IMG/VR virus record: IMGVR_UViG_3300037755_000349
Coordinates: 8,068 to 72,067 of that record
Direction: 5' to 3' (one strand)
DNA length: 64,000 nt
Source: a virus
Taxonomy: Duplodnaviria > Caudoviricetes
Part shown: piece after piece, positions 1 to 64,000 of the stretch
How the letters are laid out: every line of letters begins with the position of its first letter
Numbering within the stretch: the first letter of the stretch is position 1
Translations under genes and position numbers: made by a program
Notes under the pieces: model-generated
Databases searched by the model: none
Seen by the model: the letters and a program-made list of their open reading frames with translations, nothing else
What the model was told of the DNA's origin: nothing

Positions 1-37
1 GCTGGCTGAAAACGATGGCAATGCTCGCTACCTCAAG

Positions 38-253
38 ATGCCCAATTTCACGACCTGGGCCGAGGCCGGGCTGATCCTGGAGGCGCTTCGCGCTCTTGGG
101 TTGCGCGTAGAAGTCCACGCCAATGGCTTCGGGTCGCAAGGCCAATGGAAAGCCTCCGTCGCGCATCGGGAGAGCCTTGGGGCATTTGATGGATTCGGCA
201 CCGGCCCGCTTGCCATCAGATCCGCCGCCTTGTCGTATATCGGGAGCCTATGA
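38..253 (+). CDS. hypothetical phage protein
   Basis: 71-aa ORF; ATGA-type coupling with the next ORF at 250. Confidence 0.5.
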   Translation: MPNFTTWAEAGLILEALRALGLRVEVHANGFGSQGQWKASVAHRESLGAFDGFGTGPLAIRSAALSYIGSL

Positions 254-495
254 CGCGGGCCAGGCGCACCGGTCCGCTGCCGCGCAAGCGCCGGGCGAAG
301 CGGGATAAGTTCGACCGTCCATTCCGCTATCCGCCGCATCTACAGGTAACCGCGATGCACAACTGGGGCGATCCGCTGCTGGTGGTCGAGTGCCTGGTGT
401 GCCTGCGCTCGACCGGGCATAAGACGCAAGCCAGGCCGGCGCTCGCCAAGTTCCTGAAAGCCCACCGCCGATGTGGCGCAATAGCATTGCAATAG
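250..495 (+). CDS. hypothetical basic protein with CxxC/HxxC residues
   Basis: Coupled to the upstream ORF; ECLVC...HRRC. Confidence 0.45.
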   Translation: MTRARRTGPLPRKRRAKRDKFDRPFRYPPHLQVTAMHNWGDPLLVVECLVCLRSTGHKTQARPALAKFLKAHRRCGAIALQ

Positions 496-553
496 CCGAG
501 CAACACCGAGCACAATACGGCGCCATGCAGTACCAGCCGAAGCCGCGTTACCG

Positions 554-844
554 TTGGAGCGAGAAGCGACGCCGGTGGATGCTCGTTGCCATCGGGCGAA
601 CCGGTTCCATTGGTGGCTGGCATTATGGACGCTCCTTGAGCGCTATAAAGAGCAAACAGAAGTGATCACCAATGAAACGAAGCAGCTTCGCGAAGCGATC
701 CGGCAAGGCGCCTACCCGTATCCGCAAGGCGAAGGCCACGGCGCGCAGTACAACCAGGCCGTCGCCCGCGTCTACGAACTCGAAAGGGCCGCCGAAGCCG
801 CCGCCGGCGACGCCGTGCCCATACAAATTCCCGCCGCACAGTGA
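554..844 (+). CDS. hypothetical protein
   Basis: 96-aa ORF in the co-oriented small-gene cluster; start uncertain. Confidence 0.4.
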   Translation: MEREATPVDARCHRANRFHWWLALWTLLERYKEQTEVITNETKQLREAIRQGAYPYPQGEGHGAQYNQAVARVYELERAAEAAAGDAVPIQIPAAQ

Positions 845-925
845 CCACATCGAGCAGCCCTGCATCCGCGAGGCTGGTCACTACGGCCCGCATCATTGCG
901 CCGGTAAGCGCAAGGGAGATCCGCA

Positions 926-1528
926 ATGAAGAAACAATCCGGGCGCGATGCCGTGCTCAAGATGCGAGACGAGTTCTTGTTGCTGGTGGCCGCGTACAAC
1001 GCAGTCGGCGAGTACAAGGATGCGCAGGGTGCGCAAGTTATGGCGATCGTGCTGAACGACTTCGAAGACAATCACGTGATCACAAACATGGAATGGCCGC
1101 CGCGTGTCACATCAGACCAGTACGGCCCGGCGATCGCAGAGCTGACCAAAGAGGAACTGAGCCCTCTTGAGGGCGCACTCCTGATCGACGACGCTGTGCG
1201 CGTCACGCAGGCTATGATCGACGTGCTCGCCGAACGCGGCCGACAGCAGGAGGTCGAGAAGTTCGACGCGCATCACGACGACCAGCACGTTGACGGCGAG
1301 CTGGCCGCGGCGGCAGGTATCTATGCCCTGCACAACAGTGGCGGCCTGGGGGTGCGTGATTACATTCCCGAGGAGGGCGAACCCCTGCCATCCGAAGACG
1401 CAGTGCCAAGAGGCTGGCCCTTCGCGCCGGATTGCTGGAAGCCGAAGGACGCGCGCGCCGATTACGTGCGCGCTGCCGCGCTGCTCATCGCCGAGATCGA
1501 GCGCATCGACCGGAGCGAGGGGCGATGA
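926..1528 (+). CDS. conserved phage hypothetical protein
   Basis: GGAG RBS; C-terminal DDQH..GELAAAA...WP....WKPK..R.D.VRAAAL..AEIERIDR segment that I recognise as recurrent in phage accessory proteins. Confidence 0.7.
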   Translation: MKKQSGRDAVLKMRDEFLLLVAAYNAVGEYKDAQGAQVMAIVLNDFEDNHVITNMEWPPRVTSDQYGPAIAELTKEELSPLEGALLIDDAVRVTQAMIDVLAERGRQQEVEKFDAHHDDQHVDGELAAAAGIYALHNSGGLGVRDYIPEEGEPLPSEDAVPRGWPFAPDCWKPKDARADYVRAAALLIAEIERIDRSEGR

Positions 1529-1884
1529 CACACGATGAAATCGTCGTCCACCTGGTTGCCGGCATGCTGGCCAGCAAGCCATTTAACCGCCAGGCCGAGG
1601 TCGACCAGGTCTCCGACATCGCCGCCATGCACGCGATCGCCAACAAGCACGCGGTGGCGATCCTGGAGCAACGGCGCCGCGAGAGTGAAGCGGAGGAACA
1701 AGCGGAGGCTGAGTATTACCAGAGCTGGCGCAAGGCCGTGCTCGACTGGGAGAAAGAGGCCGACGAGTTGCTACGCCTCGCCGGCCCACTCGCCATCGAG
1801 GTGCGCGAGGGTGGCGCGAGCTTGAGCAAGCGCGCCTCGGTCGCGGCTACATTCTTGAACCTGCTGCATCGGGTGAAGCCATGA
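1525..1884 (+). CDS. hypothetical protein
   Basis: ATGA overlap with the previous stop (MTHDEIVV...). Confidence 0.6.
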   Translation: MTHDEIVVHLVAGMLASKPFNRQAEVDQVSDIAAMHAIANKHAVAILEQRRRESEAEEQAEAEYYQSWRKAVLDWEKEADELLRLAGPLAIEVREGGASLSKRASVAATFLNLLHRVKP

Positions 1885-2132
1885 TCGGCATCTACGCGCC
1901 AGGCTTCGGATGGGTGCATTCGTATGAGGACACGGCGTGTGGCCGCGGCAGCGTGCTGTTCACTCTGAAGCCGGCAGCGGCGAAATCATTCCCTGGCCCC
2001 AGCGAAGCGCTTGAATTCTGGCGCACGCAGAGCAAGACCGTGCCGATGCGACCGGACGGCAAGCCGAACCGCCCGCTCACCGCATATACGGTTGAGATCC
2101 TGCCACTCACTCAGGAGCCAACACTGCCATGA
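1881..2132 (+). CDS. conserved phage hypothetical protein
   Basis: Coupled ORF; RPDGKPNRPLTAYTVEI motif recurrent in phages. Confidence 0.65.
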   Translation: MIGIYAPGFGWVHSYEDTACGRGSVLFTLKPAAAKSFPGPSEALEFWRTQSKTVPMRPDGKPNRPLTAYTVEILPLTQEPTLP

Positions 2133-2401
2133 GCGGCGACATGGGCGACGACTTCAAAGCCATGCGCGAGATGCAGCAGGAAAAGCGCGCGCGCAATCGA
2201 GAATCCAGCACGACGATCCTTCGCGATTGCGGCGTCGTGTTCAGCTCTTACAACAACGGCGTGCACCTGGTCGTCACGCACAACCAGGTGCAGGTGGATT
2301 TCTGGCCGAGCACCGGCAAGTGGATCGTGCGCGATGCACGCAAGACCGAAGGCCGCGGGGTCTACAACCTGATCAAGCAGCTCGGGGTGCGAAAGTCATG
2401 A
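2129..2401 (+). CDS. conserved phage hypothetical protein
   Basis: GGAG RBS, coupled; NNGVHLVV...DFWPSTGKW motif. Confidence 0.7.
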   Translation: MSGDMGDDFKAMREMQQEKRARNRESSTTILRDCGVVFSSYNNGVHLVVTHNQVQVDFWPSTGKWIVRDARKTEGRGVYNLIKQLGVRKS

Positions 2402-2637
2402 TCAGCCGAGAACTGAAGGCGTTACTCATCCTCGCCTTCATGACGGAGACGATGGAGGCGGCAAAGCACATCCGCCATCGGCATCGCTGCGAGTGTGGTC
2501 ACTCGTGGGAGCACACGGCAGCGGAGGCGAAGAACACCCCTGGCGCGCACACTTGCATCTGCGGGCGCCGCGTCACGAAGCCTGAATATGATTTCCTACA
2601 ACAACAAGGGGAGCAACATGGTGGCACCAGTACCTGA
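2398..2637 (+). CDS. small Cys/His-rich (Zn-binding) protein
   Basis: ATGA overlap; CECGHSW...CICG. Confidence 0.5.
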   Translation: MISRELKALLILAFMTETMEAAKHIRHRHRCECGHSWEHTAAEAKNTPGAHTCICGRRVTKPEYDFLQQQGEQHGGTST

Positions 2638-3034
2638 CATTGAGTGGACCGACGACGAACTGCGCGCCGCAGCGGCCTGGTTGCATCAGCGCATGAACGA
2701 GGGTGCGGCAGGAGATCAGTTTGCTCGATGTGAGGCGAAGCACGCCGGCATTGCATTCGTCGAGCTGCGCCAGGCGATGCAGGACAAGCCGCGGCCACGC
2801 AAGGCGCAATGGTATTACCTGGGCATGATGGTGGTGTTCCTGCTCCTGGCCGAGCTGCATGCCGGCCCGCCGGCGGAAAATGGTTGGAGCACCTATGGCC
2901 CTTTAAGCAAGCTGCTCATCTTTTTGGCCGCGCTGAATCTGGCATCTGCGTGGAGCGCGCTACGCGAATATATGCGGTGGGCCGATCGCCAGTACAATCT
3001 GAAGCGCCGCATCGAGATCGAGGCCAAGACGTGA
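2618..3034 (+). CDS. putative membrane protein (2 TM)
   Basis: GGGAG RBS; two hydrophobic stretches (YYLGMMVVFLLLA; LLIFLAALNLASAW). Confidence 0.6.
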   Translation: MVAPVPDIEWTDDELRAAAAWLHQRMNEGAAGDQFARCEAKHAGIAFVELRQAMQDKPRPRKAQWYYLGMMVVFLLLAELHAGPPAENGWSTYGPLSKLLIFLAALNLASAWSALREYMRWADRQYNLKRRIEIEAKT

Positions 3035-3140
3035 AGATCATGAGCATGCTGGCCCTGGCGATCGCGCTGTCAGGCTGCATCGTCGTTCGGTATAAGGACG
3101 GCTCGCGTCCAAGCAAACCCACGATCGAGGAGAGGGAAGT

Positions 3141-3713
3141 ATGTTCTGCCGAGTCAATCTCTATGCGCGCGGCGCACCTGGTGAACGCCTGGCGCTAGTG
3201 CAGGCTGTAACGATGCCGATCTGGCACACGCGTCCCGACGTGATCGTATGGGGCGCGCGCTCGTTCATGTGGAACAAGACCACCGAACGCTACATCGAGG
3301 CGTTCTCGGCCGCGGCGATCTGCGACAGCTTGGGCCGTTCGCTCCTGGACCTGCCCGCGGCCATGCTCGGCGGTGGCACATTCTCGAACCAGGTGAGCGA
3401 GGGTGGCGATGGGCTTACGATCGAAAAGATCAATGCGGTGATCGACGAATATTTGGGAGGCGACTTTGAAAAATCTAACAGTCAATCAGATCGACAAGCA
3501 TTTAGAGTTTCTCCAGAACGAGGCGAAGCGCCTTACGTCGATGGGCCAGCGATGGGCCGACATTCGAGCAGAGCACTACACTCCGATCATCGAGATACTG
3601 CGCCAGATTCGGCAGGACAAGCAGATGCGTGGCCTGAACGATGCGCCGATCGTGGAGTATCCGCCGATCAAGAGCGCGGCCCACGCCGGTTCCGCTGGTG
3701 GGACTGGTTCTAG
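3141..3713 (+). CDS. hypothetical protein
   Basis: GGGAAG upstream; the 3' part overlaps the next ORF, so the true end is uncertain. Confidence 0.4.
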   Translation: MFCRVNLYARGAPGERLALVQAVTMPIWHTRPDVIVWGARSFMWNKTTERYIEAFSAAAICDSLGRSLLDLPAAMLGGGTFSNQVSEGGDGLTIEKINAVIDEYLGGDFEKSNSQSDRQAFRVSPERGEAPYVDGPAMGRHSSRALHSDHRDTAPDSAGQADAWPERCADRGVSADQERGPRRFRWWDWF

Positions 3714-3864
3714 CGCGCGCCCCGACCAGGCCGCGCTCGATGCGGCGCCGGAGCTGGTGGGCAAGAAAGCGCTGGTGCTCTACTTCGAGACTCAGCAGGA
3801 CGTGGAGGATTTCATCGACCTGTACCAGCAGGTGCATCCGAAAGTGCGGACGGTGCAGCTATGA
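3466..3864 (+). CDS. hypothetical protein
   Basis: GGAGG RBS, TTG start; coupled to 3861. Confidence 0.6.
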   Translation: MKNLTVNQIDKHLEFLQNEAKRLTSMGQRWADIRAEHYTPIIEILRQIRQDKQMRGLNDAPIVEYPPIKSAAHAGSAGGTGSSARPDQAALDAAPELVGKKALVLYFETQQDVEDFIDLYQQVHPKVRTVQL

Positions 3865-4046
3865 ACGCGTGTACCTGTGGCCACGCTCCCGAGGAGCATG
3901 GCGGCGATCCAAAGCACCCCGGCTCGACCGCGTGCCAAATAGAAGGATGCGATTGCATCGCTTACGATGAGGAAGAGGGCGACGGATGGGAGGATGAGCA
4001 AGCCACACACGGCTACGGCGATGACGAGTTCCCGTTCGGCCCATAG
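3861..4046 (+). CDS. small acidic protein ending DDEFPFGP
   Basis: Coupled ORF; CTCGH...C...C.C followed by an acidic tail. Confidence 0.6.
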   Translation: MNACTCGHAPEEHGGDPKHPGSTACQIEGCDCIAYDEEEGDGWEDEQATHGYGDDEFPFGP

Positions 4047-4269
4047 GTTATGCACATCAACAACCAGGAGCGAACGTTAGGGCGACGGTGCAGCTATGAG
4101 CCGTCATCAGAGGTGAGCGATGAATGGTAACGAGACAATTGTGGACGGGCTGTTCGCCATAGCGGCGTCACTTGATGGTGTGGCGAGGGCTATTAGCAAG
4201 CTCGGGCTTGCGGAAGCATCAACGCCGATGGGCGACTCTGCAAATTTCTGAGGTCGTCAAGCACGACAC

Positions 4270-4542
4270 ATGAACACCGAAGACTTCAAAGCCAGCTACC
4301 TGGAGCGCCTTATCAAGCGACTGGTCGACGACGGCGGCCAGCCCACGCCCGAGGCCGAGAGCATCGCGACCGAGCTGTACAGCCACTGCCCGCGCTTCGA
4401 CATGGCGGAGGAGTACCAGCAAGATCCCGAGGCCGCGGCCGACGTTGCGTATGAGGACTGGGAGGAGGCCGACGATTTGGACGAGGATGACGAGTGGGCC
4501 GGCGACGAGGATCAGGAGGAGAACGAGTTTCCGTTCGGATAA
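4270..4542 (+). CDS. highly acidic protein ending EENEFPFG
   Basis: 90-aa ORF with a D/E-rich C-terminal half. Confidence 0.6.
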   Translation: MNTEDFKASYLERLIKRLVDDGGQPTPEAESIATELYSHCPRFDMAEEYQQDPEAAADVAYEDWEEADDLDEDDEWAGDEDQEENEFPFG

Positions 4543-4706
4543 CACGATGCACATCGGTGAAATGGTGATATTTGGCGCGATTGCCCTGGGCCTGAGCATT
4601 GCAGCCAGTCAGGCGCGATCGCAATTCGTTGCCGGTGTACTTATCGCCTACGCTACTATTGCGGCCACGTTGCTATTCATTGCGGCGGCAAGCGGGAGGA
4701 ACTGAG

Positions 4707-5003
4707 ATGGTTCAGCGCGAGGTCGTGTTCATCGATCGATATCGCTTGTGGAGGCTTAATGAATTGGCCGCGATCGCTTCGATCATCGACGCACGTGCTC
4801 GCTACCTCGGCGATCTCTTGGGGCCACGATCGCAGCCGTTCGATGAGTTTTTCATACACAGATCGTCGCGGGAATTAATCGGTATCGACTTCCTTGTGGA
4901 GAGCCAGACGTGCGTACTCGTGCCGGAAGGCGCGGTTTACCAGATCACCGACTTGGAAGATTTCATACAGCGTTCACGCTCGATTGCGACGAGAAGCGCA
5001 TGA
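4707..5003 (+). CDS. hypothetical protein
   Basis: GGAGG RBS before ATG 4707; coupled to 5000. Confidence 0.55.
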   Translation: MVQREVVFIDRYRLWRLNELAAIASIIDARARYLGDLLGPRSQPFDEFFIHRSSRELIGIDFLVESQTCVLVPEGAVYQITDLEDFIQRSRSIATRSA

Positions 5004-5272
5004 ACCGCCGTCAATTCCTTGCCGGCCTGGGCGCCGGCCTCGCCACGATCGCGATCACGACCAGGCTCGCCACCACGGAGCTGCTGCCGAAGAACATCAC
5101 TGCGCGGTGGGATCTCGAACGCGATACAGCCACCATCGAGATAAGCGGGACCGATCAGTATGGCAACCGGATCGAGGAGACTATTCGGGTATCGTCTGAG
5201 CAAGTGGAAAATGGCGGCGAGATCCGGATGAAGCGTTTCAAGATGATCGACACCGTGGTGGCTGGCGCATGA
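5000..5272 (+). CDS. small protein with twin-arginine (Tat)-like signal
   Basis: MNRRQFLAGLGAGLATIAITT; ATGA coupling on both sides. Confidence 0.6.
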   Translation: MNRRQFLAGLGAGLATIAITTRLATTELLPKNITARWDLERDTATIEISGTDQYGNRIEETIRVSSEQVENGGEIRMKRFKMIDTVVAGA

Positions 5273-5598
5273 ACCGTCGAGGATTCCTCGCTGCCGCCGT
5301 CTCGGCCGCGCTGGCGCCGAAGGCCCTGATCCAGCCAGGCGTGCAGGTCTTCGAGACCGTGGCCATGGCGCCGGCGATCGCTGGTGACTTCGAGATTAGT
5401 TCGCTGCGTTACGCGGCGACGGAGCGATACAGCAATGCATTGATTGCCCCGAGTGTTTTCCGCGATCAGCTCCTCGATGGGCTCAACGAAGTATTTAGAA
5501 AGGCGCATGCCGAGCACGAACCAGGTGAGTGGGAAAAGCTGTTCGCGATCGAGGCGGATCAGGAGCCGCCAACAGAGTGGGCGAAGTTATCAACATAG
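5269..5598 (+). CDS. Tat-like-signal protein carrying a copy of the major capsid N-terminal segment
   Basis: MNRRGFLAAAVSAALA; FRDQLLDGLNEVF...H.P.EW..LF.IE resembles MCP residues 7-37. Confidence 0.65.
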   Translation: MNRRGFLAAAVSAALAPKALIQPGVQVFETVAMAPAIAGDFEISSLRYAATERYSNALIAPSVFRDQLLDGLNEVFRKAHAEHEPGEWEKLFAIEADQEPPTEWAKLST

Positions 5599-5606
5599 GG
5601 GTGCGT

Positions 5607-6029
5607 ATGAAGTTCGATCCTCAGTCCTTTCGTGAGCGAGTGGATGCGCTCTTCGATCACGCCGACAACGGCATGCCGAGCGCGTACTTCGAGATCCCCG
5701 ACACGGCGAACGACTGGCAACCGATGCGCGTGCACTATCACGTCATTGCGTTCGCGGCCGAGAGCGCGGACATCGCGGCAGCTCGCGTGTTCCAGGAAGT
5801 GCAGAAGCTGCGCGCCACCGTGCCCGGCCTGGCCTGGCTCTTCTGGCGCAACGATCCGCGCATGACTTCCGAGTTCGACACGAGCACCGAGGGGATGGCC
5901 GAGGCGCAGATCGAGGACATGGAGCCGTGCTGGTTCAGGGTGAGAGTGCGCATTGCCGTGCCGAGAGGCGACTGGACGCAGGTCGAGCACGACCAGACGG
6001 AAGCGACGCGCATCCTGCTGACGGACTGA
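5607..6029 (+). CDS. hypothetical protein
   Basis: AGGGG RBS; coupled to 6029. Confidence 0.6.
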   Translation: MKFDPQSFRERVDALFDHADNGMPSAYFEIPDTANDWQPMRVHYHVIAFAAESADIAAARVFQEVQKLRATVPGLAWLFWRNDPRMTSEFDTSTEGMAEAQIEDMEPCWFRVRVRIAVPRGDWTQVEHDQTEATRILLTD

Positions 6030-6331
6030 TGTTCGCGTCGATCATCAGAGAGCGGCTCCTCGCCGGACTCAATGACGTTTTTGGCATGCAGTACAAGGCA
6101 ACCGAGCGATATCAATTCGGATGGCATAGGGACGCGTGGGCTGGTGCGCTGCCAGTACCGACCTGGGAGCATTGTCTGCTCTGCCATCGAGAGACCCCGC
6201 ATCTCGGCCATTGTGTCTATACAGCTTGGCATCCAAGCGGCAATGGCATCGCCGATCGCATGGAGGCTTACGGGCTCGACATCACGAATCCCGAGCATGT
6301 GCGCGAGTTCTCGGACGCGATGAAAAACTGA
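6029..6331 (+). CDS. hypothetical protein with MCP-like N-terminus
   Basis: TGATG overlap; RERLLAGLNDVFGMQYK. Confidence 0.55.
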   Translation: MFASIIRERLLAGLNDVFGMQYKATERYQFGWHRDAWAGALPVPTWEHCLLCHRETPHLGHCVYTAWHPSGNGIADRMEAYGLDITNPEHVREFSDAMKN

Positions 6332-6333
6332 GG

Positions 6334-6834
6334 ATGCATGTGATGGACTTGGCCGATGTGATGCACGTGTACACCGGTTCGAACGGCACGGCCACGCGTG
6401 ACATGTATCAGAAGCTCCTCGGCTACGGCCCTCGCGGCGTGATCGCAATCAACCTGTTCCGCGCGCAGAAGTGCAGCGAGCGCGCCAAGGTGTACCGAGG
6501 AGGCGGCTATCGCAGCAGTGCCTACGAACGTAAGCAATGGTCGATGAACAACCTGGTGGACGTGCTTGTCGTGCACGCGGCCGACTGCGGCATCATGTGG
6601 GGGTGGGGCACCGACGAGAAACAGGACTTCCACAAGGTCGTGCTGTACCTGGACCTACCCACCGGCCAGGTGAGTTTCCACGCCGCTGTCCGCGGACAAG
6701 GTCCGGACTACCCCGGACAATGGGACGGCCAGGCCGGCGCCTCCCCTGGCCGGATCTGTCGCTACGTGGCCGACGTATTCGCTACCATACCGATCGAGGA
6801 CGGGCGGGGCCTGGAACTACCCTTAGCCGAATAG
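6334..6834 (+). CDS. conserved phage hypothetical protein
   Basis: MHVMDLADV...VLYLDLPTGQVSFH...YPGQWDG; follows the previous stop directly. Confidence 0.65.
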   Translation: MHVMDLADVMHVYTGSNGTATRDMYQKLLGYGPRGVIAINLFRAQKCSERAKVYRGGGYRSSAYERKQWSMNNLVDVLVVHAADCGIMWGWGTDEKQDFHKVVLYLDLPTGQVSFHAAVRGQGPDYPGQWDGQAGASPGRICRYVADVFATIPIEDGRGLELPLAE

Positions 6835-6992
6835 GCCAAGCAGGCGCCGTCCCTGCGGCGTGCCAGTGCTGCTACTAGCGTCACTCGGGGCCAAGTGTCG
6901 CCCGTCCATCCTCAAGGCGCTAAGATCCGCCCGTCCCGGCCCCCTGCGTTCAGGCGCCCGGCATCCAGCCGCCGCGATCGCCAGAGGGGTCC

Positions 6993-9533
6993 ATGCCCAA
7001 GCCATACAGCTCCACGCTCGTCGAACTGTCGCCCGAGGAGCCGCGCCCCTCGATGCAGCCGGACGGCTCGCGCATCACGCGCAACGGTGACGGCACCATC
7101 ACCATCGAAGGCCAGCAGCAGGCCGGTCCGCGTATCCCTGTCGAGGGCGACTTCGACGAGAATTTGGCGCCGTACTTCACCGCCGGCGAACGGCAATTCG
7201 TCGCTGAGCAGCTCATCGAGTACTCGCGCGTGGATATCGAGTCGCGCGCCGACTGGGAGCTGAAGGAGGAGCGCTGCCTGGAGATGCTCGGGATCAAGGA
7301 CATCCCGCCAGAGCGAGATGAGTCGCCAGGCTTCCATAAGGTCACGCATCCCATGCTCGTTGAGGCGTGCGTGCAGTTCCAGGCGCGTGCGATTGCAGAG
7401 TTCTACCCGGCCACCGGCCCGGTGAAGTGCACCCCAATCGGCAAGCGCAGCCGCCGACGCATTGAGCAGGCCGATCGCGTCGAGACTTTCATGAACTACT
7501 ACCTGACCGGGATCGACGCCGGTTACTTTCCGGACACCGACCAGATGTTGCTGTACCTGCCGATGTCAGGCAGCGCATTCCGCAAGTGCTCGCCGGATTG
7601 GCGCACCGGCCTGCCGCAGCTCAGGTACGTGAAGGCCACGAATTTCATCGCGCCGTACTCGGGCTTGTCGCTGGACACAATGCCGCGCTATGCACACCGC
7701 TACACGATGAGCGGCCTGGATATTCAGCGCTCGATCGACCGCGGCATGTTCTACGACGTGAACCTGCAACCCCCTGCGATGGGAGAGGCGCGGCACTCGC
7801 GCACGGAGGACACCGCGGATTTCCGCGAGATGGTGATGCACGAGGACGATCGGCTGTACAACATCCTCGAATATCACATCGAGATGCCGCTCTCCTCCCC
7901 CGAGCTGCCGGAGCACGAGGATGGCGCCACGCTGCCGTACATCATCCTGGTCGAGGAGACGAATCGCGAGATCCTCCTGATGCGGCGCAACTGGAAGCAG
8001 ATGGATGAGCAGCGCCGTAAGCGCATTTGGTTCTCTCACTATCGGTTCTTGCCCGGCCTGGGCTTCTACGGCTTCGGCTTTCCGCACGTCATCGGCTCGC
8101 TCGGCCGCGCCGCCTCGGGCGCCGTGAACGCGCTGCTCGACTCCGCGCTGATGGCGAATCTGCAAGGCGGCTTCAAGACGAAGGAGGCGAAGAACAGCGC
8201 GAAGGAATACCGGCTTACCCCTGGCGTGTGGACCGATGTAGACATGGCCTACGACGAGATCTCGAAGGCGTTCTACACCCCGCCTTTCCGTGAGCCGAGC
8301 CCGGCCCTGTTCCAGCTCCTCGATCGCCTGGTGGCCGCCGGCCAGCGCTTCGCCTCGACCACGGAGGTGATGGTCGGGGATGCCGACAACCGCGGCCCGG
8401 TGGGCACGACGGTGGCGCTGATCGAGGAAAGCTCGCGCGTCTATACCGCGATCCACAAGCGCATGCACAACAGCGCGGGCGAAGAGTTCCGCATGCTCTC
8501 CGAGTACATCGGGGAGTACATGCCCAACGAGTACACCTACGACTTCGACGACCAGACGCGCACGCTGCTGCAAACCGACTTCGATGGCCGCGTCGACGTG
8601 GCGCCAGTGTCGGATCCGAACATCTTCAGCTCGACACAGCGTATCGCGCTCGCGCAGGCCGTAATCGAGTTGCAGATGCAACGCCCCGAACTGTATCCAC
8701 CACAGAAAGTGATCGCCGCGCACCGGCGCCTGCTGGAAGCGCTGCGCGTGCCAGATCTCGATGAGGTGGCGCCCGAGATGGACATGCCGAAGTTCATCGA
8801 CGCGGTGAGCGAGAACGGTTTGATGCTGGTCGGCAAGGGCACGCGTGCATTCGAGTATCAGGATCACCAGTCGCACATGCTGATCCACCAGAACGGTTTG
8901 CAATGGGCGATGGCCGCGAACCAGGAACCCGAGCAGCAGCAGCAGATCGCCGCGGCGTTCATGGCCCACATCCGCGAGCACCAGGCGCTGCACTATCGCT
9001 CGATGATCCAGCAGCAGCTCGGCATGCCGTTGCCGCCGCTGGATGAGGCCGGCATGCCGCAGGAAGTCGATCCGGAGTTCGAGGCCCGGTTGAGCCAGGC
9101 CGTCGTGCAGGCGCTGCCGCCCCCGCCCCTGCCTCCGGGCCAGGAACAGCAGGCCGCGGAAGGCCAGGCCGTGCTCGACAAGACGCAGGCCGCGATCAAG
9201 GCGAAGGAGATGGATGCCACCGCCAAGGTCGAGCGCGACACGATGGCGTTCGTCGGGGAGGAGAAGCGCAAGGAGGTGGCGTTCCAGAACGACCAGCGCC
9301 GGCAAAATGTGAATCTTGCGTTCGATCTGTCGCGCCAGTCCAAAGGCGCGAACCTCCAGGATCGCATCAAGGATCGCCAGGCATCCGCAGACCTGATCCG
9401 CACCGGCGTGAAGGGTAAACTGGCGCAGCGGCAGACCGAAGCGCAGGGTAAGCTGAAGATGAACCTGGCCGCCGAGCAAGCCAAGGCGAAGGCCAAGACG
9501 GTGAAAAAGAAAGCCAATGGAGCGTCACGTTGA
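6993..9533 (+). CDS. portal protein (P22-like podovirus type, long Q/A-rich C-terminal barrel)
   Basis: 846 aa; HPMLVEACVQFQARA, LPGLGFYGFG, PVGTTVALIE, PVSDPNIFS motifs; first gene of the head module. Confidence 0.85.
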   Translation: MPKPYSSTLVELSPEEPRPSMQPDGSRITRNGDGTITIEGQQQAGPRIPVEGDFDENLAPYFTAGERQFVAEQLIEYSRVDIESRADWELKEERCLEMLGIKDIPPERDESPGFHKVTHPMLVEACVQFQARAIAEFYPATGPVKCTPIGKRSRRRIEQADRVETFMNYYLTGIDAGYFPDTDQMLLYLPMSGSAFRKCSPDWRTGLPQLRYVKATNFIAPYSGLSLDTMPRYAHRYTMSGLDIQRSIDRGMFYDVNLQPPAMGEARHSRTEDTADFREMVMHEDDRLYNILEYHIEMPLSSPELPEHEDGATLPYIILVEETNREILLMRRNWKQMDEQRRKRIWFSHYRFLPGLGFYGFGFPHVIGSLGRAASGAVNALLDSALMANLQGGFKTKEAKNSAKEYRLTPGVWTDVDMAYDEISKAFYTPPFREPSPALFQLLDRLVAAGQRFASTTEVMVGDADNRGPVGTTVALIEESSRVYTAIHKRMHNSAGEEFRMLSEYIGEYMPNEYTYDFDDQTRTLLQTDFDGRVDVAPVSDPNIFSSTQRIALAQAVIELQMQRPELYPPQKVIAAHRRLLEALRVPDLDEVAPEMDMPKFIDAVSENGLMLVGKGTRAFEYQDHQSHMLIHQNGLQWAMAANQEPEQQQQIAAAFMAHIREHQALHYRSMIQQQLGMPLPPLDEAGMPQEVDPEFEARLSQAVVQALPPPPLPPGQEQQAAEGQAVLDKTQAAIKAKEMDATAKVERDTMAFVGEEKRKEVAFQNDQRRQNVNLAFDLSRQSKGANLQDRIKDRQASADLIRTGVKGKLAQRQTEAQGKLKMNLAAEQAKAKAKTVKKKANGASR

Positions 9534-9766
9534 TGGCGAAGCCGTCGCCCGCTGAGACGCGCGCAGCGAAGGGATTCCTGCGCACACATGCAAAGGCGAG
9601 GTCGGGCGAGATCCCGCCGCGCAAGTTCGCTGCCGCGAGCAAGGAGCTTGGCGTCGGCTTCCGAGATCTGCTGCGCTTCATCGCGCGACTGTACTCGGGC
9701 GGGCAGGGTGAGGGCGCGTTCCGGATGGATCGCGTTCGCGAGTTACAGGGCAAACAGTCGAAATGA
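9530..9766 (+). CDS. small basic hypothetical protein
   Basis: Coupled to the portal stop. Confidence 0.55.
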   Translation: MMAKPSPAETRAAKGFLRTHAKARSGEIPPRKFAAASKELGVGFRDLLRFIARLYSGGQGEGAFRMDRVRELQGKQSK

Positions 9767-9778
9767 AGCGAGGCAATC

Positions 9779-10054
9779 ATGTACAAGCGAAGCGAGGGAT
9801 TCGATCCGGACCGGCCGCCGGCGGAGGCAAAGCAGCACCCCAAGCAGCGGGAGCCGCACGTAAACGCGGAGAACACGATCGGGGCGGGCAGCGAGCGCAG
9901 TCCGTATCCGCAGAACACGATCGGCAGCGGCGGGGAGAAGCCGGGCCACGGGGAGCGGACGATCGGCCACGGGGAGCGGACCCCGAGCCGGCCGGACAAC
10001 GACCCGCTGCCGGGCGGCGATTGCTCCAAGCACAGCGGCACGATCGCGGACTGA
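9779..10054 (+). CDS. low-complexity hypothetical protein (NTIG / GHGERT repeats)
   Basis: GAGG RBS; internal direct repeats such as ggccacggggagcggac twice. Confidence 0.45.
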   Translation: MYKRSEGFDPDRPPAEAKQHPKQREPHVNAENTIGAGSERSPYPQNTIGSGGEKPGHGERTIGHGERTPSRPDNDPLPGGDCSKHSGTIAD

Positions 10055-10263
10055 CGGACAACTCGGCGCCCTTCGCGAACCGCGTGCTGAAGTGGGCGGG
10101 TGAAGAGCGCCTCGTCCTCATCGAGCACCTGGCGAAGGGTCTGGCCGAGCGCGAGTACTTGCTGACCTGCGGGCGCATCAAGCAGCTCGATGAGACCATC
10201 GCTCACCTGGAGGAGCTGTACCGCAAATACATCCAAGACGACGAGGAAGATGACGATGAGTAG
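10051..10263 (+). CDS. conserved small head-module protein
   Basis: 3' part of ORF 9763..10263 (..EYLLTCGRIKQL..); start codon uncertain. Confidence 0.45.
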   Translation: MTDNSAPFANRVLKWAGEERLVLIEHLAKGLAEREYLLTCGRIKQLDETIAHLEELYRKYIQDDEEDDDE

Positions 10264-10810
10264 ACGAAACAAGGGCCGCGTATTTTCTTTGCCGCCCGTG
10301 ATCTCGCGACCTGGCCCCTCGATGGGAGACGCGCACCGCGATCTGCACGATGCCGATCGCCACGTCGATCGCCGGCATGACACGGATGAAAACATCGAGC
10401 GATTGATCCGCGAGGCCGACAAGCAGGCCGCGCTTGAGCCGGTCGATGTGACGAACCTGCCGATGCAGCCGATGTTCTGGCACGTACTGGTCGAGCCGAT
10501 GCGCGCCTCTGCGAAGATCGGCAGCGGCGTGCTGTACCAGGCCGATGAGAGCAAGCGAGTCGAGGAGATCCAGACGACAATCGGGCGCCTGGTGGCGATC
10601 GGACCTTGCGCGTTTACCGGCAAAACGAATGCCGGAAACTTCCTCGGCGAAGGGATCGAGCGCGAGAAGTTGATCAACAGATGGGTGATGTACGCCAAGC
10701 ACACCGGCCAAGAGATCAAGCTGCGCACCGGCCACCGATTGCTGCTGCTCAACGACTCCGAGCTGCTCGCATTCGTGGAAAATCCCGAGGATTTCCGGCA
10801 CTGGCTTTGA
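10256..10810 (+). CDS. GroES-like co-chaperonin
   Basis: PMFWHVLVEP..SGVLY..GRLVAIGP.A..WVMYAKHTG.EI..LLNDSELLAFV fits the Cpn10 pattern; lies between portal and scaffold. Confidence 0.75.
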   Translation: MSRRNKGRVFSLPPVISRPGPSMGDAHRDLHDADRHVDRRHDTDENIERLIREADKQAALEPVDVTNLPMQPMFWHVLVEPMRASAKIGSGVLYQADESKRVEEIQTTIGRLVAIGPCAFTGKTNAGNFLGEGIEREKLINRWVMYAKHTGQEIKLRTGHRLLLLNDSELLAFVENPEDFRHWL

Positions 10811-10990
10811 TCGAGTTGGGCGTAGGTACGGCCAAAGAAAGCCGTACTTACGTCGTTCTTATGGGGTTCTTATTGGATAAAAATCCCATAGTTACCCTCA
10901 CTGATATCAGCCGCGGAGATTAGAAAAGCCTCCCCTCGTTGCGGAAGATCCTCGCCGCACGTCGTGCAACACACGACAACGAGGAGCAAC

Positions 10991-12133
10991 ATGGCTCGCA
11001 CACAAACCACTGGCGGCAAGGCAAAGGGGGGCAAGCAATGGAAGCCGGCCCCGACCGACCAGGAGAAACCTTTCGCTGAGATCGATCTCGGAGCGTCGAA
11101 GGACGGCATTCAGCGCATGGCTGACGAGCCCGACGAGGATGCCGACGATGATCTGCCTGGTTCCGAAGGCGATGACGGTGAGCAGCCACGTGAGCGGCGC
11201 TTCATAGATCGTAGCAAGTCCGTGAGCAAGCGCCTCGGGCGCATGGAACGCAGCTTCAACCAGCGATTTGCGGATCAGGAAGCTCGATGGCAGCGCCAAG
11301 TCGCCGATCTCAAGCGCGAGAACAGTTCGCTACGCGTCAATCGCGGGGTAAGCGAAGCCGACCAGGCCGCGCATGACAGCAAGATCGCGGCCTGGCAATC
11401 CGAACTCGAAACCGCCTACGAGAAGGGCGACACCAAGAAACAAGCCGAGCTGACCACGAAGATTGCTCAGGCACAGGGTGAGTTCGAGTCGAAGAAGCGC
11501 GCTGCCATGCTCGGCCAGCAGCAGCACCAGGACCGTGACGATCGACGCGATGCCGTCGACCAGCGCGGTGATCCCGACAACCGCGGCAACGGACCGACGC
11601 GCGAGGCGCGCAAGTGGATGCGTGCGAATGATGACTGGTGGAACGATCCGGAGTTCGAGATCGAGAAGCAGGCCGCCATCGTCATCGACAACCAACTCAT
11701 CGACGAAGGCTCCGATCCCAACGATCCGGAGCACTACGAAGAGCTGCGCGAGCGCCTGCTCGACAAGTTCCCGGACATGGAATCGGAGATTGCGATGCCT
11801 AGCGCACGCCGTGGCCGCCGCGATGCGCGCCGCGATGACGATGAAGACGATGACCTCGACGATGACCGTGGCGATCGCCGCGATCGTCGCGACACGCGTG
11901 GCGCCCGCAACGGCAGCACGCGCCGCCCGCCCATCCCGGCCTTCGCCGATCGAGGCGCAGATCGAGGTAATCAACCGCGGCGCTCCAACGGTCGCACTGT
12001 CACCCTCTCGCGCGCGCAGCGCGAGAACATGATCACTTTCGGACTCGATCCGCAGAATGACGATCATGTGAAGGAGTACGCGAAGTCCGCCGAAGAAACG
12101 ACGCGCGCCTACGCGCGTGAGGGTCGTCACTGA
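10991..12133 (+). CDS. capsid scaffolding protein
   Basis: GAGGAG RBS; highly charged coiled-coil protein upstream of the capsid genes. Confidence 0.7.
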   Translation: MARTQTTGGKAKGGKQWKPAPTDQEKPFAEIDLGASKDGIQRMADEPDEDADDDLPGSEGDDGEQPRERRFIDRSKSVSKRLGRMERSFNQRFADQEARWQRQVADLKRENSSLRVNRGVSEADQAAHDSKIAAWQSELETAYEKGDTKKQAELTTKIAQAQGEFESKKRAAMLGQQQHQDRDDRRDAVDQRGDPDNRGNGPTREARKWMRANDDWWNDPEFEIEKQAAIVIDNQLIDEGSDPNDPEHYEELRERLLDKFPDMESEIAMPSARRGRRDARRDDDEDDDLDDDRGDRRDRRDTRGARNGSTRRPPIPAFADRGADRGNQPRRSNGRTVTLSRAQRENMITFGLDPQNDDHVKEYAKSAEETTRAYAREGRH

Positions 12134-12762
12134 TGAAAGCCGGATCAGTCATCTCGCGCGCAAAGCGCGCCGCGGACGTAGCTCCGACGATTGCTCGCCA
12201 GCAGCGCGAGCGCCGTGGTCAACGCTCGGATGGAGACATCCATGCCGTAGACAATTCAACGAATCTTTCGCGCGTTGCGCAGGCGGACGAAGCACGTGAG
12301 GTGCCGCGTCCGGCTGAGAAACGCAGATGGAAGCCCGCCAGTCACCTGCCCGCAATCAAGAACCCACCAGGCTATTCGCTGAAGTGGGTTCGGCGCGATG
12401 GCCGTGATCGTGGCGATTGCCGTGGCTTGGCCAAGTACTTACAGGAAGGCTGGGAGTTTGCGAGGAAGGAAGACTTCCCCAAGCGTTCTCTCCCGACTCA
12501 GCCCCTGACCAGTTACGGCGAGACGATCGGGAATGGCGACATGGTCCTCATGAAATTGGCTGAGGACATGCTCGCGCAGCGCAACGAGCACTACCAGGGA
12601 AAGCGCGACACGGCGACCTACGCCGTCGAGAAGGGCAACTTGGGCGAGACCAGCAATCTGATGCCGGCTCAACGTCCTCGCCGTTCCTCTCGCACGGAGT
12701 TTGTCCGCTTCCGCAAGCGCCGCCCGGATGCAATTGAAGTTGCGTCGGACGAAGACGATTAA
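12133..12762 (+). CDS. conserved head-module protein
   Basis: PPGYSLKWVR...GWEF...GDMVLMKL...RNEHY; found in similar phage head modules. Confidence 0.6.
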   Translation: MKAGSVISRAKRAADVAPTIARQQRERRGQRSDGDIHAVDNSTNLSRVAQADEAREVPRPAEKRRWKPASHLPAIKNPPGYSLKWVRRDGRDRGDCRGLAKYLQEGWEFARKEDFPKRSLPTQPLTSYGETIGNGDMVLMKLAEDMLAQRNEHYQGKRDTATYAVEKGNLGETSNLMPAQRPRRSSRTEFVRFRKRRPDAIEVASDEDD

Positions 12763-12785
12763 CCCCTAAACCGGAGAATTTGCAC

Positions 12786-13355
12786 ATGGCAAATCGAGAC
12801 AATCCTTCCGGTCTCAAGGTTGCGCGCCACGCCCGCGGTGGACTCACGCGCCCGAATCGTTACTTCATCGCGTCGGCGCTCGCCTCGAATATCTTTCGCG
12901 GCGACCCCGTCATTCCTGTGAACACGAACAAGCGCATCAACGTCGCGGCGGCGGGTAACCGTCTCATCGGCGTGTTTCAAGGCGTGGCTTTCGAAAACGC
13001 GCAGGGTGAAGTGAAGTTCGAGAAGTACTGGCCGACAGGTCAGACCTTGAAGACCAATTCCGTGGCCGAGGCCCTCGTATGGGACGACCCGGAGACTCTG
13101 TTCGAGATCCAGCATTCCGGCAGCATGCTGCAAGCGGATGTTGGTGCGTTCTTTGACGTGACGATGGCGACCGCGGGTAATACCGCGACCGGCATTTCCG
13201 GCGCGGAGCTGGACACCACCACGCTCAGCACGAGCGATGGCCAACTTCGTTTCGAGCAGATCGCCGATCGGCCCGACAACGAGGTGGGCGCCAACGGCAA
13301 GGCTCTCGTTGTGATCAACGAGCATTACTTGCGCGGCGCCTTGACAGCCATCTGA
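12786..13355 (+). CDS. capsid decoration/cement-like protein
   Basis: GGAG RBS; MANRDNP.GL...IFRGDPV...DDP...FEIQ; directly before the MCP. Confidence 0.65.
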   Translation: MANRDNPSGLKVARHARGGLTRPNRYFIASALASNIFRGDPVIPVNTNKRINVAAAGNRLIGVFQGVAFENAQGEVKFEKYWPTGQTLKTNSVAEALVWDDPETLFEIQHSGSMLQADVGAFFDVTMATAGNTATGISGAELDTTTLSTSDGQLRFEQIADRPDNEVGANGKALVVINEHYLRGALTAI

Positions 13356-13387
13356 CCACCTGAATCTGAACCTGGAGTATCACCACC

Positions 13388-14293
13388 ATGATGACGCGTA
13401 GTGATTTCCGGAAGCAGCTTCAGGAGGGCCTGAATGCTGTTTTCGGTGTTGAGTACAAGCGCCACCCAGAGGAGTGGCGTGCGATCTTCGACGTGGAGAA
13501 TTCGTCGAAGGCGTTCGAAGAAGACGTGATGGAAGTGGGCCTGGGTGCCGCTCCCGTCAAGGCCGAGGGTGCCGCGATCGAGTACGACGAAGGGTACGAG
13601 ACCTACGTCGCGCGCTACCGGCACGACACGATCGCGCTGGCCTTTGCGATCACCGAGGAAGCTGAAGAGGACAACCTCTACGGCAGCGTCGGCAACCGCA
13701 TGAGCCGTGCGCTGGCTCGTTCCCTGCAACACACCAAGGAAGTGAAGGGCGCGAACATTCTGAACTTCGGATTCGACACCAATTTCCCCGGTGGCGACGG
13801 AGTTCCGTTGTTCTCGGCCTCGCATCCGCTTGGTGGCGGGGGCGTGCTGTCCAACACGTTGGCGACGCCTGCCGATCTGGCCGAAAGCTCGATGGAAGAG
13901 CTGATGAACCAGATCAGCGAGTGGACGGACGATCGCGGCCTGCCGATGAAGGCCATGATCACGAAGCTCATCATCCCGGTGGAGTTGCAATTCATTGCCG
14001 CTCGCCTGTTGATGAGCCCGTACCAGCCGGACACGGGCGACAACAACATCAACGCGATCCAGAAACTCGGTGCGATCAGGGACGGCTATGCCGTCAATCA
14101 CTACCTGACCGATCCCGACGCCTGGTTCTTCAAGACCGACACTCAGGACGGCTTGAAGCACTTCGTGCGGCGCGCTGTGAAGCGCGGCCTGGAGGGCGAC
14201 TTCGAGACGGGCAACATGCGCTACAAGGCCAGCGAGCGGTATTCGCAGGGCTGGTCGAACTGGCGCGGTGCTGCCGGATCTGCGGGGGCCTGA
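13388..14293 (+). CDS. major capsid protein
   Basis: GGAG RBS; QLQEGLNAVFG..Y, Y.H.TIALAFAITEEA.EDNLY, NHYLTDPDAWF, GDFETGNMRYKASERYS.GW. Confidence 0.9.
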   Translation: MMTRSDFRKQLQEGLNAVFGVEYKRHPEEWRAIFDVENSSKAFEEDVMEVGLGAAPVKAEGAAIEYDEGYETYVARYRHDTIALAFAITEEAEEDNLYGSVGNRMSRALARSLQHTKEVKGANILNFGFDTNFPGGDGVPLFSASHPLGGGGVLSNTLATPADLAESSMEELMNQISEWTDDRGLPMKAMITKLIIPVELQFIAARLLMSPYQPDTGDNNINAIQKLGAIRDGYAVNHYLTDPDAWFFKTDTQDGLKHFVRRAVKRGLEGDFETGNMRYKASERYSQGWSNWRGAAGSAGA

Positions 14294-14408
14294 TCGCGTA
14301 GTCCTCACACCATCAAAGCGATGAGCTGATAGGGCGGCAGGTGACGGGCCTGCCGCCCTTGAAGCATCGGATGCCCGCAAGGGCTGCTATCAACGGAGAG
14401 CTTCCACC

Positions 14409-15092
14409 ATGTCGCGTCAACTTCTGTCTCGGGCTACTGATCTTTTCCTCGGCGCCGTCGCCTACGCTCGCGCGTTCTCGGGCAAGTACGGTGCTCCTTT
14501 CTCACCCCTCGTCGTCCACAACTTCGGCGCTCCGATCATCGGGGATGCCGATGGCATCAGTGTGTCGGCGACGATCACCGCACCGGCCTCGGCCGTCATC
14601 GGTGGCGCGCTCGCCTCCGGTGGTGTCGCGACGTTCGACGTGCCGCGCAATGTCGTGGGCGCCTGGACGAACACGGCCACGGTCACGATCGTGGGCACCG
14701 ATGTGTACGGCTCGCTGATGACCGAGGTCTCGGCCAGCGGGACCTCGCACACCGGAACCAAGGCGTTCAAGACGGTCACGTCTGTCACGCCGAGCGTCAC
14801 GGTCACGGGCGCAACATTCGGTACGGGTGACGTACTCGGACTGCCCTACCGCGTGGACAAGAACAAACTCATTGCAGCCCGCGCAGGGAACGCGATCGAC
14901 GCTGGTGTATTCGTGCCGGCGGTGACGACCGATCCGGCAACCGGGACCACTGGCGATGTGCGCGGCACGTTCAATCCGGCGGTGACGTTGGACGGCGTCG
15001 AGACAATCTCGGTGGTTTTCGAGATCGCGGATCGCTCTTCCAAAGTCGGGACCTACGGCGTCAAGCAATTCGGTAGCGCCGATAGCGTCTAA
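14409..15092 (+). CDS. virion structural protein (head decoration-like)
   Basis: GGAG RBS; T/V/G/A-rich beta protein; shares TITIVGTDVYG-like motif with 15193. Confidence 0.6.
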   Translation: MSRQLLSRATDLFLGAVAYARAFSGKYGAPFSPLVVHNFGAPIIGDADGISVSATITAPASAVIGGALASGGVATFDVPRNVVGAWTNTATVTIVGTDVYGSLMTEVSASGTSHTGTKAFKTVTSVTPSVTVTGATFGTGDVLGLPYRVDKNKLIAARAGNAIDAGVFVPAVTTDPATGTTGDVRGTFNPAVTLDGVETISVVFEIADRSSKVGTYGVKQFGSADSV

Positions 15093-15098
15093 CCAGTT

Positions 15099-15173
15099 TG
15101 CGGGGTGGCGCAGCGGCAGCGCGCCGGGCTCATAACCCGGAGGTCGCAGGTTCAAATCCTGTCCCCGCAACCA
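15099..15173 (+). tRNA. tRNA-Met(CAT), initiator-like
   Basis: Full cloverleaf: TGCGGGG/CCCCGCA acceptor, GCGC D-stem, CCGGG-CTCATAA-CCCGG anticodon arm, GCAGG-TTCAAAT-CCTGT T-arm, encoded CCA. Confidence 0.92.
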
Positions 15174-15192
15174 TCAGGAGGAGGAGAGAGTC

Positions 15193-15855
15193 ATGCGAGT
15201 ACTCGAACGAATCGCGACGGTGATCACTGCCGATCCGGACGGCATCGCCGCGTCGCAAACGCCCGCGGGAGCCGGGGACCTGGTGCTCGATGGCGCGACC
15301 GTGAAGGCCGACGACGGCACGGCCACCTACGACATCGGCGCCGCGGTGCTCAATCCGCCGCGTCGAGTGACCATCACCTCCGCTGCCGACATCTCCAACC
15401 GCACGCTCACGATCTACGGACGCGATCGCGTGGGCACCGAGATCTCCGAGACCCTCACCGGGCCGAACGCAACGACTGTCACCAGCGTACTGGTCTACAA
15501 GACGGTGAGCCGCATCTCGATCTCAGGGGCCGCGGCCGGCGCGCTCACGGTGGGCTTCGGCGCCGAGTTCATCACGCCGTGGATCGTGCTTGCGAACATG
15601 CGGGGTGATTATCACTGGCTCTCGCGGGTGTTCTTCGCTGCCGGTGGCACGGTGAACTACGACATCGAGGTGACGAGCGACAAGTACCTGCTGCAACGCT
15701 CGGGGGATTACTCCGATGACACCCACGCAGTGCTTGCCGCGCAGACGGCAAACACCGAGAGCAGCAACGATGCCAACTACGCAGCGGTGCGGCTCAAGGT
15801 GAATGCGACCGATGTGCCCGTGACGATGCGCGTCATTCCCTCTCGAACGGCATAA
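15193..15855 (+). CDS. virion structural protein
   Basis: GGAGGAG RBS; beta-rich, TLTIYGRDRVG motif. Confidence 0.65.
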   Translation: MRVLERIATVITADPDGIAASQTPAGAGDLVLDGATVKADDGTATYDIGAAVLNPPRRVTITSAADISNRTLTIYGRDRVGTEISETLTGPNATTVTSVLVYKTVSRISISGAAAGALTVGFGAEFITPWIVLANMRGDYHWLSRVFFAAGGTVNYDIEVTSDKYLLQRSGDYSDDTHAVLAAQTANTESSNDANYAAVRLKVNATDVPVTMRVIPSRTA

Positions 15856-15865
15856 GGTGGGTTCC

Positions 15866-17398
15866 ATGTTCATCAAGCAAAGATTTGCGGCCCTGCTCCT
15901 CGGCATTGGCGCTGCGCTCGGTGCAGCGGTCTTTGCTCAAGATCCACCGCTACGCAACTTCAGTACGCCGGCGACGGGTAACGTCACGGGAGTGGCCAGC
16001 TCGGTGGACAGCGAGATCGCGCTGTTCAACGGCACCGGCGGCAAGACCATCAAGCGCGCTACCGGCACGGGCCTGGCGCTCGCGACCTCCGGGGTGTACT
16101 CGGTGCTCGCGCCGACCGATGACAACCTTACGGTGGGCAACGGCACGACCTGGCAACTCAAGGCGCTCGGGGATTGCGACGACAGCGGCGGCAATCACCT
16201 GAACTACGACACGGCCACCAATGTGTTCACTTGCGGCACATCGAGCAGCGGGGGCGGGGGCACGCCTGGGGGCGCGGACACCAATATCCAGTACAACGAT
16301 GGTGGAGCGTTCGGTGGTGAAGATGATCTGTCGTGGAATGAGACGACGAACGCGCTGATCCTGGGCACCACCACCACGGCCGGGACGATTCAGGGTGTTG
16401 ACCGCACAACTTCAGGCGCCGGGGTCGCGCTTACTGTTAGGGCGGGAGCTGCCAATACCTCCGGTGCGGGTGGAACCTTGACGCTTCAAGGCGGTACTAG
16501 CGTGGGCACTGGGGGCGGCCAAGTTACTGTTATCGGCGGCACCCCCGGTACAGCTTCTGGTGGGGGTAATGTTTTTCTGGATGGCGGCCCCGGCGGTTCC
16601 ACGAGCGGGGATGGTGGCGATGCCACAGTACGTGGCGGTAGCCCTGCGACAAGCGGGGCCGGGGGACGTGCCCTGTTGACGGGCCGGGCCGGTGTTGGGA
16701 CCAACCAAAACGGTGGGGCTGTTGTAATAACCGCAGGAAATTCCACCGGGTCCGGTACGGCTGGTGCAGCCACGATGACGGCCGGCGTGGGTGGCACTAC
16801 CGGTTCGGGCGCAACGGCTTCCATTGTTGGTGGAGCTGGCGGCACTACATCCGGCGGGGGCGGTTCCGCGTCTATTTTTGGTGGCACTGGCACCGATGGC
16901 AATGGCGGTTTTGTAAGTGCAGTAGCTGGCAATGGCCAGGGAACAAATCGTCGCGGCGGTAATGCATTCATGTCTGCTGGAGCGGGTATTGGCACCAATG
17001 ACGGCGGAGATGTTTCATTGAATGGCGGTACGGCAGGTGCCTCGGGTAATGGTGGCCTCGCGACAGTGCAGGCCGGGGGCGCGACGACTGGGACTCCAGG
17101 TAGCGTCACGGTTCAGGGCGGCATCGCTGGCACTTCCGGGCCGGGTGGCAGCATTAATGTCACAGCCCGCAATGGGGTAGGGACGAACCAGAATGGTGGG
17201 AACATTGTTCTTACCCTGGGTGCCGAAACTGGCGCCGGTACGCCGGGTACGCTTCAGGTCGTCAACGGCACGCTCACCGGCGCACAGACCGCGACCTTTA
17301 CGGCAACGAACAAACCCGGTTCTGGCACGACAGCACCGAGCTTGTGGCTTCGTGTGGTGGTTGGAGCCACCACGTATTACATCCCCATGTGGCAATAG
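15866..17398 (+). CDS. Gly/Thr-rich fibre/adhesin-like protein with signal-peptide-like N-terminus
   Basis: Repeated xGG/AG turns about every 14-15 aa; fibre-type C-terminus ..LWLRVVVGATTYYIPMWQ. Confidence 0.65.
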   Translation: MFIKQRFAALLLGIGAALGAAVFAQDPPLRNFSTPATGNVTGVASSVDSEIALFNGTGGKTIKRATGTGLALATSGVYSVLAPTDDNLTVGNGTTWQLKALGDCDDSGGNHLNYDTATNVFTCGTSSSGGGGTPGGADTNIQYNDGGAFGGEDDLSWNETTNALILGTTTTAGTIQGVDRTTSGAGVALTVRAGAANTSGAGGTLTLQGGTSVGTGGGQVTVIGGTPGTASGGGNVFLDGGPGGSTSGDGGDATVRGGSPATSGAGGRALLTGRAGVGTNQNGGAVVITAGNSTGSGTAGAATMTAGVGGTTGSGATASIVGGAGGTTSGGGGSASIFGGTGTDGNGGFVSAVAGNGQGTNRRGGNAFMSAGAGIGTNDGGDVSLNGGTAGASGNGGLATVQAGGATTGTPGSVTVQGGIAGTSGPGGSINVTARNGVGTNQNGGNIVLTLGAETGAGTPGTLQVVNGTLTGAQTATFTATNKPGSGTTAPSLWLRVVVGATTYYIPMWQ

Positions 17399-17408
17399 AG
17401 GAATTTTC

Positions 17409-17732
17409 ATGCGAACAGTAACGGTCTCTTGGATTGCACCTACGCAGCGCACCGACAACAGCGCGCTCTCCACTGCGCAGATCAGTCGCTTTGCGATTTA
17501 TGCTTCGTTGAATGCCGGGGCATATGATTTCATCGGCCAGGTCACGGAAGGCTCGGCCACGTCCTTTACGACAGAGCCCCTGCCCGAGGGCGTCTACAAC
17601 TTCAAGGTGACAGCAGTGGATACCAACGATCAGGAAAGCGTTCTTTCCGGCGGCAGCAATGCAGTAACGGTGCCGGCCGATCTGCCTGCGCCGCCGAAAG
17701 CTCCTAGCAACGTCGGCGCGGTATTGAACTAG
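17409..17732 (+). CDS. fibronectin type III-like domain protein
   Basis: GAGGA RBS; VTVSWIAP..TD...Y.FKVTAVDTNDQES..S. Confidence 0.7.
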   Translation: MRTVTVSWIAPTQRTDNSALSTAQISRFAIYASLNAGAYDFIGQVTEGSATSFTTEPLPEGVYNFKVTAVDTNDQESVLSGGSNAVTVPADLPAPPKAPSNVGAVLN

Positions 17733-17741
17733 GGGCGCGTC

Positions 17742-18446
17742 GTGAGCATCGCCGGCACGTACTCGTTCGATCCTGACCTCGCCGAATACTTCGACGAGGC
17801 TTACGAGCGTGCCGGCGTTGATCCGGTGGCGATCGGCCAGGACTTCATCACCAGCGCGTTGCGCTCGATCAAGTTCCTGTTCTCGGAGTGGCAGACGCTC
17901 GGCATCCGCCAGTTTCAGATCACACAGACGACGCAGGCCACCACCGCCGGCATGGCCAGCTTCACCCTGCCCACCGGGGCGAGTGACATCGTGAACATGG
18001 TGCTGCGCCGCTCAGGACGCGACACGCCGATGAACCGGATCTCGCGCATGGAGTTCATCGAGATCGCGAACAAGACGGAGAACGGTCGGCCGGATCGCTT
18101 CTTCGTTGATCGCCAGTACAACCAGGTTGTAGTCAACCTGTGGCGCCGCGGCGAGAACACCACCGACATCATCCTGTACGACTACTACCGGCGCATCTCC
18201 GATCCGGGCCGCATGGCCAATACTCTGCAACTGCCGGTGCACATGCTCGATGCGTTCGCCTCGGGTCTTGCGATGCGCCTGGCGCAGAAGTTCAAGCCAG
18301 AGCGCTACGCGACCCTCGCCATTGAATACGGCGGCACGGCCTACCCGAGTAAGATCGGCGGGCGGCTTGAGCACGCACGCTGTGAAGACCGGGAAAGAAG
18401 CGACACGGTAATCACGGTCTCCTACGATCGTCGCTTTGGACGCTAA
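17742..18446 (+). CDS. head-tail adaptor / tail tubular-type protein
   Basis: GTG start; EAYERAG..A.RS..FLFSEW...GRPDRFFVDR, a pattern typical of adaptors in this phage type. Confidence 0.6.
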   Translation: MSIAGTYSFDPDLAEYFDEAYERAGVDPVAIGQDFITSALRSIKFLFSEWQTLGIRQFQITQTTQATTAGMASFTLPTGASDIVNMVLRRSGRDTPMNRISRMEFIEIANKTENGRPDRFFVDRQYNQVVVNLWRRGENTTDIILYDYYRRISDPGRMANTLQLPVHMLDAFASGLAMRLAQKFKPERYATLAIEYGGTAYPSKIGGRLEHARCEDRERSDTVITVSYDRRFGR

Positions 18447-18448
18447 TC

Positions 18449-18937
18449 ATGCAGAACGCAAAAACCCCCTTCGCGCTGGACGACAACGGGAAGATCTTCG
18501 ACTACGCAACCAGCAAGCAGCTCGATCCGGATGGTATCTACGCCACCGCGGCCGGCGTGTGCTACGACATGGCTGTGCTGAAGCAGCAGATCCAGCGTGG
18601 TCTCGATATCGATGAGGCTATCGTGGGTCGTGTGCCCGCAACCGGCGAGGCGCACTGGGTGTTCGAAGGCGATCCGATCAACGAGGTGAGCGCACGCAAT
18701 GCCGGCGATGCCGAAGCGAGGTCACTTCGGGAAGAGAACGAGGCGCTGAAGCGCGAAAACCATGAGTTGCGTGATCAGCTTTCCAGAAGCGACGTTGCGC
18801 CGAAGCCGGAGGATGAAGAGAACACCCTCGACGCGGTCCGAAGAATGGCGAGCGCCGGTGATCCTCTGATCGACATCGAGGCCAAGGAACGAGCGCTGGC
18901 CGCTGCTGATACGGGAGGCGACGGCGACAAGTCGTGA
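18449..18937 (+). CDS. hypothetical protein
   Basis: Co-oriented ORF in the structural cluster. Confidence 0.55.
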   Translation: MQNAKTPFALDDNGKIFDYATSKQLDPDGIYATAAGVCYDMAVLKQQIQRGLDIDEAIVGRVPATGEAHWVFEGDPINEVSARNAGDAEARSLREENEALKRENHELRDQLSRSDVAPKPEDEENTLDAVRRMASAGDPLIDIEAKERALAAADTGGDGDKS

Positions 18938-18940
18938 GCC

Positions 18941-20185
18941 ATGTCCTCCGGACACTATGCGCAAGGAAAAAAGGCTTGGGGTATCTGTGGACGCTGCGGC
19001 CAGCGAGCATTGCTCAACGACCTGGTGTTCGATGGGTATTACCCAAGCCTGCGCGTTCATGAGCGGTGCTATGACTCTCGCCATCCACAGGACCGCCTCG
19101 CCCCGGTAAATGATCGTGTGGCCCTTTGGCGCCCATCGCCAGAGGACTATCCGATCGAGCCGCCAGTGCTCGAACTGGAACTCGGCTCGGTGATCCTCAC
19201 CTGGTCGCGTGCTGTTTCGTACCATGTGCGCATTGAGACTTACACCGTTTATCGCGCAGTGGGCGACGCGGAGGCGGTGCAGATCGCGCAGTACACCAAC
19301 CAATACACCTACGATGCGGAGCTGGTGAGCGACACGCTCACGCACACCGATGAGCAGACGCAGCCAGGCAGCACCTATCACTACTACGTGGTGGCCGCCG
19401 CCTCCGATCAGCGGTTCAGCGCGAACTCGAACATTGTCACGGTATCGATCACGGCGCCGGGGCCGCCGGTGCTGAGCGGCGAGTTGATCAGCGGTGACGC
19501 GTCGCTGTCGTGGACGGCGAGCGCACAAGGATCTTACGATCTTGATTTCTACACATTGCAGCGCGCAGTGACCGCTGAATCAGTGCCGGCAGTGGAGGGG
19601 GACTTCGCGAATCTGGCGACGGTTCAGGCGAGCGATCCACTGCAATATAGCGACGAAGATGTAGTTGGAGGCAATCGTTATTCGTACCGCGTGAAAGTCA
19701 CGGATGTTGACGGCAATGACTCCGAGCCGACGTGGTCGAATGTGGTGGCGCTTGATGTCGAGGCATCTCTGACAAATTTGGTGGCGCAGGATGGATGCGC
19801 CGCCTCAGCGCGTGGGTACGTTAGCGGCGATCCTGGTCCATCTGAGGGGATTTCGCCGTACTACCCGTACTGCACGCAAGCCAGGGGAACGTGGACCGGC
19901 GATCTATCGGCGCTCAGCGGCGGCGCTTTTCTGTATGTGATTCAGTGGATGACTTTCGCCGGTGGCCGCTTCAGCATCTTGATGACAGATGGCGGATTAG
20001 CACCACCGCAAAACTTTTTTTCGAGCGTCACTTTCACGGATCGCACGGGTACGCCACGCACGTTCCTATCCTCAGCGGCGACTTCGGACGAGTACTTCAG
20101 TAACGGCCAGCGTCATTGGGAGTGGAGTCACGCGACGCAGCTCTTCGATGACAATGGTGAATACAACATCACTTTCAACCCATGA
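18941..20185 (+). CDS. virion protein: N-terminal CxxC domain fused to Fn3-like repeats
   Basis: GICGRCG...CYD.RHPQ N-terminus; two LTW..Y..Y..V.A..S Fn3-like units. Confidence 0.65.
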   Translation: MSSGHYAQGKKAWGICGRCGQRALLNDLVFDGYYPSLRVHERCYDSRHPQDRLAPVNDRVALWRPSPEDYPIEPPVLELELGSVILTWSRAVSYHVRIETYTVYRAVGDAEAVQIAQYTNQYTYDAELVSDTLTHTDEQTQPGSTYHYYVVAAASDQRFSANSNIVTVSITAPGPPVLSGELISGDASLSWTASAQGSYDLDFYTLQRAVTAESVPAVEGDFANLATVQASDPLQYSDEDVVGGNRYSYRVKVTDVDGNDSEPTWSNVVALDVEASLTNLVAQDGCAASARGYVSGDPGPSEGISPYYPYCTQARGTWTGDLSALSGGAFLYVIQWMTFAGGRFSILMTDGGLAPPQNFFSSVTFTDRTGTPRTFLSSAATSDEYFSNGQRHWEWSHATQLFDDNGEYNITFNP

Positions 20186-20628
20186 TGATCTATCGCATCA
20201 CGCATCGTCACGCACCGGAGAAAGTGCTTTTTCAGCGTGAAGCAGAGTCGCTGAAGGAATGCGTTGAAATGGCGATTCGCTTGATGACAGATCTTTCTTT
20301 TGCCGATCTGAAAGCCGCGAACCTGCGCGGAGCGAAGCTCGGCGGTGGCTTGTTTTTTCAGGCGGATATGCGCGCGGCGGACTGTTCTGGCGCTGATATG
20401 AGCGGTGGTAACTTCGGCGGAGCTTACATGGCCGGCATGAATGGAACGCTGTGTGACGCGCGGGGAGCCATCATGCAATTCGCCAACTGTCGCGGTGCGG
20501 ATTTTCGCGGGATAGATCTGAGCGAAGCGGACTGTCGCTGCGCGATTTTCCGTGGTGCTGATCTTCGTGACGCCAAGCTAGAGAGATATCTTTCAGTAGG
20601 TGCTGATTTTTCAGGAGCGGTGCTATGA
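20182..20628 (+). CDS. pentapeptide repeat protein
   Basis: ADLKA ANLRG AKLGG...ADCSG ADMSG...ADFRG IDLSE ADCRC repeats. Confidence 0.85.
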   Translation: MMIYRITHRHAPEKVLFQREAESLKECVEMAIRLMTDLSFADLKAANLRGAKLGGGLFFQADMRAADCSGADMSGGNFGGAYMAGMNGTLCDARGAIMQFANCRGADFRGIDLSEADCRCAIFRGADLRDAKLERYLSVGADFSGAVL

Positions 20629-21281
20629 GCGGCAGCTACACCTACGATCGGCTCGTCGAGCTGATGCAGACCTACCCGGAAACTTCATCGGCCGAATACA
20701 TAGCCGACATTCCAGATCTGATCGGCAACGGTGAGGTGCGGCTGATCCGCGACCTGAATGTGGAGTTCTTCGACTTCACTGATTCGGCGCTGCTCGTAGT
20801 GAACGGTGACAATACGGTCACGAAGCCAGAAGACATCATCGTGCATCGCACGTTCCAGATTCAGAACGCGACCGGGCAATGGGATCCGCTGGAATATCGA
20901 TCAAACGACTACGTGCGACTGCATGGCGCCGATGAAATCGCGACCGGGCAACCGCGCTACATCGCCGATCATGACGAGTTCGAGTGGATCGTGAGTCCGT
21001 ATGCAAATGATGACTACACGATCCGCTGCCGCTTTGTGCGCCGGCCGGATGGATTATCCGCGTCCAATCAGACGACTTGGATCAGCACCTACGCCGGCGA
21101 TGCATTGCTCGCGGCCAGTTTGATGGAAGCCGAGCACTGGTTGAAGGCGGACGATCGTTACGAGGACATGAAGAAGAAGTACTACGAAGAGTTGCTGCCG
21201 ACGATTCGGCTGGAGCTGCGGCGCGCGATCCGTAGCGGCGATTACAGCCCATTCAAACCGGCAGCGCAGGCAACCGAGTAA
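20625..21281 (+). CDS. phage tail adaptor-type protein
   Basis: GQPRYIA...PY....Y...F..RP..LS.SNQTTWIS.YA.DALLAASLMEA..WLK. Confidence 0.65.
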   Translation: MSGSYTYDRLVELMQTYPETSSAEYIADIPDLIGNGEVRLIRDLNVEFFDFTDSALLVVNGDNTVTKPEDIIVHRTFQIQNATGQWDPLEYRSNDYVRLHGADEIATGQPRYIADHDEFEWIVSPYANDDYTIRCRFVRRPDGLSASNQTTWISTYAGDALLAASLMEAEHWLKADDRYEDMKKKYYEELLPTIRLELRRAIRSGDYSPFKPAAQATE

Positions 21282-21338
21282 ACTAGATCCGAAGCGACAG
21301 CCCGCTGTGCGCGCTGCTTAAACCAGTGAGGCACTGTT

Positions 21339-22154
21339 ATGGCGGACACGTTTTCTCCCTACCTACGGGTCCGGTTGCCCGAGGTCGGACAATATTCGAA
21401 CTCGTGGGGCACAGTCCTCAATTCTGATGCCATCACATTGCTCGATCACGGGATCACCGGTGCCGTGCAGATCGCGCTTGGGGTGTCCACCACGCACTCC
21501 CTCGCTGCTTTGTCGGACGGATCAGCCGCAGATTCGCGCTACTTCTGTCTCGTCTTCACCGGCACGCCTGGGAGCACCGTCACTGTTACGGTGCCCGGCA
21601 CCGTACTGAAGAAACAGTACTTGATCGACAACGATAGCGGCCAAGATATGTTGATCAAGTACACGGCGAGCACTGGCGTGACCGTGCCTGATGGCGTGAA
21701 ACAATTGATCTGGTGCGACGGATCTGAGGTCTACAAGATCACGGCCGATGCAGTGAACGCCACGCAGCTTGGCGGCGTCGCTGCTGCGAACTACGCCAGG
21801 CTCGACCAGGCGCAGAACTTCCTCGCCGGCCAGGGCATAGACTTCGAGGCGCTGACGGATGGCGCCACCATCCCGGTAGATGCCTCGCAGTCGAACTATT
21901 TTCGAGTGGTACTCGGTGGCGATCGCACGCTTGCGAATCCCTCGAACCCGCGTGACGGACAGACGATCGAAGTGCATGTGCGCCAGGACGGCACCGGCGG
22001 ACGCACGCTCGCGTATGGATCTCAATGGCGCTGGCCAGATGATATCGCGCCGACGCTCTCGACCGGTCCGAACCGCCTCGATGTAATCGTCGCAACCTAT
22101 CGCTCGGATCTGACGCGGTGGATGGCCTCGATCGTGCAGAACTTCAACCCGTGA
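21339..22154 (+). CDS. tail fibre/structural protein
   Basis: MADTFSPYLR..LP..G...SWG..LN N-terminus typical of fibre anchors. Confidence 0.65.
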   Translation: MADTFSPYLRVRLPEVGQYSNSWGTVLNSDAITLLDHGITGAVQIALGVSTTHSLAALSDGSAADSRYFCLVFTGTPGSTVTVTVPGTVLKKQYLIDNDSGQDMLIKYTASTGVTVPDGVKQLIWCDGSEVYKITADAVNATQLGGVAAANYARLDQAQNFLAGQGIDFEALTDGATIPVDASQSNYFRVVLGGDRTLANPSNPRDGQTIEVHVRQDGTGGRTLAYGSQWRWPDDIAPTLSTGPNRLDVIVATYRSDLTRWMASIVQNFNP

Positions 22155-22159
22155 GGTGA

Positions 22160-22990
22160 ATGATGTTCAGCCGGCACCGAGGGCACACGTTTGTTGCGCC
22201 TCCCACTGACAACGAGGTGACGATCTACATCTCTGAGAACACTTTTGACTTCAATCTGCTGGCACGCATCGGCGCGGCGTTCACGCAGATCACCACAGTC
22301 ACCATCCGCATCGACACCGGCGTCATCGTCCAGGCGCTCTCGCCAGGCACCCCCGCGCTCGACACCGCGAATGTCATGTTCGCCGGCTCTGTGCTGCGGA
22401 TCATCAATAACGGCTACATCATCGGCGCGGGCGGCGCTGGTGGTGGTGGTTCGGCGTGCTTCGAGGAAACCGCCGGGGCGGACACCAACGAATTCCACGG
22501 TGCGCAGGATGGTCGTGATGGGGGCAACGCGCTACGCGGCCCTGGCGCCGGCATCACCTGCCAAGTGACGAATGGCGCCGGCCGGATCTGGTCGGGTGGC
22601 GGTGGCGGTGGCGGTGGCGGCTCCAGCGCGACGAACGGCGGTGGCGCGGGCGGTGGCGGTGGCGGTGGCGCGGGCGGCGGCGCCAGCAGCGACGCAGGGG
22701 CGGTCGGGACGATCGTCGCCGGGCAGGGCGCGGGAGGCTCTACAGGCGTCGATGGCGTAGGCGGGGCTGGAGGGGCGGGCACGTCCTCTGGATCTGCCAG
22801 CGGCCAGGCCGGCGGTGCCGGTGGCGATTACGGCGAGGCCGGTACGGACGGTACTGCGGCTGTGGGCGGCGTGTTGAACGTCCCCCGCGGGCTCGGAGGC
22901 ACTGCGGGCCTGGCGGTCGATCAGAACGGCGGGACAGTCACATTCCTCAACGGTGGCGGCGCTCCGAATGTCTTGGGAGCCATAGCGTGA
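22160..22990 (+). CDS. glycine-rich receptor-binding-like protein
   Basis: Poly-Gly motifs (GGGGGGG, G.GG.GG) resembling gp38-type PGII adhesin tips. Confidence 0.65.
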   Translation: MMFSRHRGHTFVAPPTDNEVTIYISENTFDFNLLARIGAAFTQITTVTIRIDTGVIVQALSPGTPALDTANVMFAGSVLRIINNGYIIGAGGAGGGGSACFEETAGADTNEFHGAQDGRDGGNALRGPGAGITCQVTNGAGRIWSGGGGGGGGGSSATNGGGAGGGGGGGAGGGASSDAGAVGTIVAGQGAGGSTGVDGVGGAGGAGTSSGSASGQAGGAGGDYGEAGTDGTAAVGGVLNVPRGLGGTAGLAVDQNGGTVTFLNGGGAPNVLGAIA

Positions 22991-23009
22991 AAAAAGGAGG
23001 GCTCTATTC

Positions 23010-24875
23010 ATGAGCGGACCACGCGCGGCCGAGGAGCGAGATCTGTTCTTCGAGCCCGGCTTCTTCACGAACTCCACGCGGCGCATGGCCAAGAACCGGT
23101 GGGTGGATGGCGATCGCATCCGCTTTCACATGGGCATGCCCGAGAAGATACTCGGATGGGAGTACATCCCGCTGCAACAGGGCTCGGTCCAGAACGCCAC
23201 GTACATCGGGCTCGCACGCGCGCTGCACGACTGGTCCTCGCTCGATGACCAGAAATGGATCGCGATCGGCACGCACAAGAAGCTGTACCTGGCGAACTCG
23301 GGCCGACTCTATGACATCACACCGCTGCGCAAGACCTCCAACGTCTCCGGCGCCATCACCACCACCAACGCCTCGGCGGTGGTGACGCTCACCGATGTGG
23401 ATCATCGAGCGGAGGTCGGGGACTATGTGACGATCATCGGCGCCAGCGCGGTGGGCGGCATCACGCTGTCGGGTAGCTACGAGATCCTGACCGTAGGCGC
23501 CAATGGCAACACATTCACCGTGACGCACAGTGCGCCGGCCAGCTCGGGCGCAAGCGGCGGCGGCACTTTCTCGATCGAGTACGACATCTCAGCGGGCCTA
23601 GCCTCGAATGGCGAACTGCTTGGCTACGGCACCGGTGATTATGGCGAGGGCACCTACGGCACGCCGCGTACTGCCGGCCTTGGCATCCAGGCCCGCCTGC
23701 GCTCTTGGTCGCTCGATAACTGGGGCGAGGACCTGATCGCCAGCTACAACGACGGGGAGATCTTTCACTGGGATCGCACTAGCGGACCGAACTCGCGCGC
23801 CAGGTTGATCCAGAACGCGCCCAAGGAAGTGCAGCGCATCCTCGTCAATCCCGAGAACCGCCACCTCATCGCCTTCGGCGCGCAGTTCCAGAACGGGGAG
23901 GCCGACCCGATGCGCGTGCGCTGGTGCTCGCAAGAGGATTTCGACATCTGGGTGCCGGACCCTGACGACACCACGAACACGGCCGGCAGCAAGCGCCTGG
24001 ACTTCGGCTCGCGTCTGATCACCGCGATCAAGTCGCGCAAGCAGAACTACATCTGGTCGGACACGCAGATGTACGCGATGCAGTTCGTCGGACCGAATGA
24101 GGTCTTCGGCTTCGATCCGCTCGGGAGCTGCAAGATCGCTGGCCCGAACGCGGCGGTGGATGTCGACGGCCTGGTGTTCTTTATCGCGCACGACAATTTC
24201 TATCGCTACGACGGTGTGCTCACCACGCTGCCGTGCGAGGTGTGGAATACGGTCTTCAAGAACACCGCCACGCGCATCGATCGAACGCAGATGGAAAAAG
24301 TCTATTGCAGTGCGTATCAATCGCGCACGGAGGTGCGGTGGGACTATCCATCCGAGGCCGGCGCCGGGGAGTGCGATCGCTATGTGATCTACAACTACGG
24401 GGAGAACGTGTGGTACTTCGGCAGCGCCACACGCACCGCGTATCACGACATCTCCGAGGCTACCTCCAGCACGATGAAGCAACCCTATGGCGTGCACGGT
24501 GGCTACCTGTACCGGCACGAGCAGGGATTCGACCAGGTGGAGGTTGCCGGTACTACCGCGCAGACCTGGTTCCTGCTCTCGGGCGACCTGTCCATCGGTG
24601 GATCCGACAAGATCATGCTGCTGAACAACCTGGTGCCCGACTTCGAGCGCCTCAACGGCAACATCTCGGTCTCGGTCTTCGCCAAGCAGAAGCCGCGCCA
24701 GGCCGCCTATACGCAGAAAGGACCGTACACGTTCGCGGACACCGCGGAGGATTACGACATTCGAGCGCGCGGACCGCAGCTCGCTTTGCGCTTGGGAGGG
24801 GCGGCGCTCGCGCAGGACATGCGCCTGGGGATATTCCAAGCGCTTGTCACTCTGTACGGGTCCAGAGGCAAGTAG
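23010..24875 (+). CDS. tail nozzle/stabilisation protein (P22 gp10-like position)
   Basis: GGAGG RBS; 621 aa; WVDGDRIRF..G.PEKI.GW, WSLDNWGEDL, RWCSQED, DRYVIYNY.E..WYFG. Confidence 0.75.
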   Translation: MSGPRAAEERDLFFEPGFFTNSTRRMAKNRWVDGDRIRFHMGMPEKILGWEYIPLQQGSVQNATYIGLARALHDWSSLDDQKWIAIGTHKKLYLANSGRLYDITPLRKTSNVSGAITTTNASAVVTLTDVDHRAEVGDYVTIIGASAVGGITLSGSYEILTVGANGNTFTVTHSAPASSGASGGGTFSIEYDISAGLASNGELLGYGTGDYGEGTYGTPRTAGLGIQARLRSWSLDNWGEDLIASYNDGEIFHWDRTSGPNSRARLIQNAPKEVQRILVNPENRHLIAFGAQFQNGEADPMRVRWCSQEDFDIWVPDPDDTTNTAGSKRLDFGSRLITAIKSRKQNYIWSDTQMYAMQFVGPNEVFGFDPLGSCKIAGPNAAVDVDGLVFFIAHDNFYRYDGVLTTLPCEVWNTVFKNTATRIDRTQMEKVYCSAYQSRTEVRWDYPSEAGAGECDRYVIYNYGENVWYFGSATRTAYHDISEATSSTMKQPYGVHGGYLYRHEQGFDQVEVAGTTAQTWFLLSGDLSIGGSDKIMLLNNLVPDFERLNGNISVSVFAKQKPRQAAYTQKGPYTFADTAEDYDIRARGPQLALRLGGAALAQDMRLGIFQALVTLYGSRGK

Positions 24876-26183
24876 GTGGCAATCCAGAAGCTCAAGCCAT
24901 CAGATTTCCAGTTCGGGGACGAGTACGACCCGAGGCTGCTGCGCCGCTTGAACGACGAGCTGCGCTCCGTCTCGCGCGCCATCAACCAGGTGATCGACAC
25001 GCTCGGGGAGGCGGAGAGCGGGGGCGGGGCCTTCCAACATGTTCTTGCGACGACGGCCGGGCTCGGTGATGCGCACGTCGTGACCGAGTTGCAGGTGGGC
25101 ATGGTGCTTACTGCGATCGCCGACGACAATGCGGCCTTTCGCTTCCTGGGCCTCGATGATCTTGCTGATGTAACGGTGGACAGCGCGCAAGAGGGTGACG
25201 TGCTCATCCGCTCAGGTGCGCAATGGGTCGCACAGACACTGCCCGGTCTGTCGGGCCTGGCCGATCCGGGCGCCGATTACATCGTCTACTGGAACGAGGA
25301 CGCCGACGATCTGGACTATTTGCAGCTCGGCACCGGCCTGGTCATTGCCGGCGGTTTATTGGTCCTGGATACCAGCGCCATCGATCATGGCTCGCTCTTT
25401 GGCCTGGGCGATGACGACCATCCGCAGTACCCACTCTCCGCCTCCCCCGAGACCATTTCGGGAGACTGGACATTCACCGGCGAGCTATTGTTCGAACGCG
25501 CCACCATCTCCTTGCTATTCAGCGAGAGCGACGTGGGCGCCGATGATCGGTACTGGCTGCTCACCATCGACGACGGGGAGCTGAATCTCACTGCCTCGGA
25601 TAGCGTGGGCACGTTGGGCGAATCGATCCTGCGCGTGGACCGCAATGGTCTATTCACCGATTCGATCGCGTTGGGAGATTACATCACGCTCAACAAGAAC
25701 GGCGCGAGCGGCTTCAACCAGGTGGAGTACGGCGCCTACGAACTGGCCGCGCTGCATTCGTTCTATGGCGACGTGCAGATCCTCGATGATGGGACGCTCG
25801 CGATCGGCGAGGCCGGGGAGATATCGCTGCGCTTCGATGAGACCGATTCCTTCATCACCACCGCGGGCGATGTGTATTGGGAAAACACTCCAGCGGGAGA
25901 CCTGGGGGCAACCCTGAATCTGGCGTTCGAGTACCTGGCGCTACGCGCCGGCGTGACCGAGTTCATACTCGATGCCGTAGAATCCAATGAAAACGAGCGC
26001 GCGTGGGGCCAACGCGCGGAATTCGGCCTGCTGCAACTTGCTGCGCTCAATGATGACGGGTCTATCGGTGAGGCGTGGGCCTCTGTGACCTCCGACGCGG
26101 GGTCAGTCGATGAGATCGCCTTGAACGGTGCATCGTTGACTTTCAATGGTGAGCGCGTCTTGACCGAATCAGATCTGCCATAG
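24876..26183 (+). CDS. tail fibre/needle-like acidic protein
   Basis: GTG start after the nozzle gene; DHGSLFGLGDDDHPQY fibre motif. Confidence 0.6.
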   Translation: MAIQKLKPSDFQFGDEYDPRLLRRLNDELRSVSRAINQVIDTLGEAESGGGAFQHVLATTAGLGDAHVVTELQVGMVLTAIADDNAAFRFLGLDDLADVTVDSAQEGDVLIRSGAQWVAQTLPGLSGLADPGADYIVYWNEDADDLDYLQLGTGLVIAGGLLVLDTSAIDHGSLFGLGDDDHPQYPLSASPETISGDWTFTGELLFERATISLLFSESDVGADDRYWLLTIDDGELNLTASDSVGTLGESILRVDRNGLFTDSIALGDYITLNKNGASGFNQVEYGAYELAALHSFYGDVQILDDGTLAIGEAGEISLRFDETDSFITTAGDVYWENTPAGDLGATLNLAFEYLALRAGVTEFILDAVESNENERAWGQRAEFGLLQLAALNDDGSIGEAWASVTSDAGSVDEIALNGASLTFNGERVLTESDLP

Positions 26184-26191
26184 GTGAGTCA

Positions 26192-26389
26192 ATGCTGAAG
26201 AAAGAAGAACTGATCTCGATCAAAAGAATGCTCCTGAATGTCCTGCCCTCGCAGGGTCAACCGATGCGCGTCTTGGCGCCAGAACTGCAAGCCTGGCAGC
26301 AGGCGGTGAGCGCCGTGGATCGGGAGCTGAAGGCGGCGGATAAGGAGCTGGAGCGGCTCAACCGAGAAGATGGAGTGGCTGAATCGTGA
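26192..26389 (+). CDS. small coiled-coil protein (possible fibre chaperone)
   Basis: Follows the fibre gene; coupled to the next ORF. Confidence 0.5.
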   Translation: MLKKEELISIKRMLLNVLPSQGQPMRVLAPELQAWQQAVSAVDRELKAADKELERLNREDGVAES

Positions 26390-26865
26390 GCGCTCAGACT
26401 ATTATCCGCCCCGCAACCGCGTTGGACGCCGTGAATGTCCTGAAGATCATCCGCAAGAGCGACGACCCGCTGGCGGGAGGGGCTTCGGGAGAAAACGAGT
26501 TGCAAGCCGTCAGGCGTGTATTGGATGTCATCGAGACTTCCGTCGCTCTTGTCAGTGAGCAGCATGGCCGCGTGGTCGGAACCATCGCTTTGCGGCCTGT
26601 GCAGGAATTAGGTGCGTGGATGCTGGACGAGGAGTGGTTCGCTGTTCTTCCCTCGTTTCGGTCACGGCGTGAGCCGTATGAGTTGCTCGCGGCATGCGAG
26701 AAGATTGCGGATCGTCAGGGTACGGCGATTCGCATAGGCAAGCGGGTGGAGACCGCGGCCGAACTCAGATCCGTCTTTACGCGCCTGAAGTCCTATTCGT
26801 TTCACGATGGTGCATACGTGAGGCGACCAGGTGCAAAGCCATTATTCCAGTCGGCCGCTTACTAA
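26386..26865 (+). CDS. GNAT-fold acetyltransferase-like protein
   Basis: IIRPAT..D...LVSEQHGRVVGTI...WFAVLPSFR. Confidence 0.65.
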   Translation: MSAQTIIRPATALDAVNVLKIIRKSDDPLAGGASGENELQAVRRVLDVIETSVALVSEQHGRVVGTIALRPVQELGAWMLDEEWFAVLPSFRSRREPYELLAACEKIADRQGTAIRIGKRVETAAELRSVFTRLKSYSFHDGAYVRRPGAKPLFQSAAY

Positions 26866-26883
26866 AAGCGGCAGGGGATCGCA

Positions 26884-27468
26884 GTGACCCCCTATTCCTT
26901 CATCCAGGACGATTTCCTAGAGCAGTTCGAAGCGCTGCGCCGCTATGCCGATCGAGCAGTGTTCGCTGATGTGAGCAACCCGGCGGACAACGTGGTGTAT
27001 CCGCACATCTGCGCGGAGATCCCGCAGAACATCCAGCACGAAATCGAGTTCCAGATCGCGGCCACGATGGGCGCCCCGCCGACGATCACGTACCTGTTCA
27101 TGCGAATGTCGCCCGAGGGCGCGCCGGTGCCGCACGAGGCGCACACCGACCTGCTGATGGGACAATGGTCGATGATGCTGTACCTCAATCGCGAGTTTCA
27201 CTGCAAAGGCGGCACCTCGCTGCTGCGCCACCGCGCCACCGGCCTGTCGGTCCATCCGCGCAATGATGCGGAGCTGGCGGTGTGGAACCGCGATCACAAC
27301 AACCGCAGCGCGTGGGAGACGGACCTGTTGGTCAAGATGGTGGCCAATCGGGCTTTCATCTTCCCGGCCTACCTCATGCACCGCGCCGAACCAATCGGCG
27401 GCTTCGGCAAAGCGCAGCAGGATTCGCGCATGGTCCTGACAGCTTTCTTTAACCTCCCGAAGTCATGA
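26884..27468 (+). CDS. 2OG-Fe(II) dioxygenase-like protein
   Basis: HTD (HxD)...MLYLN..GGT...NRAFIFPAYLMH facial-triad pattern. Confidence 0.7.
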   Translation: MTPYSFIQDDFLEQFEALRRYADRAVFADVSNPADNVVYPHICAEIPQNIQHEIEFQIAATMGAPPTITYLFMRMSPEGAPVPHEAHTDLLMGQWSMMLYLNREFHCKGGTSLLRHRATGLSVHPRNDAELAVWNRDHNNRSAWETDLLVKMVANRAFIFPAYLMHRAEPIGGFGKAQQDSRMVLTAFFNLPKS

Positions 27469-27480
27469 AATAGTGAAAAC

Positions 27481-27945
27481 ATGAAATCACCAGCTCCGAC
27501 CATCCGCATCGCAGCCGAAGCCGACATCCCGCGCATCATCGAGATGGGCCGGAAATTTTGGGCACTCACCGACTACCGATCGGTGGAGTACGACGCCGGT
27601 TCGATCGAGCACTGGTCGAAATTGATGATCGACCAGGGATTGCTCCTGGTTGCGGAGGTCGACGGCGAAGTCGTCGGCTCTGTCGGCGCATTGAGCGCTC
27701 CGCTGTTGGGCAACGTGAAGTATCGAGTAGCGTCGGAGCTGTTTTGGTGGTTGGAGCCAGAGCATCGCACCGTGGGCCTGGGCGCCGCGCTGCTGATCGG
27801 CATCGAGGGCGCAGCGAAGGCCCAAGGCGTGAAGTTCTTCAACATGATCGCGCTGAACGCGGTGGAGCCGGAACGCGCAGCACAGGTATACCTGGAGCGC
27901 GGATACAAACTCACAGAGTGGTCTTTCACGAAAGAGCTGTACTGA
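27481..27945 (+). CDS. GNAT N-acetyltransferase
   Basis: IRIAAEADIP..LLVAEVDGEVVG...WWLEPEHRTVGLGAALL...VYLERGY. Confidence 0.85.
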   Translation: MKSPAPTIRIAAEADIPRIIEMGRKFWALTDYRSVEYDAGSIEHWSKLMIDQGLLLVAEVDGEVVGSVGALSAPLLGNVKYRVASELFWWLEPEHRTVGLGAALLIGIEGAAKAQGVKFFNMIALNAVEPERAAQVYLERGYKLTEWSFTKELY

Positions 27946-28009
27946 ACGAAGTTTCGAGCGCGCGCTGGCGGCCCGCGGCTCGGGTTATCTATGCAGGAGG
28001 AGAGAGAAC

Positions 28010-29047
28010 ATGGCCGCCGTAACTGCTGGTGTTGTCGCCGCTGGTGCCACCGCCTACTCAGCGAATCGACAAGCCGCCGCCGCAAGATCCGGTTCGCGAT
28101 CTACCCAGTCCGAGCCGCAATGGTTGCAGGACGCACAACGCTTTGCCGTTGACCGCTCGCAGCAGATCGCCGATCGCACGTACCAACCATACACGCGCCA
28201 GCGGATTGCCGGGCAGACGCAGAACGAGATCGACTCCGGCAACCTGGCCGCGGTCAATTCCGACGCCAACGTAAGCGCCAGGCGCAACCTTGGCGCTGCG
28301 GAGGAACAAGTCAACGAAATCGCCGCCTCGGACTGGAACGAGCAGACGATGAACCAGTACATGAACCCTTACATCAAGGGCGTGCTGGACCCTGCGGCGA
28401 AAGAAGCAAAGCGCGCTTATTCGGACGAACTGGCGGCGCTGCGTGGCAAAGCCGTCTCGATGGGCGCGTTCGGTTCTGAACGATCGACGCAGCTTGAGGG
28501 CAACCTCAACCGCAACTATCAACAGAATGTCGGCGACATCTACAGCAAGGGCCACGCCTACGCATTCGATGCGGCGATGAAGGGCTGGCAGGCGGATAAC
28601 TCGCGCAGGCTCGCGGCCTCCGATGCATATCGCTCGGTCGGCGGCGATATCTCGCGCCTGAACACCGCGCAGATCACCGACCTCATGCGCACCGGCCAGT
28701 CGCAGCGGCTGCTCGAACAGGCACAACTTGATTTCGACTATGAAAACTTTACCGAGGAACGCGACTGGGACATCACCAATCTGCAACCGTTGCTCCAGTC
28801 GATCGGTGCGGCGAGAGGCGGCAATGTCACCACCACGACCTCCGGACCGAAAGCCGACAAGGTCGGCACCATCCTCGGTGCCGCCGGCACGTTGATCGGC
28901 TACTTCGGCGGCGGCACGCAAACCGCGGCGCCATCCTCGATGTGGAGCGATCGACAGATCGCCTCCGACGCGCGCGCGCAGAACCTCGGCAATCTGGAAA
29001 CCTCGATCGGCAATATGCGCATGCCGACCGTGGACTACGCGGAGTAA
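28010..29047 (+). CDS. DNA ejection/transfer protein 1
   Basis: GGAGG RBS; MAAVTAGVVAAG N-terminus; YMNPY...V, GAFG..R motifs of podovirus ejection proteins. Confidence 0.7.
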   Translation: MAAVTAGVVAAGATAYSANRQAAAARSGSRSTQSEPQWLQDAQRFAVDRSQQIADRTYQPYTRQRIAGQTQNEIDSGNLAAVNSDANVSARRNLGAAEEQVNEIAASDWNEQTMNQYMNPYIKGVLDPAAKEAKRAYSDELAALRGKAVSMGAFGSERSTQLEGNLNRNYQQNVGDIYSKGHAYAFDAAMKGWQADNSRRLAASDAYRSVGGDISRLNTAQITDLMRTGQSQRLLEQAQLDFDYENFTEERDWDITNLQPLLQSIGAARGGNVTTTTSGPKADKVGTILGAAGTLIGYFGGGTQTAAPSSMWSDRQIASDARAQNLGNLETSIGNMRMPTVDYAE

Positions 29048-29054
29048 TCGAAAC

Positions 29055-30473
29055 ATGCTGCAACAACCACAGAATTCCTCGATGCAGGAGTACATGGCGC
29101 AGTACGGTGAGCGCTTGAACGCGCTACTTGGTTACGCGCCGCAACCATCGAATCTCGGTGCTGCGCAGTCCGGCGAGAGTCCAATGGTGGACGAGATGGG
29201 CGCCGCGCCAGCGTCGCCAGGCATGAATCTCGGCGCCGAACAGGCACAGCCGATGATGCAGCAACAGCCCGCGGCAGCTCCGGCCGCGCCGAGTGCTGCG
29301 CCGGCGCCGACTACTCCGCCCATGCAGAAGAACGAGAAGGGCCAGGTGGTGATCGAGTCGCGCCCCAAGGACTTCGACTTCGGTGTGAAGGATGACGATC
29401 TCAAGGATGTGAAGAGCGTCGGGGACCTGGTGCAGAAACTGCCCGAGGAGAAGGCGAACGCATACATGGATTGGTGGGAAGAGCGCTACGGGCAGGTCAA
29501 TGGCAAGTACGACGCGATGCTGGCGGAGCTTGGCCAGCGTCCCGATCCTAAGTCTCGCGATCTATCGCGCAAGGACAAATTCACGCTGCTGATGGAGTTC
29601 GGCCTCAATTTGATGAAGCACTCTCAGCAGGGCGGCGATCGAACTGGCGCAATGGGAGCCGCTCTGCACGATACCGTGCGAGGTGATCAAGCACGCCGGG
29701 AGAAGGACTTCGAGCGGCATCGGAGTCTGAGTGGCGAAATCGAAGGGCGGCGGCAGCAAGACCTCAAGGCGATCGGCACGCGCGGAGATGCGATGGTCGC
29801 GTCGCAAAACCTTGGCGCTGCCGCTGCCAAAGAAGGCCGCGAAGCGACCGAGTTCGCCGAGCGCGACGAGGAAGTCAAGAACATCGTCTATGGCGATGAG
29901 GGTGTCGTCGGTGTTACTCGCAAGGGTGAGGGGCGTACCGTCACCGATGAGACCGGCCGCGCCGTCAGATCCACACTCGGCATTGCTCGCGGATCTCGCG
30001 GTAGTGGCCGCGGTGCTGGCGGCTATGCGCCGCATAACATTGAGAAGCTCGCGACTTTTTACTCCAAGACCTACGACATCCCGATCGAGGTTGCCACCAA
30101 CATCGCGCGCTCGGAAAAGAACGCGACCGATCCGTTCAAGATGTATTCGACCATCTTGAACGGACAGCTTCGGCAATACATGCCGGCCGACGAGGCGGCG
30201 AGGGTAGCGAAGGAGTTGGTCGAGGGTGCGTTCGGTGAGGGCGCGCTCGACAGCAAGCCAGGTGCGCCGATCGAGCGACCAGGTGGCGGCGGCAACCTCG
30301 GCGCCGCGGAGCCCGCCGCCGCGCCTGCACCTGGTTCGAGTCTCGGCAGCTCCGCTCCGCCGGCAAATCTGCTCAAGTCGGGCAAGGTGACCACGATCCG
30401 AAACAAGCGCACTGGCGCAGAGGAGAAGTGGACGCTCGATGAGACCGGACAGCCCAAGCGAGTACTACGCTGA
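29055..30473 (+). CDS. DNA ejection/transfer protein 2
   Basis: Low-complexity helical ORF between ejection protein 1 and the giant gene. Confidence 0.6.
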   Translation: MLQQPQNSSMQEYMAQYGERLNALLGYAPQPSNLGAAQSGESPMVDEMGAAPASPGMNLGAEQAQPMMQQQPAAAPAAPSAAPAPTTPPMQKNEKGQVVIESRPKDFDFGVKDDDLKDVKSVGDLVQKLPEEKANAYMDWWEERYGQVNGKYDAMLAELGQRPDPKSRDLSRKDKFTLLMEFGLNLMKHSQQGGDRTGAMGAALHDTVRGDQARREKDFERHRSLSGEIEGRRQQDLKAIGTRGDAMVASQNLGAAAAKEGREATEFAERDEEVKNIVYGDEGVVGVTRKGEGRTVTDETGRAVRSTLGIARGSRGSGRGAGGYAPHNIEKLATFYSKTYDIPIEVATNIARSEKNATDPFKMYSTILNGQLRQYMPADEAARVAKELVEGAFGEGALDSKPGAPIERPGGGGNLGAAEPAAAPAPGSSLGSSAPPANLLKSGKVTTIRNKRTGAEEKWTLDETGQPKRVLR

Positions 30474-30474
30474 C

Positions 30475-33400
30475 ATGGCAACGAACGAATGGGAGGTCAT
30501 CGGCGAAGAGCCGGATGTACTGCAACCTGCAACACAACCGACTGTAGCGCCGCAGAATGTGTTGCAGGGTGCAGTACAAAATGATTGGGAGGTTCTAGGC
30601 GAGGAGGACCTCACGCCCGATGCACTGCTGCCTGGCGAGGCGTTGAATCTCGCGACAGCGCCCGATGAGCAGTTCGGTCTCGATGAGACACAGCGGAGCA
30701 TGGCGAGTGCACTCACGCGCGCCGGCGCCGATCAAATCATCGACGATGTGGCGAGCCGGGAAATCTTGGCTGCACCGCCGCCGGCGCCTGGCCGTATCGA
30801 GCCCACCGCGCTCACGGCAACGCGCAGATTTCTCCCTGGCGGCAAGCAGATAGCCGAGCCCGTCGATCCGGACGTCGACCTGCGCGCGATGAAGCGCCTG
30901 CCGGGAAATATTGGCCGCAGCTCGAAGGCTCAGGTGAAGGAAGCGATCGCCGGCACACAGCGCCTGTTCGCCGACTTGCAGGCCAACATGGACATCGCGA
31001 AAGCGGAATCGTATCGCTCGTACCAGAGCGACGATCCGCAAGTGCTGGCACAGCAGCAGGCCGCGGCCGGTGAAGCCGAGGAGCGCGCCGGCCACGCGGA
31101 ACTTGCGCAGGGTCGAGCTGCTCGCACGACGCGACGCGCGCAGGCCGAGGGGCAGGCCGCAATCCCCGCCGACGCCGGCGAGATCGAGCGAGCGATCCAA
31201 AGTGGCGTATCGAGCGCGGCGGTGACACTGCCGATCGTGACGCTTGGCTCCGTGGTGCCTGGTGGCCAGGGTGCTGCGCTGGTAACGCTCGGTGGCATGA
31301 CGGGCAGCGCACGCTACGGCGAGCTGCGCGCCGCGGGGCTCGATGAGGGTACGGCGGCGTTGAGCGCAGCAGCGCTCGGTGGCCTCGAAGGGCTCACCGA
31401 GAAAATCCCGTTGGGCACGCTGGCTAAGAAGTCGCCCTTTATCGAGAAGGCCACCGAGTTCCTGGTGCAGGACCTGCTCGGCGAGAACGTGTCCACCGTG
31501 GCGCAGATCGCGGACGACTACCGCCTGGGCCTGCGCGATGACGTGACGATGGCCGACGTGCAGCAAGCCATCAAGGAGACGAGCGCGGCGACGATCGCCG
31601 GCTCCGCCGCGCAGCTCACCGTGTCAGGCATCTTCGAACAGGCCCTCAACCGGGCGAACCAGAAGGCAATCGACCGCGAGGCCAAGGCGGGCATGCAGCG
31701 CCAGGAGCCGTTCATCTCCGAACCCGACCTGGCGGGCATCGGCGAGCTGGAGTACGAGGCGGCGCCGGCTGCTGCCGCGGGCGATCTGGAGGTAGTGGCC
31801 GAGGAACCCCTGGCGGCTGCCCCTGGCAGCGCTCAAGACGAGCTGGCCGCGCTGGAGGCCCTACGCAAGGGCGGAGCCACGCCCGAGCAGGAAGCGATCC
31901 TGGAGGGCCTGGGCCACCTGGTGCGAACCGAGACCGGGACGCCAGTACTACTGCCATCGGGACGGCGTAGACTTACGGAGCTGAATCAACAGCTTGCGGA
32001 TAGTCGCAGTGAAACAAAAAACCAGGCTCTCCCTCAGCCCGTTGCAGCAGGTGCTAAAGAAGCACCTGGATCGGCTCAACCCGGATTGGGCGAAGCGGCC
32101 GGGACCACACCGTCGCTCACAGAAGCAACTCAGGGAGCAGCGCGCGGCGTCCGTGTTGGTCGATCGCCGGCGCCTGGTGGTGAACGACAAGGTGAAAGTG
32201 TTGCTGCTGGAGAAGCCAACCTCGAAGACACGATCCCAATCCCGCAGCAATACGAGCGGGTGATCCTGGAGTCGATCATCAAGGACGACGCGACGCCGGG
32301 GCAGATTGGTATCGCGATATCCCGAGGGTTTGCAAAGCGCCGCTCCGATGGCACCGCGACGCTGTTGCCGGCGGGCCGGCGGCGGCTGGTCGAACTGGAG
32401 TCAGGCCAGCCGCCGGCCGACGTTGAGGCGACGTTTGAGGGCGAGGAGCTGCGCCGAGCTGGCGATCTTCGCCGCACGCCGCGAGTGGAGGTTAAGCCGG
32501 CACAGGCGCGCAGCGGCAGCGTTCAGACGCCGCGTGGCGGCTTCACTGTGCACGTCGATGGCAAGCCGGTCGTCGAGCTTCCCGATGCGCAAGCCGCGCG
32601 CGAGGCCGCGGCCGGATTTGCGGCTGACGGGACTTTTAAGACCACCGTCGCCGGGCAACCCGTGTCGGTCGACGTGACGCCTACGGACGCGCAGAAGGCG
32701 TCCGGCACCTATACCAAGGGTCACATTCGCTACGAGGGTCTCCAGATCTCGATCGAAAATCCCAAAGGCTCTATTCGCTCTGGCGTGTCGGAAAGTGGGA
32801 GAAAGTGGAGCCGTGCGCTTGGAGCTGATTACGGGTACGTGCGCGGTTCCGAATCTGCTGACGGCGATCATGTCGATGTCTTCCTCGGTGATGCGACCAG
32901 CGACGTTGCGTACATCGTCGATCAGGTGAAAGCGGATGGCACTTTCGACGAGCACAAGGTGATGCTCGGCTACCCATCGCTTGAGGCTGCGACCGCAGCG
33001 TATCGAGCACAGTACCCAAAGGGATGGAAGGGACTCGGTGCGATAACCCACATACCGATCGCGGACTTCAAAACGTGGGTGAAGTCTCCACAAGCGAAGC
33101 AACCCTACGCATGGAAACCTAAAGCGCAAGCTGTCGCCGCGGTTCCCTCGGCCGAACCAGCGCCTGAGCGCGCGAAGCTGCACAAGAAGATCTATCGCGG
33201 CACCGAGGCCGGCACGAAAGGAGCCGAAACGCGCGCTGCACCGCGAGGTGAATTGGGGCCGGGCATCTACTTCACGCCGGATGCAAAGCTCGCCGCGAGT
33301 TACGGCGGTGGCCCCACGGCGAGTATCGCGAAGGGCACTCGCGTGGTGCACACCGCGGAGCTGGCGCGCGATCTGAAGGCCGAGGAGATTGGCACACTCG

Positions 33401-36400
33401 AAGGCGGATCTCGCGACGGGGAGACTGCGCGCCTGGTCTCGAATGGCAAGGAGTTGTGGCGCGGCGAGTGGAACGCACGCAAGTCGCAAGAGGCGAACTA
33501 TCAGGCGATGGTGAAGGCGATCAAAGGCGCCGGCCTGAAGATGATCGTGGGCGCCGATGACTCGATCGCAATCAACCAGGTCGCTGTAACAGATCCGAAC
33601 ATTCTGAAATTCGATCAGGCGAAGCTGCACAAGAAACGTCTTCCATTGGAAGAGCGAGCGGATGACGCCTCAGATCAGCAGCGAGCCACGTTGCGCGATA
33701 TCGATACGGCGTCGGTTACTCCGCAATTTCAATTGCGCGCCGCCACGGAGGATGTCTACGACACCGCGGATGCCCACTTCACCTCTTCGGAGGTTTTGAA
33801 GGGCGTTCATGATGTGCCGCTGAAAACTCTTGGCCTCACTGGCTACGACGATGCGAAATCTGTCGCGCGTATCGCGCGCCTGGCCGAGCAGATCAAGGAG
33901 AGCGGCGAGGTCTCGCCGATCATGGTGGGCATCGACCGCAATGGCGAAGCCTACGTGATGGAGGGCCAACATCGAGCGCGCGCGCTGCAACTACTTGGTA
34001 GTGACAGCATCCCGGCGAAAATCGTCTTGGACACGACCGACGACGATGGCGTGCGGCTACATAAGAAACAAACCGAGACTGCCGCATTCAAGAAGTGGTT
34101 CGGCGATAGTAAGGTGGTCGATGCGGACGGCAATCCTCAAGTCGTCTATCACGGCACCGGAAACCTGGAGGGGCTGAACGAATTCCGGCCCGAGCTAACT
34201 GGCCTCGGCAACGATCAAATCGGCAGCGGCTTTTACTTCACGACAAGCCAGGAGGAGGCAAGCGCTTACACAACAGCGCGCATGCCGAACGCAGGAACCA
34301 AGCTCGGCGGTGATCAATCACCAGGCATTGTTCCTGCCTACCTGAGCATCAAGAATCCGATCATCGTAAAAGGCCCCAATCTTCGCGATGTTGATGTGGA
34401 TCTGTCGGCGAAGCAGGTAGAGGCAATTATCCGCCACGCGCCGCGGTTATTCGATGTTGAAAACACGCCGCTTCTTGATTGGCATGAGAATGCGAGCACA
34501 CGCGTTACTCCGGCAATGGTCAGGGATGTAGCAAAGAAATACACCGGCCCGGCGCTTATCCAGATCGAACACGATTTTTTTGGTCGTGAAGGCGAGGCCA
34601 CGAAGTTCCGCGAAGCGCTGCGCAAGGTGCTCGGGTATGACGGCGCGGTGATCGACTTCGGAACGAAGAAGCATTGGGTCGCCTGGTTTCCTGAGCAGAT
34701 CAAAAGCGCGATCGGCAACCGCGGCACGTTCAATCCGAAAGATCCGGATATTCGCTTTCATAATAAGCAGTCCAAAACCGACGCGTTCAGGCGCTGGTTC
34801 GGTGAAAGCAAAATCGTGGACGACGAAGGCAACCCGCTCGTCGTGTACCACGGCACGGGCAGCGACTTCACCGAGTTCCAGCCTACCGATTACGGCTGGT
34901 ATGGGTGGGGTTCTTACTTCACCAGCAACGAAAAATTCGCGAATGAGTTCGCCGAGGGAGCGGACGGCAATCCGAACGTGATGCCGGTGTATCTGGCGAT
35001 CGAGCGGCCTTTCTACTTCACACCGAAGGACAACGACACGCCAACCAACGTGCAGTTGCTCATGGCTGTCGGACACTCACGCCGCAAAGCCGAGAGCATC
35101 ATCAATCGCGAAGGCGACGTGAACGTCCGGGTATTCGACAAGCTGCAAGAGGAGGGGCACGACGGCATTGTCGTGCTCGAACCTGGGCGCACCGAGTACA
35201 TCATCTTCGAGCCATCGCAGATTAAGAGCGCGATCGGTAACACCGGCGCATTCGATCCTGCTAATCCGAACATTCTATTTCACAAGGCTTTCCACGGCTC
35301 GCCGTATCGCTTCCAGAAGTTCGTGCTCGATGACAAGACCATCGGGACCGGCGAAGGCGCACACGCCTACGGATGGGGCCTGTACTTTGCCGAAAACGAA
35401 GCCGTTGCAAAGGACTATCAGCGCCGCCTGTCCGATTCCTCCGCGCATGTGCGCCTGAGCGTGAATGGCAAGGAATTGGAGGACGGACCCGAGCGCCATG
35501 GCGCCAGTCTCGTGGCCTTCAACGATCTGCGCGAGGTGCGCGCACTCGCGAAGCGCTGGCTCGCCGAGTATGAGAACGACCCCGGCATGAAGGAGACGGC
35601 GGAGCACGCCGGCCTAGCCGCGGCGGAGTATTGGCCACGGTTGAACAGCTTCGTGCAAAGCCACACGAAGAGGGACATCAAGGTGGCGCGCGGCTTGCTG
35701 TACAGCGTGGAGATCAACGATGCCGCGGTGAAAAACATGCTGGACTGGGATGTGACGTGGGAATCGCAACTCGACACGGTGAAGGAGACGCTGCGCAAGG
35801 CAGGCGTGTTCAAACGCTACAAGGCGAACCTGAGCAACTACGGCACGCCCATGCAAACGCGCAATCGCAAGATGCGCGGGGAGAGCATCTACGCGTTCCT
35901 GAGCATGGAGAAGGGCGGCGACCAAGCGGCCTCGAAGTATCTCTCCTCGCTCGGCATCCACGGCCTGCGATACAAGGACGAAGGATCGAGAGGCAAACGC
36001 GGCGGCACACGCAACATCGTGGTGTTCGACGACTCGATCATCACTGTGACGCACATCGATGGCTCGCCGGTCACGGCGCAGGAGCGCACCGATGCGATCG
36101 GTCCGCTGTTCAGCCGCGTCAACACCAACGCGAATGAGAGCAGGTATCGCGCGATCACGGGCACACCCCGCGAGCAGCGCTCCGCGCAAGTGCGCACGGA
36201 AGTGAACCGCGTGCTGCGCAACTTCCCCGGCGCATCGGCCAACGTGGTGCAGACTTTCAACGAGCTGCCCAACGACGTGCGCGCGCGTGTGATCGCCGCC
36301 GGCGGCCTCGATGAGAAAGGCAACCCCGCGGTCGATGCGTTCTACGACCCGCCAACCGGCCAGGTGTATTTCATCGCGAACGAGATCGAGTCGATCGACA

Positions 36401-39400
36401 GCATCGAGTCGTTGTTCCTGCACGAGTATGTCGCGCACAAGGGCCTGGTCGGCATGCTCGATACGGCAAAGCGTGACGAAATTCTCAACGGCATTGCACG
36501 CGACCTGCCCGACCTGGTGCGGCAGAAGGCGGCCGATTACGGCTATCGCTTTCACGTTCCTGCTGAACGACGAGTCGCGGCCGAGGAGGTCGTCGCTGAG
36601 ATGGCGGAGACTTTCTTGCGAGGTCGGGATCTGCCGGCGAAGCAGAAGGGTATTCTCGATCGCATAATTCAGGCGATCGCTGATGTCTTGCGGCGCATAG
36701 GTCTGCGCAAATACGACGAGCAATTCATCGCCTCGTTACTCACGGATCTGCACCGCTATGCGCGCGAAGGCCATGCTCGGAAGGAAACCGCTGAGCCGTA
36801 TCGCGCACGCGCAAGTACGGCCCCTGCGTTCCCTGATTGGGATGATTCGAACGCCTCCGAGGTCGTCCCCAACTTCCAGGACTATGTGGATCGCGCGCGC
36901 CTGCATCTCTCCGGGAAGAGTGAAGAGGAGATCTATTCCTATGCGCTGAAGCAGTTCGACGAACGGCAACAGCTCTGGCAGTGGGAGGGATTCTTCGAGG
37001 GCGGGCACGTCCTTGTGCGCGGGACACAGGCCGGTGGCTACGATCTCTACGTCAACGATGCGCTCATCGTCCCGGATGACGGCGGAAACTACCCGAACCT
37101 ACAGCTCGCACAAGCGGCAGCTCGGGTACTCGTGGCGGAGGAGGGTGGAGTCTCCGACGCCGAGGCTGAGCGCATCCTCAACGCAGTGCCATTAAGCGCG
37201 GACCTGCGCGTCAAGTTCCATCGTAAACCGTTCTTCTCGCAGCTCGCCGTGCGGCTGTCGGAGCTGCGCCTACAGAAGGCGCCGGCGTCCCAGTGGCGCG
37301 GCGTCATCGCGAACCTCACCGGCAAGGGCGTGAGCCCCGAAGAGATCGAGTGGCTCGGGATCAACGAGTGGCTCGCCGAGCAGGATGGCAAGGTCACGAA
37401 GGAGCAGGTACTGCAATACGTGCGCGCCAACCAAGTGCAGATCCAAGAGGTCGTGAAGAGCGCCTTTACCAAGGAAACCATTGACGAGGCAGTCACTGCT
37501 ATTGACCGCGCTCTCGGCACTTTTACGGACTGGATCACGCCTGGTGATCTTGATTATTACGATCGCGTCGAGCCGTCCGTCGATAAGGATAAGTTCACGA
37601 CCTATGCTCGTACCGCAAAGGGCGAGCGCATCGACATGACCGTGAAAGTCACAGACGTGGATTCCCAAGATTGGAACGATGGCGGATGGGTTAACGCGAC
37701 CGTCACTCTCGCAGATGGTCGCAGCGCGGAGGCCGGCGCATGGTTCAGTTATCGCCGCGGCACCCTTGAGATTGATCCTTATGGGCTTGGCGAGTGGCGC
37801 GGTGATGAATTCTCAGAGGATGAGGTTGATGCTATCAAAGAGGCAATCGGCGAGATCGCCTTGTCCGAAAACACAGAGCTAATGGACACTGTCCAACACG
37901 CCTCGGACGAATTCGATAGCGATCTTATAAGAGCAAGAAACGAACTTTTGAGTGGCGACGTGGAGGCGGCTATTTCTGCACTTAAAGACGCGGCCCGCAC
38001 AGAGCGCGTATACGGCGATGATGTAACCGTTAGCCCGATTGTAGATCTACTCACCGAGGATGAGGGATCTATCAAGTATGAAGACTGGAAGCTACCGGGC
38101 GGCGAGAATTATCGCGAACTGTTGCTGACGCTGCCGCCAAAGAAAGATCTGCCGGAGGAATTCAAGGCGGTGGAGATAGGCGAAGGCCGATGGGCCGTGT
38201 TCGGTCCTGGCCCGCAAGGCGCGAATCGATACGGTTCCGGCACCACGCGCGAGGAAGCGATCGAATCCTTCGTCGGTCACGGCCACACCGGGGCGTTCAT
38301 CTCAAAGCACTGGGCCGAGCCGAACATCCTCGCTCACGTGCGCTTCGATGAGCGCACCGACGCTGATGGCAAGCGCGTGCTGTTCATTGAGGAGATACAG
38401 AGCGATTGGCATCAAGCCGGCCGCAAGCACGGATACAAAGGCGACTATGTTCCGCCGTCCACGGCTGATATCGAGCGGTACAACGAACTGCGCGCAAAGA
38501 GGGACATCACCAACACGGAAGATGCAGAGCTGACCAAGCTGGAGAAGCTGATACGCCAGCACGATGACATGATCGCTAGACTGGTGCCGGATGCTCCCTT
38601 TAAAACATCATGGCCCGAGTTGGCGTTCAAGCGCATTTTGAAATGGGCTGTCGATGAAAACTTCGATCGCGTGACGTGGACCACCGGCGCGCAGCAGGCA
38701 GATCGATATGATCTGAGTAAAAAAGTAAAAGCGATCGAGTACACGGCCTCGGGTCGGTTGATTGCCATGGGCATAAGTGGCAGTCCGGTAATGAATGAGG
38801 CGGTCCCAGAAGAAAAAATCGCTGACTATGTTGGCGAAGAGCTTGCCAAGAAGTTACTCGAACAACCCTTAGTTAAGGCAGGACCAGTGCACAGTCGTGT
38901 GTTGCGCGATGTGGATTTGAAGATGGGCGGCGAGGGCATGGTTGAGTTCTACGACCAGATGCTGCCGCGCATCGCCGTCAAACTCACGAAGAAGTGGGGT
39001 GGCCGAGCATCGAAGACAAAGCTGCGCGGTGTCACTCGCGAAGAGCGGATCAACGATCGCTACCAGATCCGCGAGACCTCCGCGGGCTGGACGCTGCTCG
39101 ACGCGGCCGGCAATCCGCTTGCTGATCGACGCGCCTTCCGCAACGGGGCGGCGGCCGAGAAGTGGCTGGAGGAGAACGGCTACCTCGATGAGGAGGTTCA
39201 CTCGCTGGATATCACCGACGACATACGCGAGGTCGCGCTCGGCGGCCTGCCGATGTTCCATCGAAAGTCCATGGTCGGCGTGTTCCGCCGGCGCCAGGCG
39301 GTGCAGAACGGCACCTTTGACCTGGTCGAAGGGTCGCGCACCTCGCGCTGGTGGAACCTCCTGGTCTTCAAGGCGCAGGACCGTTTCTACGATCTGTTCC

Positions 39401-42207
39401 GGCTCAACGAGCAGGCGAAGATCTTCCGCCAGATCGCGCAGCTCCCCGACTCGATGGACGCGTACCTGAAGGAGACGCTCTACCATGGTCGCGTAGAGGA
39501 TCGCGTCAAAGAGTACGAGAAGCAGTTCGTCGAGCCACTGGTGAAGATGATCAAGGACTCCGGCTATACCTGGCAGCAGGTGGAGGATTACCTGTACGCG
39601 CGGCACGCGCCCGAGGCGAACGCGAGGCTCCTCACGATCAACAACGGGAATCCGAACTTCCATTCCGGTATGACGGACGCCGAGGCCACGCAGGTGATGA
39701 CGGCGCTCGGCGCTGCGGGCAACATCGCGAACCTGCAAGCGATCGGCGCTCATGTCGATGCAATGACGCAGTGGGAGCGCTCCACGCTGGTGCTGGAGGG
39801 CCTCGAAGACCAGGCCACCATCACCGAGTGGGAGAACACCTATGATCACTACGTCCCGCTCAAAGGGTGGGCGCACAACCCTGAACTTGCTGAAATGCCT
39901 CGTCGAGGCCGAGGCTTTGATACTGGTGGTCGGACAACAAAAGACCGCACTGGCCGCACGTCTCGTGCGGGAAACATCCTCGCCAACATCGTCGCGCAAG
40001 CGCAGATGGCCGTCATCCGCGCGGAGAAGGCCAAAGTAGGCCGGGCGCTGCTGGAGTTCGTGAAAGCGAACCCGGCGCCGCGGCTATACGAGGTCAACCA
40101 GGTCGAGTACCACCGCTACATCGACTCGGGCACGGGCCTGGTGCGCCAGGGCGTGAACCCGCAGTACAAGCTCGCCGACAACGTGGTGCGCGTGCGCATG
40201 GCCGGCAAGGATGAGCACATCGTGTTCAACCCCAACGAGCCGCAGATGCAGCGCCTGGCGACCGCGATGAAGAACCTCTCGGCCACCGAGATGGGCCTGA
40301 TCCTGTCGTTCCTGCACGGGATCAACCGCTACCTCTCGACGATCAACACCTCGCTGAATCCCGAGTTCGTGATCTCCAACGCGCTGCGTGACTTGCAGAC
40401 CGCTGGCATCAACTTGCAAAGCACCGACCTGAAGGGCCAGGCGCTCGCGATCATGAGCCAGTGGCGCCATGCCTGGAAGGCGATCCGTCAGGCCGAAGCC
40501 GGCAACACGACGCACGCGTGGGCGCCGTGGTGGGATCGCTTCAAGAAGGCCGGCGCGAAAACCGGGTGGATTCAGCACTACGGCACGCCGGTGGACATCG
40601 AGAAAAAACTTCAAAAGGAAATCAACCGGCACGGTGTGGTGGGCAACGCGGCCAAGGGGATCGAGGTGACGCTCGGCTGGATCGAGCGGCAGAACCTGGC
40701 GGTCGAGAACGCCATGCGTCTGGCCGCCTTCCGGGCTGCTGTCGAGGCTGGCATGTCGGACGAGCGCGCCGCGCAGATCGCGAAGAATCTCACCGTGAAC
40801 TTCAACAAGCGCGGTGACCTGGGTATTGCACTGAACTCGTTCATCCTGTTCTACAACGCCGGCGTGCAGGGCACGGCAACGATCCTGCGTGCAGCAAAGA
40901 GCCCGCGGGCGCGCAAGTTCATGTATGGCCTGGTCGCGGCTGGCATCGTCATCGACATCATCAATCGCATGGTGGCGGGCGAGGACGATGATGACGAGAA
41001 CCGCTACGACAAGATCCGCAGCTACGAGAAGGAGCGCAACATCATCGTGATGCTGCCGAAGGAGCAGCGCTTCACGCTGCCATCGGGCGATGAGATCGAT
41101 CACCTGAAGATCCCGATGCCCTACGGGTACAACTTTCTGTACTACACCGGAACGAAGATCGGCGGCGTGCTCGACTATCACACCATCGGCAACAAGCGCC
41201 GCTTCGAGCCGGCCGAAGATGCCGCGCAGGTGGTGGCCTCGTTCTTGGGCGCATTCAACCCGATCGGTGGGTTCGCCAATCCACTGGAGTCGATCACGGC
41301 GGTGGAGCAGTACATCCAACTGAAAGAAGAGCGAGCGTGGGACGGCCGCCCGCTCATGCCACCACAGCCGCAGTACGACATTCCGGTGCCGGACTCGCAA
41401 CGCTTCTGGCGGTCCACCGGCAAGGGTGCGCGCGAGGTCACGGCTTGGCTCAACGAGCACACCGGTGGCACCGACGTAACGCCGGGCAAGATCGACATCT
41501 CGCCGGCGACGGTGGATTACTGGATTGACTTCGCCCTCGGTGGCAGCGGCCGGTTCATCTCCAACACGATCAATGCGACGCACGATATCGCGCTTGATCG
41601 CAAGGACCTGGACCTGGGCGAGGTGCCCTTCGTGCGCCGCGTGCTCGGGCAGACCGGGGAGCGCGATCGCCAGGAGCGGTTCTACACGCGCATGAACGAA
41701 GTGCAGTACGTGATCAAGGAGCGCGAGGTCGCGCGCGAGATGCGCCGCTTCGCGAAGACGCCCGAGGAGATGCAGCCCTACGAGGAGCGCAACGCATTCA
41801 TCGATAAGCGCTACCCGATCGCGGCCAAGGTGGAGATGGAAGGCCGGCGCGCGGAGGCCAAGCTCAAGCAGCTCCGAGCTGGACGCAAGGCGCTCCAGAA
41901 ACAGGAGGGCCGCATGGAGGAGAGCAAGCGGCTGGAGCGCATCGAGTCGATCGAGGCGGAGATGCGCGCCACGATGGACCAGTTCAATCGCTCCTGGAAC
42001 GAGGCCGAGGACGCACAGCGCGGCGCCACCGAGACGAAGGATCTGATCGGCCAGCTCGGACCGATCATCGACGGCAAGAACCGCCGCGACGCCGTGCGTG
42101 CGTTGCGTGAGGCGGGCAAGCCGGCGACAGCCGAGCTGCTCGCGGCACTGCCGACCACGCTTCGCACGCAGCTCCGCGAGCTGCTGGAGCAGGAAGCCGC
42201 CTCATGA
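30475..42207 (+). CDS. giant polyvalent ejection protein (~3910 aa): PPase-like, ParB-like, about four ART-like modules, HExxH-type peptidase, LPD38-like C-terminus (tentative)
   Basis: IENPKGS.R...DYGY...ADGDHVDVF..DEHKVMLG; EGQHRA.AL; F.KWFG.SK.VD..G.P.VVYHGT..G.GFYFT; FHGSP..G.GEG..AYGWGLYF; LHEYVAH. Confidence 0.85.
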   Translation: MATNEWEVIGEEPDVLQPATQPTVAPQNVLQGAVQNDWEVLGEEDLTPDALLPGEALNLATAPDEQFGLDETQRSMASALTRAGADQIIDDVASREILAAPPPAPGRIEPTALTATRRFLPGGKQIAEPVDPDVDLRAMKRLPGNIGRSSKAQVKEAIAGTQRLFADLQANMDIAKAESYRSYQSDDPQVLAQQQAAAGEAEERAGHAELAQGRAARTTRRAQAEGQAAIPADAGEIERAIQSGVSSAAVTLPIVTLGSVVPGGQGAALVTLGGMTGSARYGELRAAGLDEGTAALSAAALGGLEGLTEKIPLGTLAKKSPFIEKATEFLVQDLLGENVSTVAQIADDYRLGLRDDVTMADVQQAIKETSAATIAGSAAQLTVSGIFEQALNRANQKAIDREAKAGMQRQEPFISEPDLAGIGELEYEAAPAAAAGDLEVVAEEPLAAAPGSAQDELAALEALRKGGATPEQEAILEGLGHLVRTETGTPVLLPSGRRRLTELNQQLADSRSETKNQALPQPVAAGAKEAPGSAQPGLGEAAGTTPSLTEATQGAARGVRVGRSPAPGGERQGESVAAGEANLEDTIPIPQQYERVILESIIKDDATPGQIGIAISRGFAKRRSDGTATLLPAGRRRLVELESGQPPADVEATFEGEELRRAGDLRRTPRVEVKPAQARSGSVQTPRGGFTVHVDGKPVVELPDAQAAREAAAGFAADGTFKTTVAGQPVSVDVTPTDAQKASGTYTKGHIRYEGLQISIENPKGSIRSGVSESGRKWSRALGADYGYVRGSESADGDHVDVFLGDATSDVAYIVDQVKADGTFDEHKVMLGYPSLEAATAAYRAQYPKGWKGLGAITHIPIADFKTWVKSPQAKQPYAWKPKAQAVAAVPSAEPAPERAKLHKKIYRGTEAGTKGAETRAAPRGELGPGIYFTPDAKLAASYGGGPTASIAKGTRVVHTAELARDLKAEEIGTLEGGSRDGETARLVSNGKELWRGEWNARKSQEANYQAMVKAIKGAGLKMIVGADDSIAINQVAVTDPNILKFDQAKLHKKRLPLEERADDASDQQRATLRDIDTASVTPQFQLRAATEDVYDTADAHFTSSEVLKGVHDVPLKTLGLTGYDDAKSVARIARLAEQIKESGEVSPIMVGIDRNGEAYVMEGQHRARALQLLGSDSIPAKIVLDTTDDDGVRLHKKQTETAAFKKWFGDSKVVDADGNPQVVYHGTGNLEGLNEFRPELTGLGNDQIGSGFYFTTSQEEASAYTTARMPNAGTKLGGDQSPGIVPAYLSIKNPIIVKGPNLRDVDVDLSAKQVEAIIRHAPRLFDVENTPLLDWHENASTRVTPAMVRDVAKKYTGPALIQIEHDFFGREGEATKFREALRKVLGYDGAVIDFGTKKHWVAWFPEQIKSAIGNRGTFNPKDPDIRFHNKQSKTDAFRRWFGESKIVDDEGNPLVVYHGTGSDFTEFQPTDYGWYGWGSYFTSNEKFANEFAEGADGNPNVMPVYLAIERPFYFTPKDNDTPTNVQLLMAVGHSRRKAESIINREGDVNVRVFDKLQEEGHDGIVVLEPGRTEYIIFEPSQIKSAIGNTGAFDPANPNILFHKAFHGSPYRFQKFVLDDKTIGTGEGAHAYGWGLYFAENEAVAKDYQRRLSDSSAHVRLSVNGKELEDGPERHGASLVAFNDLREVRALAKRWLAEYENDPGMKETAEHAGLAAAEYWPRLNSFVQSHTKRDIKVARGLLYSVEINDAAVKNMLDWDVTWESQLDTVKETLRKAGVFKRYKANLSNYGTPMQTRNRKMRGESIYAFLSMEKGGDQAASKYLSSLGIHGLRYKDEGSRGKRGGTRNIVVFDDSIITVTHIDGSPVTAQERTDAIGPLFSRVNTNANESRYRAITGTPREQRSAQVRTEVNRVLRNFPGASANVVQTFNELPNDVRARVIAAGGLDEKGNPAVDAFYDPPTGQVYFIANEIESIDSIESLFLHEYVAHKGLVGMLDTAKRDEILNGIARDLPDLVRQKAADYGYRFHVPAERRVAAEEVVAEMAETFLRGRDLPAKQKGILDRIIQAIADVLRRIGLRKYDEQFIASLLTDLHRYAREGHARKETAEPYRARASTAPAFPDWDDSNASEVVPNFQDYVDRARLHLSGKSEEEIYSYALKQFDERQQLWQWEGFFEGGHVLVRGTQAGGYDLYVNDALIVPDDGGNYPNLQLAQAAARVLVAEEGGVSDAEAERILNAVPLSADLRVKFHRKPFFSQLAVRLSELRLQKAPASQWRGVIANLTGKGVSPEEIEWLGINEWLAEQDGKVTKEQVLQYVRANQVQIQEVVKSAFTKETIDEAVTAIDRALGTFTDWITPGDLDYYDRVEPSVDKDKFTTYARTAKGERIDMTVKVTDVDSQDWNDGGWVNATVTLADGRSAEAGAWFSYRRGTLEIDPYGLGEWRGDEFSEDEVDAIKEAIGEIALSENTELMDTVQHASDEFDSDLIRARNELLSGDVEAAISALKDAARTERVYGDDVTVSPIVDLLTEDEGSIKYEDWKLPGGENYRELLLTLPPKKDLPEEFKAVEIGEGRWAVFGPGPQGANRYGSGTTREEAIESFVGHGHTGAFISKHWAEPNILAHVRFDERTDADGKRVLFIEEIQSDWHQAGRKHGYKGDYVPPSTADIERYNELRAKRDITNTEDAELTKLEKLIRQHDDMIARLVPDAPFKTSWPELAFKRILKWAVDENFDRVTWTTGAQQADRYDLSKKVKAIEYTASGRLIAMGISGSPVMNEAVPEEKIADYVGEELAKKLLEQPLVKAGPVHSRVLRDVDLKMGGEGMVEFYDQMLPRIAVKLTKKWGGRASKTKLRGVTREERINDRYQIRETSAGWTLLDAAGNPLADRRAFRNGAAAEKWLEENGYLDEEVHSLDITDDIREVALGGLPMFHRKSMVGVFRRRQAVQNGTFDLVEGSRTSRWWNLLVFKAQDRFYDLFRLNEQAKIFRQIAQLPDSMDAYLKETLYHGRVEDRVKEYEKQFVEPLVKMIKDSGYTWQQVEDYLYARHAPEANARLLTINNGNPNFHSGMTDAEATQVMTALGAAGNIANLQAIGAHVDAMTQWERSTLVLEGLEDQATITEWENTYDHYVPLKGWAHNPELAEMPRRGRGFDTGGRTTKDRTGRTSRAGNILANIVAQAQMAVIRAEKAKVGRALLEFVKANPAPRLYEVNQVEYHRYIDSGTGLVRQGVNPQYKLADNVVRVRMAGKDEHIVFNPNEPQMQRLATAMKNLSATEMGLILSFLHGINRYLSTINTSLNPEFVISNALRDLQTAGINLQSTDLKGQALAIMSQWRHAWKAIRQAEAGNTTHAWAPWWDRFKKAGAKTGWIQHYGTPVDIEKKLQKEINRHGVVGNAAKGIEVTLGWIERQNLAVENAMRLAAFRAAVEAGMSDERAAQIAKNLTVNFNKRGDLGIALNSFILFYNAGVQGTATILRAAKSPRARKFMYGLVAAGIVIDIINRMVAGEDDDDENRYDKIRSYEKERNIIVMLPKEQRFTLPSGDEIDHLKIPMPYGYNFLYYTGTKIGGVLDYHTIGNKRRFEPAEDAAQVVASFLGAFNPIGGFANPLESITAVEQYIQLKEERAWDGRPLMPPQPQYDIPVPDSQRFWRSTGKGAREVTAWLNEHTGGTDVTPGKIDISPATVDYWIDFALGGSGRFISNTINATHDIALDRKDLDLGEVPFVRRVLGQTGERDRQERFYTRMNEVQYVIKEREVAREMRRFAKTPEEMQPYEERNAFIDKRYPIAAKVEMEGRRAEAKLKQLRAGRKALQKQEGRMEESKRLERIESIEAEMRATMDQFNRSWNEAEDAQRGATETKDLIGQLGPIIDGKNRRDAVRALREAGKPATAELLAALPTTLRTQLRELLEQEAAS

Positions 42208-42578
42208 GCGCGAAAGACGATGATCTGCGGGACATCTATTCGCGCCTGAACACGACCGAACAGGAAGTCGCCTCGCTCGGTTCGAAGCTGGACCAGGTGA
42301 TCACGACGCTCGATCGAGTGGTCGAGCGAGTCACCGCGCCGGCGCCGCCGCCGCCTAAAACCGATTGGGTGGGCATCGCCGCGCTGGTAGTCTCGATCGT
42401 CTCGGCAGGGGCCTTTTACTTGCAATCACGATTCGGGCCGGTGGAGGCTCAGATCGAAATCACGCGCTCTCAGATGGAGCGTGCCTACGAGAGGGAGCTA
42501 GAACGAGAACGACTTTTAGGCCGACTTGAGTCGGAGGTGGCAAATGACACTCGGAGAACTCCAGGAGCTTCACTTTAG
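42204..42578 (+). CDS. membrane protein, coiled-coil plus 1 TM (lysis-cassette associated)
   Basis: WVGIAALVVSIVSAGAFYL; coupled to the giant gene. Confidence 0.6.
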   Translation: MSAKDDDLRDIYSRLNTTEQEVASLGSKLDQVITTLDRVVERVTAPAPPPPKTDWVGIAALVVSIVSAGAFYLQSRFGPVEAQIEITRSQMERAYERELERERLLGRLESEVANDTRRTPGASL

Positions 42579-42966
42579 GCTGTTCACCACGAAGCTGGTG
42601 CCGCACGCATACCAGTTGGGATATACGCTTCGTTGGGGCGAGGCGCTGCGATCGGACGAGCAGGCCGAGATCAACGCCATGGGCTCGGACGGACGGGACA
42701 TGTTGGCCAATATGATCCAGATCAGGTTTCCCGACCTAGCCGAGAAGATCCGCAACAACGGCAAGGCCAACGGCATCCGCAACAGTGTCCACGGCGACAA
42801 GCTCGCCCTCGACCTGAATCTATTTCGCAATGGACTGTGGCTCTCAGCGACCGAAGATCACCGGCCGCTCGGGGAGTATTGGGAGTCGTTGCATCCGCTG
42901 TGCCGGTGGGGAGGTAGATTTAACGACGGCGGCCACTATTCAATCGAATATCAGGGGCGAAAATGA
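42544..42966 (+). CDS. endolysin, M15-family peptidase
   Basis: GGAGG RBS; GE..R...S.H...LALDLNL...GEYWE..WGGRF.DG.HYS (His/Asp/His Zn ligands). Confidence 0.85.
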   Translation: MTLGELQELHFRLFTTKLVPHAYQLGYTLRWGEALRSDEQAEINAMGSDGRDMLANMIQIRFPDLAEKIRNNGKANGIRNSVHGDKLALDLNLFRNGLWLSATEDHRPLGEYWESLHPLCRWGGRFNDGGHYSIEYQGRK

Positions 42967-43385
42967 AGTGCACAGCCGATAGATTGGGCTTGTTGGTGGC
43001 GGCGATCCTGTTGCCGTTTGGGGTGTATGCACAGGCATTCACGCGCGCGCCGGAGGATCTGATGTGGAGCTTCGGCACGGCGCTCGGTGCATTCCTCGGC
43101 CTGGCGTTGCACGTAACGTTCTCGTGGGGCGAGTGGCGCAAGATCACGGCCAACAAGCCGCACTTGTGGCAGTACATCTATGAGGACATGCCGGGTTTCC
43201 TGACCGCGGTGATCATGGCGCTGATCGCGTATTTCGGTCTGCCGGTGCTCGGCAGCATCCCTGCGGTGCAGAACTTCCTGGGTTTCACCATCGGAATGAA
43301 CTTCCTGTCGGCGACGGCGGCCAGCTATATCGCCAGTTCGCTCGGGTATAAGATCCGGGCCTATTTCATCAAAAAGACGGAGTAA
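42963..43385 (+). CDS. putative holin (multi-TM)
   Basis: Several hydrophobic helices and a basic C-terminus; lies between endolysin and spanins. Confidence 0.6.
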   Translation: MKCTADRLGLLVAAILLPFGVYAQAFTRAPEDLMWSFGTALGAFLGLALHVTFSWGEWRKITANKPHLWQYIYEDMPGFLTAVIMALIAYFGLPVLGSIPAVQNFLGFTIGMNFLSATAASYIASSLGYKIRAYFIKKTE

Positions 43386-43393
43386 CCCGCCCC

Positions 43394-43813
43394 ATGCTGA
43401 ATCCCTTCCTGGCCGCCCTGGGCGTTGCCTGCCTCGGCTTGGGCGTGACGGTGTATGTGCAGCGAGGAACCGTTGCGCGGGCCGAGGCGAGGGTGGTGCG
43501 CGTCCAGGTGCAGTTCGACCAGGTGGTCCAGGCCAACAAGAACCTAGCGGCCAGCATGGACAGTATGAAAAAAGTGAATGATGACCTCATCGAGATGGTG
43601 CGCGTGGACGCCGAGAATTTGCAGCGCGCAGCCATCGAGGTCCGGCGCAGGGAGGCGGAAAGCCGAGTCCAATCCGAACGCGTGCGCAGCGCCCGCCAGG
43701 AGATCAAGAATGCGACCGTCTCATGCGCCGACCTGGCGCGCTTGGACATTGTTGCTGTGTGCCCCGCCCTTGCTATCAGCCTGCGAGACCAGGCCCGTAA
43801 TCAGAGATTCTAG
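43394..43813 (+). CDS. i-spanin (Rz-like)
   Basis: N-terminal TM plus coiled coil and C-terminal Cys; overlapped by a lipoprotein gene. Confidence 0.7.
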   Translation: MLNPFLAALGVACLGLGVTVYVQRGTVARAEARVVRVQVQFDQVVQANKNLAASMDSMKKVNDDLIEMVRVDAENLQRAAIEVRRREAESRVQSERVRSARQEIKNATVSCADLARLDIVAVCPALAISLRDQARNQRF

Positions 43814-44030
43814 GCCGGTCGAGATCAGGATCCCGGTTCGGACTCACCTCGATCCGGAGCTGACGCAGGATTGCCCGCCGGCGGTAGACTTGCCGCAGGA
43901 AGGGTCGCTTCGCGTCGAACAGGTGCTCGACTATCTCCTGGCCCTTGAGTCGGCGCTCTGGCGCTGTCGCCTTCAGCTCCAAGGGATTCGGGAGATTGAT
44001 TTACCTGCGCCTCCCATACCTCCTCGATGA
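43710..44030 (+). CDS. o-spanin (Rz1-like lipoprotein)
   Basis: Overlapping alternative frame; lipobox LLSAC; Pro-rich mature part. Confidence 0.7.
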   Translation: MRPSHAPTWRAWTLLLCAPPLLSACETRPVIRDSRPVEIRIPVRTHLDPELTQDCPPAVDLPQEGSLRVEQVLDYLLALESALWRCRLQLQGIREIDLPAPPIPPR

Positions 44031-44253
44031 CCATCAGGATCGCCCGTCGCACGTAGTGCGGGGTCTCCTGGCGATCGCGCCAGCGCTTCCATACCGCCAG
44101 CAGGTCGTGCAGCTCGTCGAGCGTGTTGTCGATGCGAGCGCCGAGCGTCACGGGGTAGCCCTCGCTACGTTCCTCGCCGCACCTGGCGCAGACATCATTG
44201 ACGTTAGAATTGTGCTCGTGGCAGTTCGAGCAGATCCATGGTGTATTGCTCAT
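43825..44253 (-). CDS. RanBP2-type Zn-ribbon protein
   Basis: WICSNC...N...CARC; the 3' end overlaps the o-spanin gene antisense. Confidence 0.5.
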   Translation of the reverse strand: MSNTPWICSNCHEHNSNVNDVCARCGEERSEGYPVTLGARIDNTLDELHDLLAVWKRWRDRQETPHYVRRAILMVIEEVWEAQVNQSPESLGAEGDSARAPTQGPGDSRAPVRREATLPAASLPPAGNPASAPDRGESEPGS

Positions 44254-44254
44254 C

Positions 44255-44956
44255 TCAATCTCTCCTTGCCGGGAAGCGTCGGCCCATGATGTCGTACAGC
44301 CGCGGATGCTTCATGGCATCCACCACGATCGGATCCTGGTCGGCCTGGCGAAAATACCAATTCTTGTAATCGTCTGGCACCAGGTCGTAGTGCAGGCCCT
44401 TGTGCTTGCCGAACCCGATGAACGGCGCCCGGCGCGCGGTCTCGGTGTGCGTGGCCAGCACGTCCCATAGGGCTGGGTCCTTCATGTTCAGGCCCATGAC
44501 GGTGCAGATCGCTTCGAGCAATTCAGCCGCTAGTGAGCAGTCGGCCAGTGCGGAGTGCGCGCCCTTGAGCAGCCTGCGAGCGTTGCCACGATCCAGGTAA
44601 TAGGTCAACGCGCCGAGCGAGTACGAGTCCAGATCCCACCATAGATCCCTGGCGAGCGCGTGGGTGCAGATGAGCTTGACGACGGGCTTGCCGATTACCT
44701 CCCAGTCGTAGAACACGTTGTGCCCGATCATGTGCGTGAACTTCGGCGGCAGCGAGAAGCCCGCCGACGGCGGGCATCCCTCCAGGTCCTCGTCCATGAT
44801 GTGATGCGTGGCGAGCGCGCCGTATTCGATGGGCTTCGATGGTTGCAGTCGTATGTTCGTTTCGGCGCCATCGAGCAGGTCGATGTACCCGACCTCGATG
44901 GGCTCGGGATCTTTCATGCCGGTGGTCTCAGTGTCCAATACGCAAGGTGTTGCCAT
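44255..44956 (-). CDS. DEDDh 3'-5' exonuclease (DnaQ/ExoX-like)
   Basis: LDTETTG, GHNVFYD, AHSALAD, FGKHKG motifs. Confidence 0.9.
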   Translation of the reverse strand: MATPCVLDTETTGMKDPEPIEVGYIDLLDGAETNIRLQPSKPIEYGALATHHIMDEDLEGCPPSAGFSLPPKFTHMIGHNVFYDWEVIGKPVVKLICTHALARDLWWDLDSYSLGALTYYLDRGNARRLLKGAHSALADCSLAAELLEAICTVMGLNMKDPALWDVLATHTETARRAPFIGFGKHKGLHYDLVPDDYKNWYFRQADQDPIVVDAMKHPRLYDIMGRRFPARRD

Positions 44957-44977
44957 AGGATTCTCGTTAAATGAAGG

Positions 44978-45004
44978 AGCCGCGGACTGATCCGCGGCTT
45001 TTTT
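44978..45004 (+). terminator. intrinsic terminator
   Basis: AGCCGCGGA-CTGA-TCCGCGGCT followed by TTTTT. Confidence 0.7.
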
Positions 45005-45025
45005 GGGAAACTAGATTCACCCCGT

Positions 45026-45604
45026 TTATTCCTCCTCTTCCTCCTCTTCCTCCTCTTCCTCGATGTCTTGTTGCGTGCCGCCCTTGTCGGCGGGATCTCC
45101 ATCGGCCGCGTCGGCCGCGGCAGTGCCGAACATGTCGTCTTGCGTCGCCTCGACCTCGAACTCGCGATCAAGTTGCTGGCATGCCGCCAGGCGTGGCAGG
45201 TCTTTCTCCAGGTCCGGATGGATCTGAATCTTGAAAGTAATTACATGCTCGTGCTTGCCGCCGGTGAACGTCGCCACGACATCCTTGATACGCGATTGCT
45301 GAAAGGTGAGCTTCGCGGTCTTCTTGGTGACTTGGTCGTACAGCGTGAATGTGATGCCCTCGGGCTTGCGATTCAGCCAGTGCACGTTATCGAATGGCAC
45401 TAGGTAGTAGCCTTGCTTGTTGAACATCAGATCGGAGTACTTGCCATATCCTTCCTCGGTGGGGAAGAGCATATCGATATCTCGCTTGGTGCCGCGGCAG
45501 GTGATCGATACGTCGCAGGCCGGCGTGGTCTCGTCGCCGACGCGCTCGGCGCGCAGGTTCACGTTGTCAATGTGGCCAACACGCCTGGAGAGTTTGAAGC
45601 GCAT
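45026..45604 (-). CDS. conserved phage hypothetical protein with poly-Glu tail
   Basis: 192-aa ORF with RBS in the leftward operon. Confidence 0.65.
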   Translation of the reverse strand: MRFKLSRRVGHIDNVNLRAERVGDETTPACDVSITCRGTKRDIDMLFPTEEGYGKYSDLMFNKQGYYLVPFDNVHWLNRKPEGITFTLYDQVTKKTAKLTFQQSRIKDVVATFTGGKHEHVITFKIQIHPDLEKDLPRLAACQQLDREFEVEATQDDMFGTAAADAADGDPADKGGTQQDIEEEEEEEEEEE

Positions 45605-45673
45605 AAGAATCCCTCGTTCGTTGTTGATGGGAGAGCTGGAGAGTCACTGCACCGGCCGCATCGTCGCGGCTTA

Positions 45674-45964
45674 TTATTTGATCCGGTAGATCCGGACTCC
45701 CTCGATCGTCGATCCGTTTTGTTCTTCTGTCACCAGGCGCACGCTGAATCGGCGCTTGAGTGTTTTGCCCTTTCTCGATGCTTGTGATCGCAGCGTGGAA
45801 ACTTTTTTCGGATCTGGCACGAAGAACGTATCGTAGACCAGCTCACCTCGTTCCTTCTTTGGTGGCTTGAGCGTACCGAATGGATAGCGAGTACGCGCGT
45901 GTGCGATGGGCGCTCTCTCGACCCGAAACGCGGGGGAGGATGTTTGTTTAGTCATGGGTAACAT
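45674..45964 (-). CDS. small DNA-binding-like protein
   Basis: RYPFGTL...DTFFVP...EGVRIYRI. Confidence 0.55.
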   Translation of the reverse strand: MLPMTKQTSSPAFRVERAPIAHARTRYPFGTLKPPKKERGELVYDTFFVPDPKKVSTLRSQASRKGKTLKRRFSVRLVTEEQNGSTIEGVRIYRIK

Positions 45965-45967
45965 TCC

Positions 45968-46005
45968 GCAACAAAGCTAATACCGGGTGCAACATTCGCA
46001 CAATA
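45968..46005. promoter_or_regulatory. putative operator (GCAACA boxes) upstream of ORF 45964
   Basis: GCAACATTCGCACAATA is a 16/17 match, inverted, to 50550-50566. Confidence 0.4.
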
Positions 46006-46316
46006 TCACTCGTCCGGTCTGGGTGGTAGGAGCCGGTACTCGGCCATGCGGCGCAGCGCCGTGCCGTCGAAGTGGGCGCGCGACTCCGTTTCGATCCGAT
46101 TCCCCTGTTGACGTAGGCGATTGATCACCGCCCGCAGGTTCCCCACATCGGGCAGCAGCATGTAAGTAATTGGGCCGCGCCGGAGCATCTCCAGCACGGT
46201 TTCATCCTGTGTGATCACGCCCGACCGATCCTCTCCTCGATGGTGAGGTGCGAGCTGACGATCACCGCGAGTCCCTGCAAGAATTCCGTTCTCATAAATT
46301 AGCCATCCTTTTCCTC

Positions 46317-46826
46317 TTACACTTGAAGCAGCGCTTGTGACGCATGCAGAAGTGCTCCGAGTGTGGCTGTTGCAGGCACGGTGATCGCCCACATAAACGG
46401 GATATCATCATCGAAATCATCGCTGGGCGGCTTGCGCTTCTCTTGCTGCTGACGACGCTCCTGCGGCTCGTCATCACGATCTCGCCCACCACCTCTCGGG
46501 CTGCCGAGGAGCTGCACAGTGTCGGCGTAGACCTTTGTGGTATAGCGATCCTTGCCATCGCGGTCCTGCCACTTCTCAGTGCGGAACTTGCCCTGCACGT
46601 ACACGGTCGTGCCTCTGAGCAGATATTCGGCGATCGCCTCGGCGAGCTTGCCGAACAGCACCACGGGGACCCACTCGGTTTTCTCCTGCTTCTCCCCGTC
46701 CTTCATCCACACCTCGGTGCAGGCGATCGAGAAGTTGCACACGGCGCTGCCGTTTTGCGAGTAGCGCGTCTCCGCATCGCGCCCGAGATTCCCAATGAAA
46801 TGGCATGAATTGATGCCGCGAGACAT
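46317..46826 (-). CDS. ssb: single-stranded DNA-binding protein
   Basis: MSRGINSCHFIGNLGRDAE.RY...EKTEW..V..FGKLAE...GT.VYVQG...W.D.DG..RY.T; DDDIPF followed by an extension. Confidence 0.92.
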   Translation of the reverse strand: MSRGINSCHFIGNLGRDAETRYSQNGSAVCNFSIACTEVWMKDGEKQEKTEWVPVVLFGKLAEAIAEYLLRGTTVYVQGKFRTEKWQDRDGKDRYTTKVYADTVQLLGSPRGGGRDRDDEPQERRQQQEKRKPPSDDFDDDIPFMWAITVPATATLGALLHASQALLQV

Positions 46827-46829
46827 AAG

Positions 46830-47459
46830 TCACTCCTTCTTGAATAGCGCCGCATGTTGGGCGGCGCGCTTCTGCTCTTCCCACTTCTCCAGCTCGGCGA
46901 TGCGATGTTCGCATCGCAAGATGAAGCCCTCGGCACCACCGAGCCAATACATCAGGTGCTCGACCACCTCGTAGTCATCGACGGTTAGCTCGGGGCGCCG
47001 GATCAGCGTGCGCCCGCCGATGCCAATGTAGTCCTTGCCGTAGTGATCCGGCGGCGCGAGCAGGTGTTCGAGCGCGGTGTAGCTATGGTTGATGCCATAG
47101 ATGCGGCGATTCTGGTTGGCCCACGACATCACGAAGGCCGGAGCTGGATGCTCCTTCGCCTTCTCGATCAACCGCCTGGCGCCAAGGATCACCGCCTGTC
47201 CGCAGTTCGTCCCAAGCCAGCACATCACGGTGGCGCAGATCGTGGCCTGGCGTTGCGTGAGCGGCGTCGGGTGGCTGGAGAGGATATCCACGAGCTTGGA
47301 GTTCGGCGTGCTATAGGTGCCCCGCTCCTGCATGAGCTTCGCCCACTCCTCGGCGTAGACGGTCTCGCCGATGAAGCTCGCGCGTGGGTAGGGAGGCAAA
47401 GGTTTGTGCTCCAACCATCCGAGGCTGTACAGATAATCCTCGTACTCGCCCTCCATCAT
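46830..47459 (-). CDS. hypothetical protein
   Basis: Coupled ORF in the leftward operon. Confidence 0.6.
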   Translation of the reverse strand: MMEGEYEDYLYSLGWLEHKPLPPYPRASFIGETVYAEEWAKLMQERGTYSTPNSKLVDILSSHPTPLTQRQATICATVMCWLGTNCGQAVILGARRLIEKAKEHPAPAFVMSWANQNRRIYGINHSYTALEHLLAPPDHYGKDYIGIGGRTLIRRPELTVDDYEVVEHLMYWLGGAEGFILRCEHRIAELEKWEEQKRAAQHAALFKKE

Positions 47460-48256
47460 GACCGTCGCAACCCAAGCGACTCGGCCCTGGTTATCTTGAT
47501 CCCGTCGATCACCGTCTCCTTCGCTATCTCTCGCGCTTTCTCGTTGAGCGTGGCCTGGGAGATCGTGATGGCATCCATCGGAAAGCGGCCCGCGATCGCG
47601 GCCTTCAACACCGATGCCTTGTCCATCACCACGCCGGTCCAGCGGCCACGCTCGAAGGCCGAACCACCACCGCCGCCACCACCGCCACCTACCTGCATGC
47701 TGGTGGTCTTGGGCTTGGGCGCCGTGGCGGCGATCTCCAGGAGCTGATTCGCGGCCTCGACGTTGCCCGAGTCCTGCAAGCGCTGCGCGCGTTCGAGCGC
47801 GTCCGCTTCGCGCGCCTTGCGCTCTTCTTCCGCCTTTACGCGCGCGGCTTCGTCCTTGGCCTTCTTGTAGACGTGGGCCGCATCTGTGACCTTTTTACGC
47901 ACCGTGTTGATGCGAGTGATGTACGGGTTCAGCGTGCCATTCACCAACTTCACGAAAGTGTTCGCCGGCGTGACGATCTTGGTACGGCGCGTGTCGATGC
48001 GCTTCTCCACCGTGTTGCAGTCGAGCGCGAAAATTGCCGCGCGATCGAACGCCGCATCGTCGGTGATCTTGCTCACCTCTTTGCCGTCTGCCGTCACGAA
48101 GAACTTCGCGGCCTGTTCCTCAATCAGCTTGACTGGACCGGCCAGATAGACCAGCTTCTCGATGACATCGAGCTGTGTCGGATAGGCAAGTACCGGCCAG
48201 GTCTCGGCCGCCTTCTCCGCCGCGGCGGGGTCGGGCTGTTTCTCTTCTTCGCTCAT
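47456..48256 (-). CDS. coiled-coil protein typical of phage recombination operons
   Basis: Helical; lies next to YqaJ/RecT. Confidence 0.6.
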   Translation of the reverse strand: MSEEEKQPDPAAAEKAAETWPVLAYPTQLDVIEKLVYLAGPVKLIEEQAAKFFVTADGKEVSKITDDAAFDRAAIFALDCNTVEKRIDTRRTKIVTPANTFVKLVNGTLNPYITRINTVRKKVTDAAHVYKKAKDEAARVKAEEERKAREADALERAQRLQDSGNVEAANQLLEIAATAPKPKTTSMQVGGGGGGGGGSAFERGRWTGVVMDKASVLKAAIAGRFPMDAITISQATLNEKAREIAKETVIDGIKITRAESLGLRRS

Positions 48257-48265
48257 GCTGCACCT

Positions 48266-48931
48266 TTAAAAATTGACGGTAGGAAATCCGGGCGAGGTGG
48301 TCTTCTTCGGACCAGGCCGCTCACCCCTGCGAAAAATCTCCATGAACTCATGGCACCGTTCGAGCATGTACTGCTCACGCCGGCGATCGCGCGGAACGTC
48401 GATGCGGACCAGTCGGCTCGCCGGATCCGGCATCTCGGGATTGAAGCTCAGGAAATGCGTCACATCCAAGTCGTGCACGAACATCTGGCAGTCGATCTGC
48501 GGGATGTGCTCGTCAGGCACCTGGCCATACATCATTACCCTGCTGTGGCGAGAGAGGACGACTGGACACTTCACCTCGCCGTTCGCACGGAAGTCGAAGC
48601 CCTCGATTGCGATGAAGTCACTCGATGCGCCGATGTACGGGATCTTGAGCGATTCCGCAAATGGCGGCCTGACGACCTCCACATCGTGATCGAGGCAGAA
48701 ATTCTCGATCGCCGGCGTCTCCCAGTGATGGCCCCAACGGATCGCCGCCGGCGGCGGTCCGCCGTTCCATTGGTCGGGCGGCGGCTCGTCCGATTCGACC
48801 TCGGTTTGCAGCTCGTTCATCAGCGAGGTCCAGCCGCGCCAGGTGCCGCGGACGACTCGGTACATGCGCGAGCTGGTGATGTGGCCGCGCCGAGCGAGCC
48901 ACCACTCGCGGGTATGCTGGTGCGGGTTCAT
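48266..48931 (-). CDS. YqaJ/lambda-exonuclease-like recombination nuclease
   Basis: Q.T.EW..ARRG.ITSS, WG..WE..A, GASSD, EVKCP, QIDCQM, F.SFNP. Confidence 0.85.
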   Translation of the reverse strand: MNPHQHTREWWLARRGHITSSRMYRVVRGTWRGWTSLMNELQTEVESDEPPPDQWNGGPPPAAIRWGHHWETPAIENFCLDHDVEVVRPPFAESLKIPYIGASSDFIAIEGFDFRANGEVKCPVVLSRHSRVMMYGQVPDEHIPQIDCQMFVHDLDVTHFLSFNPEMPDPASRLVRIDVPRDRRREQYMLERCHEFMEIFRRGERPGPKKTTSPGFPTVNF

Positions 48932-49212
48932 TCTTGCGCCGCCGCCGCCGCTGCCATCTCGGTGGCCATCTGCGAGCCGGCGATCGCACACAATCCTTTT
49001 TCGATGCGATCCAACATCTCCAGCTCTACCCACTTCGCCTCCGAGCCCATGAACGAGCTGGCGGCCCCGACGACGGTGCATAGCAGCTTCAGCGCCGAGG
49101 GTTGAATGAGCACGGCGCCGCCGCTGCTTTCCCCGTGCTGCGCGAGCGCCTCAATTAGGTTGAGAAATCGTTTTACTCGCAGATGCACTGCGATTCTTTC
49201 GTTCGGTGTCAT
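48928..49212 (-). CDS. hypothetical protein
   Basis: Coupled ORF. Confidence 0.5.
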   Translation of the reverse strand: MTPNERIAVHLRVKRFLNLIEALAQHGESSGGAVLIQPSALKLLCTVVGAASSFMGSEAKWVELEMLDRIEKGLCAIAGSQMATEMAAAAAAQE

Positions 49213-49228
49213 GTGGCGCCTCGCGCGA

Positions 49229-49414
49229 CTAGAAAAGCCCTGGATGCGCCTTCTCGCGCAACATGGCCACGATCGCTTCCATCATGGCCAGTTCGCGGTC
49301 GGCTTCTTCTTGCGACATCTTACGATCCTGCACTTGGCGGGGATACACGCGCCTGCGCATGCGTACTTCCCGCTTGGCGCAGTCGAGCAGTTCCTGCGGT
49401 GAGAACGCGCTCAC
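49229..49414 (-). CDS. conserved small phage protein
   Basis: CAKREV.MRRRVYPR.V...KMS. Confidence 0.65.
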   Translation of the reverse strand: MSAFSPQELLDCAKREVRMRRRVYPRQVQDRKMSQEEADRELAMMEAIVAMLREKAHPGLF

Positions 49415-50535
49415 CAGCGGCCACCCTGTGCCGGCGGCGGCTCATCATCCGCACCAGGCTCGCGGGCAGGCGGTTCATCTTTTGCCGGCTTGTTGCCCTT
49501 CTGCTTCTCCGCGGCGACCTTGCCGGCCGCCTCGATGCGATTCTTTACTTCGTTGAAGAGCTTCGCCGGCAGATCCTCGATCTTGTCGATGAAGTAGACC
49601 GCGCAGACCTTATCGATTTTCAGGCGCACCGCCGTGGCCATTGCCGTGAGTTCCTCGGCCTGCTCCTTGGTGATCTTCTTCTGCGCCGGCTCGGGCTTTA
49701 CATCGAGCGGCTTCTCGCGCTCGCGGCCCGGCTCGGCGCCCTCCAGTGTGTTGTCGAGCTGCACGGCCTGGGCGAGCCGCTCATGTGCGCGCCCGTCAGT
49801 TTTCGGCCAGTACTTTTGCGCGCGCTTGATCGCGACCTTGCGGCGCATCTCATCCTCCCACTTCCCCCACACGCCTTTCAGCGGTTCGGCTGGATCGTAG
49901 TTCTTCGAGGAGAGCTTGGCCTTCTCCACATCGTCGGCCGGAACCCATTCCACCAGCGGACGCTCCGGATCGTTGACCAGGCGCGTGATCACGTAAGTGC
50001 CGAAGTATGGATTCTCTTCGGTATTGCGCTTCACGGTATGCGCGATCGTGTGCTCGATCTCCGTGCGGTTGGTGCGCTTGATCAACTTGAAGGAGTCCGC
50101 CGCGTAGACGTTCTCCACTTCCACGGAGAGGATGAGTCCGGTGTCGGTGGCGAGCTTGATGAAGCCGCGATACATCGGCCACAGTTGCGCCTCGTAGCGC
50201 TGCCGATCCTTGATCCACGTCGGAATGATCGCGGCGTATTGCAGCGCCGGGTTCAGCGACAGTCCGATCATCGCGCAATTCTCGTAAGCGTCGCGCACGC
50301 TATCGGGCCAGCATTCGAGTAGGCGGTTATCGTTGATGATGCGCTGAATCGCGAAGCTCGCCTCCTTGCTGGCCTGGAGCACGACCAGGCCGTGCTTCTC
50401 ATCGGTGGCCGAGATGCGGTTGAACTTCGGGAAGCTCTTGCGCAGGAGCGTCGATACATCATCGCGCGTCATCACTGGAGGGCGGCGGCTTTGTTGTTGC
50501 TGTTCTCGATCGTCTCGTCGATATGCCATCATCAT
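49411..50535 (-). CDS. recT: RecT-family single-strand annealing protein
   Basis: GLSLNP....A.IIP......YRG.IKLA...W..W.DEM..K..IKRA.KYWP; GAGGGG RBS before ATG ATG ATG. Confidence 0.85.
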   Translation of the reverse strand: MMMAYRRDDREQQQQSRRPPVMTRDDVSTLLRKSFPKFNRISATDEKHGLVVLQASKEASFAIQRIINDNRLLECWPDSVRDAYENCAMIGLSLNPALQYAAIIPTWIKDRQRYEAQLWPMYRGFIKLATDTGLILSVEVENVYAADSFKLIKRTNRTEIEHTIAHTVKRNTEENPYFGTYVITRLVNDPERPLVEWVPADDVEKAKLSSKNYDPAEPLKGVWGKWEDEMRRKVAIKRAQKYWPKTDGRAHERLAQAVQLDNTLEGAEPGREREKPLDVKPEPAQKKITKEQAEELTAMATAVRLKIDKVCAVYFIDKIEDLPAKLFNEVKNRIEAAGKVAAEKQKGNKPAKDEPPAREPGADDEPPPAQGGRW

Positions 50536-50549
50536 GCCCCTCAGCGAAG

Positions 50550-50586
50550 TATTGTGTGAATGTTGCCGGGTGTTGCACTCTATTGC
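50550..50586. promoter_or_regulatory. putative operator/promoter at the divergent junction
   Basis: TGTTGC at 50561 and 50571, TATTGC at 50581 (10-bp phase). Confidence 0.45.
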
Positions 50587-50588
50587 AA

Positions 50589-50969
50589 ATGATAAAGAAC
50601 CAAGACACAAGCACCTGTTGGTGTCCACGATGTAACGGAGCAAAAGCGCTGAACCTGCGCCAGGCGGATGGGAAATACGCTGAGGCCACCTGCGCCGTCT
50701 GTCAGGGAGAGGGGCAGATCCCTACCTGGATGGTGCTCCAGCGATTTACCGGTAAGGCATATCGCAGGCGGCGCCTGGCGGCAGGGCAGACTGAGCAGCA
50801 GCGCGCAATGGCCTGGAGCTGTCCTGTGGATATGGTCCGCGACCTGGAGGCCGGATTGATCCGTCCGCCCTTCTTCGCTCCACTAGATCCTGTGGTCGAG
50901 ACCATCATGGAACACAACCTGGAGCGTTGTACGGTTCAGTTCCGGGTTCCCAAGCCCGTACGGCGCTAG
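50589..50969 (+). CDS. putative regulator: DnaJ-type CxxCxG Zn finger plus Cro-like HTH
   Basis: CPRCNG...CAVCQGEG; RRRRLAAGQT.QQ.A...V..LEAG; divergent from recT; weak RBS. Confidence 0.5.
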   Translation: MIKNQDTSTCWCPRCNGAKALNLRQADGKYAEATCAVCQGEGQIPTWMVLQRFTGKAYRRRRLAAGQTEQQRAMAWSCPVDMVRDLEAGLIRPPFFAPLDPVVETIMEHNLERCTVQFRVPKPVRR

Positions 50970-51539
50970 GCAGGGATAACCTGTGGATATCCTGGGAAAG
51001 TTGCGTGTAGGGATTTCGGGGGGCTATAAACGCAACGCCCCGCACGAAGGCGGGGCGCTGGTGGTTCGGGTCCTGGCAGACTCGGATACCGGGGGCAGAG
51101 CGATATTTAGGAACCTCTGCGACGTGAAGCGTAACACAACGCAACACGCTGCAACACCTACGCATCGGCCTCCCTCTCGGTTCCCGACCGACCCCTACCC
51201 GCTTATCACCAGTGGGCCTGCGCATGCCCGTGGGATCGACAAATCTGCGCCGTCACAAGCCGGGTGCAAGTTCCGGCCGCCGTGGCTACCGCCTGCTTGC
51301 AGGGCCGGACACGGTGATGGGGTTAAATCGGGGCATGACGCAAAAAAACGCCCGACATGAGCTGTAAGTGGCAACTGTATTGAGTTGCAGCGGCCTCCCC
51401 CTGATCCGCTCCAGCGGGTTAGGGGGACTGCGCCTGGGTTTTGGAAGGGGACAGGGAAGAGAGATCAGGAATAGGATTATTCTTAGCTAGTTGCAATAGA
51501 TACGCGCGCGCGACTTCAACAACAAAACAGGAGATGACC

Positions 51540-51851
51540 ATGGATCCCTTGAACCACAAAGAACATAAAGCCCGGCTGCTCGCCGCTCTTGATCGACTGC
51601 GCGAGCAGGTGATCCGTGATGAGGTGTATTCGGTGGTGGCAATTTGCGTGTGTACCGCGAAAGGTCGGCCCAATGAGAACATACACGCCGAAGCGCGTGT
51701 GCATATCAAGCACTCGCATGGAGCGCCGGCGGCGAATGCGATGGCCGGTGTGATCACGGAGTTCGCGCGCGACGGCATGGTGCCGATCACGAAGATCAAA
51801 TGCTCTCATCATGACGACGATGAGAAGTCAGATCGGCCTACGTTGAACTAA
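51540..51851 (+). CDS. hypothetical protein
   Basis: CAGGAG RBS. Confidence 0.6.
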   Translation: MDPLNHKEHKARLLAALDRLREQVIRDEVYSVVAICVCTAKGRPNENIHAEARVHIKHSHGAPAANAMAGVITEFARDGMVPITKIKCSHHDDDEKSDRPTLN

Positions 51852-51853
51852 GC

Positions 51854-52087
51854 ATGCGCTGCCGATGCGGAGGAGAGGTGGTGCATGCGAGCTTCCAGTC
51901 GCTGCGCGGGAGCGTCTCGACGGAGACGTGTTTATGGTGCTTCGGGCATGAGGTGGAAGTGCGATCGGCCCGCAAGCATTTGCTGGTATGGAGGCATCGG
52001 CGCATGGGGCGCGAAGAAGCGATCGCCCACTTGACGGCGGTCGGGCTGACAGCACACATCGATCGGCTCAGACCATTGCAACAATAA
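51854..52087 (+). CDS. small Zn-ribbon/HTH-like protein
   Basis: CRCG...CLWC. Confidence 0.4.
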   Translation: MRCRCGGEVVHASFQSLRGSVSTETCLWCFGHEVEVRSARKHLLVWRHRRMGREEAIAHLTAVGLTAHIDRLRPLQQ

Positions 52088-52101
52088 ATCCGGAGGCGAA
52101 A

Positions 52102-52584
52102 GTGGCAACAACGAAGAAAAAAGCAGCGAAAGCTGCAACGGTTGATTTGTTCGATGGGCTCGATGAGGGGGAGACGAAGGAGGTGATCGCACGCTTCCGA
52201 CGCCTGGCGTTGAATCTTCGGAATATCGCAAGCGAGTTCACCGAGATCATCGAGATCCTCGAATCGCCGAAGCCGTCACTAGTGAGAACGCGCAAGGACG
52301 CCAACGATGAACCAGCGTTCAAATATCTCGTGCGCGTTCGCATCCCGGCGGACTTTTTCCTGACGAAGCGCATCATGGCGTACGCGGCCGACCAGGGGTT
52401 CACCCCGGCTGACACGAAGCGGCTCTTCGCCGAGATGAGCGAGTATTACAACCGCGTGGGCACGAAGTGGCAGGATTGGACCGCCGTCGCCTACAAGTGG
52501 TATCGCACCGAGGCCGCGCGCCGCAAGGACAAAGCGCCGCAAGGCCCGACGCGCACGAGCAAATCACTGCAAGAGTTCAAGTAG
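52102..52584 (+). CDS. replication initiator/helicase-loader-like protein
   Basis: GGAGG RBS, GTG start; KWQDW.A...WYRT motif; directly precedes dnaB. Confidence 0.55.
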   Translation: MATTKKKAAKAATVDLFDGLDEGETKEVIARFRRLALNLRNIASEFTEIIEILESPKPSLVRTRKDANDEPAFKYLVRVRIPADFFLTKRIMAYAADQGFTPADTKRLFAEMSEYYNRVGTKWQDWTAVAYKWYRTEAARRKDKAPQGPTRTSKSLQEFK

Positions 52585-54014
52585 TGGCCGCCGCGATCGC
52601 CGCCGAGGAAGCGGTCCTCGGTGGTTTGATGCTGGATACTGCCCGGCACGCGGAGATCGACCTGGCGCCGGAGGACTTCACGACGCCTAAATACCAGTCG
52701 ATTTATCGTGCCATCCGTGAGTGTATTCAGCAGCGTATCCAGGCCGATGTGGTGACAGTTTCGGAGATCTTGGATCGGATGGAGCCGGACGGTGGCAGTT
52801 GGTTGTCGTACTGCGCAAAAATTGTGACGGACACGCCCTCGTCGGCGAACACGCGCGTCTACGCAGCGATCGTGAAGCGCTACTCAGACGCAACGCGGGC
52901 GAAGGGCATCGCGCATGCCATGATCGAGGACATCGACCAGGACCCCGAGGCGCTGGATCGAGCGATCAAGGCGATGTTGCGCATGACTTCCTCGCAGCGC
53001 AGCCACGAGTGCATGGTCGGCGACACCCTCGGCGCGCTGGTGGATTACCTGGACTTCCGCGCGCAGAACAAGAACACAATCCCCGGCATGCTCACCGGCT
53101 TGCAGCGGCTCGACCGCTCGATCGGCGGCTTGCAGAAGGGGCATCTCATTGTGGTGGCCGCCAGGCCAGGTATGGGCAAGACCGCGCTCATGGGCGGCCT
53201 GCACATGGCGAACCGCAAAGTGCATACCGGGTGCATCTCGGCGGAGATGCCGCGCGACGAGTTGGTGCTGCGTATGGTGTCCTCGATGTCTGGGGTGGCG
53301 TTCACCGACCTGCGCATGGGCAACCTGCAAGACCACGAGTGGTCACGGATCAATACGGCATTCGCGATGCTCAAGGCGATGCCGCTGCACATCAACGATC
53401 GCTCGGCGCCGACGATCGAGCAGATCTTGCGCCAGGCGCGGCAGTGGAAATACGAGCACGATATCCAGATGCTCTCGATGGATTACATCCAGCGCATCCC
53501 GACGCCAGGCGGAATTCAAAAACGCAACGAAGGGGTCGAGCACATCGTGCGCTCGCTCAAGGAATGCGCGCGCGATCTGGAGATCCCAGTCGTGGCGCTC
53601 TCAGCAGTATCGCGAGAGGCGGAGACGCGCGGCGACAAGCGTCCACTGATGAGCGACCTGCGCGACTCAGGCGCCATCGAGGCCGAGGCCGATGTGATCG
53701 TGACCGTTTACCGCGAAGAGGTGTACAGCGATGCAGACAACATCAAAGGCGTTGCCGAGCTTGCCGTCATCAAGAATCGGCACGGACCCCTCGGTCGAGT
53801 TACCGTCCACTACAACGGCCCCACCCTTACCTTTAGCGATTTTCGGGTGGATGGCGGAGATGATGGACCTGGCGGTGTTCCAGGGGGAGATGGAACTGCT
53901 CAACGCAGCATGGAGCTTGGACTCGGGCAGGACGATCGAACTGCGACTCGTCGAACAACCGGGGCGCGAACACGTAAATCCGTTCAAAAAATATACGAAG
54001 AAGAGGGGCGGTAG
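52584..54014 (+). CDS. dnaB: replicative DNA helicase
   Basis: AEEAVLGGLM, AARPGMGKT (Walker A), SAEM, DYIQ, LK..AR.L.IPVVALS, RP.MSDLRDSGAIE.EAD, KNRHGP. Confidence 0.95.
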   Translation: MAAAIAAEEAVLGGLMLDTARHAEIDLAPEDFTTPKYQSIYRAIRECIQQRIQADVVTVSEILDRMEPDGGSWLSYCAKIVTDTPSSANTRVYAAIVKRYSDATRAKGIAHAMIEDIDQDPEALDRAIKAMLRMTSSQRSHECMVGDTLGALVDYLDFRAQNKNTIPGMLTGLQRLDRSIGGLQKGHLIVVAARPGMGKTALMGGLHMANRKVHTGCISAEMPRDELVLRMVSSMSGVAFTDLRMGNLQDHEWSRINTAFAMLKAMPLHINDRSAPTIEQILRQARQWKYEHDIQMLSMDYIQRIPTPGGIQKRNEGVEHIVRSLKECARDLEIPVVALSAVSREAETRGDKRPLMSDLRDSGAIEAEADVIVTVYREEVYSDADNIKGVAELAVIKNRHGPLGRVTVHYNGPTLTFSDFRVDGGDDGPGGVPGGDGTAQRSMELGLGQDDRTATRRTTGARTRKSVQKIYEEEGR

Positions 54015-54567
54015 TAATGGGCAAATCTTCGAATGCGCGATCGTGGTCGTGGAGACAGGCAGCGTCGCCTACAACGGCGGGCTGTGGCTCGCTGGATGGG
54101 GCGACACTTCGGATCGTGGGATGTGGGTGCGATTTTGGCTCGATGAGGAGTCCGATCGTCATCCTTTTGCAGGATACGCAAAGCGGTCAACTGATCATCC
54201 GCTCGGCACGATGTTCATGGTGGTTATGGTTGCGCTCGATGACTCCGGCAATCCCCTCAATCCGCAAGTGGAGCATCTGGCTGGGGCGGTGGAGGCGCCG
54301 CGCAAGGGGCGCACCAATTCTCAGTGGGCTCACCTCATCATCACCGGCCCGCGCTTCTGCCAGTGGTTGCGAGAGAAAGAGCGGGAGTTCACGCCGCGCA
54401 TCAACAAACTGCATGGTGGCTGGACCCCTGAACTCGCGCGCCGATACGTCGTGCGATACGTCCTGCAATCCGAAAGCCTCACCGTGATCGACCACGATCC
54501 TGACAAGCTGAAGATCTGGCACGAAAAAGTGCGTATCCCTTTCAGTCAATGGGCAGGAGAGATGTGA
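53860..54567 (+). CDS. conserved phage hypothetical protein
   Basis: FQGE.ELL.A.WS...G; overlaps the dnaB tail. Confidence 0.6.
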   Translation: MMDLAVFQGEMELLNAAWSLDSGRTIELRLVEQPGREHVNPFKKYTKKRGGSNGQIFECAIVVVETGSVAYNGGLWLAGWGDTSDRGMWVRFWLDEESDRHPFAGYAKRSTDHPLGTMFMVVMVALDDSGNPLNPQVEHLAGAVEAPRKGRTNSQWAHLIITGPRFCQWLREKEREFTPRINKLHGGWTPELARRYVVRYVLQSESLTVIDHDPDKLKIWHEKVRIPFSQWAGEM

Positions 54568-54875
54568 TGGACACAAAGCAAAAATTCAAAGCGATCCACG
54601 CTCTCGCGCGCGCGTCGATCATGCTCGATTACCAGGACAAGTTCTATGTGAGCCACGACGTGCACATGTACGGCGACGCCGGGCTGCACACCGAAGTGGG
54701 CATCGTCGGGCGCGGACCGATGCCGCACGATGCGATCGAAGCGCACTGGGAGCTGCTCACCAAGGCCACGCACGATAATCCGCTGCGCAAGATGGTAGGC
54801 GGCACCGAACGGGGGTATGTTTGGAACGGCTTTATGTGGGAAGAGGTGTCTTTGCCGAGGAAATCGGCCAGTTAA
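54567..54875 (+). CDS. hypothetical protein
   Basis: AGGAG RBS; TGATG coupling. Confidence 0.55.
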   Translation: MDTKQKFKAIHALARASIMLDYQDKFYVSHDVHMYGDAGLHTEVGIVGRGPMPHDAIEAHWELLTKATHDNPLRKMVGGTERGYVWNGFMWEEVSLPRKSAS

Positions 54876-55186
54876 AACGAGGAAGCAAATGATGATCGAC
54901 AACGATGGCATCGAGGATCTGGGGAGCGTGACAGAGGAAACCAAGCAGACGGCACCCTGGCCGCCTTATTACTGGGATTGGTTGTACGGCTATGGAACCG
55001 AACCATGGTGATGCTGTGAAGCAGATCCAGATCACGAAGGCATGAACTTGGACGGGCGACGATGCGGCTTCGGAGGTTGCGCCCGGCCGGCGGCGATCCG
55101 GCATCCATATGACCTCAGTGCGCGTTAGTCATGAGTGGCGCTCCGCTAATTAACCATGACAGTCCGCAGCGTGCCCTCCTTCACGC

Positions 55187-55531
55187 GTGGCGGACACCTA
55201 CCCTTTGGAGAACAGCGTGGATTTGAAAAGCACCCTGGAGTACTTGGCCGTCAACGCACCGGAAATCGGCCGCCTGCGCGAGCGCGGCGACAAGCTCGCC
55301 GGCAGAGTGTATCGCGCGTACCGGCACTGCTACGACCATCGCACCGATGTGAAGGCGCAGAACGAATTGATCACGGTCGTGGAGGACTACATCCGCCGCG
55401 ACTTGAACATCGCCGCGGCGAAGGATCTCGCCGACCGTTACGGCCACAAGCACGTTGACGATCCGATCATCATTCCCGATCCGATAAAGGTGCAGCATGC
55501 CGTCCGTGACGCTCTTCGAAGGAGACATTGA
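55187..55531 (+). CDS. hypothetical protein
   Basis: 114-aa ORF in the operon. Confidence 0.5.
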   Translation: MADTYPLENSVDLKSTLEYLAVNAPEIGRLRERGDKLAGRVYRAYRHCYDHRTDVKAQNELITVVEDYIRRDLNIAAAKDLADRYGHKHVDDPIIIPDPIKVQHAVRDALRRRH

Positions 55532-55533
55532 CG

Positions 55534-55839
55534 ATGTTTCGTAACCGGCGCCTGTTGGACCTGGCGCATCGGATCACGGAATGTACGATCAACATCCCCG
55601 GCTGCCACGGCCATGCACCGAACGGCTGCGAGCCGGCGCATTCAAATTGGCATGAACACGGGAAAGGGAAATCACTGAAGGCGCACGATTGTTTCTTCGC
55701 CGCGGCCTGTCATTCATGCCACGTTGAGTTAGATCAGGGATCGCGGTACGCGCGAGAAGAAAAAAAAGAATTCTGGCAGCGCGGCCATGCCCGCACGCTG
55801 CTGATCTTGTGGGAACGTGGATGGATCAAAGTAACCTGA
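55534..55839 (+). CDS. His-Cys nuclease-like protein (YbcO/DUF1364-like)
   Basis: C.I.IPGC...AHSN...GKG...KAHD...A.AC..CH..LD. Confidence 0.7.
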   Translation: MFRNRRLLDLAHRITECTINIPGCHGHAPNGCEPAHSNWHEHGKGKSLKAHDCFFAAACHSCHVELDQGSRYAREEKKEFWQRGHARTLLILWERGWIKVT

Positions 55840-56282
55840 TAGATCAACGCTTCGCGTCTTTGGTGGTCGTGAATCTCGCATTCATCCGACGCACGGGGCG
55901 CGCAAACGTCCGTTATTGGACGTGCAGATGTGACTGTGGAAAGCAGGTGATCGTGCGCGGGCACCACATGGCGAGCGGGCATACAAAGAGCTGCGGCTGC
56001 CGAAAGACCACGGCCGCCGGAAAATCAAAGAGCCGAGAATATAACTCGTGGAAGCACATGATCGGCCGGTGCGAAGACAAGAACCACGCGAAATACCAGG
56101 ACTACGGCGCCCGAGGCATTCGCGTCTGTGAGCGGTGGCATGACTTCAACAATTTTCTTGCGGACATGGGGCCGAGGCCGAAAGGCACGACGCTCGACCG
56201 CATTAAGGGAGAGCGAGACTATGAGCCAGACAACTGCCGGTGGACGGACGCGAAAACGCAAAGACACAACCGTTGCCGCTGA
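55809..56282 (+). CDS. HNH homing endonuclease
   Basis: W.CRCDCG...SCGC...Y..W..M..RC...YGARGI.VCERW..F.NFL.DMG.RP...TLDRI...Y.PDNCRW. Confidence 0.85.
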   Translation: MGTWMDQSNLIDQRFASLVVVNLAFIRRTGRANVRYWTCRCDCGKQVIVRGHHMASGHTKSCGCRKTTAAGKSKSREYNSWKHMIGRCEDKNHAKYQDYGARGIRVCERWHDFNNFLADMGPRPKGTTLDRIKGERDYEPDNCRWTDAKTQRHNRCR

Positions 56283-56838
56283 AACCGGGCAATTGCCGCT
56301 GGAGGTTCGCCTAGCCGCGAGTGCCGTGGAAAGTTCGCCAAACGATGACCCGCCGGATCGAGCGCGACTTATCCTAGGCCCGATGATGATGCCGATCCCG
56401 CCGACGATGAACACGTACTGGCGCACGCGGATCGTGAAGATGAAGAACCCCTCGCCCAAGCAGCTCAAGTTCACCGGCGGCTACTCCGCAGTGACGTACA
56501 CCAGCGAGGACGGCAAGCACTACGCCGAGCAGATCAAGGAGCGATTCTTCTCGATGGAACCGCGGCCTGCGATGTCCTCCTCGGCGCTGTGCATCGAGGT
56601 CGTGGTGTGCTTTGCGACGAACGCGCGCCAGGACATCGACAACCGCGTGAAGCCGCTGCTCGATGCGCTCAAGGGCGCCGGCCTGATGCAGGACGATACG
56701 CAGGTGATCGACTTGCGGGTGCGACGCGGGCCGGTGATCAAGGAGGGCCGCGTGGTGGTGCGAGTGTGGGAGGTGGTGCCGAACTATGACCGCGCTCTAT
56801 ATGACACCGGATGGGGTAGACTCGCGGTGTCGCCGTAG
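56221..56838 (+). CDS. rusA: RusA-family Holliday junction resolvase
   Basis: PPTMNTYWR...DIDNRVKPLLDAL...DDTQV. Confidence 0.85.
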   Translation: MSQTTAGGRTRKRKDTTVAAETGQLPLEVRLAASAVESSPNDDPPDRARLILGPMMMPIPPTMNTYWRTRIVKMKNPSPKQLKFTGGYSAVTYTSEDGKHYAEQIKERFFSMEPRPAMSSSALCIEVVVCFATNARQDIDNRVKPLLDALKGAGLMQDDTQVIDLRVRRGPVIKEGRVVVRVWEVVPNYDRALYDTGWGRLAVSP

Positions 56839-56884
56839 CCTCCCTACGAGCGATTTCTTGGAGTCGCTGTACTCATGGGGCGTC

Positions 56885-57127
56885 TCAGGGCGCCCCAATT
56901 TTCTCCAGCCGATCGAGCTGCGCTGTCGCGTTGTTGCAAGCGTGGATGTACGAGCGCCTGGCGCTTGCGAGGATCTCTTCCGATGCACCCTGTCGATTGA
57001 GCAACACGAGCTTGTTCTGCCAATGTCGGGTCGTGCGCCACCAACGGACATACAACCTGCCCTCGATGCCGCTATGGCGGGCCTGCTGGATGAACGCGTG
57101 GATGTCCGAGTACAGTGCTTGCGTCAT
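56885..57127 (-). CDS. possible antisense-oriented hypothetical protein
   Basis: Only sizeable ORF filling the rusA-terS gap. Confidence 0.3.
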   Translation of the reverse strand: MTQALYSDIHAFIQQARHSGIEGRLYVRWWRTTRHWQNKLVLLNRQGASEEILASARRSYIHACNNATAQLDRLEKIGAP

Positions 57128-57149
57128 GGCAATTTGAGAGTAGCAGGCA

Positions 57150-57896
57150 ATGGCCCCGAAAGCAGCGCATGTAAAAAAGCCCAACACACGCGCCATGGCC
57201 AGATCTCGATCCGCAGAGATGCGCGAGAAGCTGTGCCACGAATATGTAAAAGACTACAACGCCTATGCTGCGGCGCTGCGAGCCGGTTTCAGCGAGTCGA
57301 TGGCGAAGACGAAGTCGGGCGCCATGGTGAAGCAGATGATGCCCTACATCTCGAAGCTCCAGGCCAAGAAGAACGACCAGCTCGTGCGTCGCGGCGTCAT
57401 GACGCAGGACGAAGTACTCCAGGGGATGAGCAACATCGGTCGAGTGAACCCGCTCGACTACATTCGCATCGTGTCGATTACCAAGGGCAAGAAAACCGTG
57501 CTGGCGACGCAGCTCAAGGACATCACCGAGCTGACGCGCGAACAGGCCGATGCGATCACGGAAATCACCGAGCACGGTGGCCAGGTCACGTACAAGCTAC
57601 CTGGCGTGTCGGAGAAGATGGCGGCGCGCGCGTTTATCGGAAAGCACTGGGGCATCACCGATCCGAAGCTGGTCAACCTGCGCATCACGCAGAACATCAC
57701 GATGAACGCCGAGCTGAAGGACGTGGACACCGACAAGCTCGAAGAGCTGGAATCGCGCATGATCGAGCTGCTCGGGCCAGCAGCTCGCCGACTGTTGGGG
57801 TATCGACCAGGTGACGAAGACCAGGAACAGGCGCCCCTTGAAATCGCAGACGGGGCACTCGACAGCGACGATGACGAGGACGACGAGGACCGATGA
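57150..57896 (+). CDS. terS: terminase small subunit
   Basis: EYVKDYNAYAAALRAGFS HTH; helical body; KxxA..FIGKHWG motif. Confidence 0.8.
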   Translation: MAPKAAHVKKPNTRAMARSRSAEMREKLCHEYVKDYNAYAAALRAGFSESMAKTKSGAMVKQMMPYISKLQAKKNDQLVRRGVMTQDEVLQGMSNIGRVNPLDYIRIVSITKGKKTVLATQLKDITELTREQADAITEITEHGGQVTYKLPGVSEKMAARAFIGKHWGITDPKLVNLRITQNITMNAELKDVDTDKLEELESRMIELLGPAARRLLGYRPGDEDQEQAPLEIADGALDSDDDEDDEDR

Positions 57897-58132
57897 GATC
57901 GTTGCCCCTCGGGGTCGTGGCGATGTTCCTCGCGATCAGATCGAAACATTCGCGCGGTTCGTGATCGGCGAGGGTTATGGCGCCAAAGCACCAGGCAATC
58001 GAGGCTCGGAGCGCTTCCCGAAATACGAGACCTGGCAAGAGACGGGCCGGCGGCTGTTCGGGCCGGTGTTCCTGGAGGTGTTGCGCGGGGAACTGGAGAG
58101 GCAGAAGATTGCGCCTTTCGGAGGTGAGCCAC

Positions 58133-58303
58133 ATGCCGCGGCGTTACAGCGCGATAAAACAATCGGTGCAGAGCCAGAACCCGGACATGAAGATGGCCGA
58201 GGTGAAGACGAGCGCGGCAAAAATCTATGAATCCACACGCAAGCCTCGCGAGCTACACCTCTCCACCGTGCGAGCGATGGAACGCCGCCGCCGTGTTCGG
58301 TGA
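58133..58303 (+). CDS. small basic protein
   Basis: Strong GGAGGTG RBS. Confidence 0.5.
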   Translation: MPRRYSAIKQSVQSQNPDMKMAEVKTSAAKIYESTRKPRELHLSTVRAMERRRRVR

Positions 58304-58454
58304 ACCATGATCGAATCCTGGTCGCGCTGTGCGCCGCCTTTCTTGCACTGCTCCTCGGTGAGTTCATAGCGAACTTCACTCGGCTGGCGGTAGTGCTGCT
58401 GTACTTGGGCGCCGCCGTCTCGCTCCTCCTCGCACTTTACTGGTGGGCTCAACA

Positions 58455-59138
58455 ATGCAAGAAGAACTCTTCCGACTCCTCTCGACGGCGTACAAGAAAC
58501 ACCTCAACGCAACAATCCAGGCGTTAGATATCACTCGCGATCCCGCCGCCGATTCCATCGTGGACGCACCGGCCGGCGTCGACGTGACACCAGAGCGTCC
58601 CGGCCCCTTCGAGGTGCTTACTAGGCTGTCGCTGGAGACGCGCGAGGAGCAGCTCGCGTTCCTGGCGCGCCACGAGGATGCCGAGCGCAACTTCGAGAAG
58701 TTGAACCTCGATCGCACTCGGCTCGGACACATCCGCGAGGATGGGTTCCGCGTCGCTCAGGAGAAGCGGGCGAAGACGGAGAACCCGTATATGCCGGTCA
58801 CGATCGAGCATATCTTCTGGTATCGCGGCTGGTGCCAGGGGATGAACGTGTTCCCGATCACCGAGATCCCGATGCGGGATGTGTTCGAGCTGGATCGGCC
58901 GGTGACGCGATTCAAGGCGAAGTTTCGGATCGACGAGCTACTGAACAAATGCGCAGAAAAAATACTAAGCGTCGAGTATCCGGAGGTTCGGTGGTCGAGC
59001 ATGAGCGATCTGTCGAAGAAGCCGTACCTGCTGAAGGCGGTAGCGTTTCTGGAGGCGATGATGGATCGTGCGCCGTTGGCGCTGACCCATTCGGCGGATG
59101 GTGGGGGCGAATCGTTGCAGTCGTCCGTCTCCGACTGA
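58455..59138 (+). CDS. hypothetical protein
   Basis: 227-aa ORF with phage-like codon use. Confidence 0.6.
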   Translation: MQEELFRLLSTAYKKHLNATIQALDITRDPAADSIVDAPAGVDVTPERPGPFEVLTRLSLETREEQLAFLARHEDAERNFEKLNLDRTRLGHIREDGFRVAQEKRAKTENPYMPVTIEHIFWYRGWCQGMNVFPITEIPMRDVFELDRPVTRFKAKFRIDELLNKCAEKILSVEYPEVRWSSMSDLSKKPYLLKAVAFLEAMMDRAPLALTHSADGGGESLQSSVSD

Positions 59139-59413
59139 TCAAGTGGCTCGCGCAGCACGACGTGGTGCTGGTGAATGCCAGCATCCGCGGCGTGGTCACG
59201 ATCAACGTGAAAGATCGGCCCGTCGTGCGGGTTATCGGGATCAATGGCAAGATCACGCCAACGCCGGACTTCCAGCCATCCAGGCAATACCAAGGCAACA
59301 CCTTGCACTGATGCGCAACATTCAGGCAATATCCTGCCCCATGCGCCAGGGGAACAAAGACGAGCGATAGGGTCTTCCGATTCCGTCCCCCTGCTGCGCA
59401 CGGAGATGGAGCT

Positions 59414-59605
59414 ATGTTCAGAGCCACCTTGATCGTCCGGAAGCCTGGCGGCGAGATCGCGCAGATCGTTGATCTGTCGAGCCTCGATGACGCCAACGTG
59501 ACCGCGCAGGTGAATGCCTTGCGCGCTCGGTTCCCGGTCGACTACAAGATCGACGAGAGCCAGGTTGAAGCCGCTCGCGCCGCATGGAGGGCGCGCGCTG
59601 CGTAA
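59414..59605 (+). CDS. hypothetical protein
   Basis: GGAG RBS; last ORF before the RNA array. Confidence 0.55.
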   Translation: MFRATLIVRKPGGEIAQIVDLSSLDDANVTAQVNALRARFPVDYKIDESQVEAARAAWRARAA

Positions 59606-59661
59606 AAGATAGCAGCTCCTTGAACGGACGGAGAGCGTGGGGCGTCCGAAAGGTTCGATGT

Positions 59662-59791
59662 GGCGTGGTGAAAGAGGTGGGGTACTTCGCCTGTTAAGCG
59701 GGAAACGTCGGTTCGAATCCGGCCGGCGCCTTCGGGTGCTGTCGTCTAGTGGTAGGACGCCTTATAGCTCCCTGTCTCGCCTGTTCCCGCC
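59662..59791 (+). ncRNA. Y-RNA-like (Yrl) permuted tRNA mimic, unit 1
   Basis: GGCG/CGCC terminal helix; anticodon-like arm CGC-CTGTTAA-GCG; T-arm GTCGG-TTCGAAT-CCGGC; 7-bp acceptor-like stem closed by TTCG; D-arm GTCT-AGTGGT-AGGAC. Confidence 0.85.
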
Positions 59792-59802
59792 CGATGATTT
59801 GA

Positions 59803-59953
59803 TTGCGCGTGGTGAAAGAGATCGGTTACTTCACAACCTAGAGGTCACGGGTTCGATCCCCGTCGTCGCTGGATCGGGCGGCGTAGCTCAGTTGGTAGAG
59901 CGCAAGGCAGTAGCCCTTAACTGGGCAAACCGGTTTCGCCTGTTCCCGCGCAA
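59803..59953 (+). ncRNA. Y-RNA-like permuted tRNA mimic, unit 2
   Basis: TTGCGCG/CGCGCAA; 10-bp GAGATCGGTT/AACCGGTTTC; T-arm ACGGG-TTCGATC-CCCGT; closed acceptor stem; D-arm TA-GCTC-AGTTGGTA-GAGC. Confidence 0.88.
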
Positions 59954-59964
59954 GTGATTTGGAT

Positions 59965-60083
59965 GATCGTGGTGATAGAGGTCGGTTACTTCGCTTTTGC
60001 AAGCGACGATGGGGTTCGATTCCCTACCACCGCGCAACGGTGGACCAGGCGGTAGTCAACGCCGATCTCGCCTGTTCCCGATC
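59965..60083 (+). ncRNA. Y-RNA-like permuted tRNA mimic, unit 3
   Basis: GATCG/CGATC; GAGGTCGG/CCGATCTC; arm TCGC-TTTTGCAA-GCGA; T-arm TGGGG-TTCGATT-CCCTA; CCACCG/CGGTGG; degenerate D-arm. Confidence 0.82.
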
Positions 60084-60091
60084 GACGATGT

Positions 60092-60236
60092 GACGTGGTG
60101 ATAGATCGCGAGTTCTTCGCAAGAGGTTGCAGGTTCGAATCCTGTCGGTTGTACCGCAAGGTTCCCAACCGATAGCCCTGGCATCGCGAATGCGGTGATT
60201 GGCTCCAGGGCACACGCGCGGTCGCCAGTTCCCGTC
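60092..60236 (+). ncRNA. Y-RNA-like permuted tRNA mimic, unit 4
   Basis: GACG/CGTC; GATCGCG/CGCGGTC; T-arm GCAGG-TTCGAAT-CCTGT; CGGTTG/CAACCG; GCCCTGG/CCAGGGC. Confidence 0.78.
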
Positions 60237-60284
60237 CAACAAGAATTACATGCGGCGTGGTATTCCCGCCAAAGGAGAGCGACG

Positions 60285-61709
60285 ATGAAGACGAACACGA
60301 AGCGCAAGGCAGTCCCGCCGAAGCGTAATGTCAACGCACGAACTCACGAGGGCGCCCCGGCCGACGCGGCGCCGGCATACATGGAGCTGCGCCGCTCCGT
60401 GCTCTCGTGCATGCTATGGGAAAATGAGTTCTACGAGTCAGGCTCGCAGATCGCGTTGCGGGTGAAGGAGCTTTGCCACCGCGTGACGGCCGACCAGCTC
60501 GCGAACCTCGCGATCAAGGCACGCATCGATTACAAGCTGCGGCACATGCCGCTGTACTTGGCGCGCGAGCTGGTGCGCCATAAGGACGCGGGTCCGAACA
60601 TCGTGGCCGGCACGATCGAGCGCGTCATTCAGCGCGCCGATGAGCTGGCCGAGTTCATGGCGATCTACTGGAAAGAGGGTAAGTGCCCGATCGCCAATGC
60701 CGTGAAGCGTGGCCTGGGCCGCGTCATCAGTAATTTTGATTCGTACCAGCTCGCGAAGTACAACCGCGATAATGCGGTGGCGCTGCGCGACGTGCTGTTC
60801 ATGGTGCACGCCAAGCCGAAGGATATCGGCGATCGCAAGGGCAAGAAGGCCAAGGCGATTGCACGCAAGGGATACAAGCGCGGGGCAACGATGCGGCACA
60901 AGACGCCGCAGGCCATTTCCTACCAGCAGCTCGCCGACGATGAACTGCCGACGCCGGACACCTGGGAGACGAACCTCTCCGGCGGGGCCAACAAGAAGGA
61001 AGTCTTCGAACGCCTGTTGAGCGAGAACAAGCTCGGCTACATGGCGTTGCTGCGTAACCTGCGCAACATGGAGGAGGCGCAAGTCGATCGCCGGTTGATC
61101 GTGCAGCGATTGCGCGAAGGGGCGCCGAAGTCGAAGGCGTTGCCGTTCCGGTTCATCGCCGCCGCGGTGCATGCGCCGCGCTTCGAGGATGTGCTCGATG
61201 AGTGCATGCTGTTGAGCCTGGGCGCGATGGACAAGTTGTCTGGCCGCACGGTGCTGCTGATCGACAACTCCGGCTCGATGTACCAGGAGAAGATCTCGGC
61301 GAAGTCGGAGCTGACTCGCGCGCAGGCAGCGCAGGCGCTGGCTGTCATGGCGCGGGAGATCTGCGAGGAGGTGGTGATCTATGCCTTCTCGAACAAGTGC
61401 GAGCTGGTGCCGCCGCGGCATGGCATTGCCCTGGCGAACGCGGTGCGTGACGCCACCACGCACGGCGGCACGGCCACCGGCGACGCGTTGCGCCTTCTCA
61501 ACGAGAAGGAAGACTACGATCGCATCATCATCTTCACGGACGAGCAGACGAACGACGTGCTCGGCAAGCCGAAGAACGAAGCGGTCGGGTACATCATCAA
61601 CGTCGCATCGAACCAGTACGGGATCGGTGGCGGCAACTTCGTGAAGATCGACGGCTTCTCGGAGCAGGTCCTGCGCTTCATCTCGGTCGTCGAGGCTGGC
61701 GGAGAGTGA
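60285..61709 (+). CDS. rsr: Ro60/TROVE-domain RNA-binding protein (TROVE + vWA)
   Basis: AAAGGAG RBS; THEG..., LRR.VLSCMLWE..FYESG, I.RADEL, F..YQLAKY, TWET.LS, GYMALLRNLRNM, LPFRF; vWA DNSGSM...GGT...FTDEQ. Confidence 0.95.
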   Translation: MKTNTKRKAVPPKRNVNARTHEGAPADAAPAYMELRRSVLSCMLWENEFYESGSQIALRVKELCHRVTADQLANLAIKARIDYKLRHMPLYLARELVRHKDAGPNIVAGTIERVIQRADELAEFMAIYWKEGKCPIANAVKRGLGRVISNFDSYQLAKYNRDNAVALRDVLFMVHAKPKDIGDRKGKKAKAIARKGYKRGATMRHKTPQAISYQQLADDELPTPDTWETNLSGGANKKEVFERLLSENKLGYMALLRNLRNMEEAQVDRRLIVQRLREGAPKSKALPFRFIAAAVHAPRFEDVLDECMLLSLGAMDKLSGRTVLLIDNSGSMYQEKISAKSELTRAQAAQALAVMAREICEEVVIYAFSNKCELVPPRHGIALANAVRDATTHGGTATGDALRLLNEKEDYDRIIIFTDEQTNDVLGKPKNEAVGYIINVASNQYGIGGGNFVKIDGFSEQVLRFISVVEAGGE

Positions 61710-61858
61710 ATTACGCGCACGGTGGGGATGGGTGACCGCCGTGCGGAGAGTGCCGAGGAGCAACCCAAGGCTTCGCGTGGATCAGGGTTAGATCTCCCTG
61801 GGTTATGCGTAGTACGGCCCGCCGCCTTTCCCTACGACGGTCAGCGGCGGGAGTCTTT

Positions 61859-61933
61859 GCCCCTGTAGCTCAGTCGGCAGAGCACTAGGCCCTTCAAGCC
61901 TGGAGGTCGAGAGTTCGATTCTTTCCGGGGGCG
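61859..61933 (+). tRNA. atypical tRNA (Glu-like, TTC) with anticodon arm enlarged by 2 nt
   Basis: GCCCCTG/CGGGGGC acceptor, GCTC/GAGC D-stem, CTAGGC-CCTTCAA-GCCTGG arm, AGGTC variable loop, GAGAG-TTCGATT-CTTTC T-arm; followed by CCCA. Confidence 0.8.
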
Positions 61934-62065
61934 CCCATGACAGCAGCAGCAATGAACACAGGCAGGCGGTGGGCACGTCGATGTACGGGGGATTGTTGCT
62001 GGTTCCTGCCCGGCGATCCGCACTGGGCAAATCACTGTGTTTTCTGTGGTCACCAAAGTGAGGTA

Positions 62066-62413
62066 ATGTCGATGTCGATCAAACTTGAACCTGTTCAGTC
62101 CAGCAACCTGGCCGCGATCGGCTATGACGCCGCCGGCGCGCTGCTCATTGTCGTATTCAGCAACGGCGCGAAGTGGAAGTACGAGGGCGTGCCGGCTGAA
62201 GTGCACCAGGCGCTGATGAACGCCGAGAGCAAGGGCCGCTTCTTCCACACCGACATCAAGCCGAAGTACTCGGCCACGCAGTATGTTGATCAGGCGGCCG
62301 AAGTTGCCGCGGCCTCAACCGACCAGGTGGTCGACGCTCAAGCGCCGGCGGAGGACTCGATCTCCGGAGAAGAGGTCGCGCTCCAGGGATCGACGGAGAC
62401 TACTACCGGATGA
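62066..62413 (+). CDS. KTSC-domain protein
   Basis: GAGGT RBS; PVQSSNL.AIGYD.....V.F.NG..W.Y.GVP..VH..LMNA.SKGRFF...IK. Confidence 0.88.
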   Translation: MSMSIKLEPVQSSNLAAIGYDAAGALLIVVFSNGAKWKYEGVPAEVHQALMNAESKGRFFHTDIKPKYSATQYVDQAAEVAAASTDQVVDAQAPAEDSISGEEVALQGSTETTTG

Positions 62414-62808
62414 AATGCGCCAAGTGCGCAAAGGACGCGATCGTGGTGGCCTGCTACAAGTTCAATGCAGGCCGCCGCGATGGCGTATGGGAGCCGGTCT
62501 ATCTCAACAGTAGGCTCGGCTTCTGTCCGCGGCATCGGCCGCACAGTCCGATGGTATTGATGGACGAGAAGAACTGGCGCCGGATCGAGGAGCACATGCG
62601 CTCGACGGTGTATCCGAACTTGGATCGAGGCAGCGCGCAAGGCTACTGGAAGGAGGTTCGCGATGAGACGCAAGCGACAGAAGTTCGAGGTGACGCCGGC
62701 GCGAGAGGCGGAGATCCGCTCGGACATGGCCAGGTGGGAGCAACGCACCGCCTCGCAGATGAGTCCGCACATGCAGATGTGCGAGGACCTGCTGGCCCTT
62801 CTGGATGA
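62410..62808 (+). CDS. hypothetical Cys-containing protein
   Basis: ATGA coupling; CAKC...FCPRH; end overlaps ORF 62663. Confidence 0.45.
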   Translation: MKCAKCAKDAIVVACYKFNAGRRDGVWEPVYLNSRLGFCPRHRPHSPMVLMDEKNWRRIEEHMRSTVYPNLDRGSAQGYWKEVRDETQATEVRGDAGARGGDPLGHGQVGATHRLADESAHADVRGPAGPSG

Positions 62809-62896
62809 CGCACGCGACATCAACTCGCGGATGATGGCGGAAAAGGTGCGGAACGATCCGGCGTACCAGGACGCGCTCAATAAGGCGACCGCCTAG
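62663..62896 (+). CDS. hypothetical protein
   Basis: GGAGG RBS. Confidence 0.55.
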   Translation: MRRKRQKFEVTPAREAEIRSDMARWEQRTASQMSPHMQMCEDLLALLDDARDINSRMMAEKVRNDPAYQDALNKATA

Positions 62897-62989
62897 AGTT
62901 TGTCCAGTCGGCCGGCGTATGATCCGGCCGTTCCCCGCCGCGCTGCGCGCCGCTGGAGAAGAAAGATCAATCTTCCCCGGAGGCAGCCC

Positions 62990-63907
62990 ATGAGCGAAAC
63001 GCGTAATCTGGTCACATGGGTGAGGGAATACCTGCGGATCAATAAACCGGCGCGATGGATCGTCATCGCCCTGGCGTCGATCACTTTGTTCTTTCTGGCG
63101 CGCTGTGCATTCGCGCAGACGGCGCCTACCGTCACGCTCACGGTCACGCCCGCCACCGGAATCAGCCCGGTCACGCCGACCGCCACCTGGTCCTCAACCA
63201 ATGCCAGCACCTGCACCGCTTCGGGTGCATGGGCTGGGACCAAGGCGACTAGCGGCACGGAAACCTTGCCGGCGATCCAAAACAATGCGAGCTACACCCT
63301 GACCTGCACGGGGGTCGCCACGTCGACGACTGGCACCATAACCGTGAGCTGGATGCCGCCGACCGCGAACACGGATGGCACCCCCCTTACGAATCTGGAC
63401 GGCTACGACTTGCTATATGGCACCAGTAGCAACTCGCTGGACCAGAAAATCGACGTAACCAATTCGAAGGCCACCAGTTACATCGTGGACAATTTGCTAA
63501 TCCCGGACGCCGGTGTGACCTATTTCATCGGCATGAAGGCGTACAACCTCAACGGCATACGTTCGGAATTGAGCGATATCGCTTCCAAAGTCTTCCCACC
63601 TACCGGACCAGTGCCGACCGCCGTGAAGACGGCAACGGTTACGGTCAATAAAAAGCCGGGCATCCCCACGTTGCTGGTGGTGTCGAGCACGGCCATGTCG
63701 GTAAAGGTGAAATGGACGAATGGCAGGGTGGCGTTCGTGCTCGACAAGGAGATCGGGACCGTGCCGATTGGGACCGTGTGTCGACGTGATTTTCGAATCG
63801 CCAAGACGGACTACTTCCGCGTGGATCGGCGCTATGTGGATTTGACGTCGCCGACCCGTACGGTGCTGATTGTGGCCAATTGCAGCTCTAAACCGATTGC
63901 GGGGTGA
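62990..63907 (+). CDS. secreted/membrane-anchored Ig/Fn3-domain protein
   Basis: GGAGG RBS; signal/TM WIVIALASITLFFLARCAFA|Q; TVSWMPPTANTDGTPL..L.GY...YGT Fn3 motif. Confidence 0.7.
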   Translation: MSETRNLVTWVREYLRINKPARWIVIALASITLFFLARCAFAQTAPTVTLTVTPATGISPVTPTATWSSTNASTCTASGAWAGTKATSGTETLPAIQNNASYTLTCTGVATSTTGTITVSWMPPTANTDGTPLTNLDGYDLLYGTSSNSLDQKIDVTNSKATSYIVDNLLIPDAGVTYFIGMKAYNLNGIRSELSDIASKVFPPTGPVPTAVKTATVTVNKKPGIPTLLVVSSTAMSVKVKWTNGRVAFVLDKEIGTVPIGTVCRRDFRIAKTDYFRVDRRYVDLTSPTRTVLIVANCSSKPIAG

Positions 63908-64000
63908 ACCATGGCATCCAGATCCCTTCGTGACATGCGCGGCATGATCCCGCACCAGATTGCGCAAGCGCGTCCGCCCGCGGCGATCGCTCCCACCCCC

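Follow-up and report, generated by a model that had tools for sequence, protein, structure and literature searches.

What are two small genes that copy pieces of the major capsid protein (MCP) doing upstream of a phage portal gene, kilobases away from the capsid gene itself? The question arises in a window of 64,000 bp (the whole stretch of DNA analyzed), which represents bases 8068-72067 of a complete 72,067-bp IMG/VR record of an uncultured phage, the ends of the record being 127-bp direct terminal repeats. Between the large terminase and portal genes lie ~12 kb of accessory genes, and this accessory stretch closes just upstream of the portal gene with a tight same-strand run of ORFs in the order T1-A-C-B-D, of which A and B carry the capsid-like pieces. 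The features that bear on the question are listed below, with the large terminase given by its position in locus L085 and all others by their positions in the window.

L085:912-2609, large terminase, at the left end of the genome
5000-5272, plus strand, ORF T1 (90 aa), a Tat-type leader plus a p14409 piece
5269-5598, plus strand, ORF A (109 aa), leader, linker, MCP C-terminal-like piece, N-arm-like piece, and acidic tail
5335-5436, plus strand, part of A (residues 23-56) resembling MCP residues 254-287, the C-terminal strand region (HMM domain E 3e-5)
5452-5562, plus strand, part of A (residues 62-98) resembling MCP residues 5-40, the N-terminal arm (HMM domain E 4e-5)
5607-6029, plus strand, ORF C (140 aa), between A and B
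6029-6331, plus strand, ORF B (100 aa), a leaderless MCP/scaffold chimera
6254-6313, plus strand, scaffold-like motif in B (residues 76-95)
6334-6834, same strand as T1, A, C, and B, ORF D
6993-9533, portal
10964-12133, plus strand, putative scaffold protein (389 aa), highly charged, between portal and MCP
about 12020-12082, C-terminal motif of the putative scaffold, echoed in B
13388-14293, plus strand, MCP (301 aa), the template for the pieces in A and B
14409-15092, plus strand, post-MCP structural protein p14409, the template of the T1 piece

Capsid-like pieces in the cassette upstream of the portal gene

The stop codon of T1 overlaps the start codon of A as ATGA, and that of C overlaps the start of B as TGATG; a scan for promoters and terminators found none inside the cassette. 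GC content at third codon positions (GC3) is 0.70 for A and 0.66 for B, below that of their neighbors (0.80 to 0.86, with ORF C at 0.86), and the coding signal is therefore weaker for A and B. ORF C has no Pfam match and no match in any of the fetched loci, and its sole PHROG match is weak (E 0.026) and to a PHROG of unknown function. Among 79 related loci, 26 cover the region upstream of the portal, and a cassette-like ORF is missing in all 26 of them.

The MCP is readily recognized by Pfam (Phage_capsid_4, 1e-11) and PHROG (phrog_371, 3e-16) and is 51 to 56% identical to the annotated capsid proteins of MinM2, Pag-Yong1, DSL-LC04, CRP-901, and HTVC023P. Neither single-sequence nor profile searches recovered a solved structural relative, and the AlphaFold2 (AF2) model of the MCP is poor (mean pLDDT, 52). 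The scaffold role of the product of 10964-12133 is inferred from its position, its composition, and its conserved C-terminal end, where the motif echoed in B is kept in more than 20 related phages. The post-MCP protein p14409 has a paralogue, p15193 (15193-15855).

The sequence-only reading had singled out A and B as carrying copies of the MCP N-terminal segment, and both ORFs and their MCP matches fall where it placed them. For A, the hand count of 15 identities over 32 columns is correct, with one gap in the alignment of residues 64-95 with MCP 7-38; both ORFs contain ATERY, where the MCP has ASERY, and they lie 7.3 to 8.1 kb upstream of the MCP gene, in keeping with the 7-8 kb claimed. The similarities also withstand the shuffling and profile searches that had been suggested as checks. 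Smith-Waterman scores against the MCP are 74 for A (z 9.5, 0/1000 shuffles) and 67 for B (z 8.5, 0/1000), and an HMM built from 80 family MCPs recognizes A at E 3e-10, in the form of two distinct domains, and also recognizes B (E 5e-5). With the MCP HMM, none of 1140 controls, made by shuffling other members of the small-protein family described below, reached E 0.01. Chance similarity is thus ruled out by the shuffles and controls. An all-against-all blastp comparison of the ~95 predicted proteins yields only four paralogous pairs: MCP-A, MCP-B, p14409-T1, and p14409-p15193.

The N-arm copies in A and B are 45 to 52% identical to the MCP N-terminal arm, and each ORF also carries a copy of the C-terminal strand. 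The phage's own MCP ranks only 3rd to 17th of 80 in closeness to the copied pieces, and is about as distant from them as are the MCPs of its relatives. Among the longer proteins in a set of 5.8 billion there is none nearer to A, which leaves the idea that a sampled capsid gene was captured recently without support. In the 79 related phage loci, whose MCPs are 61 to 72% identical to this one, we found no convincing extra MCP fragment, the one borderline secondary match having E 0.013, and direct pattern scanning of viral contigs, whether by A, by B, or by a four-sequence profile, gave no match.

ORF A has more parts than its N-arm copy, and both its C-terminal piece and its leader had gone unnoticed in the sequence-only reading. 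Residues 1-24 form a twin-arginine (Tat-type) leader and are followed by a flexible linker. The capsid pieces are inverted in order, so that the MCP C-end precedes the MCP N-end. In the C-terminal piece there are 15 identities in 35 positions, with nucleotide identities of 0.60/0.57/0.46 at the three codon positions; over the first 20 codons of the N-arm copy these values are 0.70/0.70/0.20. The only close homologue, P0002 (44% identity, E 1.8e-9), keeps the leader and the N-arm, and its middle is a capsid piece other than that of A. When modeled by AF2 with the family alignment, A has helices at residues 61-82 and 87-91 (pLDDT 87 to 94), a confident helical hairpin that coincides with the N-arm copy; the leader is modeled as a helix, and residues 26-39 have pLDDT below 50. 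The ESM Atlas offered no usable neighbor for A.

ORF B is constructed differently, and its junction and scaffold motif were likewise missed at first. It has no leader and opens at an MCP-like start Met, with residues 1-23 matching MCP 2-24 at 12 of 23 positions without a gap. Residues 20-41 resemble MCP 277-296, in the C-terminal strand, such that N-end and C-end are joined at a shared YK; the middle is a Cys/His-rich stretch, and residues 76-95 carry the scaffold-like motif (Smith-Waterman score of 49 against the scaffold, z 6.4 to 8.3, 0/2000 shuffles). B also directly matches the scaffold C-end of the related locus L018. The MCP-family HMM aligns B residues 7-33 to MCP 261-290, and we considered the possibility that residues 5-23 come from MCP 256-280; this gives ~8/22 identities by eye with a 3-residue gap, compared with the ungapped 12/23 of the N-terminal alignment, and was rejected. 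No homologue of B of similar length is present among 5.8 billion proteins. The likeness of B to scaffold is confined to a C-terminal motif of ~20 residues, and the charged coiled-coil body that accompanies this motif in a scaffolding protein is not part of B.

Neither A nor B has a full-length Phage_capsid_4 match; A has no Pfam or PHROG capsid match and B no Pfam or PHROG match at all, and the custom MCP HMM aligns only the 254-287 and 5-40 stretches in A and a single stretch in B. Judged by these alignments, A and B are capsid fragments and not capsid proteins.

ORF T1 begins with the same leader as A (Pfam TAT_signal E 0.0018, under the curated cut-off), and the two genes are near-identical in DNA over 22 bases surrounding their start codons. 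The remainder of T1 copies a beta-rich portion of p14409 (Smith-Waterman score, 73; z 8.8; 1/2000 shuffles), and T1 also has matches in two related phages, L009 (E 4e-5) and L014, in each case to the post-MCP gene that is orthologous to p14409.

A family of leaders fused to virion-protein pieces

A profile built from A, P0002, and two metagenome ORFs was searched against 1.84 billion representative sequences and retrieved 54 cluster representatives of 56 to 164 residues. Nearly all start with the leader, a few being N-terminally extended or truncated. The leader, of ~25 to 35 residues, is conserved, and the remaining 60 to 80 residues are a swappable, in-frame mosaic from the phage's own virion proteins. 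A matches the family profile, T1 has the same leader, and both have a variable part that copies a virion protein of their own phage (the MCP and p14409, respectively). B lacks the leader that marks this family of mini-proteins and, on its sequence, is material related to the leader family and not a member of it.

The leader consists of the motif Asn-Arg-Arg-x-Phe-Leu followed by a short Ala/Gly-rich hydrophobic stretch; an Arg-Arg-x-Phe-Leu within the first 10 residues and a moderately hydrophobic stretch of 12 to 20 residues are present in A, T1, and 52 relatives. PF10518 recognizes the leader in 41 of 53 members and TIGR01409 in 19 of 53 (best E 1.8e-4), always below the curated cut-offs; the PF10518 cut-off is 22.7 bits, and the scores fall short of it at 12.5 bits for A and 18.6 bits for T1. 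In a large subfamily the hydrophobic stretch is followed by a small-x-small site (Val-Arg-Ala and similar). The A leader has no clean Ala-x-Ala site, and the candidate site in A and its near relatives precedes a Pro, which would block cleavage, so that the A-type leader may be retained as a membrane anchor.

Of the 58 proteins tested, 19 match an MCP HMM of the Phage_capsid_4 type at E<0.01. These MCP-matching members share an order, in which the leader is followed by one internal or C-terminal capsid piece, then by capsid N-terminal residues 2-40, and then by a short, often acidic tail. The internal piece varies, corresponding to MCP 45-71, 70-101, 73-120, 98-131, 133-148, or 254-294. The near-invariant positions of the small proteins are MCP L15, F19, Y23, and W30, which are themselves invariant or nearly so in MCPs. 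The original interpretation is thus supported in part, and its core, the idea of stand-alone N-arm mimics, is supported: N-arm copies keeping these four residues do recur across the small-protein family, and the design recurs across unrelated capsid families.

A second, larger subfamily carries ~50 N-terminal residues of P22-coat-type capsid proteins, and a tblastn search with its member P0034 reaches the start of annotated capsid genes. The P22-coat-type motif was checked on phage PBR31; an apparent leader on this Xanthomonas phage was discarded, the match to its capsid gene crossing a stop codon and being an artifact. A scan with the second subfamily raised the number of viral loci by 42, and ten contigs were then examined in full.

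For 8 of 15 leader ORFs, a second ORF in the same genome matches the variable part at E<0.01, compared with 0 of 150 cross-genome controls, three of which reach E ~0.04. Most of the targets are major head proteins, and the copied MCPs are of the SU10_MCP, Phage_capsid_3, P22_CoatProtein, and Phage_capsid_4 types in Pfam, plus two types seen by PHROG only (phrog_9953 and phrog_267). The targets other than MCPs among the eight are one portal protein, p14409 for T1, and, for the leader ORF of G001, weak matches (E 0.008) in two large ORFs. Pfam is blind to these short capsid pieces, and its one match was to P22_portal. When each MCP was compared with its own genome in six frames, secondary matches fell only inside leader ORFs in five of six genomes; in the present genome B also matches.

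Several observations bear on how these genes evolve. In G006, in which the internal piece again precedes the N-terminus, a 32-residue copy has 78% amino acid identity and only 31% identity at third codon positions, with 19 codons differing synonymously only and 7 nonsynonymously. This codon pattern suggests constraint at the protein level; recent capture from the capsid gene of a diverged relative could also give saturated synonymous sites. In L102 and L112, the leaders are 88% identical (dN 0.12, dS 0.56) and the variable parts are unrelated, a pattern indicating that the leaders are under purifying selection while the variable parts are swapped. Across the leader ORFs of different loci dN/dS is uninformative, the variable parts being unrelated or saturated. 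Leader ORFs occur as tandem copies in G005 (two), G010 (three), and the present phage (two), and their usual site is no more than ~1.5 kb upstream of the terminase genes, with one example between the portal and capsid genes. Matches in bacterial assemblies number three, all in Pseudomonadota metagenome-assembled genomes.

Possible roles of the copied pieces

The comparisons above show that T1 and A belong to a widespread family in which a conserved Tat-type leader is joined to a virion-protein mosaic, with B as a leaderless chimera of the same material. The explanation that we favor, and hold to be somewhat better than an even bet, is that the pieces mimic head-assembly interfaces and are taken to the envelope by the leader. 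The copied pieces would be kept because they mimic these interfaces. The N-arm copy would bind the partner of the real N-arm, either the scaffold C-end or a neighboring capsid subunit, as might be expected because the invariant and near-invariant MCP residues are retained. The leader would export A and T1 to, or tether them at, the cytoplasmic membrane or periplasm, and B would stay in the cytoplasm and act directly on capsid-scaffold pairing. A counterargument is that capsid shells stay out of the periplasm, leaving a capsid mimic that is exported without an evident partner. Three uses seem likeliest. The mimics may interfere with the virion or ejection proteins that a related phage brings into the same cell, may couple the assembly of heads to the envelope, or may titrate assembly partners; the first two are the ones we favor. 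A broader proposal, offered tentatively and held to be less likely than not, is that many tailed phages of Gram-negative hosts have a Tat-leader gene whose slot is refilled again and again by recombination with pieces of their own capsid, portal, or other virion proteins, the resulting envelope mimics serving either to exclude superinfecting kin by trapping their virion or ejection proteins or to report the state of assembly to the lysis machinery.

As an alternative, the sequence-only reading had raised the idea of decoys for host defenses that sense the capsid. In its cytoplasmic form the pieces would fill the capsid site of the sensor, or would recruit the sensor to the membrane, and the real MCP would then trigger no abortive infection. 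Short capsid segments can trigger defense, as with T4 gp23 Gol/Lit and CapRel, and family members copy differing capsid segments, as expected if sensors read different epitopes. However, binding normally activates such sensors, and a mimic would be expected to trigger defense and not to block it; the same leader also precedes portal pieces, a post-MCP piece, and, by reading of the sequence, an Fn3-like piece in G001; and retention of the N-arm is nearly constant across differing internal pieces, a pattern better suited to an assembly partner than to a variety of sensors. We regard the decoy explanation as unlikely, although it would suit B, which has no leader.

Alternatively, the products could be dominant-negative cytoplasmic poisons of assembly, directed against competing related phages or satellites, with the phage's own capsid diverged enough to escape. 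Such a role would sit well with B, which unites a capsid N-arm with the scaffold C-terminal motif, and with the finding that the copied pieces resemble the phage's own MCP no more closely than they do the MCPs of 79 relatives. It is hard to reconcile with the copies in G006 and L098, which are close to their own capsid proteins (78% and 53% identity), and it leaves the export-type leader of A and T1 unexplained; we consider it improbable. The Tat-type leader of A speaks against both roles, decoy and poison, in a simple cytoplasmic form; for B, which is leaderless, the original reading may still apply.

Lastly, the ORFs might have no function, or might not be translated at all, having been left behind by illegitimate recombination or tandem head-gene duplication in a variable accessory region. 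The setting is suggestive, with the cassette lying in the 12-kb accessory stretch between the large terminase and portal and missing in 26 close relatives; A and B have low GC3, B is a singleton whose YK junction resembles a microhomology deletion, and the C-end-to-N-end order in A and P0020 resembles a tandem-gene junction. Against this, the pieces are all in frame, in the sense orientation, and free of stop codons at ~50% divergence; capsid fragments outside ORFs number zero in six genomes; the same design occurs in several unrelated capsid families, with the leader under purifying selection; the near-invariant N-arm positions of the small proteins are those invariant or nearly so in MCPs; and the homologue of A with 44% identity retains both leader and N-arm. 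Debris is a very unlikely explanation overall. Of the rival explanations it is the weakest for A, because the pieces are biased in frame and strand, MCP positions are conserved, and the design recurs; for B, as a singleton with a GC3 of 0.66, it is possible. The cassette ORFs are thus probably maintained genes and not debris, with B being less certain.

Relationship to known systems

A literature search recovered no description of phage genes built from the phage's own capsid or scaffold pieces on an export leader, and the family of leaders joined to virion fragments is apparently undescribed. If the products are interface mimics, they would represent a natural toolkit of capsid- and scaffold-binding peptides and would point to a level of control over assembly, or of competition between phages, that is new; if they act as such in the envelope, they would constitute a new class of device for one or the other purpose. 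The leader shares with Tat signal peptides (PF10518, TIGR01409) the motif, the hydrophobic stretch, and, in the larger subfamily, the small-x-small site. The usual Tat cargo is a folded cofactor enzyme, whereas the predicted cargo here is 60 to 80 residues from virion proteins, and the leader scores are sub-cut-off.

In size, in having an N-terminal export or anchor signal, and in the location of their genes near lysis or late genes, the leader proteins resemble the T4 RI antiholin and superinfection-exclusion lipoproteins of the Ltp and Llp types, which are ~100 aa and have an export or anchor signal, and some of which bind an incoming virion protein (the tape measure protein in the case of Ltp). 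In sequence they are not similar to the leader proteins, and none of them is known to be assembled from pieces of virion proteins of its own phage. T4 gp24, PICI Ccm, and P4 Sid are similar in being encoded by extra genes related to, or acting on, the MCP, but these are full-length folds or unrelated external scaffolds, whereas A and B have only pieces of ~20 to 40 residues.

A short MCP segment is the active unit in recognition of the Gol region of T4 gp23 with the Lit protease and in CapRel-type capsid sensing, and a short MCP segment would likewise be the unit here; Gol lies inside the capsid protein, whereas the present segments have genes of their own, are rearranged in order, and are joined to a leader or scaffold motif. 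In P22, the C-terminal helix-turn-helix of the scaffold is the region that binds coat protein, and by analogy we infer that the C-end of the present scaffold binds the N-arm of the present MCP. Although there is no sequence relation to the P22 proteins, the pairing of coat N-arm with scaffold is echoed in the cassette, where A and B copy the N-arm and B ends in the motif of the scaffold C-end.

Tandem copies and exchange of leader ORFs

Leader ORFs, small phage genes that join a conserved Tat-type leader to a variable part copied from virion proteins, also occur in tandem, with three in contig G010 (L159:1125-2977) and two in contig G005 (L144:9368-10496). Those of G010 are longer (180-210 amino acids), and one of them echoes the portal. 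Viral loci L102 and L112 share 88% identity in their leaders but have unrelated remainders, which shows that the variable part is replaced in a cassette-like manner. In the window, T1 (5000-5272), which has a twin-arginine-type leader, carries a copied piece of the 14409-15092 protein, the first of two related products encoded after the capsid gene.

Small ORFs around T1 and the accessory block

Upstream of T1 are two very acidic small ORFs (3861-4046 and 4270-4542), mutually unrelated except for their common C-terminal end, an identical Glu-Phe-Pro-Phe-Gly tail. ORF B (6029-6331), which has capsid-like pieces and lacks the leader, contains a mid-ORF cluster at about residues 48-65 (6170-6225), Cys-x2-Cys-His followed by His-x3-His-Cys, which could be a small zinc-binding knuckle. 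A 12-kb block of accessory genes, which takes in window 1-5000, separates the terminase from the portal, a layout that is unusual in this phage group; one gene of the block, read from the opposite strand (L085:4088-5320, minus), encodes a DUF932 protein.

Head-gene region and downstream features

10190-10810, GroES/Cpn10-like protein (weak match), between portal and putative scaffold
15099-15173, tRNA-Met
30439-42207, one uninterrupted ORF encoding 3922 residues
59658-59733, tRNA-Asn
61858-61937, tRNA-Glu

The 3922-residue product is presumably a giant protein that is either virion-associated or injected. The genes at 14409-15092 and 15193-15855, 3' of the capsid gene, encode a paralogous pair of beta-rich structural proteins (z 9.0), neither of which has a match in Pfam or PHROG searches, and the tRNA-Met gene occupies the gap between them. 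The GroES/Cpn10-like assignment derives from Pfam (E 0.007) and phrog_3188 (E 7e-4); a GroES is also annotated close to the terminase of Xanthomonas phage PBR31.

Follow-up and report, generated by a model that had tools for sequence, protein, structure and literature searches.

What are the four similar units that lie in tandem directly 5' of a Ro60 gene in a phage genome, and how might they serve the phage? The units span positions 59662-60236 of the window (the whole 64-kb stretch of DNA analysed here), all on the plus strand. The genome carrying them is complete (72 kb, with direct terminal repeats) and holds a single Ro60 gene and four Y RNA-like (Yrl) RNAs. Very probably, the products of this interval are four non-coding Yrl RNAs belonging to the YrlA class. 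Their predicted partner is the Ro60 protein, whose gene starts 48 nt further 3' on the same strand. The coordinates of the features discussed below are given in Table 1.

The predicted domain order of the downstream gene product, TROVE (a HEAT-repeat ring) followed by vWA, marks it as a true Ro60. It scored 69.6 bits with the Pfam TROVE model (cut-off 23), 31.8 bits with VWA_2 and 27.7 bits with vWA_Ro60. Residues 16-473 match the Ro60 of Thermus phage phiLo (9KOP, 9L5Y; E = 3.5e-21), which is the closest solved relative, and there is a match to Rsr of Deinococcus radiodurans (E = 2.8e-5). When 80 related loci were compared, none had in its flanks a homologue of the genes neighbouring Ro60 (including a KTSC-domain gene at 61937-62413), and hence there is no conserved third component. 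RtcB and RNA-ligase families were absent from the whole genome, and therefore the phage encodes no RNA-repair partner. A scan of the plus strand from 59000 to 62200 for promoter and terminator consensus sequences returned nothing, either 5' of unit 1 or inside the array. A miniature copy of the units' terminal helix (60254-60270) abuts the ribosome-binding site of the Ro60 gene; it was sought 5' of Ro60 in relatives and not found there.

Table 1. Positions of the Yrl units, their predicted structural elements and the Ro60 gene in the window.
Feature	Position	Strand	Description
Yrl unit 1	59662-59791	+	130 nt including full terminal helix
Yrl unit 2	59803-59953	+	151 nt including full terminal helix
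Yrl unit 3	59964-60084	+	121 nt including full terminal helix
Yrl unit 4	60092-60236	+	145 nt including full terminal helix
Spacers between units	59792-59802, 59954-59963, 60085-60091	+	11, 10 and 7 nt
5' strand of presumed Ro60-binding module	59666-59675, 59810-59819, 59970-59979, 60096-60105	+	U-GG-UGAAAGA in unit 1
3' strand of presumed Ro60-binding module	59779-59787, 59938-59946, 60070-60078, 60224-60232	+	GCCUGUUCC in unit 1
Unit 1 hairpin	59686-59702	+	Anticodon-arm-like, UUCGC-CUGUUAA-GCGGG
Unit 1 tRNA-like core	59707-59759	+
Unit 1 T arm	59707-59723	+
Unit 1 acceptor-like stem	59724-59741	+	Closed
Unit 1 D arm	59742-59759	+	Loop UAGUGGUA
Unit 2 hairpin	59828-59845	+
Unit 2 T arm	59847-59863	+
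Unit 2 acceptor stem	59864-59883	+	7 bp, closed; UA linker follows
Unit 2 D arm	59886-59901	+	Canonical
Unit 2 extra hairpin	59913-59926	+
Unit 3 hairpin	59991-60006	+	UUGC loop
Unit 3 T arm	60010-60026	+
Unit 3 acceptor stem	60027-60043	+	6 bp, closed
Unit 3 D-like stem-loop	60048-60063	+	Degenerate; stem GGCG/CGCC, no GG loop, 2-nt overlap with second helix
Unit 4 hairpin	60115-60126	+	GCAA tetraloop
Unit 4 T arm	60129-60145	+
Unit 4 acceptor-like stem	60146-60171	+	Branched; 6 bp
Unit 4 hairpin in place of D arm	60176-60210	+	35 nt
Ro60 gene	60285-61709	+	474 aa, TROVE ring and vWA domain; presumed protein partner of the four RNAs

The four units share one scaffold. The motif TGGTGAWAGA has four exact matches in the 64 kb, one near the start of each unit and all on the plus strand; with one mismatch allowed there were 11 matches against 3.75 expected, a count reached by no shuffle. 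GCCWGTTCC was found towards the end of each unit and at two unrelated sites (1.05 expected). The CC that ends this 3' element is paired to the GG in the 5' strand; all 12 sequences compared keep this pairing, one of them with a GC:GC swap. Beyond it, the terminal stems of units 1 to 4 differ in sequence yet pair in each case (GGCG/CGCC, TTGCGCG/CGCGCAA, (T)GATCG/CGATC(G) and GACG/CGTC, respectively). The second helix likewise has a different sequence in every unit, with pairing kept over 7-10 bp, and the sequence that follows it is TACTTC in the first three units and TTCTTC in the fourth. The preliminary description of this DNA is thereby borne out in its account of four tandem units with short spacers, of start and end motifs at the places it gave, of terminal stems that differ but pair, and of a co-varying second helix.

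The 5'-strand motif reads GGUGAAAG in units 1 and 2 and GGUGAUAG in units 3 and 4. Relative to the published Y RNA motif GNCGAAN0-1G, located on the 5' strand of the stem formed by the RNA ends (PMC4201824), C is replaced by U in all four units and one A by U in units 3 and 4. Variants in relatives include GGCGAAG, GGUGAAG, GGUGUAG and GGCGUAG, with the exact GGCGAAG in two loci (L009 and L002).

Covariance analysis showed that these structures are conserved. Ten long units taken from related loci, with the window left out, were used to build a model (R2) that matched unit 1 at 68.2 bits (E = 2.7e-14), unit 2 at 72.8 bits (E = 2.2e-15), unit 3 at 57.7 bits (E = 8.2e-12) and unit 4, with the D-arm region skipped, at 35.5 bits (E = 1.5e-6). 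No other whole-unit match exists in the window or elsewhere in the 72-kb genome; the remaining hits at E ≤ 1 were two short, partial alignments to the two tRNA genes of the window, at 14.8 and 11.3 bits. Across 48 family members, 97.0% of the cells were pairing, compared with 45-50% when partners were slid, and changes on both sides were seen in 22 of 24 pairs; none of 500 shuffles reached the observed values. Covariation of the terminal helix among homologues, one of the results on which the preliminary description had staked its interpretation, is thus present, and the terminal and second helices of short units gave the same covariation result. A model built from 12 short units (R1) was rejected as a detector and replaced by R2: it returned no window unit with default filters and only misaligned matches of 7-11 bits with filters off, likely because of 70-100-nt insertions in the apical loop.

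Upon this scaffold, each unit bears a different distal module. In unit 1, the outer part (terminal stem GGCG/CGCC, bulged U, GG:CC, conserved internal loop and second helix) encloses a hairpin resembling an anticodon arm, then a T arm, a 7-bp acceptor stem closed by a UUCG loop, and a D arm. The hairpin has a 7-nt loop with U at the U33 position, GUU, and A at position 37, and it occupies the place of the YrlA variable region. A 38-nt stretch is 92% identical to two related loci (L037 and L053), and in BLASTN comparisons of the four units with relatives, only unit 1 gave a long specific match, while the others matched via their T and D arms alone. Unit 2, with a terminal stem of 7 bp, is the most YrlA-like of the four, and its minimum-energy fold reproduces the assigned architecture (z = -2.4). 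The T loops are UUCGAAU, UUCGAUC, UUCGAUU and UUCGAAU in units 1 to 4, respectively. The D-loop GG is found in units 1 and 2 only, and the UA linker with a D arm reading GCUCAGUUGGUAGAGC in unit 2. An anticodon-like loop is particular to unit 1; units 2-4 have 8-nt loops or tetraloops at that place.

The units were also compared with the YrlA family. The Rfam YrlA model (RF02553) aligned with unit 2 over its full length (32.8 bits, E = 1.4e-4) and scored 20.7 bits on unit 1, but its gathering score of 69 bits was reached by no window unit, nor by any unit in 38 related loci. The clade is therefore outside the reach of this model, and we file the units as YrlA-like rather than as members of RF02553. 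As in YrlA, they are encoded on the same strand as a Ro60/TROVE gene and within about 4 kb of it (here, 48 nt), and they have YrlA elbow nucleotides (a UUCRA T loop, with D-loop GG in units 1 and 2 and the UA linker in unit 2). The YrlA order of T arm, loop-closed acceptor-like stem and D arm, which the preliminary description had assigned to all four units, can be seen clearly in the first two units, only weakly in unit 3 and not at all in unit 4. Rfam tRNA matched unit 1 only (27.6 bits against a 29-bit cut-off), and the alignment lacked the D arm. Hence, the proposed search with YrlA and tRNA models yielded a full-length YrlA alignment, but scores below both cut-offs. ARAGORN calls a tRNA-Asn at 59658-59733, i.e., on the 5' half of unit 1, and this call is a false positive. 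Miscalls of this type recur on units of about 14 relatives, and GenBank records label parts of two cultured-phage units as tRNA-Ser and tRNA-Gln.

Arrays of two to eight differentiated Yrl RNAs are common beside related Ro60 genes, in both phages and bacteria, contrary to the rarity implied by the preliminary description. Related viral contigs have one to four units per locus, and acidobacterial genomes up to eight. Among cultured phages, Caulobacter phage CcrColossus carries eight, Brevundimonas phage Kikimora five, and Xanthomonas phage Olaya four plus one short unit. In whole-genome scans, every strong match adjoined Ro60 in Caulobacter (5.6 Mb; 2/2), Hoeflea (7.8 Mb; 3/3), phage Olaya (4/4) and phage Kikimora (5/5), and the CcrColossus scan gave eight matches beside the Ro60 gene and three weak ones elsewhere. 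An 11.3-kb viral contig (L102) has two units, with Ro60 not detected in the stretch searched. A pattern scan of viral contigs (GGTTACTTC, a gap, then GCYTGTTCC) returned more than 118 stretches that are mostly chance occurrences and therefore of no use as an estimate of prevalence. In a subset of 80 that was examined, 18 stretches encoded a Ro60 homologue, always on the same strand and at a median distance of 230 nt, while four of the 62 without a homologue matched R1. The four RNAs in the window are real as conserved structures, with family membership and strict linkage to Ro60.

Y RNAs adjoining phage Ro60 genes have been published (PMC4201824, PMC12135203), and the Ro60-Y RNA partnership in phage is already known; this locus adds another example. 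Thermus phage phiLo, like the phage studied here, has Y RNA-like genes (Yrl1 and Yrl2) directly 5' of its Ro60 gene. In gel-shift assays phiLo Ro60 was shown to bind both upstream RNAs, and in vitro it also assembles into complexes with PNPase of the host (PMC12135203). The RNA likeness is by description: for the two RNAs of this phage, whose host is thermophilic, the account goes no further than a stem-bulge-stem form with a CGAA motif, and unlike for the window units, no tRNA-like domain is reported (PMC12135203). YrlA and YrlB of Salmonella Typhimurium and Mycobacterium smegmatis (RF02553; PMC4201824; bioRxiv 10.1101/312249) are likewise same-strand neighbours of Ro60/Rsr. As in the window, YrlA combines a terminal helix with a distal domain in which a T arm, a closed acceptor stem and a D arm follow one another; its helix bears a purine-rich motif of GNCGAA type, in place of which the window units have GGUGAAAG or GGUGAUAG. 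The D arm and UA linker of YrlA recur in unit 2, and the 7-bp acceptor-like stem of units 1 and 2 is the feature that allows RNase P cleavage of M. smegmatis YrlA. More than one Y RNA is normal at YrlA loci, although the window has four in tandem rather than two. In the RNAs of Salmonella and M. smegmatis the 5' strand alone can be recognised, whereas the window clade also conserves GCYUGUUCC on the 3' strand and UUACUUC. A further difference is the anticodon-like hairpin of unit 1: Salmonella YrlA is described as having no anticodon loop.

The CcrColossus, Kikimora and Olaya arrays belong to the same RNA family according to R2 (27-130 bits). They too lie 5' of Ro60, where the gene is labelled "RNA-binding protein" or "hypothetical protein", and have a similar mix of modules, including the CUGUUAA hairpin type. 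These arrays mix short units, which have no tRNA part, with long ones separated by 12-60-nt spacers, whereas all window units are long and closely spaced. In D. radiodurans Yrn1, which acts with Rsr and PNPase, the arm order of the tRNA-like part is opposite to that in the window, and metazoan Y RNAs, unlike the window units, have no tRNA-like domain. Animal genomes have two to four Y RNAs each. In both Yrn1 and metazoan Y RNAs, Ro60 binds the bulged helix formed by the RNA ends, as proposed for the window units, and the remainder of the RNA serves as gate and tether.

We propose that each of the four RNAs would be closed on itself by a terminal helix of four to seven variable pairs, a bulged U and two invariant G-C pairs, followed by a conserved internal loop of asymmetric shape, with UGAWA in its 5' strand and GCCWGUU in its 3' strand. 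Terminal helix and internal loop together form the predicted docking site for Ro60. The covarying second helix would bear a distal module centred on a tRNA T arm, with units 1 and 2 as apparently complete YrlA-type tRNA mimics, a D arm that seems to have decayed in unit 3, and a long hairpin predicted instead in unit 4. The idea that one Ro60-type scaffold is shared by different distal modules, on the same strand as a true Ro60 gene and directly 5' of it, is in this way supported. All four RNAs most likely derive from one precursor, probably together with the Ro60 mRNA; a single transcript, as suggested earlier, is the economical reading because the spacers are too short for separate promoters. 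An A/U-rich stretch of GAT(G)/ATTTG type lies in all three spacers and in the 8 nt preceding unit 1, and the spacers of relatives are similarly U-rich. These A/U-rich spacers of 7-11 nt are likely candidate processing sites, within which the precursor would be cut. If they work as studied Ro60 particles do, the RNAs would each gate the ring of Ro60 and would tether the protein to an enzyme of the host that binds tRNA or degrades RNA, for example PNPase. Because the distal modules differ, one phage Ro60 might then gain several specificities during infection.

A more specific reading, which we regard as rather unlikely, is that some array members, here unit 1, are near-complete mimics of particular tRNAs and present a specific anticodon loop. 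Read from its anticodon arm (loop CUGUUAA), unit 1 continues with a variable loop, the T arm, the closed acceptor stem and lastly the D arm. The Asn-type loop CUGUUAA recurs in units of Xanthomonas phage Olaya and Caulobacter phage CcrColossus, another viral contig (locus L017) and four acidobacterial loci. If the specific-mimic reading is true, the Ro60-bound RNA would show its anticodon loop to an enzyme reading U33-G34-U35, with the queuosine-inserting transglycosylase or a GUN-specific anticodon nuclease as candidates. The RNA would act as a sensor, decoy or guide, and arrays would be panels of such specificities.

The tRNA-like modules might also be baits for host tRNA-cleaving defence nucleases or for tRNA-modifying enzymes, such that phage and host tRNAs are spared and Ro60 merely stabilises the baits. 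This decoy role against tRNA-targeting defences, raised in the preliminary description, is unlikely. The canonical anticodon-like hairpin of unit 1 does fit it, as do such hairpins in 36 of the 135 T-arm-bearing units of relatives, where GUN triplets make up 14 of the 36 canonical loops (about two expected at random; the counts are not phylogenetically independent). In addition, the units resemble tRNAs closely enough to mislead both ARAGORN and GenBank annotators, and tRNA genes often adjoin Yrl arrays. However, only one of the four window units has an anticodon-like loop, and the genome encodes neither RtcB nor an RNA ligase, either of which would have suggested a context of tRNA damage. Moreover, many short units in relatives have no tRNA part, and the feature that is invariant across all units is the Ro60-type helix, not the tRNA mimic. 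The decoy proposal is thus left unsupported.

The four structures could instead form a leader in the 5' UTR of the Ro60 mRNA and regulate in cis its translation or stability, a reading we hold to be very unlikely. The short gap to the start codon, with no terminator in between, and the mini-helix adjoining the ribosome-binding site would suit such a leader. Nonetheless, arrays lie 3' of Ro60 in some relatives (L016, at 4356-4767; one unit in L025), tRNA genes separate array and Ro60 in two others (L013 and L023), and the mini-helix is not conserved. The units are also self-closed with ends of their own, like free Y RNAs, and the studied homologues are free, Ro60-bound RNAs (PMC4201824, PMC12135203). 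Finally, it is scarcely credible that the units are degenerate or permuted tRNA genes, or tRNA pseudogenes born of duplication, with no link to Ro60: although the ARAGORN call and the Rfam tRNA match fall on the same stretch and all four T arms are canonical, the Rfam score is under its cut-off, the acceptor-like stems are closed by a loop and therefore have no free CCA end, the covarying pairs are those of Y RNA helices joining both ends of a unit, and strong matches to the family are confined to Ro60 neighbourhoods in whole-genome scans.

Understood as four YrlA-class partners of a phage Ro60, the locus is a clean and complete example, with one Ro60 gene and exactly four partner RNAs in a 72-kb genome. 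More useful than this one locus are the wider results, which describe a Yrl clade with a sharply conserved, two-strand candidate docking motif, which escapes the curated Rfam threshold for YrlA and whose units are miscalled as tRNA genes by tRNA finders and in GenBank records. Members of this clade are present, unannotated, in cultured phages of tractable hosts (e.g., CcrColossus on Caulobacter crescentus), which makes genetic tests feasible.

The exact motif TGGTGAWAGA occurs only four times in the 64-kb window, each time followed by GCCWGTTCC, and these motifs bound four Y RNA-like (Yrl) units upstream of the phage Ro60 gene, as the preliminary description had proposed. The bases flanking the motifs are complementary yet distinct in each unit, and a second helix of 7-10 bp, formed between the stretch 3' of the first motif and the stretch 5' of the second, also has its own sequence in each; both pair in all four units despite these differences. 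The units, measured with full terminal helices, are separated by spacers of 11, 10 and 7 nt. Their folds (minimum-energy structures for units 2, 3 and 4; a slightly adjusted fold for unit 1) follow one plan, namely a terminal helix, a bulged U, two G-C pairs, an asymmetric internal loop, the second helix and a multi-branch distal module, bearing out a shared scaffold with differing distal modules. In units 1 and 2, the module consists of a hairpin, a T arm, a loop-closed 7-bp acceptor-like stem and a D arm whose loop contains GG; unit 2 further shows the YrlA-typical UA linker and GCUCAGUUGGUAGAGC D arm and gains one more hairpin. In unit 3, the acceptor-like stem has 6 bp and the D-like stem is degenerate, and unit 4 has a T arm, a branched acceptor-like stem and a 35-nt hairpin at the D-arm position. 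The four-unit array is hence confirmed with a caveat on units 3 and 4: the claim that every unit is a permuted tRNA mimic holds for units 1 and 2, is doubtful for unit 3 and fails for unit 4.

Features of the window and of related loci (motif positions are first bases)
Feature	Location	Strand	Details
Yrl array	59662-60236	+	four units
Unit 1	motifs at 59666, 59779	+	GGCG/CGCC; 130 nt
Unit 2	motifs at 59810, 59938	+	TTGCGCG/CGCGCAA; 151 nt
Unit 3	motifs at 59970, 60070	+	TGATCG/CGATCG; 121 nt
Unit 4	motifs at 60096, 60224	+	GACG/CGTC; 145 nt
ARAGORN tRNA-Asn	59658-59733		5' half of unit 1
Mini-hairpin	60254-60270		GGCG-U-GG-UAUU-CC-CGCC, 17 nt; copies unit 1 terminal helix without interior
Ro60 gene	60285 (ATG)-61709	+	Pfam TROVE 69.6 bits; vWA domains
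Hairpin	61818-61851		between Ro60 and tRNA gene
tRNA gene	61859-61933		150 nt downstream of Ro60; Rfam 54.1 bits; canonical acceptor, D and T arms
KTSC-domain protein	61937-62413		Pfam 73.9 bits; begins directly after the tRNA gene
3,922-aa ORF	30439-42207
GenBank tRNA-Ser	L084 (Brevundimonas phage Kikimora, ON529857.1) 2277-2351		inside Yrl unit (R2)
GenBank tRNA-Gln; predicted terminator	L085 (Caulobacter phage CcrColossus, NC_019406.1) 1078-1145; 1005-1020		inside Yrl units (R2)
Permuted tmRNA	L084 5852-6197		Rfam RF04321
tRNA genes beside arrays or Ro60	L013 2703-2933; L023 2766-2838; L017 4556-4829; L025 6830-7340		related viral contigs
Long unit	L018 2811-2973		extended terminal helix
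Two R1-matching units	L102 4986-5226	-	11.3-kb viral contig

Relatives were retrieved by the Ro60 protein (24 viral loci and 57 bacterial-genome loci, the latter mostly Acidobacteriaceae with Caulobacter, Hoeflea and others, plus cultured phages). Units of like kind adjoin their Ro60 genes, with the consensus stem, YGGYGWAG, second helix, GGTTACTTC, then GCYTGTTCC and the closing stem, and are either short (62-75 nt, without the tRNA part) or long (carrying a T arm, an acceptor-like stem and a D arm). A clean alignment of 12 short units showed compensatory changes in 14 of 15 consensus pairs. A covariance model from an alignment of ten long units of relatives, the window left out (R2), picked out precisely the four units of the window (72.8, 68.2, 57.7 and 35.5 bits; E 2e-15 to 1.5e-6); it found no further unit in the window or the whole genome, only two short partial matches on tRNA genes (E 0.12 and 0.78). 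Among 48 long units from 24 sources, in an alignment fitted to the model and thereby favouring the structure, 97.0% of cells were standard pairs, versus 45-50% with partners slid by 1-3 columns, and 22 of 24 pairs changed on both sides (observed values reached by 0/500 shuffles); MAFFT-based results for the short units and the ten long units agree. The terminal and second helices thus covary among homologous loci, a check named in the preliminary description.

The association with Ro60 was also seen in whole-genome scans with R2, where every strong match adjoined Ro60 in Caulobacter (2/2; 5.6 Mb), Hoeflea (3/3; 7.8 Mb), Xanthomonas phage Olaya (4/4) and Brevundimonas phage Kikimora (5/5); in CcrColossus, eight matches adjoin Ro60 and three weak ones lie elsewhere. 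Proximity to Ro60 is the criterion by which Chen et al. 2014 (PMC4201824) defined YrlA RNAs, repeated here for this clade. Contig L102 carries two units matching the model from the 12 short units (R1; 55.2 and 36.5 bits), and no Ro60 homologue was detected on it; the first large gene that follows on the minus strand encodes a terminase large subunit. These Y RNA-like genes may lack a neighbouring Ro60, or the contig may be too short. Genuine tRNA genes recurrently adjoin Yrl arrays or Ro60 in related viral contigs, including three between the two in L013. One long unit, in L018, has a terminal helix of ~23 bp versus the usual 4-7 bp, and a permuted tmRNA (57.7 bits; cut-off 47) lies about 2 kb downstream of the Kikimora Ro60, beside tRNA-Cys.

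At curated Rfam thresholds, only the two tRNA genes were found in the window. In the proposed search with YrlA and tRNA models, the YrlA model (RF02553) aligned unit 2 at full length (32.8 bits, E 1.4e-4) and a portion of unit 1 (20.7 bits) under relaxed thresholds; both scores are far under the gathering score of 69, which no unit reached. Across 38 related loci, no unit passed the Rfam YrlA cut-off, and one unit of the acidobacterial locus L037 passed that for tRNA. In the window and in about 14 relatives, ARAGORN mistakes 5' halves of Yrl units for tRNAs; the candidate in unit 1 was rejected, scoring 27.6 bits with the Rfam tRNA model, below cut-off, with no D arm aligned. Similarly, two tRNAs annotated in GenBank, tRNA-Ser in Kikimora and tRNA-Gln in CcrColossus, overlap R2-detected units and, like one predicted terminator, are probably misannotations. 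Both phages' Ro60 genes are labelled only 'RNA-binding protein' in GenBank.

The source IMG/VR virus record (72,067 bp, direct terminal repeats; the window is its bases 8068-72067) was judged complete, and the array sits close to the right end of the genome. Phage genes in the window encode a DnaB-like helicase, a RusA-like resolvase, a virion structural protein and a 3,922-aa multidomain protein; the last of these resembles giant phage proteins (phrog_14770, E 6e-182) and contains segments of DarB-like antirestriction, endolysin-like and ParB-like character; it is probably an ejected polyvalent protein. That the gene downstream of the array is Ro60 is upheld by its domains and a full-length match to Thermus phage phiLo Ro60 (9KOP, E 3.5e-21). 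Adjoining its AAAGGAG ribosome-binding site is the mini-hairpin, which scored only 7.9 bits with R1 and for which no equivalent was found upstream of the Ro60 genes of 80 related loci; through it, Ro60 could autoregulate its own translation. The hairpin after Ro60 (8 bp, GC-rich, CCCGCCGC ... GCGGCGGG, 18-nt loop, weak AGUCUUU tail) may be a weak terminator or processing signal. The following tRNA has an enlarged anticodon arm that can fold in two ways, with a 6-bp stem and the loop CCUUCAA (anticodon UUC, position 33 being C) or with a stem of 5 bp and a loop of 9 nt; its 3' end is G-CCC, with the next gene's ATG directly after. KTSC is named from a lysyl-tRNA synthetase C-terminal domain, and the KTSC-domain gene is not conserved as a Ro60 neighbour in relatives.

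The four units are well supported as Yrl RNAs paired with the phage Ro60, and a role as its putative partner RNAs is the best-supported mechanism. Every unit of the family, short ones included, has an invariant helix with the bulged U, GG:CC and a conserved loop, which fits a putative protein docking site; its 5' strand is a variant of a published Ro60-associated motif. Because the spacers are only 7-11 nt, separate promoters are excluded, and we infer a single precursor cut in the A/U-rich spacers, which would release four Yrl RNAs. Each would dock on Ro60 through the bulged-U helix and conserved loop, and its distal module may act as gate and tether. Y RNAs follow a modular gate-and-tether logic, with which the differing distal modules are consistent.

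It is improbable that the units are instead decoys or specific tRNA mimics. Preceding the T arm of unit 1 is a hairpin (UUCGC-CUGUUAA-GCGGG) with a stem of 5 bp and a loop of 7 nt that includes U33, GUU and A37. Among relatives, 36 of 135 T-arm-bearing units have canonical hairpins of this anticodon-like kind, each with a variable loop of the AGGUC type (4-5 nt) behind it, and 14 of the 36 carry GUN triplets; these are not independent counts. Hairpins of the CUGUUAA type are also present in Olaya, CcrColossus, L017 (a viral contig) and four acidobacterial loci; with two of these, unit 1 shares a 38-nt stretch at 92% identity. These hairpins agree with the origin of YrlA from dimeric tRNA transcripts, a model cited in a YrlA structure paper (bioRxiv 10.1101/312249) that describes tRNA mimicry and a YrlA without an anticodon loop, and leave room for specific tRNA mimicry. 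Within the window, however, such a loop is confined to unit 1, and the phage genome contains no RNA-repair enzymes (RtcB or RNA ligase), so the suggested decoy function against host defences is not supported.

Partnership with Ro60 thus remains the preferred reading, and phage Ro60 genes with adjacent Y RNAs are already known from published work. Chen et al. 2014 (PMC4201824) found 254 bacteria and 22 phages with YrlA-like RNAs near Ro60, showed that Salmonella and M. smegmatis each have two Y RNAs, and stated that others were still to be found. The phiLo Ro60 binds two upstream Yrl RNAs and complexes with host PNPase (PMC12135203), and a jumbo-phage survey refers to TROVE proteins and a tRNA-like partner as platforms for RNA repair. 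In the accessible literature, we found no description of arrays of 4-8 Yrl RNAs. The array had been considered exceptional, but combined R1 and R2 results gave one (2 loci), two (10), three (3) or four (4) units per related viral contig, four plus one short unit visible in a spacer in Olaya, five in Kikimora, eight in CcrColossus and five to eight in acidobacterial genomes (e.g., L059, eight; L037, seven), and arrays downstream of Ro60 also occur (L016). A four-unit array is therefore ordinary for the clade, peculiar only in that all four units are long and the spacers very short. The value of the finding lies mainly in the family-level picture and in the cultured phages where function can be tested.

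What the first reader, a model, noticed from the sequence alone, without database searches (positions are those of the whole stretch)
59662..62413. Complete RNA-surveillance cassette: Yrl x4 - Ro60 - atypical tRNA - KTSC, with no RtcB in the window
Seen: a contiguous, co-oriented block of four ncRNAs, TROVE+vWA, a structured spacer, a non-canonical tRNA and a KTSC protein, downstream of terS. Established: bacterial Ro60 genes often lie next to RtcB RNA ligase and Y RNAs and act in RNA damage responses; KTSC is a small nucleic-acid-binding domain. Inference: the phage builds its own Ro RNPs, to protect or repair tRNAs, recruit host PNPase/RtcB, or titrate host RNA-damage signalling. KTSC may be the partner that binds the tRNA-mimic module.
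Basis: inference. Interest (0 to 1): 0.78.

Follow-up and report, generated by a model that had tools for sequence, protein, structure and literature searches.

The report
Phage Ro60 gene with Y RNAs
An uncultured 72-kb phage carries a Ro60 RNA-binding protein gene preceded by four tRNA-like "Y RNA" genes, a pairing already known from other phages, while the odd tRNA and the small KTSC gene beside it look like neighbours, not parts of the same system.

Summary
Four tandem Yrl RNAs (59661-60239) and a Ro60 gene (60285-61709) are real. A covariance model built from related phage loci scores the four units at 50-107 bits. Across 28 units, 94.6% of cells pair, against 44-53% when partners are slid. 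Arrays of 2-8 such units flank Ro60 in nearly every related phage locus: 8 in CcrColossus, 6 in Brevundimonas phage Gurke, 3 in Xanthomonas phage Olaya. This is therefore a new member of a known kind (Chen 2014; Thermus phage phiLo 2025). Earlier notes of this scan report the same arrangement in at least 20 other genomes.

The wider "cassette" does not hold. KTSC is absent from all 24 related Ro60-bearing viral records, and no protein family is shared across Ro60 neighbourhoods. Lack of RtcB is the rule: 21 of 23 other records lack it. The spacer folds no better than shuffles.

The tRNA (61859-61937) is real and odd. It has an intact tRNA body, a 19-nt anticodon arm (6-bp stem, loop CCUUCAA, C33) and no tRNA-Glu-type D arm. 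No counterpart with this anticodon-arm geometry turned up, so its role and its link to Ro60 are unproven.

Most likely mechanism: phage Ro60-Yrl particles that engage host PNPase and tRNA-handling enzymes. This is inferred, not shown.

The parts
57150..57896 (+). terS (small terminase), upstream landmark; not part of the module
   Evidence: phrog_51 E 1.8e-18. TerL lies past the terminal repeat at genome 912-2609 (phrog_38, 3.7e-68).
59661..59794 (+). Yrl unit 1: closing stem, anticodon-arm-like hairpin (loop CUGUUAA), T arm, acceptor-like hairpin, D arm
   Evidence: R1 102.3 bits. Rfam YrlA 20.7 bits, below threshold. ARAGORN calls its 5' half 'tRNA-Asn', but Rfam tRNA gives 27.6 bits, under the 29-bit cut-off. 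Hairpin seen.
59805..59953 (+). Yrl unit 2: closing stem, T arm, acceptor-like hairpin, D arm and an extra hairpin; no anticodon-like arm
   Evidence: R1 107.1 bits; Rfam YrlA 32.8 bits, E 1.9e-4; fold.
59965..60085 (+). Yrl unit 3: closing stem, small hairpin, T arm, acceptor-like hairpin, degenerate D region
   Evidence: R1 65.0 bits, E 1e-14; not in the training set.
60091..60239 (+). Yrl unit 4: closing stem, T arm, acceptor-like hairpin, and a long hairpin in place of the D arm
   Evidence: R1 50.5 bits, E 8e-11; not in the training set. Fold z = -2.72.
60254..60270 (+). Short hairpin GGCGUGG-UAUU-CCCGCC that copies the terminal helix of unit 1, just before the Ro60 ribosome-binding site
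   Evidence: Read from the sequence. A similar cgtggtatccccg precedes the ribosome-binding site in L016 only. Function unknown.
60285..61709 (+). Ro60/Rsr homologue (TROVE + vWA, 474 aa)
   Evidence: Pfam TROVE 3.9e-19, VWA_2, vWA_Ro60. phrog_850. PDB 9KOP/9L5Y phiLo Ro60, E 3.5e-21 over residues 16-473, with DNSGS aligned to the phiLo DVSGS. GC3 0.87.
61710..61857 (+). Non-coding spacer; not shown to be a structured RNA
   Evidence: z = -1.39. No coding signal. No homologue. The R1 match at 61768-61924 (17 bits) is carried by the tRNA D arm.
61859..61937 (+). Non-canonical tRNA: intact acceptor, D and T arms; 19-nt anticodon arm (6-bp stem + CCUUCAA, or 5-bp stem + 9-nt loop); anticodon position UUC with C33; 3' end G-CCCA. 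Neighbour; link to Ro60 unproven
   Evidence: Rfam tRNA 54.1 bits. ARAGORN drawing. Body closest to Thr/Gly/Lys/Phe-type tRNAs. No tRNA with this anticodon-arm geometry in three collections.
62072..62413 (+). KTSC-domain protein (113 aa); neighbour, not a conserved partner of Ro60
   Evidence: PF13619 8.6e-21. PDB 7X8C 1.4e-11. Absent from 24 of 24 related Ro60 records. Its stop overlaps the ATG of the next ORF at 62410.

Best explanation
The functional unit is a phage Ro60-Yrl module: four tandem Y RNA-like genes followed by the Ro60 gene. Each RNA has a closing stem with the conserved Ro-binding-type internal loop (GGUGA[A/U]AG opposite GCC[U/A]GUU). Each also carries a different tRNA-like module. 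By analogy with characterised systems, the RNAs bind the outer face of the Ro60 ring. Their tRNA-like modules then engage host factors: PNPase as in Deinococcus and Thermus phage phiLo, plus RNase P, the CCA-adding enzyme and tRNA-modifying enzymes. This would re-tune host exoribonuclease and RNA-surveillance activity during infection. The phage brings no RNA ligase or kinase, so any repair step would have to be done by the host. The non-canonical tRNA and the KTSC gene are adjacent accessory genes in the variable region between terS and the genome end. They are not conserved components.

Shown here: homology, covariation, synteny, and the absence of KTSC and RtcB in relatives. Inferred: Ro60 binding, PNPase recruitment and the effect on infection.
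For: The Yrl family is supported by shared termini and by an 8-sequence alignment with 24 of 34 pairs showing compensatory changes. R1 finds four units in the window and 2-8 next to Ro60 in nearly all of 27 loci, on the same strand. On 28 units, 94.6% of cells pair against 44-53% when slid, 28 of 34 pairs change on both sides, and the covariation score is 0.725 against at most 0.14.

Rfam YrlA scores in the window (32.8, 20.7) are in the same sub-threshold range as in CcrColossus (42.3, 30.5, 29.9), a phage named in the literature as a Yrl carrier (PMC12135203).

Published work supports the model. YrlA lies near Ro60 in 254 bacteria and 22 phages and mimics tRNA (PMC4201824). In phiLo, Ro60 and two upstream Yrls bind host PNPase (PMC12135203).

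No conserved protein neighbour exists. KTSC is absent in relatives. RtcB, Rnl2 and PNK-type kinase are absent from the whole genome. RtcB is absent from 21 of 23 other Ro60 phage records.
Against: There are no expression, binding or processing data, and the host is unknown. The phage has no close relative: TerL is at most 40% identical to any GenBank phage, and neither TerL nor KTSC has a relative in IMG/VR. Conservation of the tRNA and KTSC at this position within the phage's own lineage therefore cannot be tested.

The units fall short of Rfam's YrlA gathering score. Real tRNAs do sit near Ro60/Yrl arrays in several phages, so a functional tie between the array and the tRNA is not excluded.
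Confidence: 0.75

Rival explanations
1. Yrl x4, Ro60, the tRNA and KTSC form one integrated RNA-surveillance cassette, and KTSC is the protein that binds the tRNA-mimic modules.
For: The elements are adjacent and co-oriented within 2.8 kb. No terminator-like site was found between them. KTSC has been called an RNA-binding domain of lysyl-tRNA synthetase in one comparative paper (PMC7824862).
Against: KTSC is absent from 24 of 24 related Ro60-bearing viral records, with a working positive control. No accession is shared between the listed KTSC and Ro60 GenBank phages. Four KTSC phages have no Ro60 and no tRNA near KTSC. KTSC has its own ribosome-binding site and is translationally coupled to the downstream ORF, not to Ro60. 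The same authors elsewhere call KTSC DNA-binding (PMC9503650). The whole region is co-oriented anyway.
Confidence: 0.05
2. The odd tRNA is functionally tied to the Ro60-Yrl unit as part of one stable-RNA operon. It would be either a decoding tRNA whose altered anticodon arm escapes a host anticodon nuclease, or a non-decoding decoy for such a nuclease or for a tRNA-modifying enzyme.
For: By inspection of the sequence, the tertiary-interaction positions of the tRNA body are canonical (U8, A14, G15, G18, G19, A21, G46, C48, G53:C61, T loop UUCGAUU). Only the anticodon arm is changed, which argues for selection on the fold. tRNAs or a permuted tmRNA lie within about 3 kb of Ro60 in L012, L016, L018, L023, L024 and Gurke. 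Phage tRNAs with altered anticodon loops that evade tRNA-targeting defences are documented (PMC10264068, PMC11464382, PMC11555353).
Against: It is a singleton: no tRNA with this anticodon-arm geometry appears in IMG/VR, JGI metagenomes or 185,579 species genomes. The tRNAs next to Ro60 in other phages have ordinary anticodon arms. C33 and a 6-bp stem should impair normal decoding. The D arm (C11:G24, C13:G22) lacks the tRNA-Glu determinants known from E. coli (established knowledge), so charging with Glu is doubtful. Clustering of RNA genes can be explained by shared processing alone.
Confidence: 0.15
3. The tRNA is a decaying or hitch-hiking tRNA gene. A former Thr/Lys/Gly-type phage tRNA suffered changes in the anticodon arm and now has no role. 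At most it serves as an RNase P/Z processing signal between the Ro60 and KTSC messages.
For: The nearest sequences are ordinary tRNA-Thr/Gly/Lys/Phe. There is no conserved counterpart. The 3' end reads G-CCCA, not N-CCA.
Against: The two extra bases form a perfect extra C:G pair and every other stem is fully paired, which is not what random decay predicts. Phage genomes usually purge dead DNA.
Confidence: 0.2

Closest known systems
Thermus phage phiLo Ro60 with Yrl1 and Yrl2 (PDB 9KOP, 9L5Y; PMC12135203)
   Same: A phage-encoded Ro60 (TROVE + vWA) with Y-like RNA genes directly upstream on the same strand. It is the closest solved structure by sequence (E 3.5e-21, full length). phiLo has no phage PNPase, and no RNA ligase or PNK was found here, so the host would have to supply such enzymes.
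   Different: Four units here against two in phiLo. The units here carry tRNA-like T, acceptor and D modules; the passages of the phiLo paper read here describe stem-bulge-stem RNAs with a CGAA motif. Host and lineage are unrelated. Binding to PNPase is shown for phiLo and only inferred here.
YrlA / YrlB of Salmonella, Mycobacterium smegmatis and mycobacteriophages (Rfam RF02553; Chen et al. 2014, PMC4201824)
   Same: A closing stem with a GNCGAAN0-1G-type motif, then a V hairpin, T arm, acceptor-like hairpin and D arm, encoded within 4 kb of Ro60.
   Different: The Rfam gathering score (69 bits) is not reached (32.8 bits at best). The motif reads GGUGA(A/U)AG, with U in place of C. The Salmonella locus is part of the rsr-yrlBA-rtcBA operon under RtcR, and neither RtcB nor RtcR-type control is seen here.
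Ro60-Yrl loci of Caulobacter phage CcrColossus, Brevundimonas phages (e.g. Gurke) and Xanthomonas phages (e.g. Olaya)
   Same: Ro60 proteins are 44-47% identical. Yrl units of the same family lie in tandem upstream: 8, 6 and 3 units. The V loop CUGUUAA recurs.
   Different: The genome backbones differ (jumbo or 43-kb phages against this 72-kb phage). None has KTSC beside Ro60. In two of these GenBank records, part of a Yrl unit is annotated as a tRNA.
Phage tRNAs with altered anticodon loops that evade tRNA-targeting defences (PMC10264068; T5 tRNA-Lys against PARIS, PMC11464382)
   Same: A phage tRNA with a normal body and a deviant anticodon arm.
   Different: The change here is a 2-nt enlargement plus C33, not base substitutions in a 7-nt loop. 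No target nuclease, host or aminoacylation is known, and nothing was tested.

Membership tests
Ro60 / Rsr (TROVE + vWA) | TROVE domain above the Pfam cut-off | tested here: met
   PF05731 scores 69.6 bits against a cut-off of 23; phrog_850 gives 2.8e-41 over residues 15-471.
Ro60 / Rsr (TROVE + vWA) | C-terminal vWA domain with a MIDAS DxSxS motif | tested here: met
   VWA_2 scores 31.6 bits against a cut-off of 27. vWA_Ro60 scores 27.6, just under its 27.7 cut-off. DNSGS aligns with DVSGS of phiLo Ro60.
Ro60 / Rsr (TROVE + vWA) | Full-length homology to a solved Ro60; ring-shaped HEAT-repeat fold | tested here: inconclusive
   Sequence homology to 9KOP/9L5Y over residues 16-473 (E 3.5e-21) and to D. 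radiodurans Rsr 2NVO (2.8e-5, vWA part). The fold itself was not predicted.
YrlA / Y RNA-like (RF02553) | Rfam gathering score of 69 bits | tested here: not met
   Units 2 and 1 score 32.8 and 20.7 bits. CcrColossus units score 42.3, 30.5 and 29.9, so the Rfam model under-scores this whole phage clade.
YrlA / Y RNA-like (RF02553) | Encoded within 4 kb of a Ro60 gene (criterion of Chen et al. 2014) | tested here: met
   The array ends 46 nt before the Ro60 start, on the same strand.
YrlA / Y RNA-like (RF02553) | Closing stem of the 5' and 3' ends with a conserved GNCGAAN0-1G-type internal loop | tested here: met
   All four units have GGUGA(A/U)AG; relatives have GGCGAAG, GGUGAAG or GGUGUAG. 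Helices 1 and 2 pair in 97.4% and 94.2% of cells, and 14 of 15 pairs change on both sides. The motif is a U-for-C variant.
YrlA / Y RNA-like (RF02553) | tRNA-like module (T arm, acceptor-like hairpin, D arm) | tested here: met
   Complete in units 1 and 2. Units 3 and 4 keep the T arm and acceptor-like hairpin. The T, AS and D helices covary.
YrlA / Y RNA-like (RF02553) | Binding to Ro60; tRNA-type modification and processing | not testable with these tools
   Needs RIP, gel-shift or Northern experiments.
tRNA (RF00005), as tRNA-Glu(UUC) | Cloverleaf above the Rfam gathering score | tested here: met
   54.1 bits against 29.
tRNA (RF00005), as tRNA-Glu(UUC) | 17-nt anticodon arm (5-bp stem, 7-nt loop) with U33 | tested here: not met
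   The arm is 19 nt: CUAGGC-CCUUCAA-GCCUGG, with C at position 33.
tRNA (RF00005), as tRNA-Glu(UUC) | Bacterial tRNA-Glu body (special D arm: U11:A24, U13:G22) | tested here: not met
   The D stem is GCUC/GAGC (C11:G24, C13:G22). The best matches in five bacterial genomes are tRNA-Thr, Gly, Lys and Phe. The nearest phage tRNA is Thr(UGU) at 79%. The identity rules are from established E. coli work, not tested here.
KTSC domain (PF13619) | Domain match above the cut-off | tested here: met
   73.9 bits against 25; PDB 7X8C 1.4e-11 and 4RGI 8.4e-11.
Ro60-Yrl-tRNA-KTSC 'cassette' (as proposed) | KTSC co-occurs with Ro60 in related phages | tested here: not met
   0 of 24 records (control); no shared accession in the listed rows; 0 of 4 KTSC phages carry Ro60.
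rsr-yrlBA-rtcBA RNA repair operon | RtcB ligase (and RtcA) encoded with Ro60 | tested here: not met
   No RtcB in the whole genome. No Rnl2-type ligase or AAA_33 kinase. RtcA was not searched.

The most novel reading that the evidence does not exclude
The phage's stable-RNA block (four Yrls plus the enlarged-anticodon-arm tRNA) could work as one anti-defence device. The Yrl modules, some with anticodon-arm look-alikes, and the deviant tRNA would be displayed on or alongside Ro60. There they would soak up or evade host tRNA-targeting nucleases or tRNA-modifying enzymes. One such look-alike, loop CUGUUAA (an Asn-GUU type), is identical in Xanthomonas, Caulobacter and metagenomic phages. Under this reading, phage Ro RNPs would be tRNA-decoy platforms and not RNA-decay adaptors.
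Probability: 0.1. Interest if true: 0.7.

Novelty: new member of a known kind. Interest (0 to 1): 0.3.

Why it matters
The result adds a clean, complete-genome example of a phage Ro60-Y RNA module. With model R1 it also shows that tandem arrays of 2-8 Yrl genes are the usual state in this clade of phage Ro60 loci, including published isolates in which parts of them are annotated as tRNAs. That helps annotation and the choice of an experimental system. It does not reveal a new kind of system, because the proposed extra partners (KTSC, and RtcB-independence as something special) do not survive comparison. The one unusual item is the tRNA with a 19-nt anticodon arm. Its function cannot be assigned from sequence.

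Tried and rejected
1. A regular-expression count of Yrl units missed known units. It was replaced by covariance model R1.

2. A fifth Yrl around the tRNA was suggested by GCGTGGATCAG upstream, GGTTCCTGCCCG downstream and an R1 match of 17 bits. The alignment shows that the score comes from the tRNA D arm, and the ends do not pair in the fold. Rejected.

3. A search for tRNAs of the same geometry found nothing in IMG/VR with an exact or a relaxed pattern. A looser pattern gave 117 matches in metagenomes and genomes, nearly all chance hits inside coding sequence. Only L037 is a tRNA with loop CCUUCAA, and it sits on a normal 5-bp stem.

4. An opal-suppressor reading (U33-UCA in a 9-nt loop) is unattractive. 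TGA ends 41 of 67 predicted genes, and no convincing read-through extension was seen.

5. The tRNA as an attP core: no tyrosine integrase in the genome. Serine recombinases were not searched.

6. Synteny with close relatives was not possible. TerL and KTSC have no relatives in IMG/VR, and TerL is at most 40% identical to GenBank phages.

7. The promoter and terminator scan of 57.8-64 kb found nothing useful.

8. No structure prediction was run, because sequence homology to a solved phage Ro60 was already full-length.
Full report
SETTING. The window is bases 8068-72067 of a 72,067-bp IMG/VR virus record rated 100% complete. The record has 127-bp direct terminal repeats. By GC3 and ORF analysis, nearly all likely genes from about 52 kb to the window end are on the + strand. 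The order there is DnaB-type helicase, HNH nuclease, RusA, terS (57150-57896, phrog_51 1.8e-18), two unknown ORFs, the RNA array, Ro60, the tRNA, KTSC and three unknown ORFs. The genome end follows, and past the repeat come an HTH protein and TerL. The finding therefore lies in the accessory stretch between terS and TerL. 'Downstream of terS' is correct.

OBSERVATION. Four tandem units share the termini 5' CGTGGTGA[A/T]AGA...CTTC and 3' TCGCC[T/A]GTTCCCG. Each folds with its ends paired around a multi-branch core. Rfam's YrlA model sees units 2 and 1 only below threshold, at 32.8 and 20.7 bits against a gathering score of 69.

I fetched 24 viral loci whose Ro60 is 41-51% identical and three GenBank loci: Xanthomonas phage Olaya, Brevundimonas phage Gurke and Caulobacter phage CcrColossus. 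The stretch upstream of Ro60 in these loci holds units with the same termini.

Eight full units from seven phages align over their whole length. RNAalifold gives a closing stem in two helices, a T arm, an acceptor-like hairpin and a D arm, and 24 of 34 pairs show compensatory changes.

Covariance model R1 built from this alignment scores the window units at 107.1, 102.3, 65.0 and 50.5 bits. The last two were not in the training set. On 28 units with E < 1e-9, 94.6% of cells pair against 44-53% when partners are slid. Of the 34 pairs, 28 change on both sides, and the covariation score is 0.725 against at most 0.14. That alignment is fitted to the model, which inflates the figures somewhat.

ARAGORN's 'tRNA-Asn' at 59658-59733 is the 5' half of unit 1. 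Rfam tRNA gives it 27.6 bits, under the 29-bit cut-off.

Ro60 runs from the ATG at 60285, behind AGGAG, to 61709. It has TROVE and vWA domains and matches phrog_850. It aligns over residues 16-473 with the solved Ro60 of Thermus phage phiLo and keeps the MIDAS-type DNSGS.

The tRNA at 61859-61937 scores 54.1 bits. KTSC is real but starts at 62072 or 62066. The 45 codons upstream of that in the ORF show no coding bias. The 148-nt spacer is not distinguishable from shuffled sequence (z = -1.39).

IS IT A FOUR-PART CASSETTE? The only conserved companion of phage Ro60 is the Yrl array. R1 finds 2-8 units next to Ro60 in nearly every locus, always on the Ro60 strand and almost always upstream. CcrColossus has 8, Gurke 6, L023 4, and Olaya, L012, L013, L016 and L022 have 3 each; in L015 the units lie downstream.

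An all-against-all comparison of ORFs within 3 kb of Ro60 finds no protein family shared beyond near-identical phages. KTSC (PF13619) is absent from all 24 IMG/VR records, 8 of which are complete. The same search finds it in the window's own genome at 1.4e-22.

In GenBank phages, KTSC relatives occur in 37 records and Ro60 in 91. No accession is shared among the listed rows, though 31 Ro60 rows were not listed. In Caulobacter phage Seuss, Shewanella phage 1/41, Providencia phage PSTNGR2lys and Ralstonia phage Hennie, KTSC sits among small unknown genes. No tRNA lies nearby and none of these genomes has Ro60.

The KTSC stop overlaps the start of the next ORF (ATGA at 62410), which ties it to its downstream neighbour. 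The literature on KTSC is thin and inconsistent: RNA-binding in PMC7824862, DNA-binding in PMC9503650. The closest solved chains are small orphan proteins and the C-terminus of a HerA defence ATPase.

Lack of RtcB is not special. It is missing from the whole genome, as are Rnl2-type ligase and AAA_33 kinase. The Rnl1 search had no working control. RtcB is missing from 21 of 23 other Ro60 phage records. It occurs only in the jumbo phages Gurke and CcrColossus, about 40-60 kb away from Ro60.

THE tRNA. Acceptor, D and T arms are fully paired, and by inspection the usual tertiary positions are canonical. The anticodon arm is 19 nt: CUAGGC-CCUUCAA-GCCUGG. It can be read as a 6-bp stem with a 7-nt loop carrying C33 and UUC at positions 34-36, or as a 5-bp stem with a 9-nt loop. 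The 3' end reads G-CCCA; ARAGORN's alternative is an 8-bp acceptor stem followed by C-CCA.

The body is not of the bacterial tRNA-Glu type. The nearest phage tRNA is a Thr(UGU) at 79%. The best matches in Bosea, Lysobacter, Caulobacter and Cupriavidus genomes are Thr, Gly, Lys and Phe tRNAs.

No tRNA with this anticodon-arm geometry exists in IMG/VR. A looser pattern over JGI metagenomes and 185,579 species genomes gave 117 matches. Nearly all are chance hits in coding DNA, and one is a tRNA with the same loop on a normal stem (L037).

Real tRNAs lie within about 3 kb of Ro60 in L012, L016, L018, L023, L024 and Gurke, and Gurke also has a permuted tmRNA there. Stable-RNA genes therefore tend to cluster with Yrl arrays. 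Those neighbouring tRNAs have ordinary anticodon arms.

An opal-suppressor reading is unattractive because TGA ends 41 of 67 predicted genes. There is no tyrosine integrase to make the tRNA an attachment site. The tRNA's function stays open. I rate a functional tie to Ro60 at about 0.15 and plain decay or hitch-hiking at about 0.2; the remainder covers an independent accessory tRNA.

MECHANISM. Shown here: a Ro60 homologue and four RNAs of a covarying family that is syntenic with Ro60 across phages.

From established work: Y RNAs bind Ro60 through the conserved stem. YrlA modules are handled by RNase P, the CCA-adding enzyme and tRNA-modifying enzymes (PMC4201824). The Deinococcus Y RNA tethers Ro60 to PNPase (stated in PMC4201824). 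phiLo Ro60 and its Yrls form ternary complexes with host PNPase and damp its activity (PMC12135203).

Inferred: this phage makes Ro60-Yrl particles that act on host PNPase or on tRNA-handling enzymes. The four different modules may give four different effector specificities.

COMPARISON AND NOVELTY. This is a new member of a known kind. Rfam membership formally fails, but it fails equally for CcrColossus, which the literature names as a Yrl carrier. Earlier notes of this scan list at least 20 other genomes with Ro60 plus tandem Y-like RNAs, and one follow-up reached the same 'known kind' verdict.

Two points may be of modest new value. First, arrays of up to eight units are usual in this clade, and GenBank annotates parts of them as tRNA-Gln (CcrColossus) and tRNA-Ser (Gurke). 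Second, the hairpin before the T arm often looks like an anticodon arm, and the loop CUGUUAA recurs in several phages.

VERDICT. The KTSC and 'complete cassette' claims are not supported. Interest is 0.3.

Noticed in passing
window 59686-59700; L028, L016, L030, L022, L023, L009, L013: The hairpin between the closing stem and the T arm of the best-scoring Yrl unit looks like an anticodon arm: 4-5 bp, a 7-nt loop with U at the second position and A at the sixth, followed by (G)AGGUC. The loop CUGUUAA (Asn-GUU type) is identical in window unit 1, Xanthomonas phage Olaya, CcrColossus and L016. Other loops are CUGCUAA, CUCUUAA and UUCUGGA. The sequence order fits a tRNA opened between the D arm and the anticodon arm.
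   Followed up: partly
window 60254-60270; L016 about 3960-3975: A 17-nt hairpin that copies the terminal helix of Yrl unit 1 lies directly before the Ro60 ribosome-binding site. A similar cgtggtatccccg precedes the ribosome-binding site of Ro60 in L016, but not in the other 25 loci. It may be a remnant of a deleted unit, or a Ro60 autoregulatory or processing site.
   Followed up: partly
L030 2149-2216 (CcrColossus, JX100810.1) and L029 2787-2861 (Gurke, ON529850.1): The GenBank features 'tRNA-Gln' and 'tRNA-Ser' just upstream of Ro60 fall inside Yrl units found by R1 (2146-2310 at 98.8 bits; 2790-2921 at 106.1 bits). They are probably mis-annotated Y RNA modules. CcrColossus has 8 tandem units and Gurke has 6.
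   Followed up: partly
L029 6363-6708 (Brevundimonas phage Gurke): A permuted tmRNA (RF04321, 57.7 bits, above its gathering score) and two tRNAs lie about 2-3 kb downstream of Ro60. In this jumbo phage, Ro60 and its Yrls sit in a stable-RNA gene island.
   Followed up: no
window 15099-15173: The phage's other tRNA, Met(CAU), has an initiator-like anticodon stem with three G:C pairs next to the loop, but a U1:A72 Watson-Crick pair where bacterial initiators have a C1xA72 mismatch.
   Followed up: no
window 62410-62808: A 132-aa ORF whose ATG overlaps the KTSC stop (ATGA). Its N-terminus is Cys-rich (MKCAKCAKDA...CYKF...FCPRH), suggesting a zinc-binding protein. It has no Pfam or PHROG match.
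   Followed up: no
L037 about 1745-1830 (metagenome contig Ga0315281_10075221): An otherwise ordinary tRNA with a 5-bp anticodon stem and the loop CCUUCAA (C33, UUC). The C33-UUC loop therefore exists elsewhere, but without the extra base pair.
   Followed up: no
window 30439-42207: A 3,922-aa ORF, likely a giant virion or ejection protein, already noted by other readers. It is unrelated to this finding.
   Followed up: no
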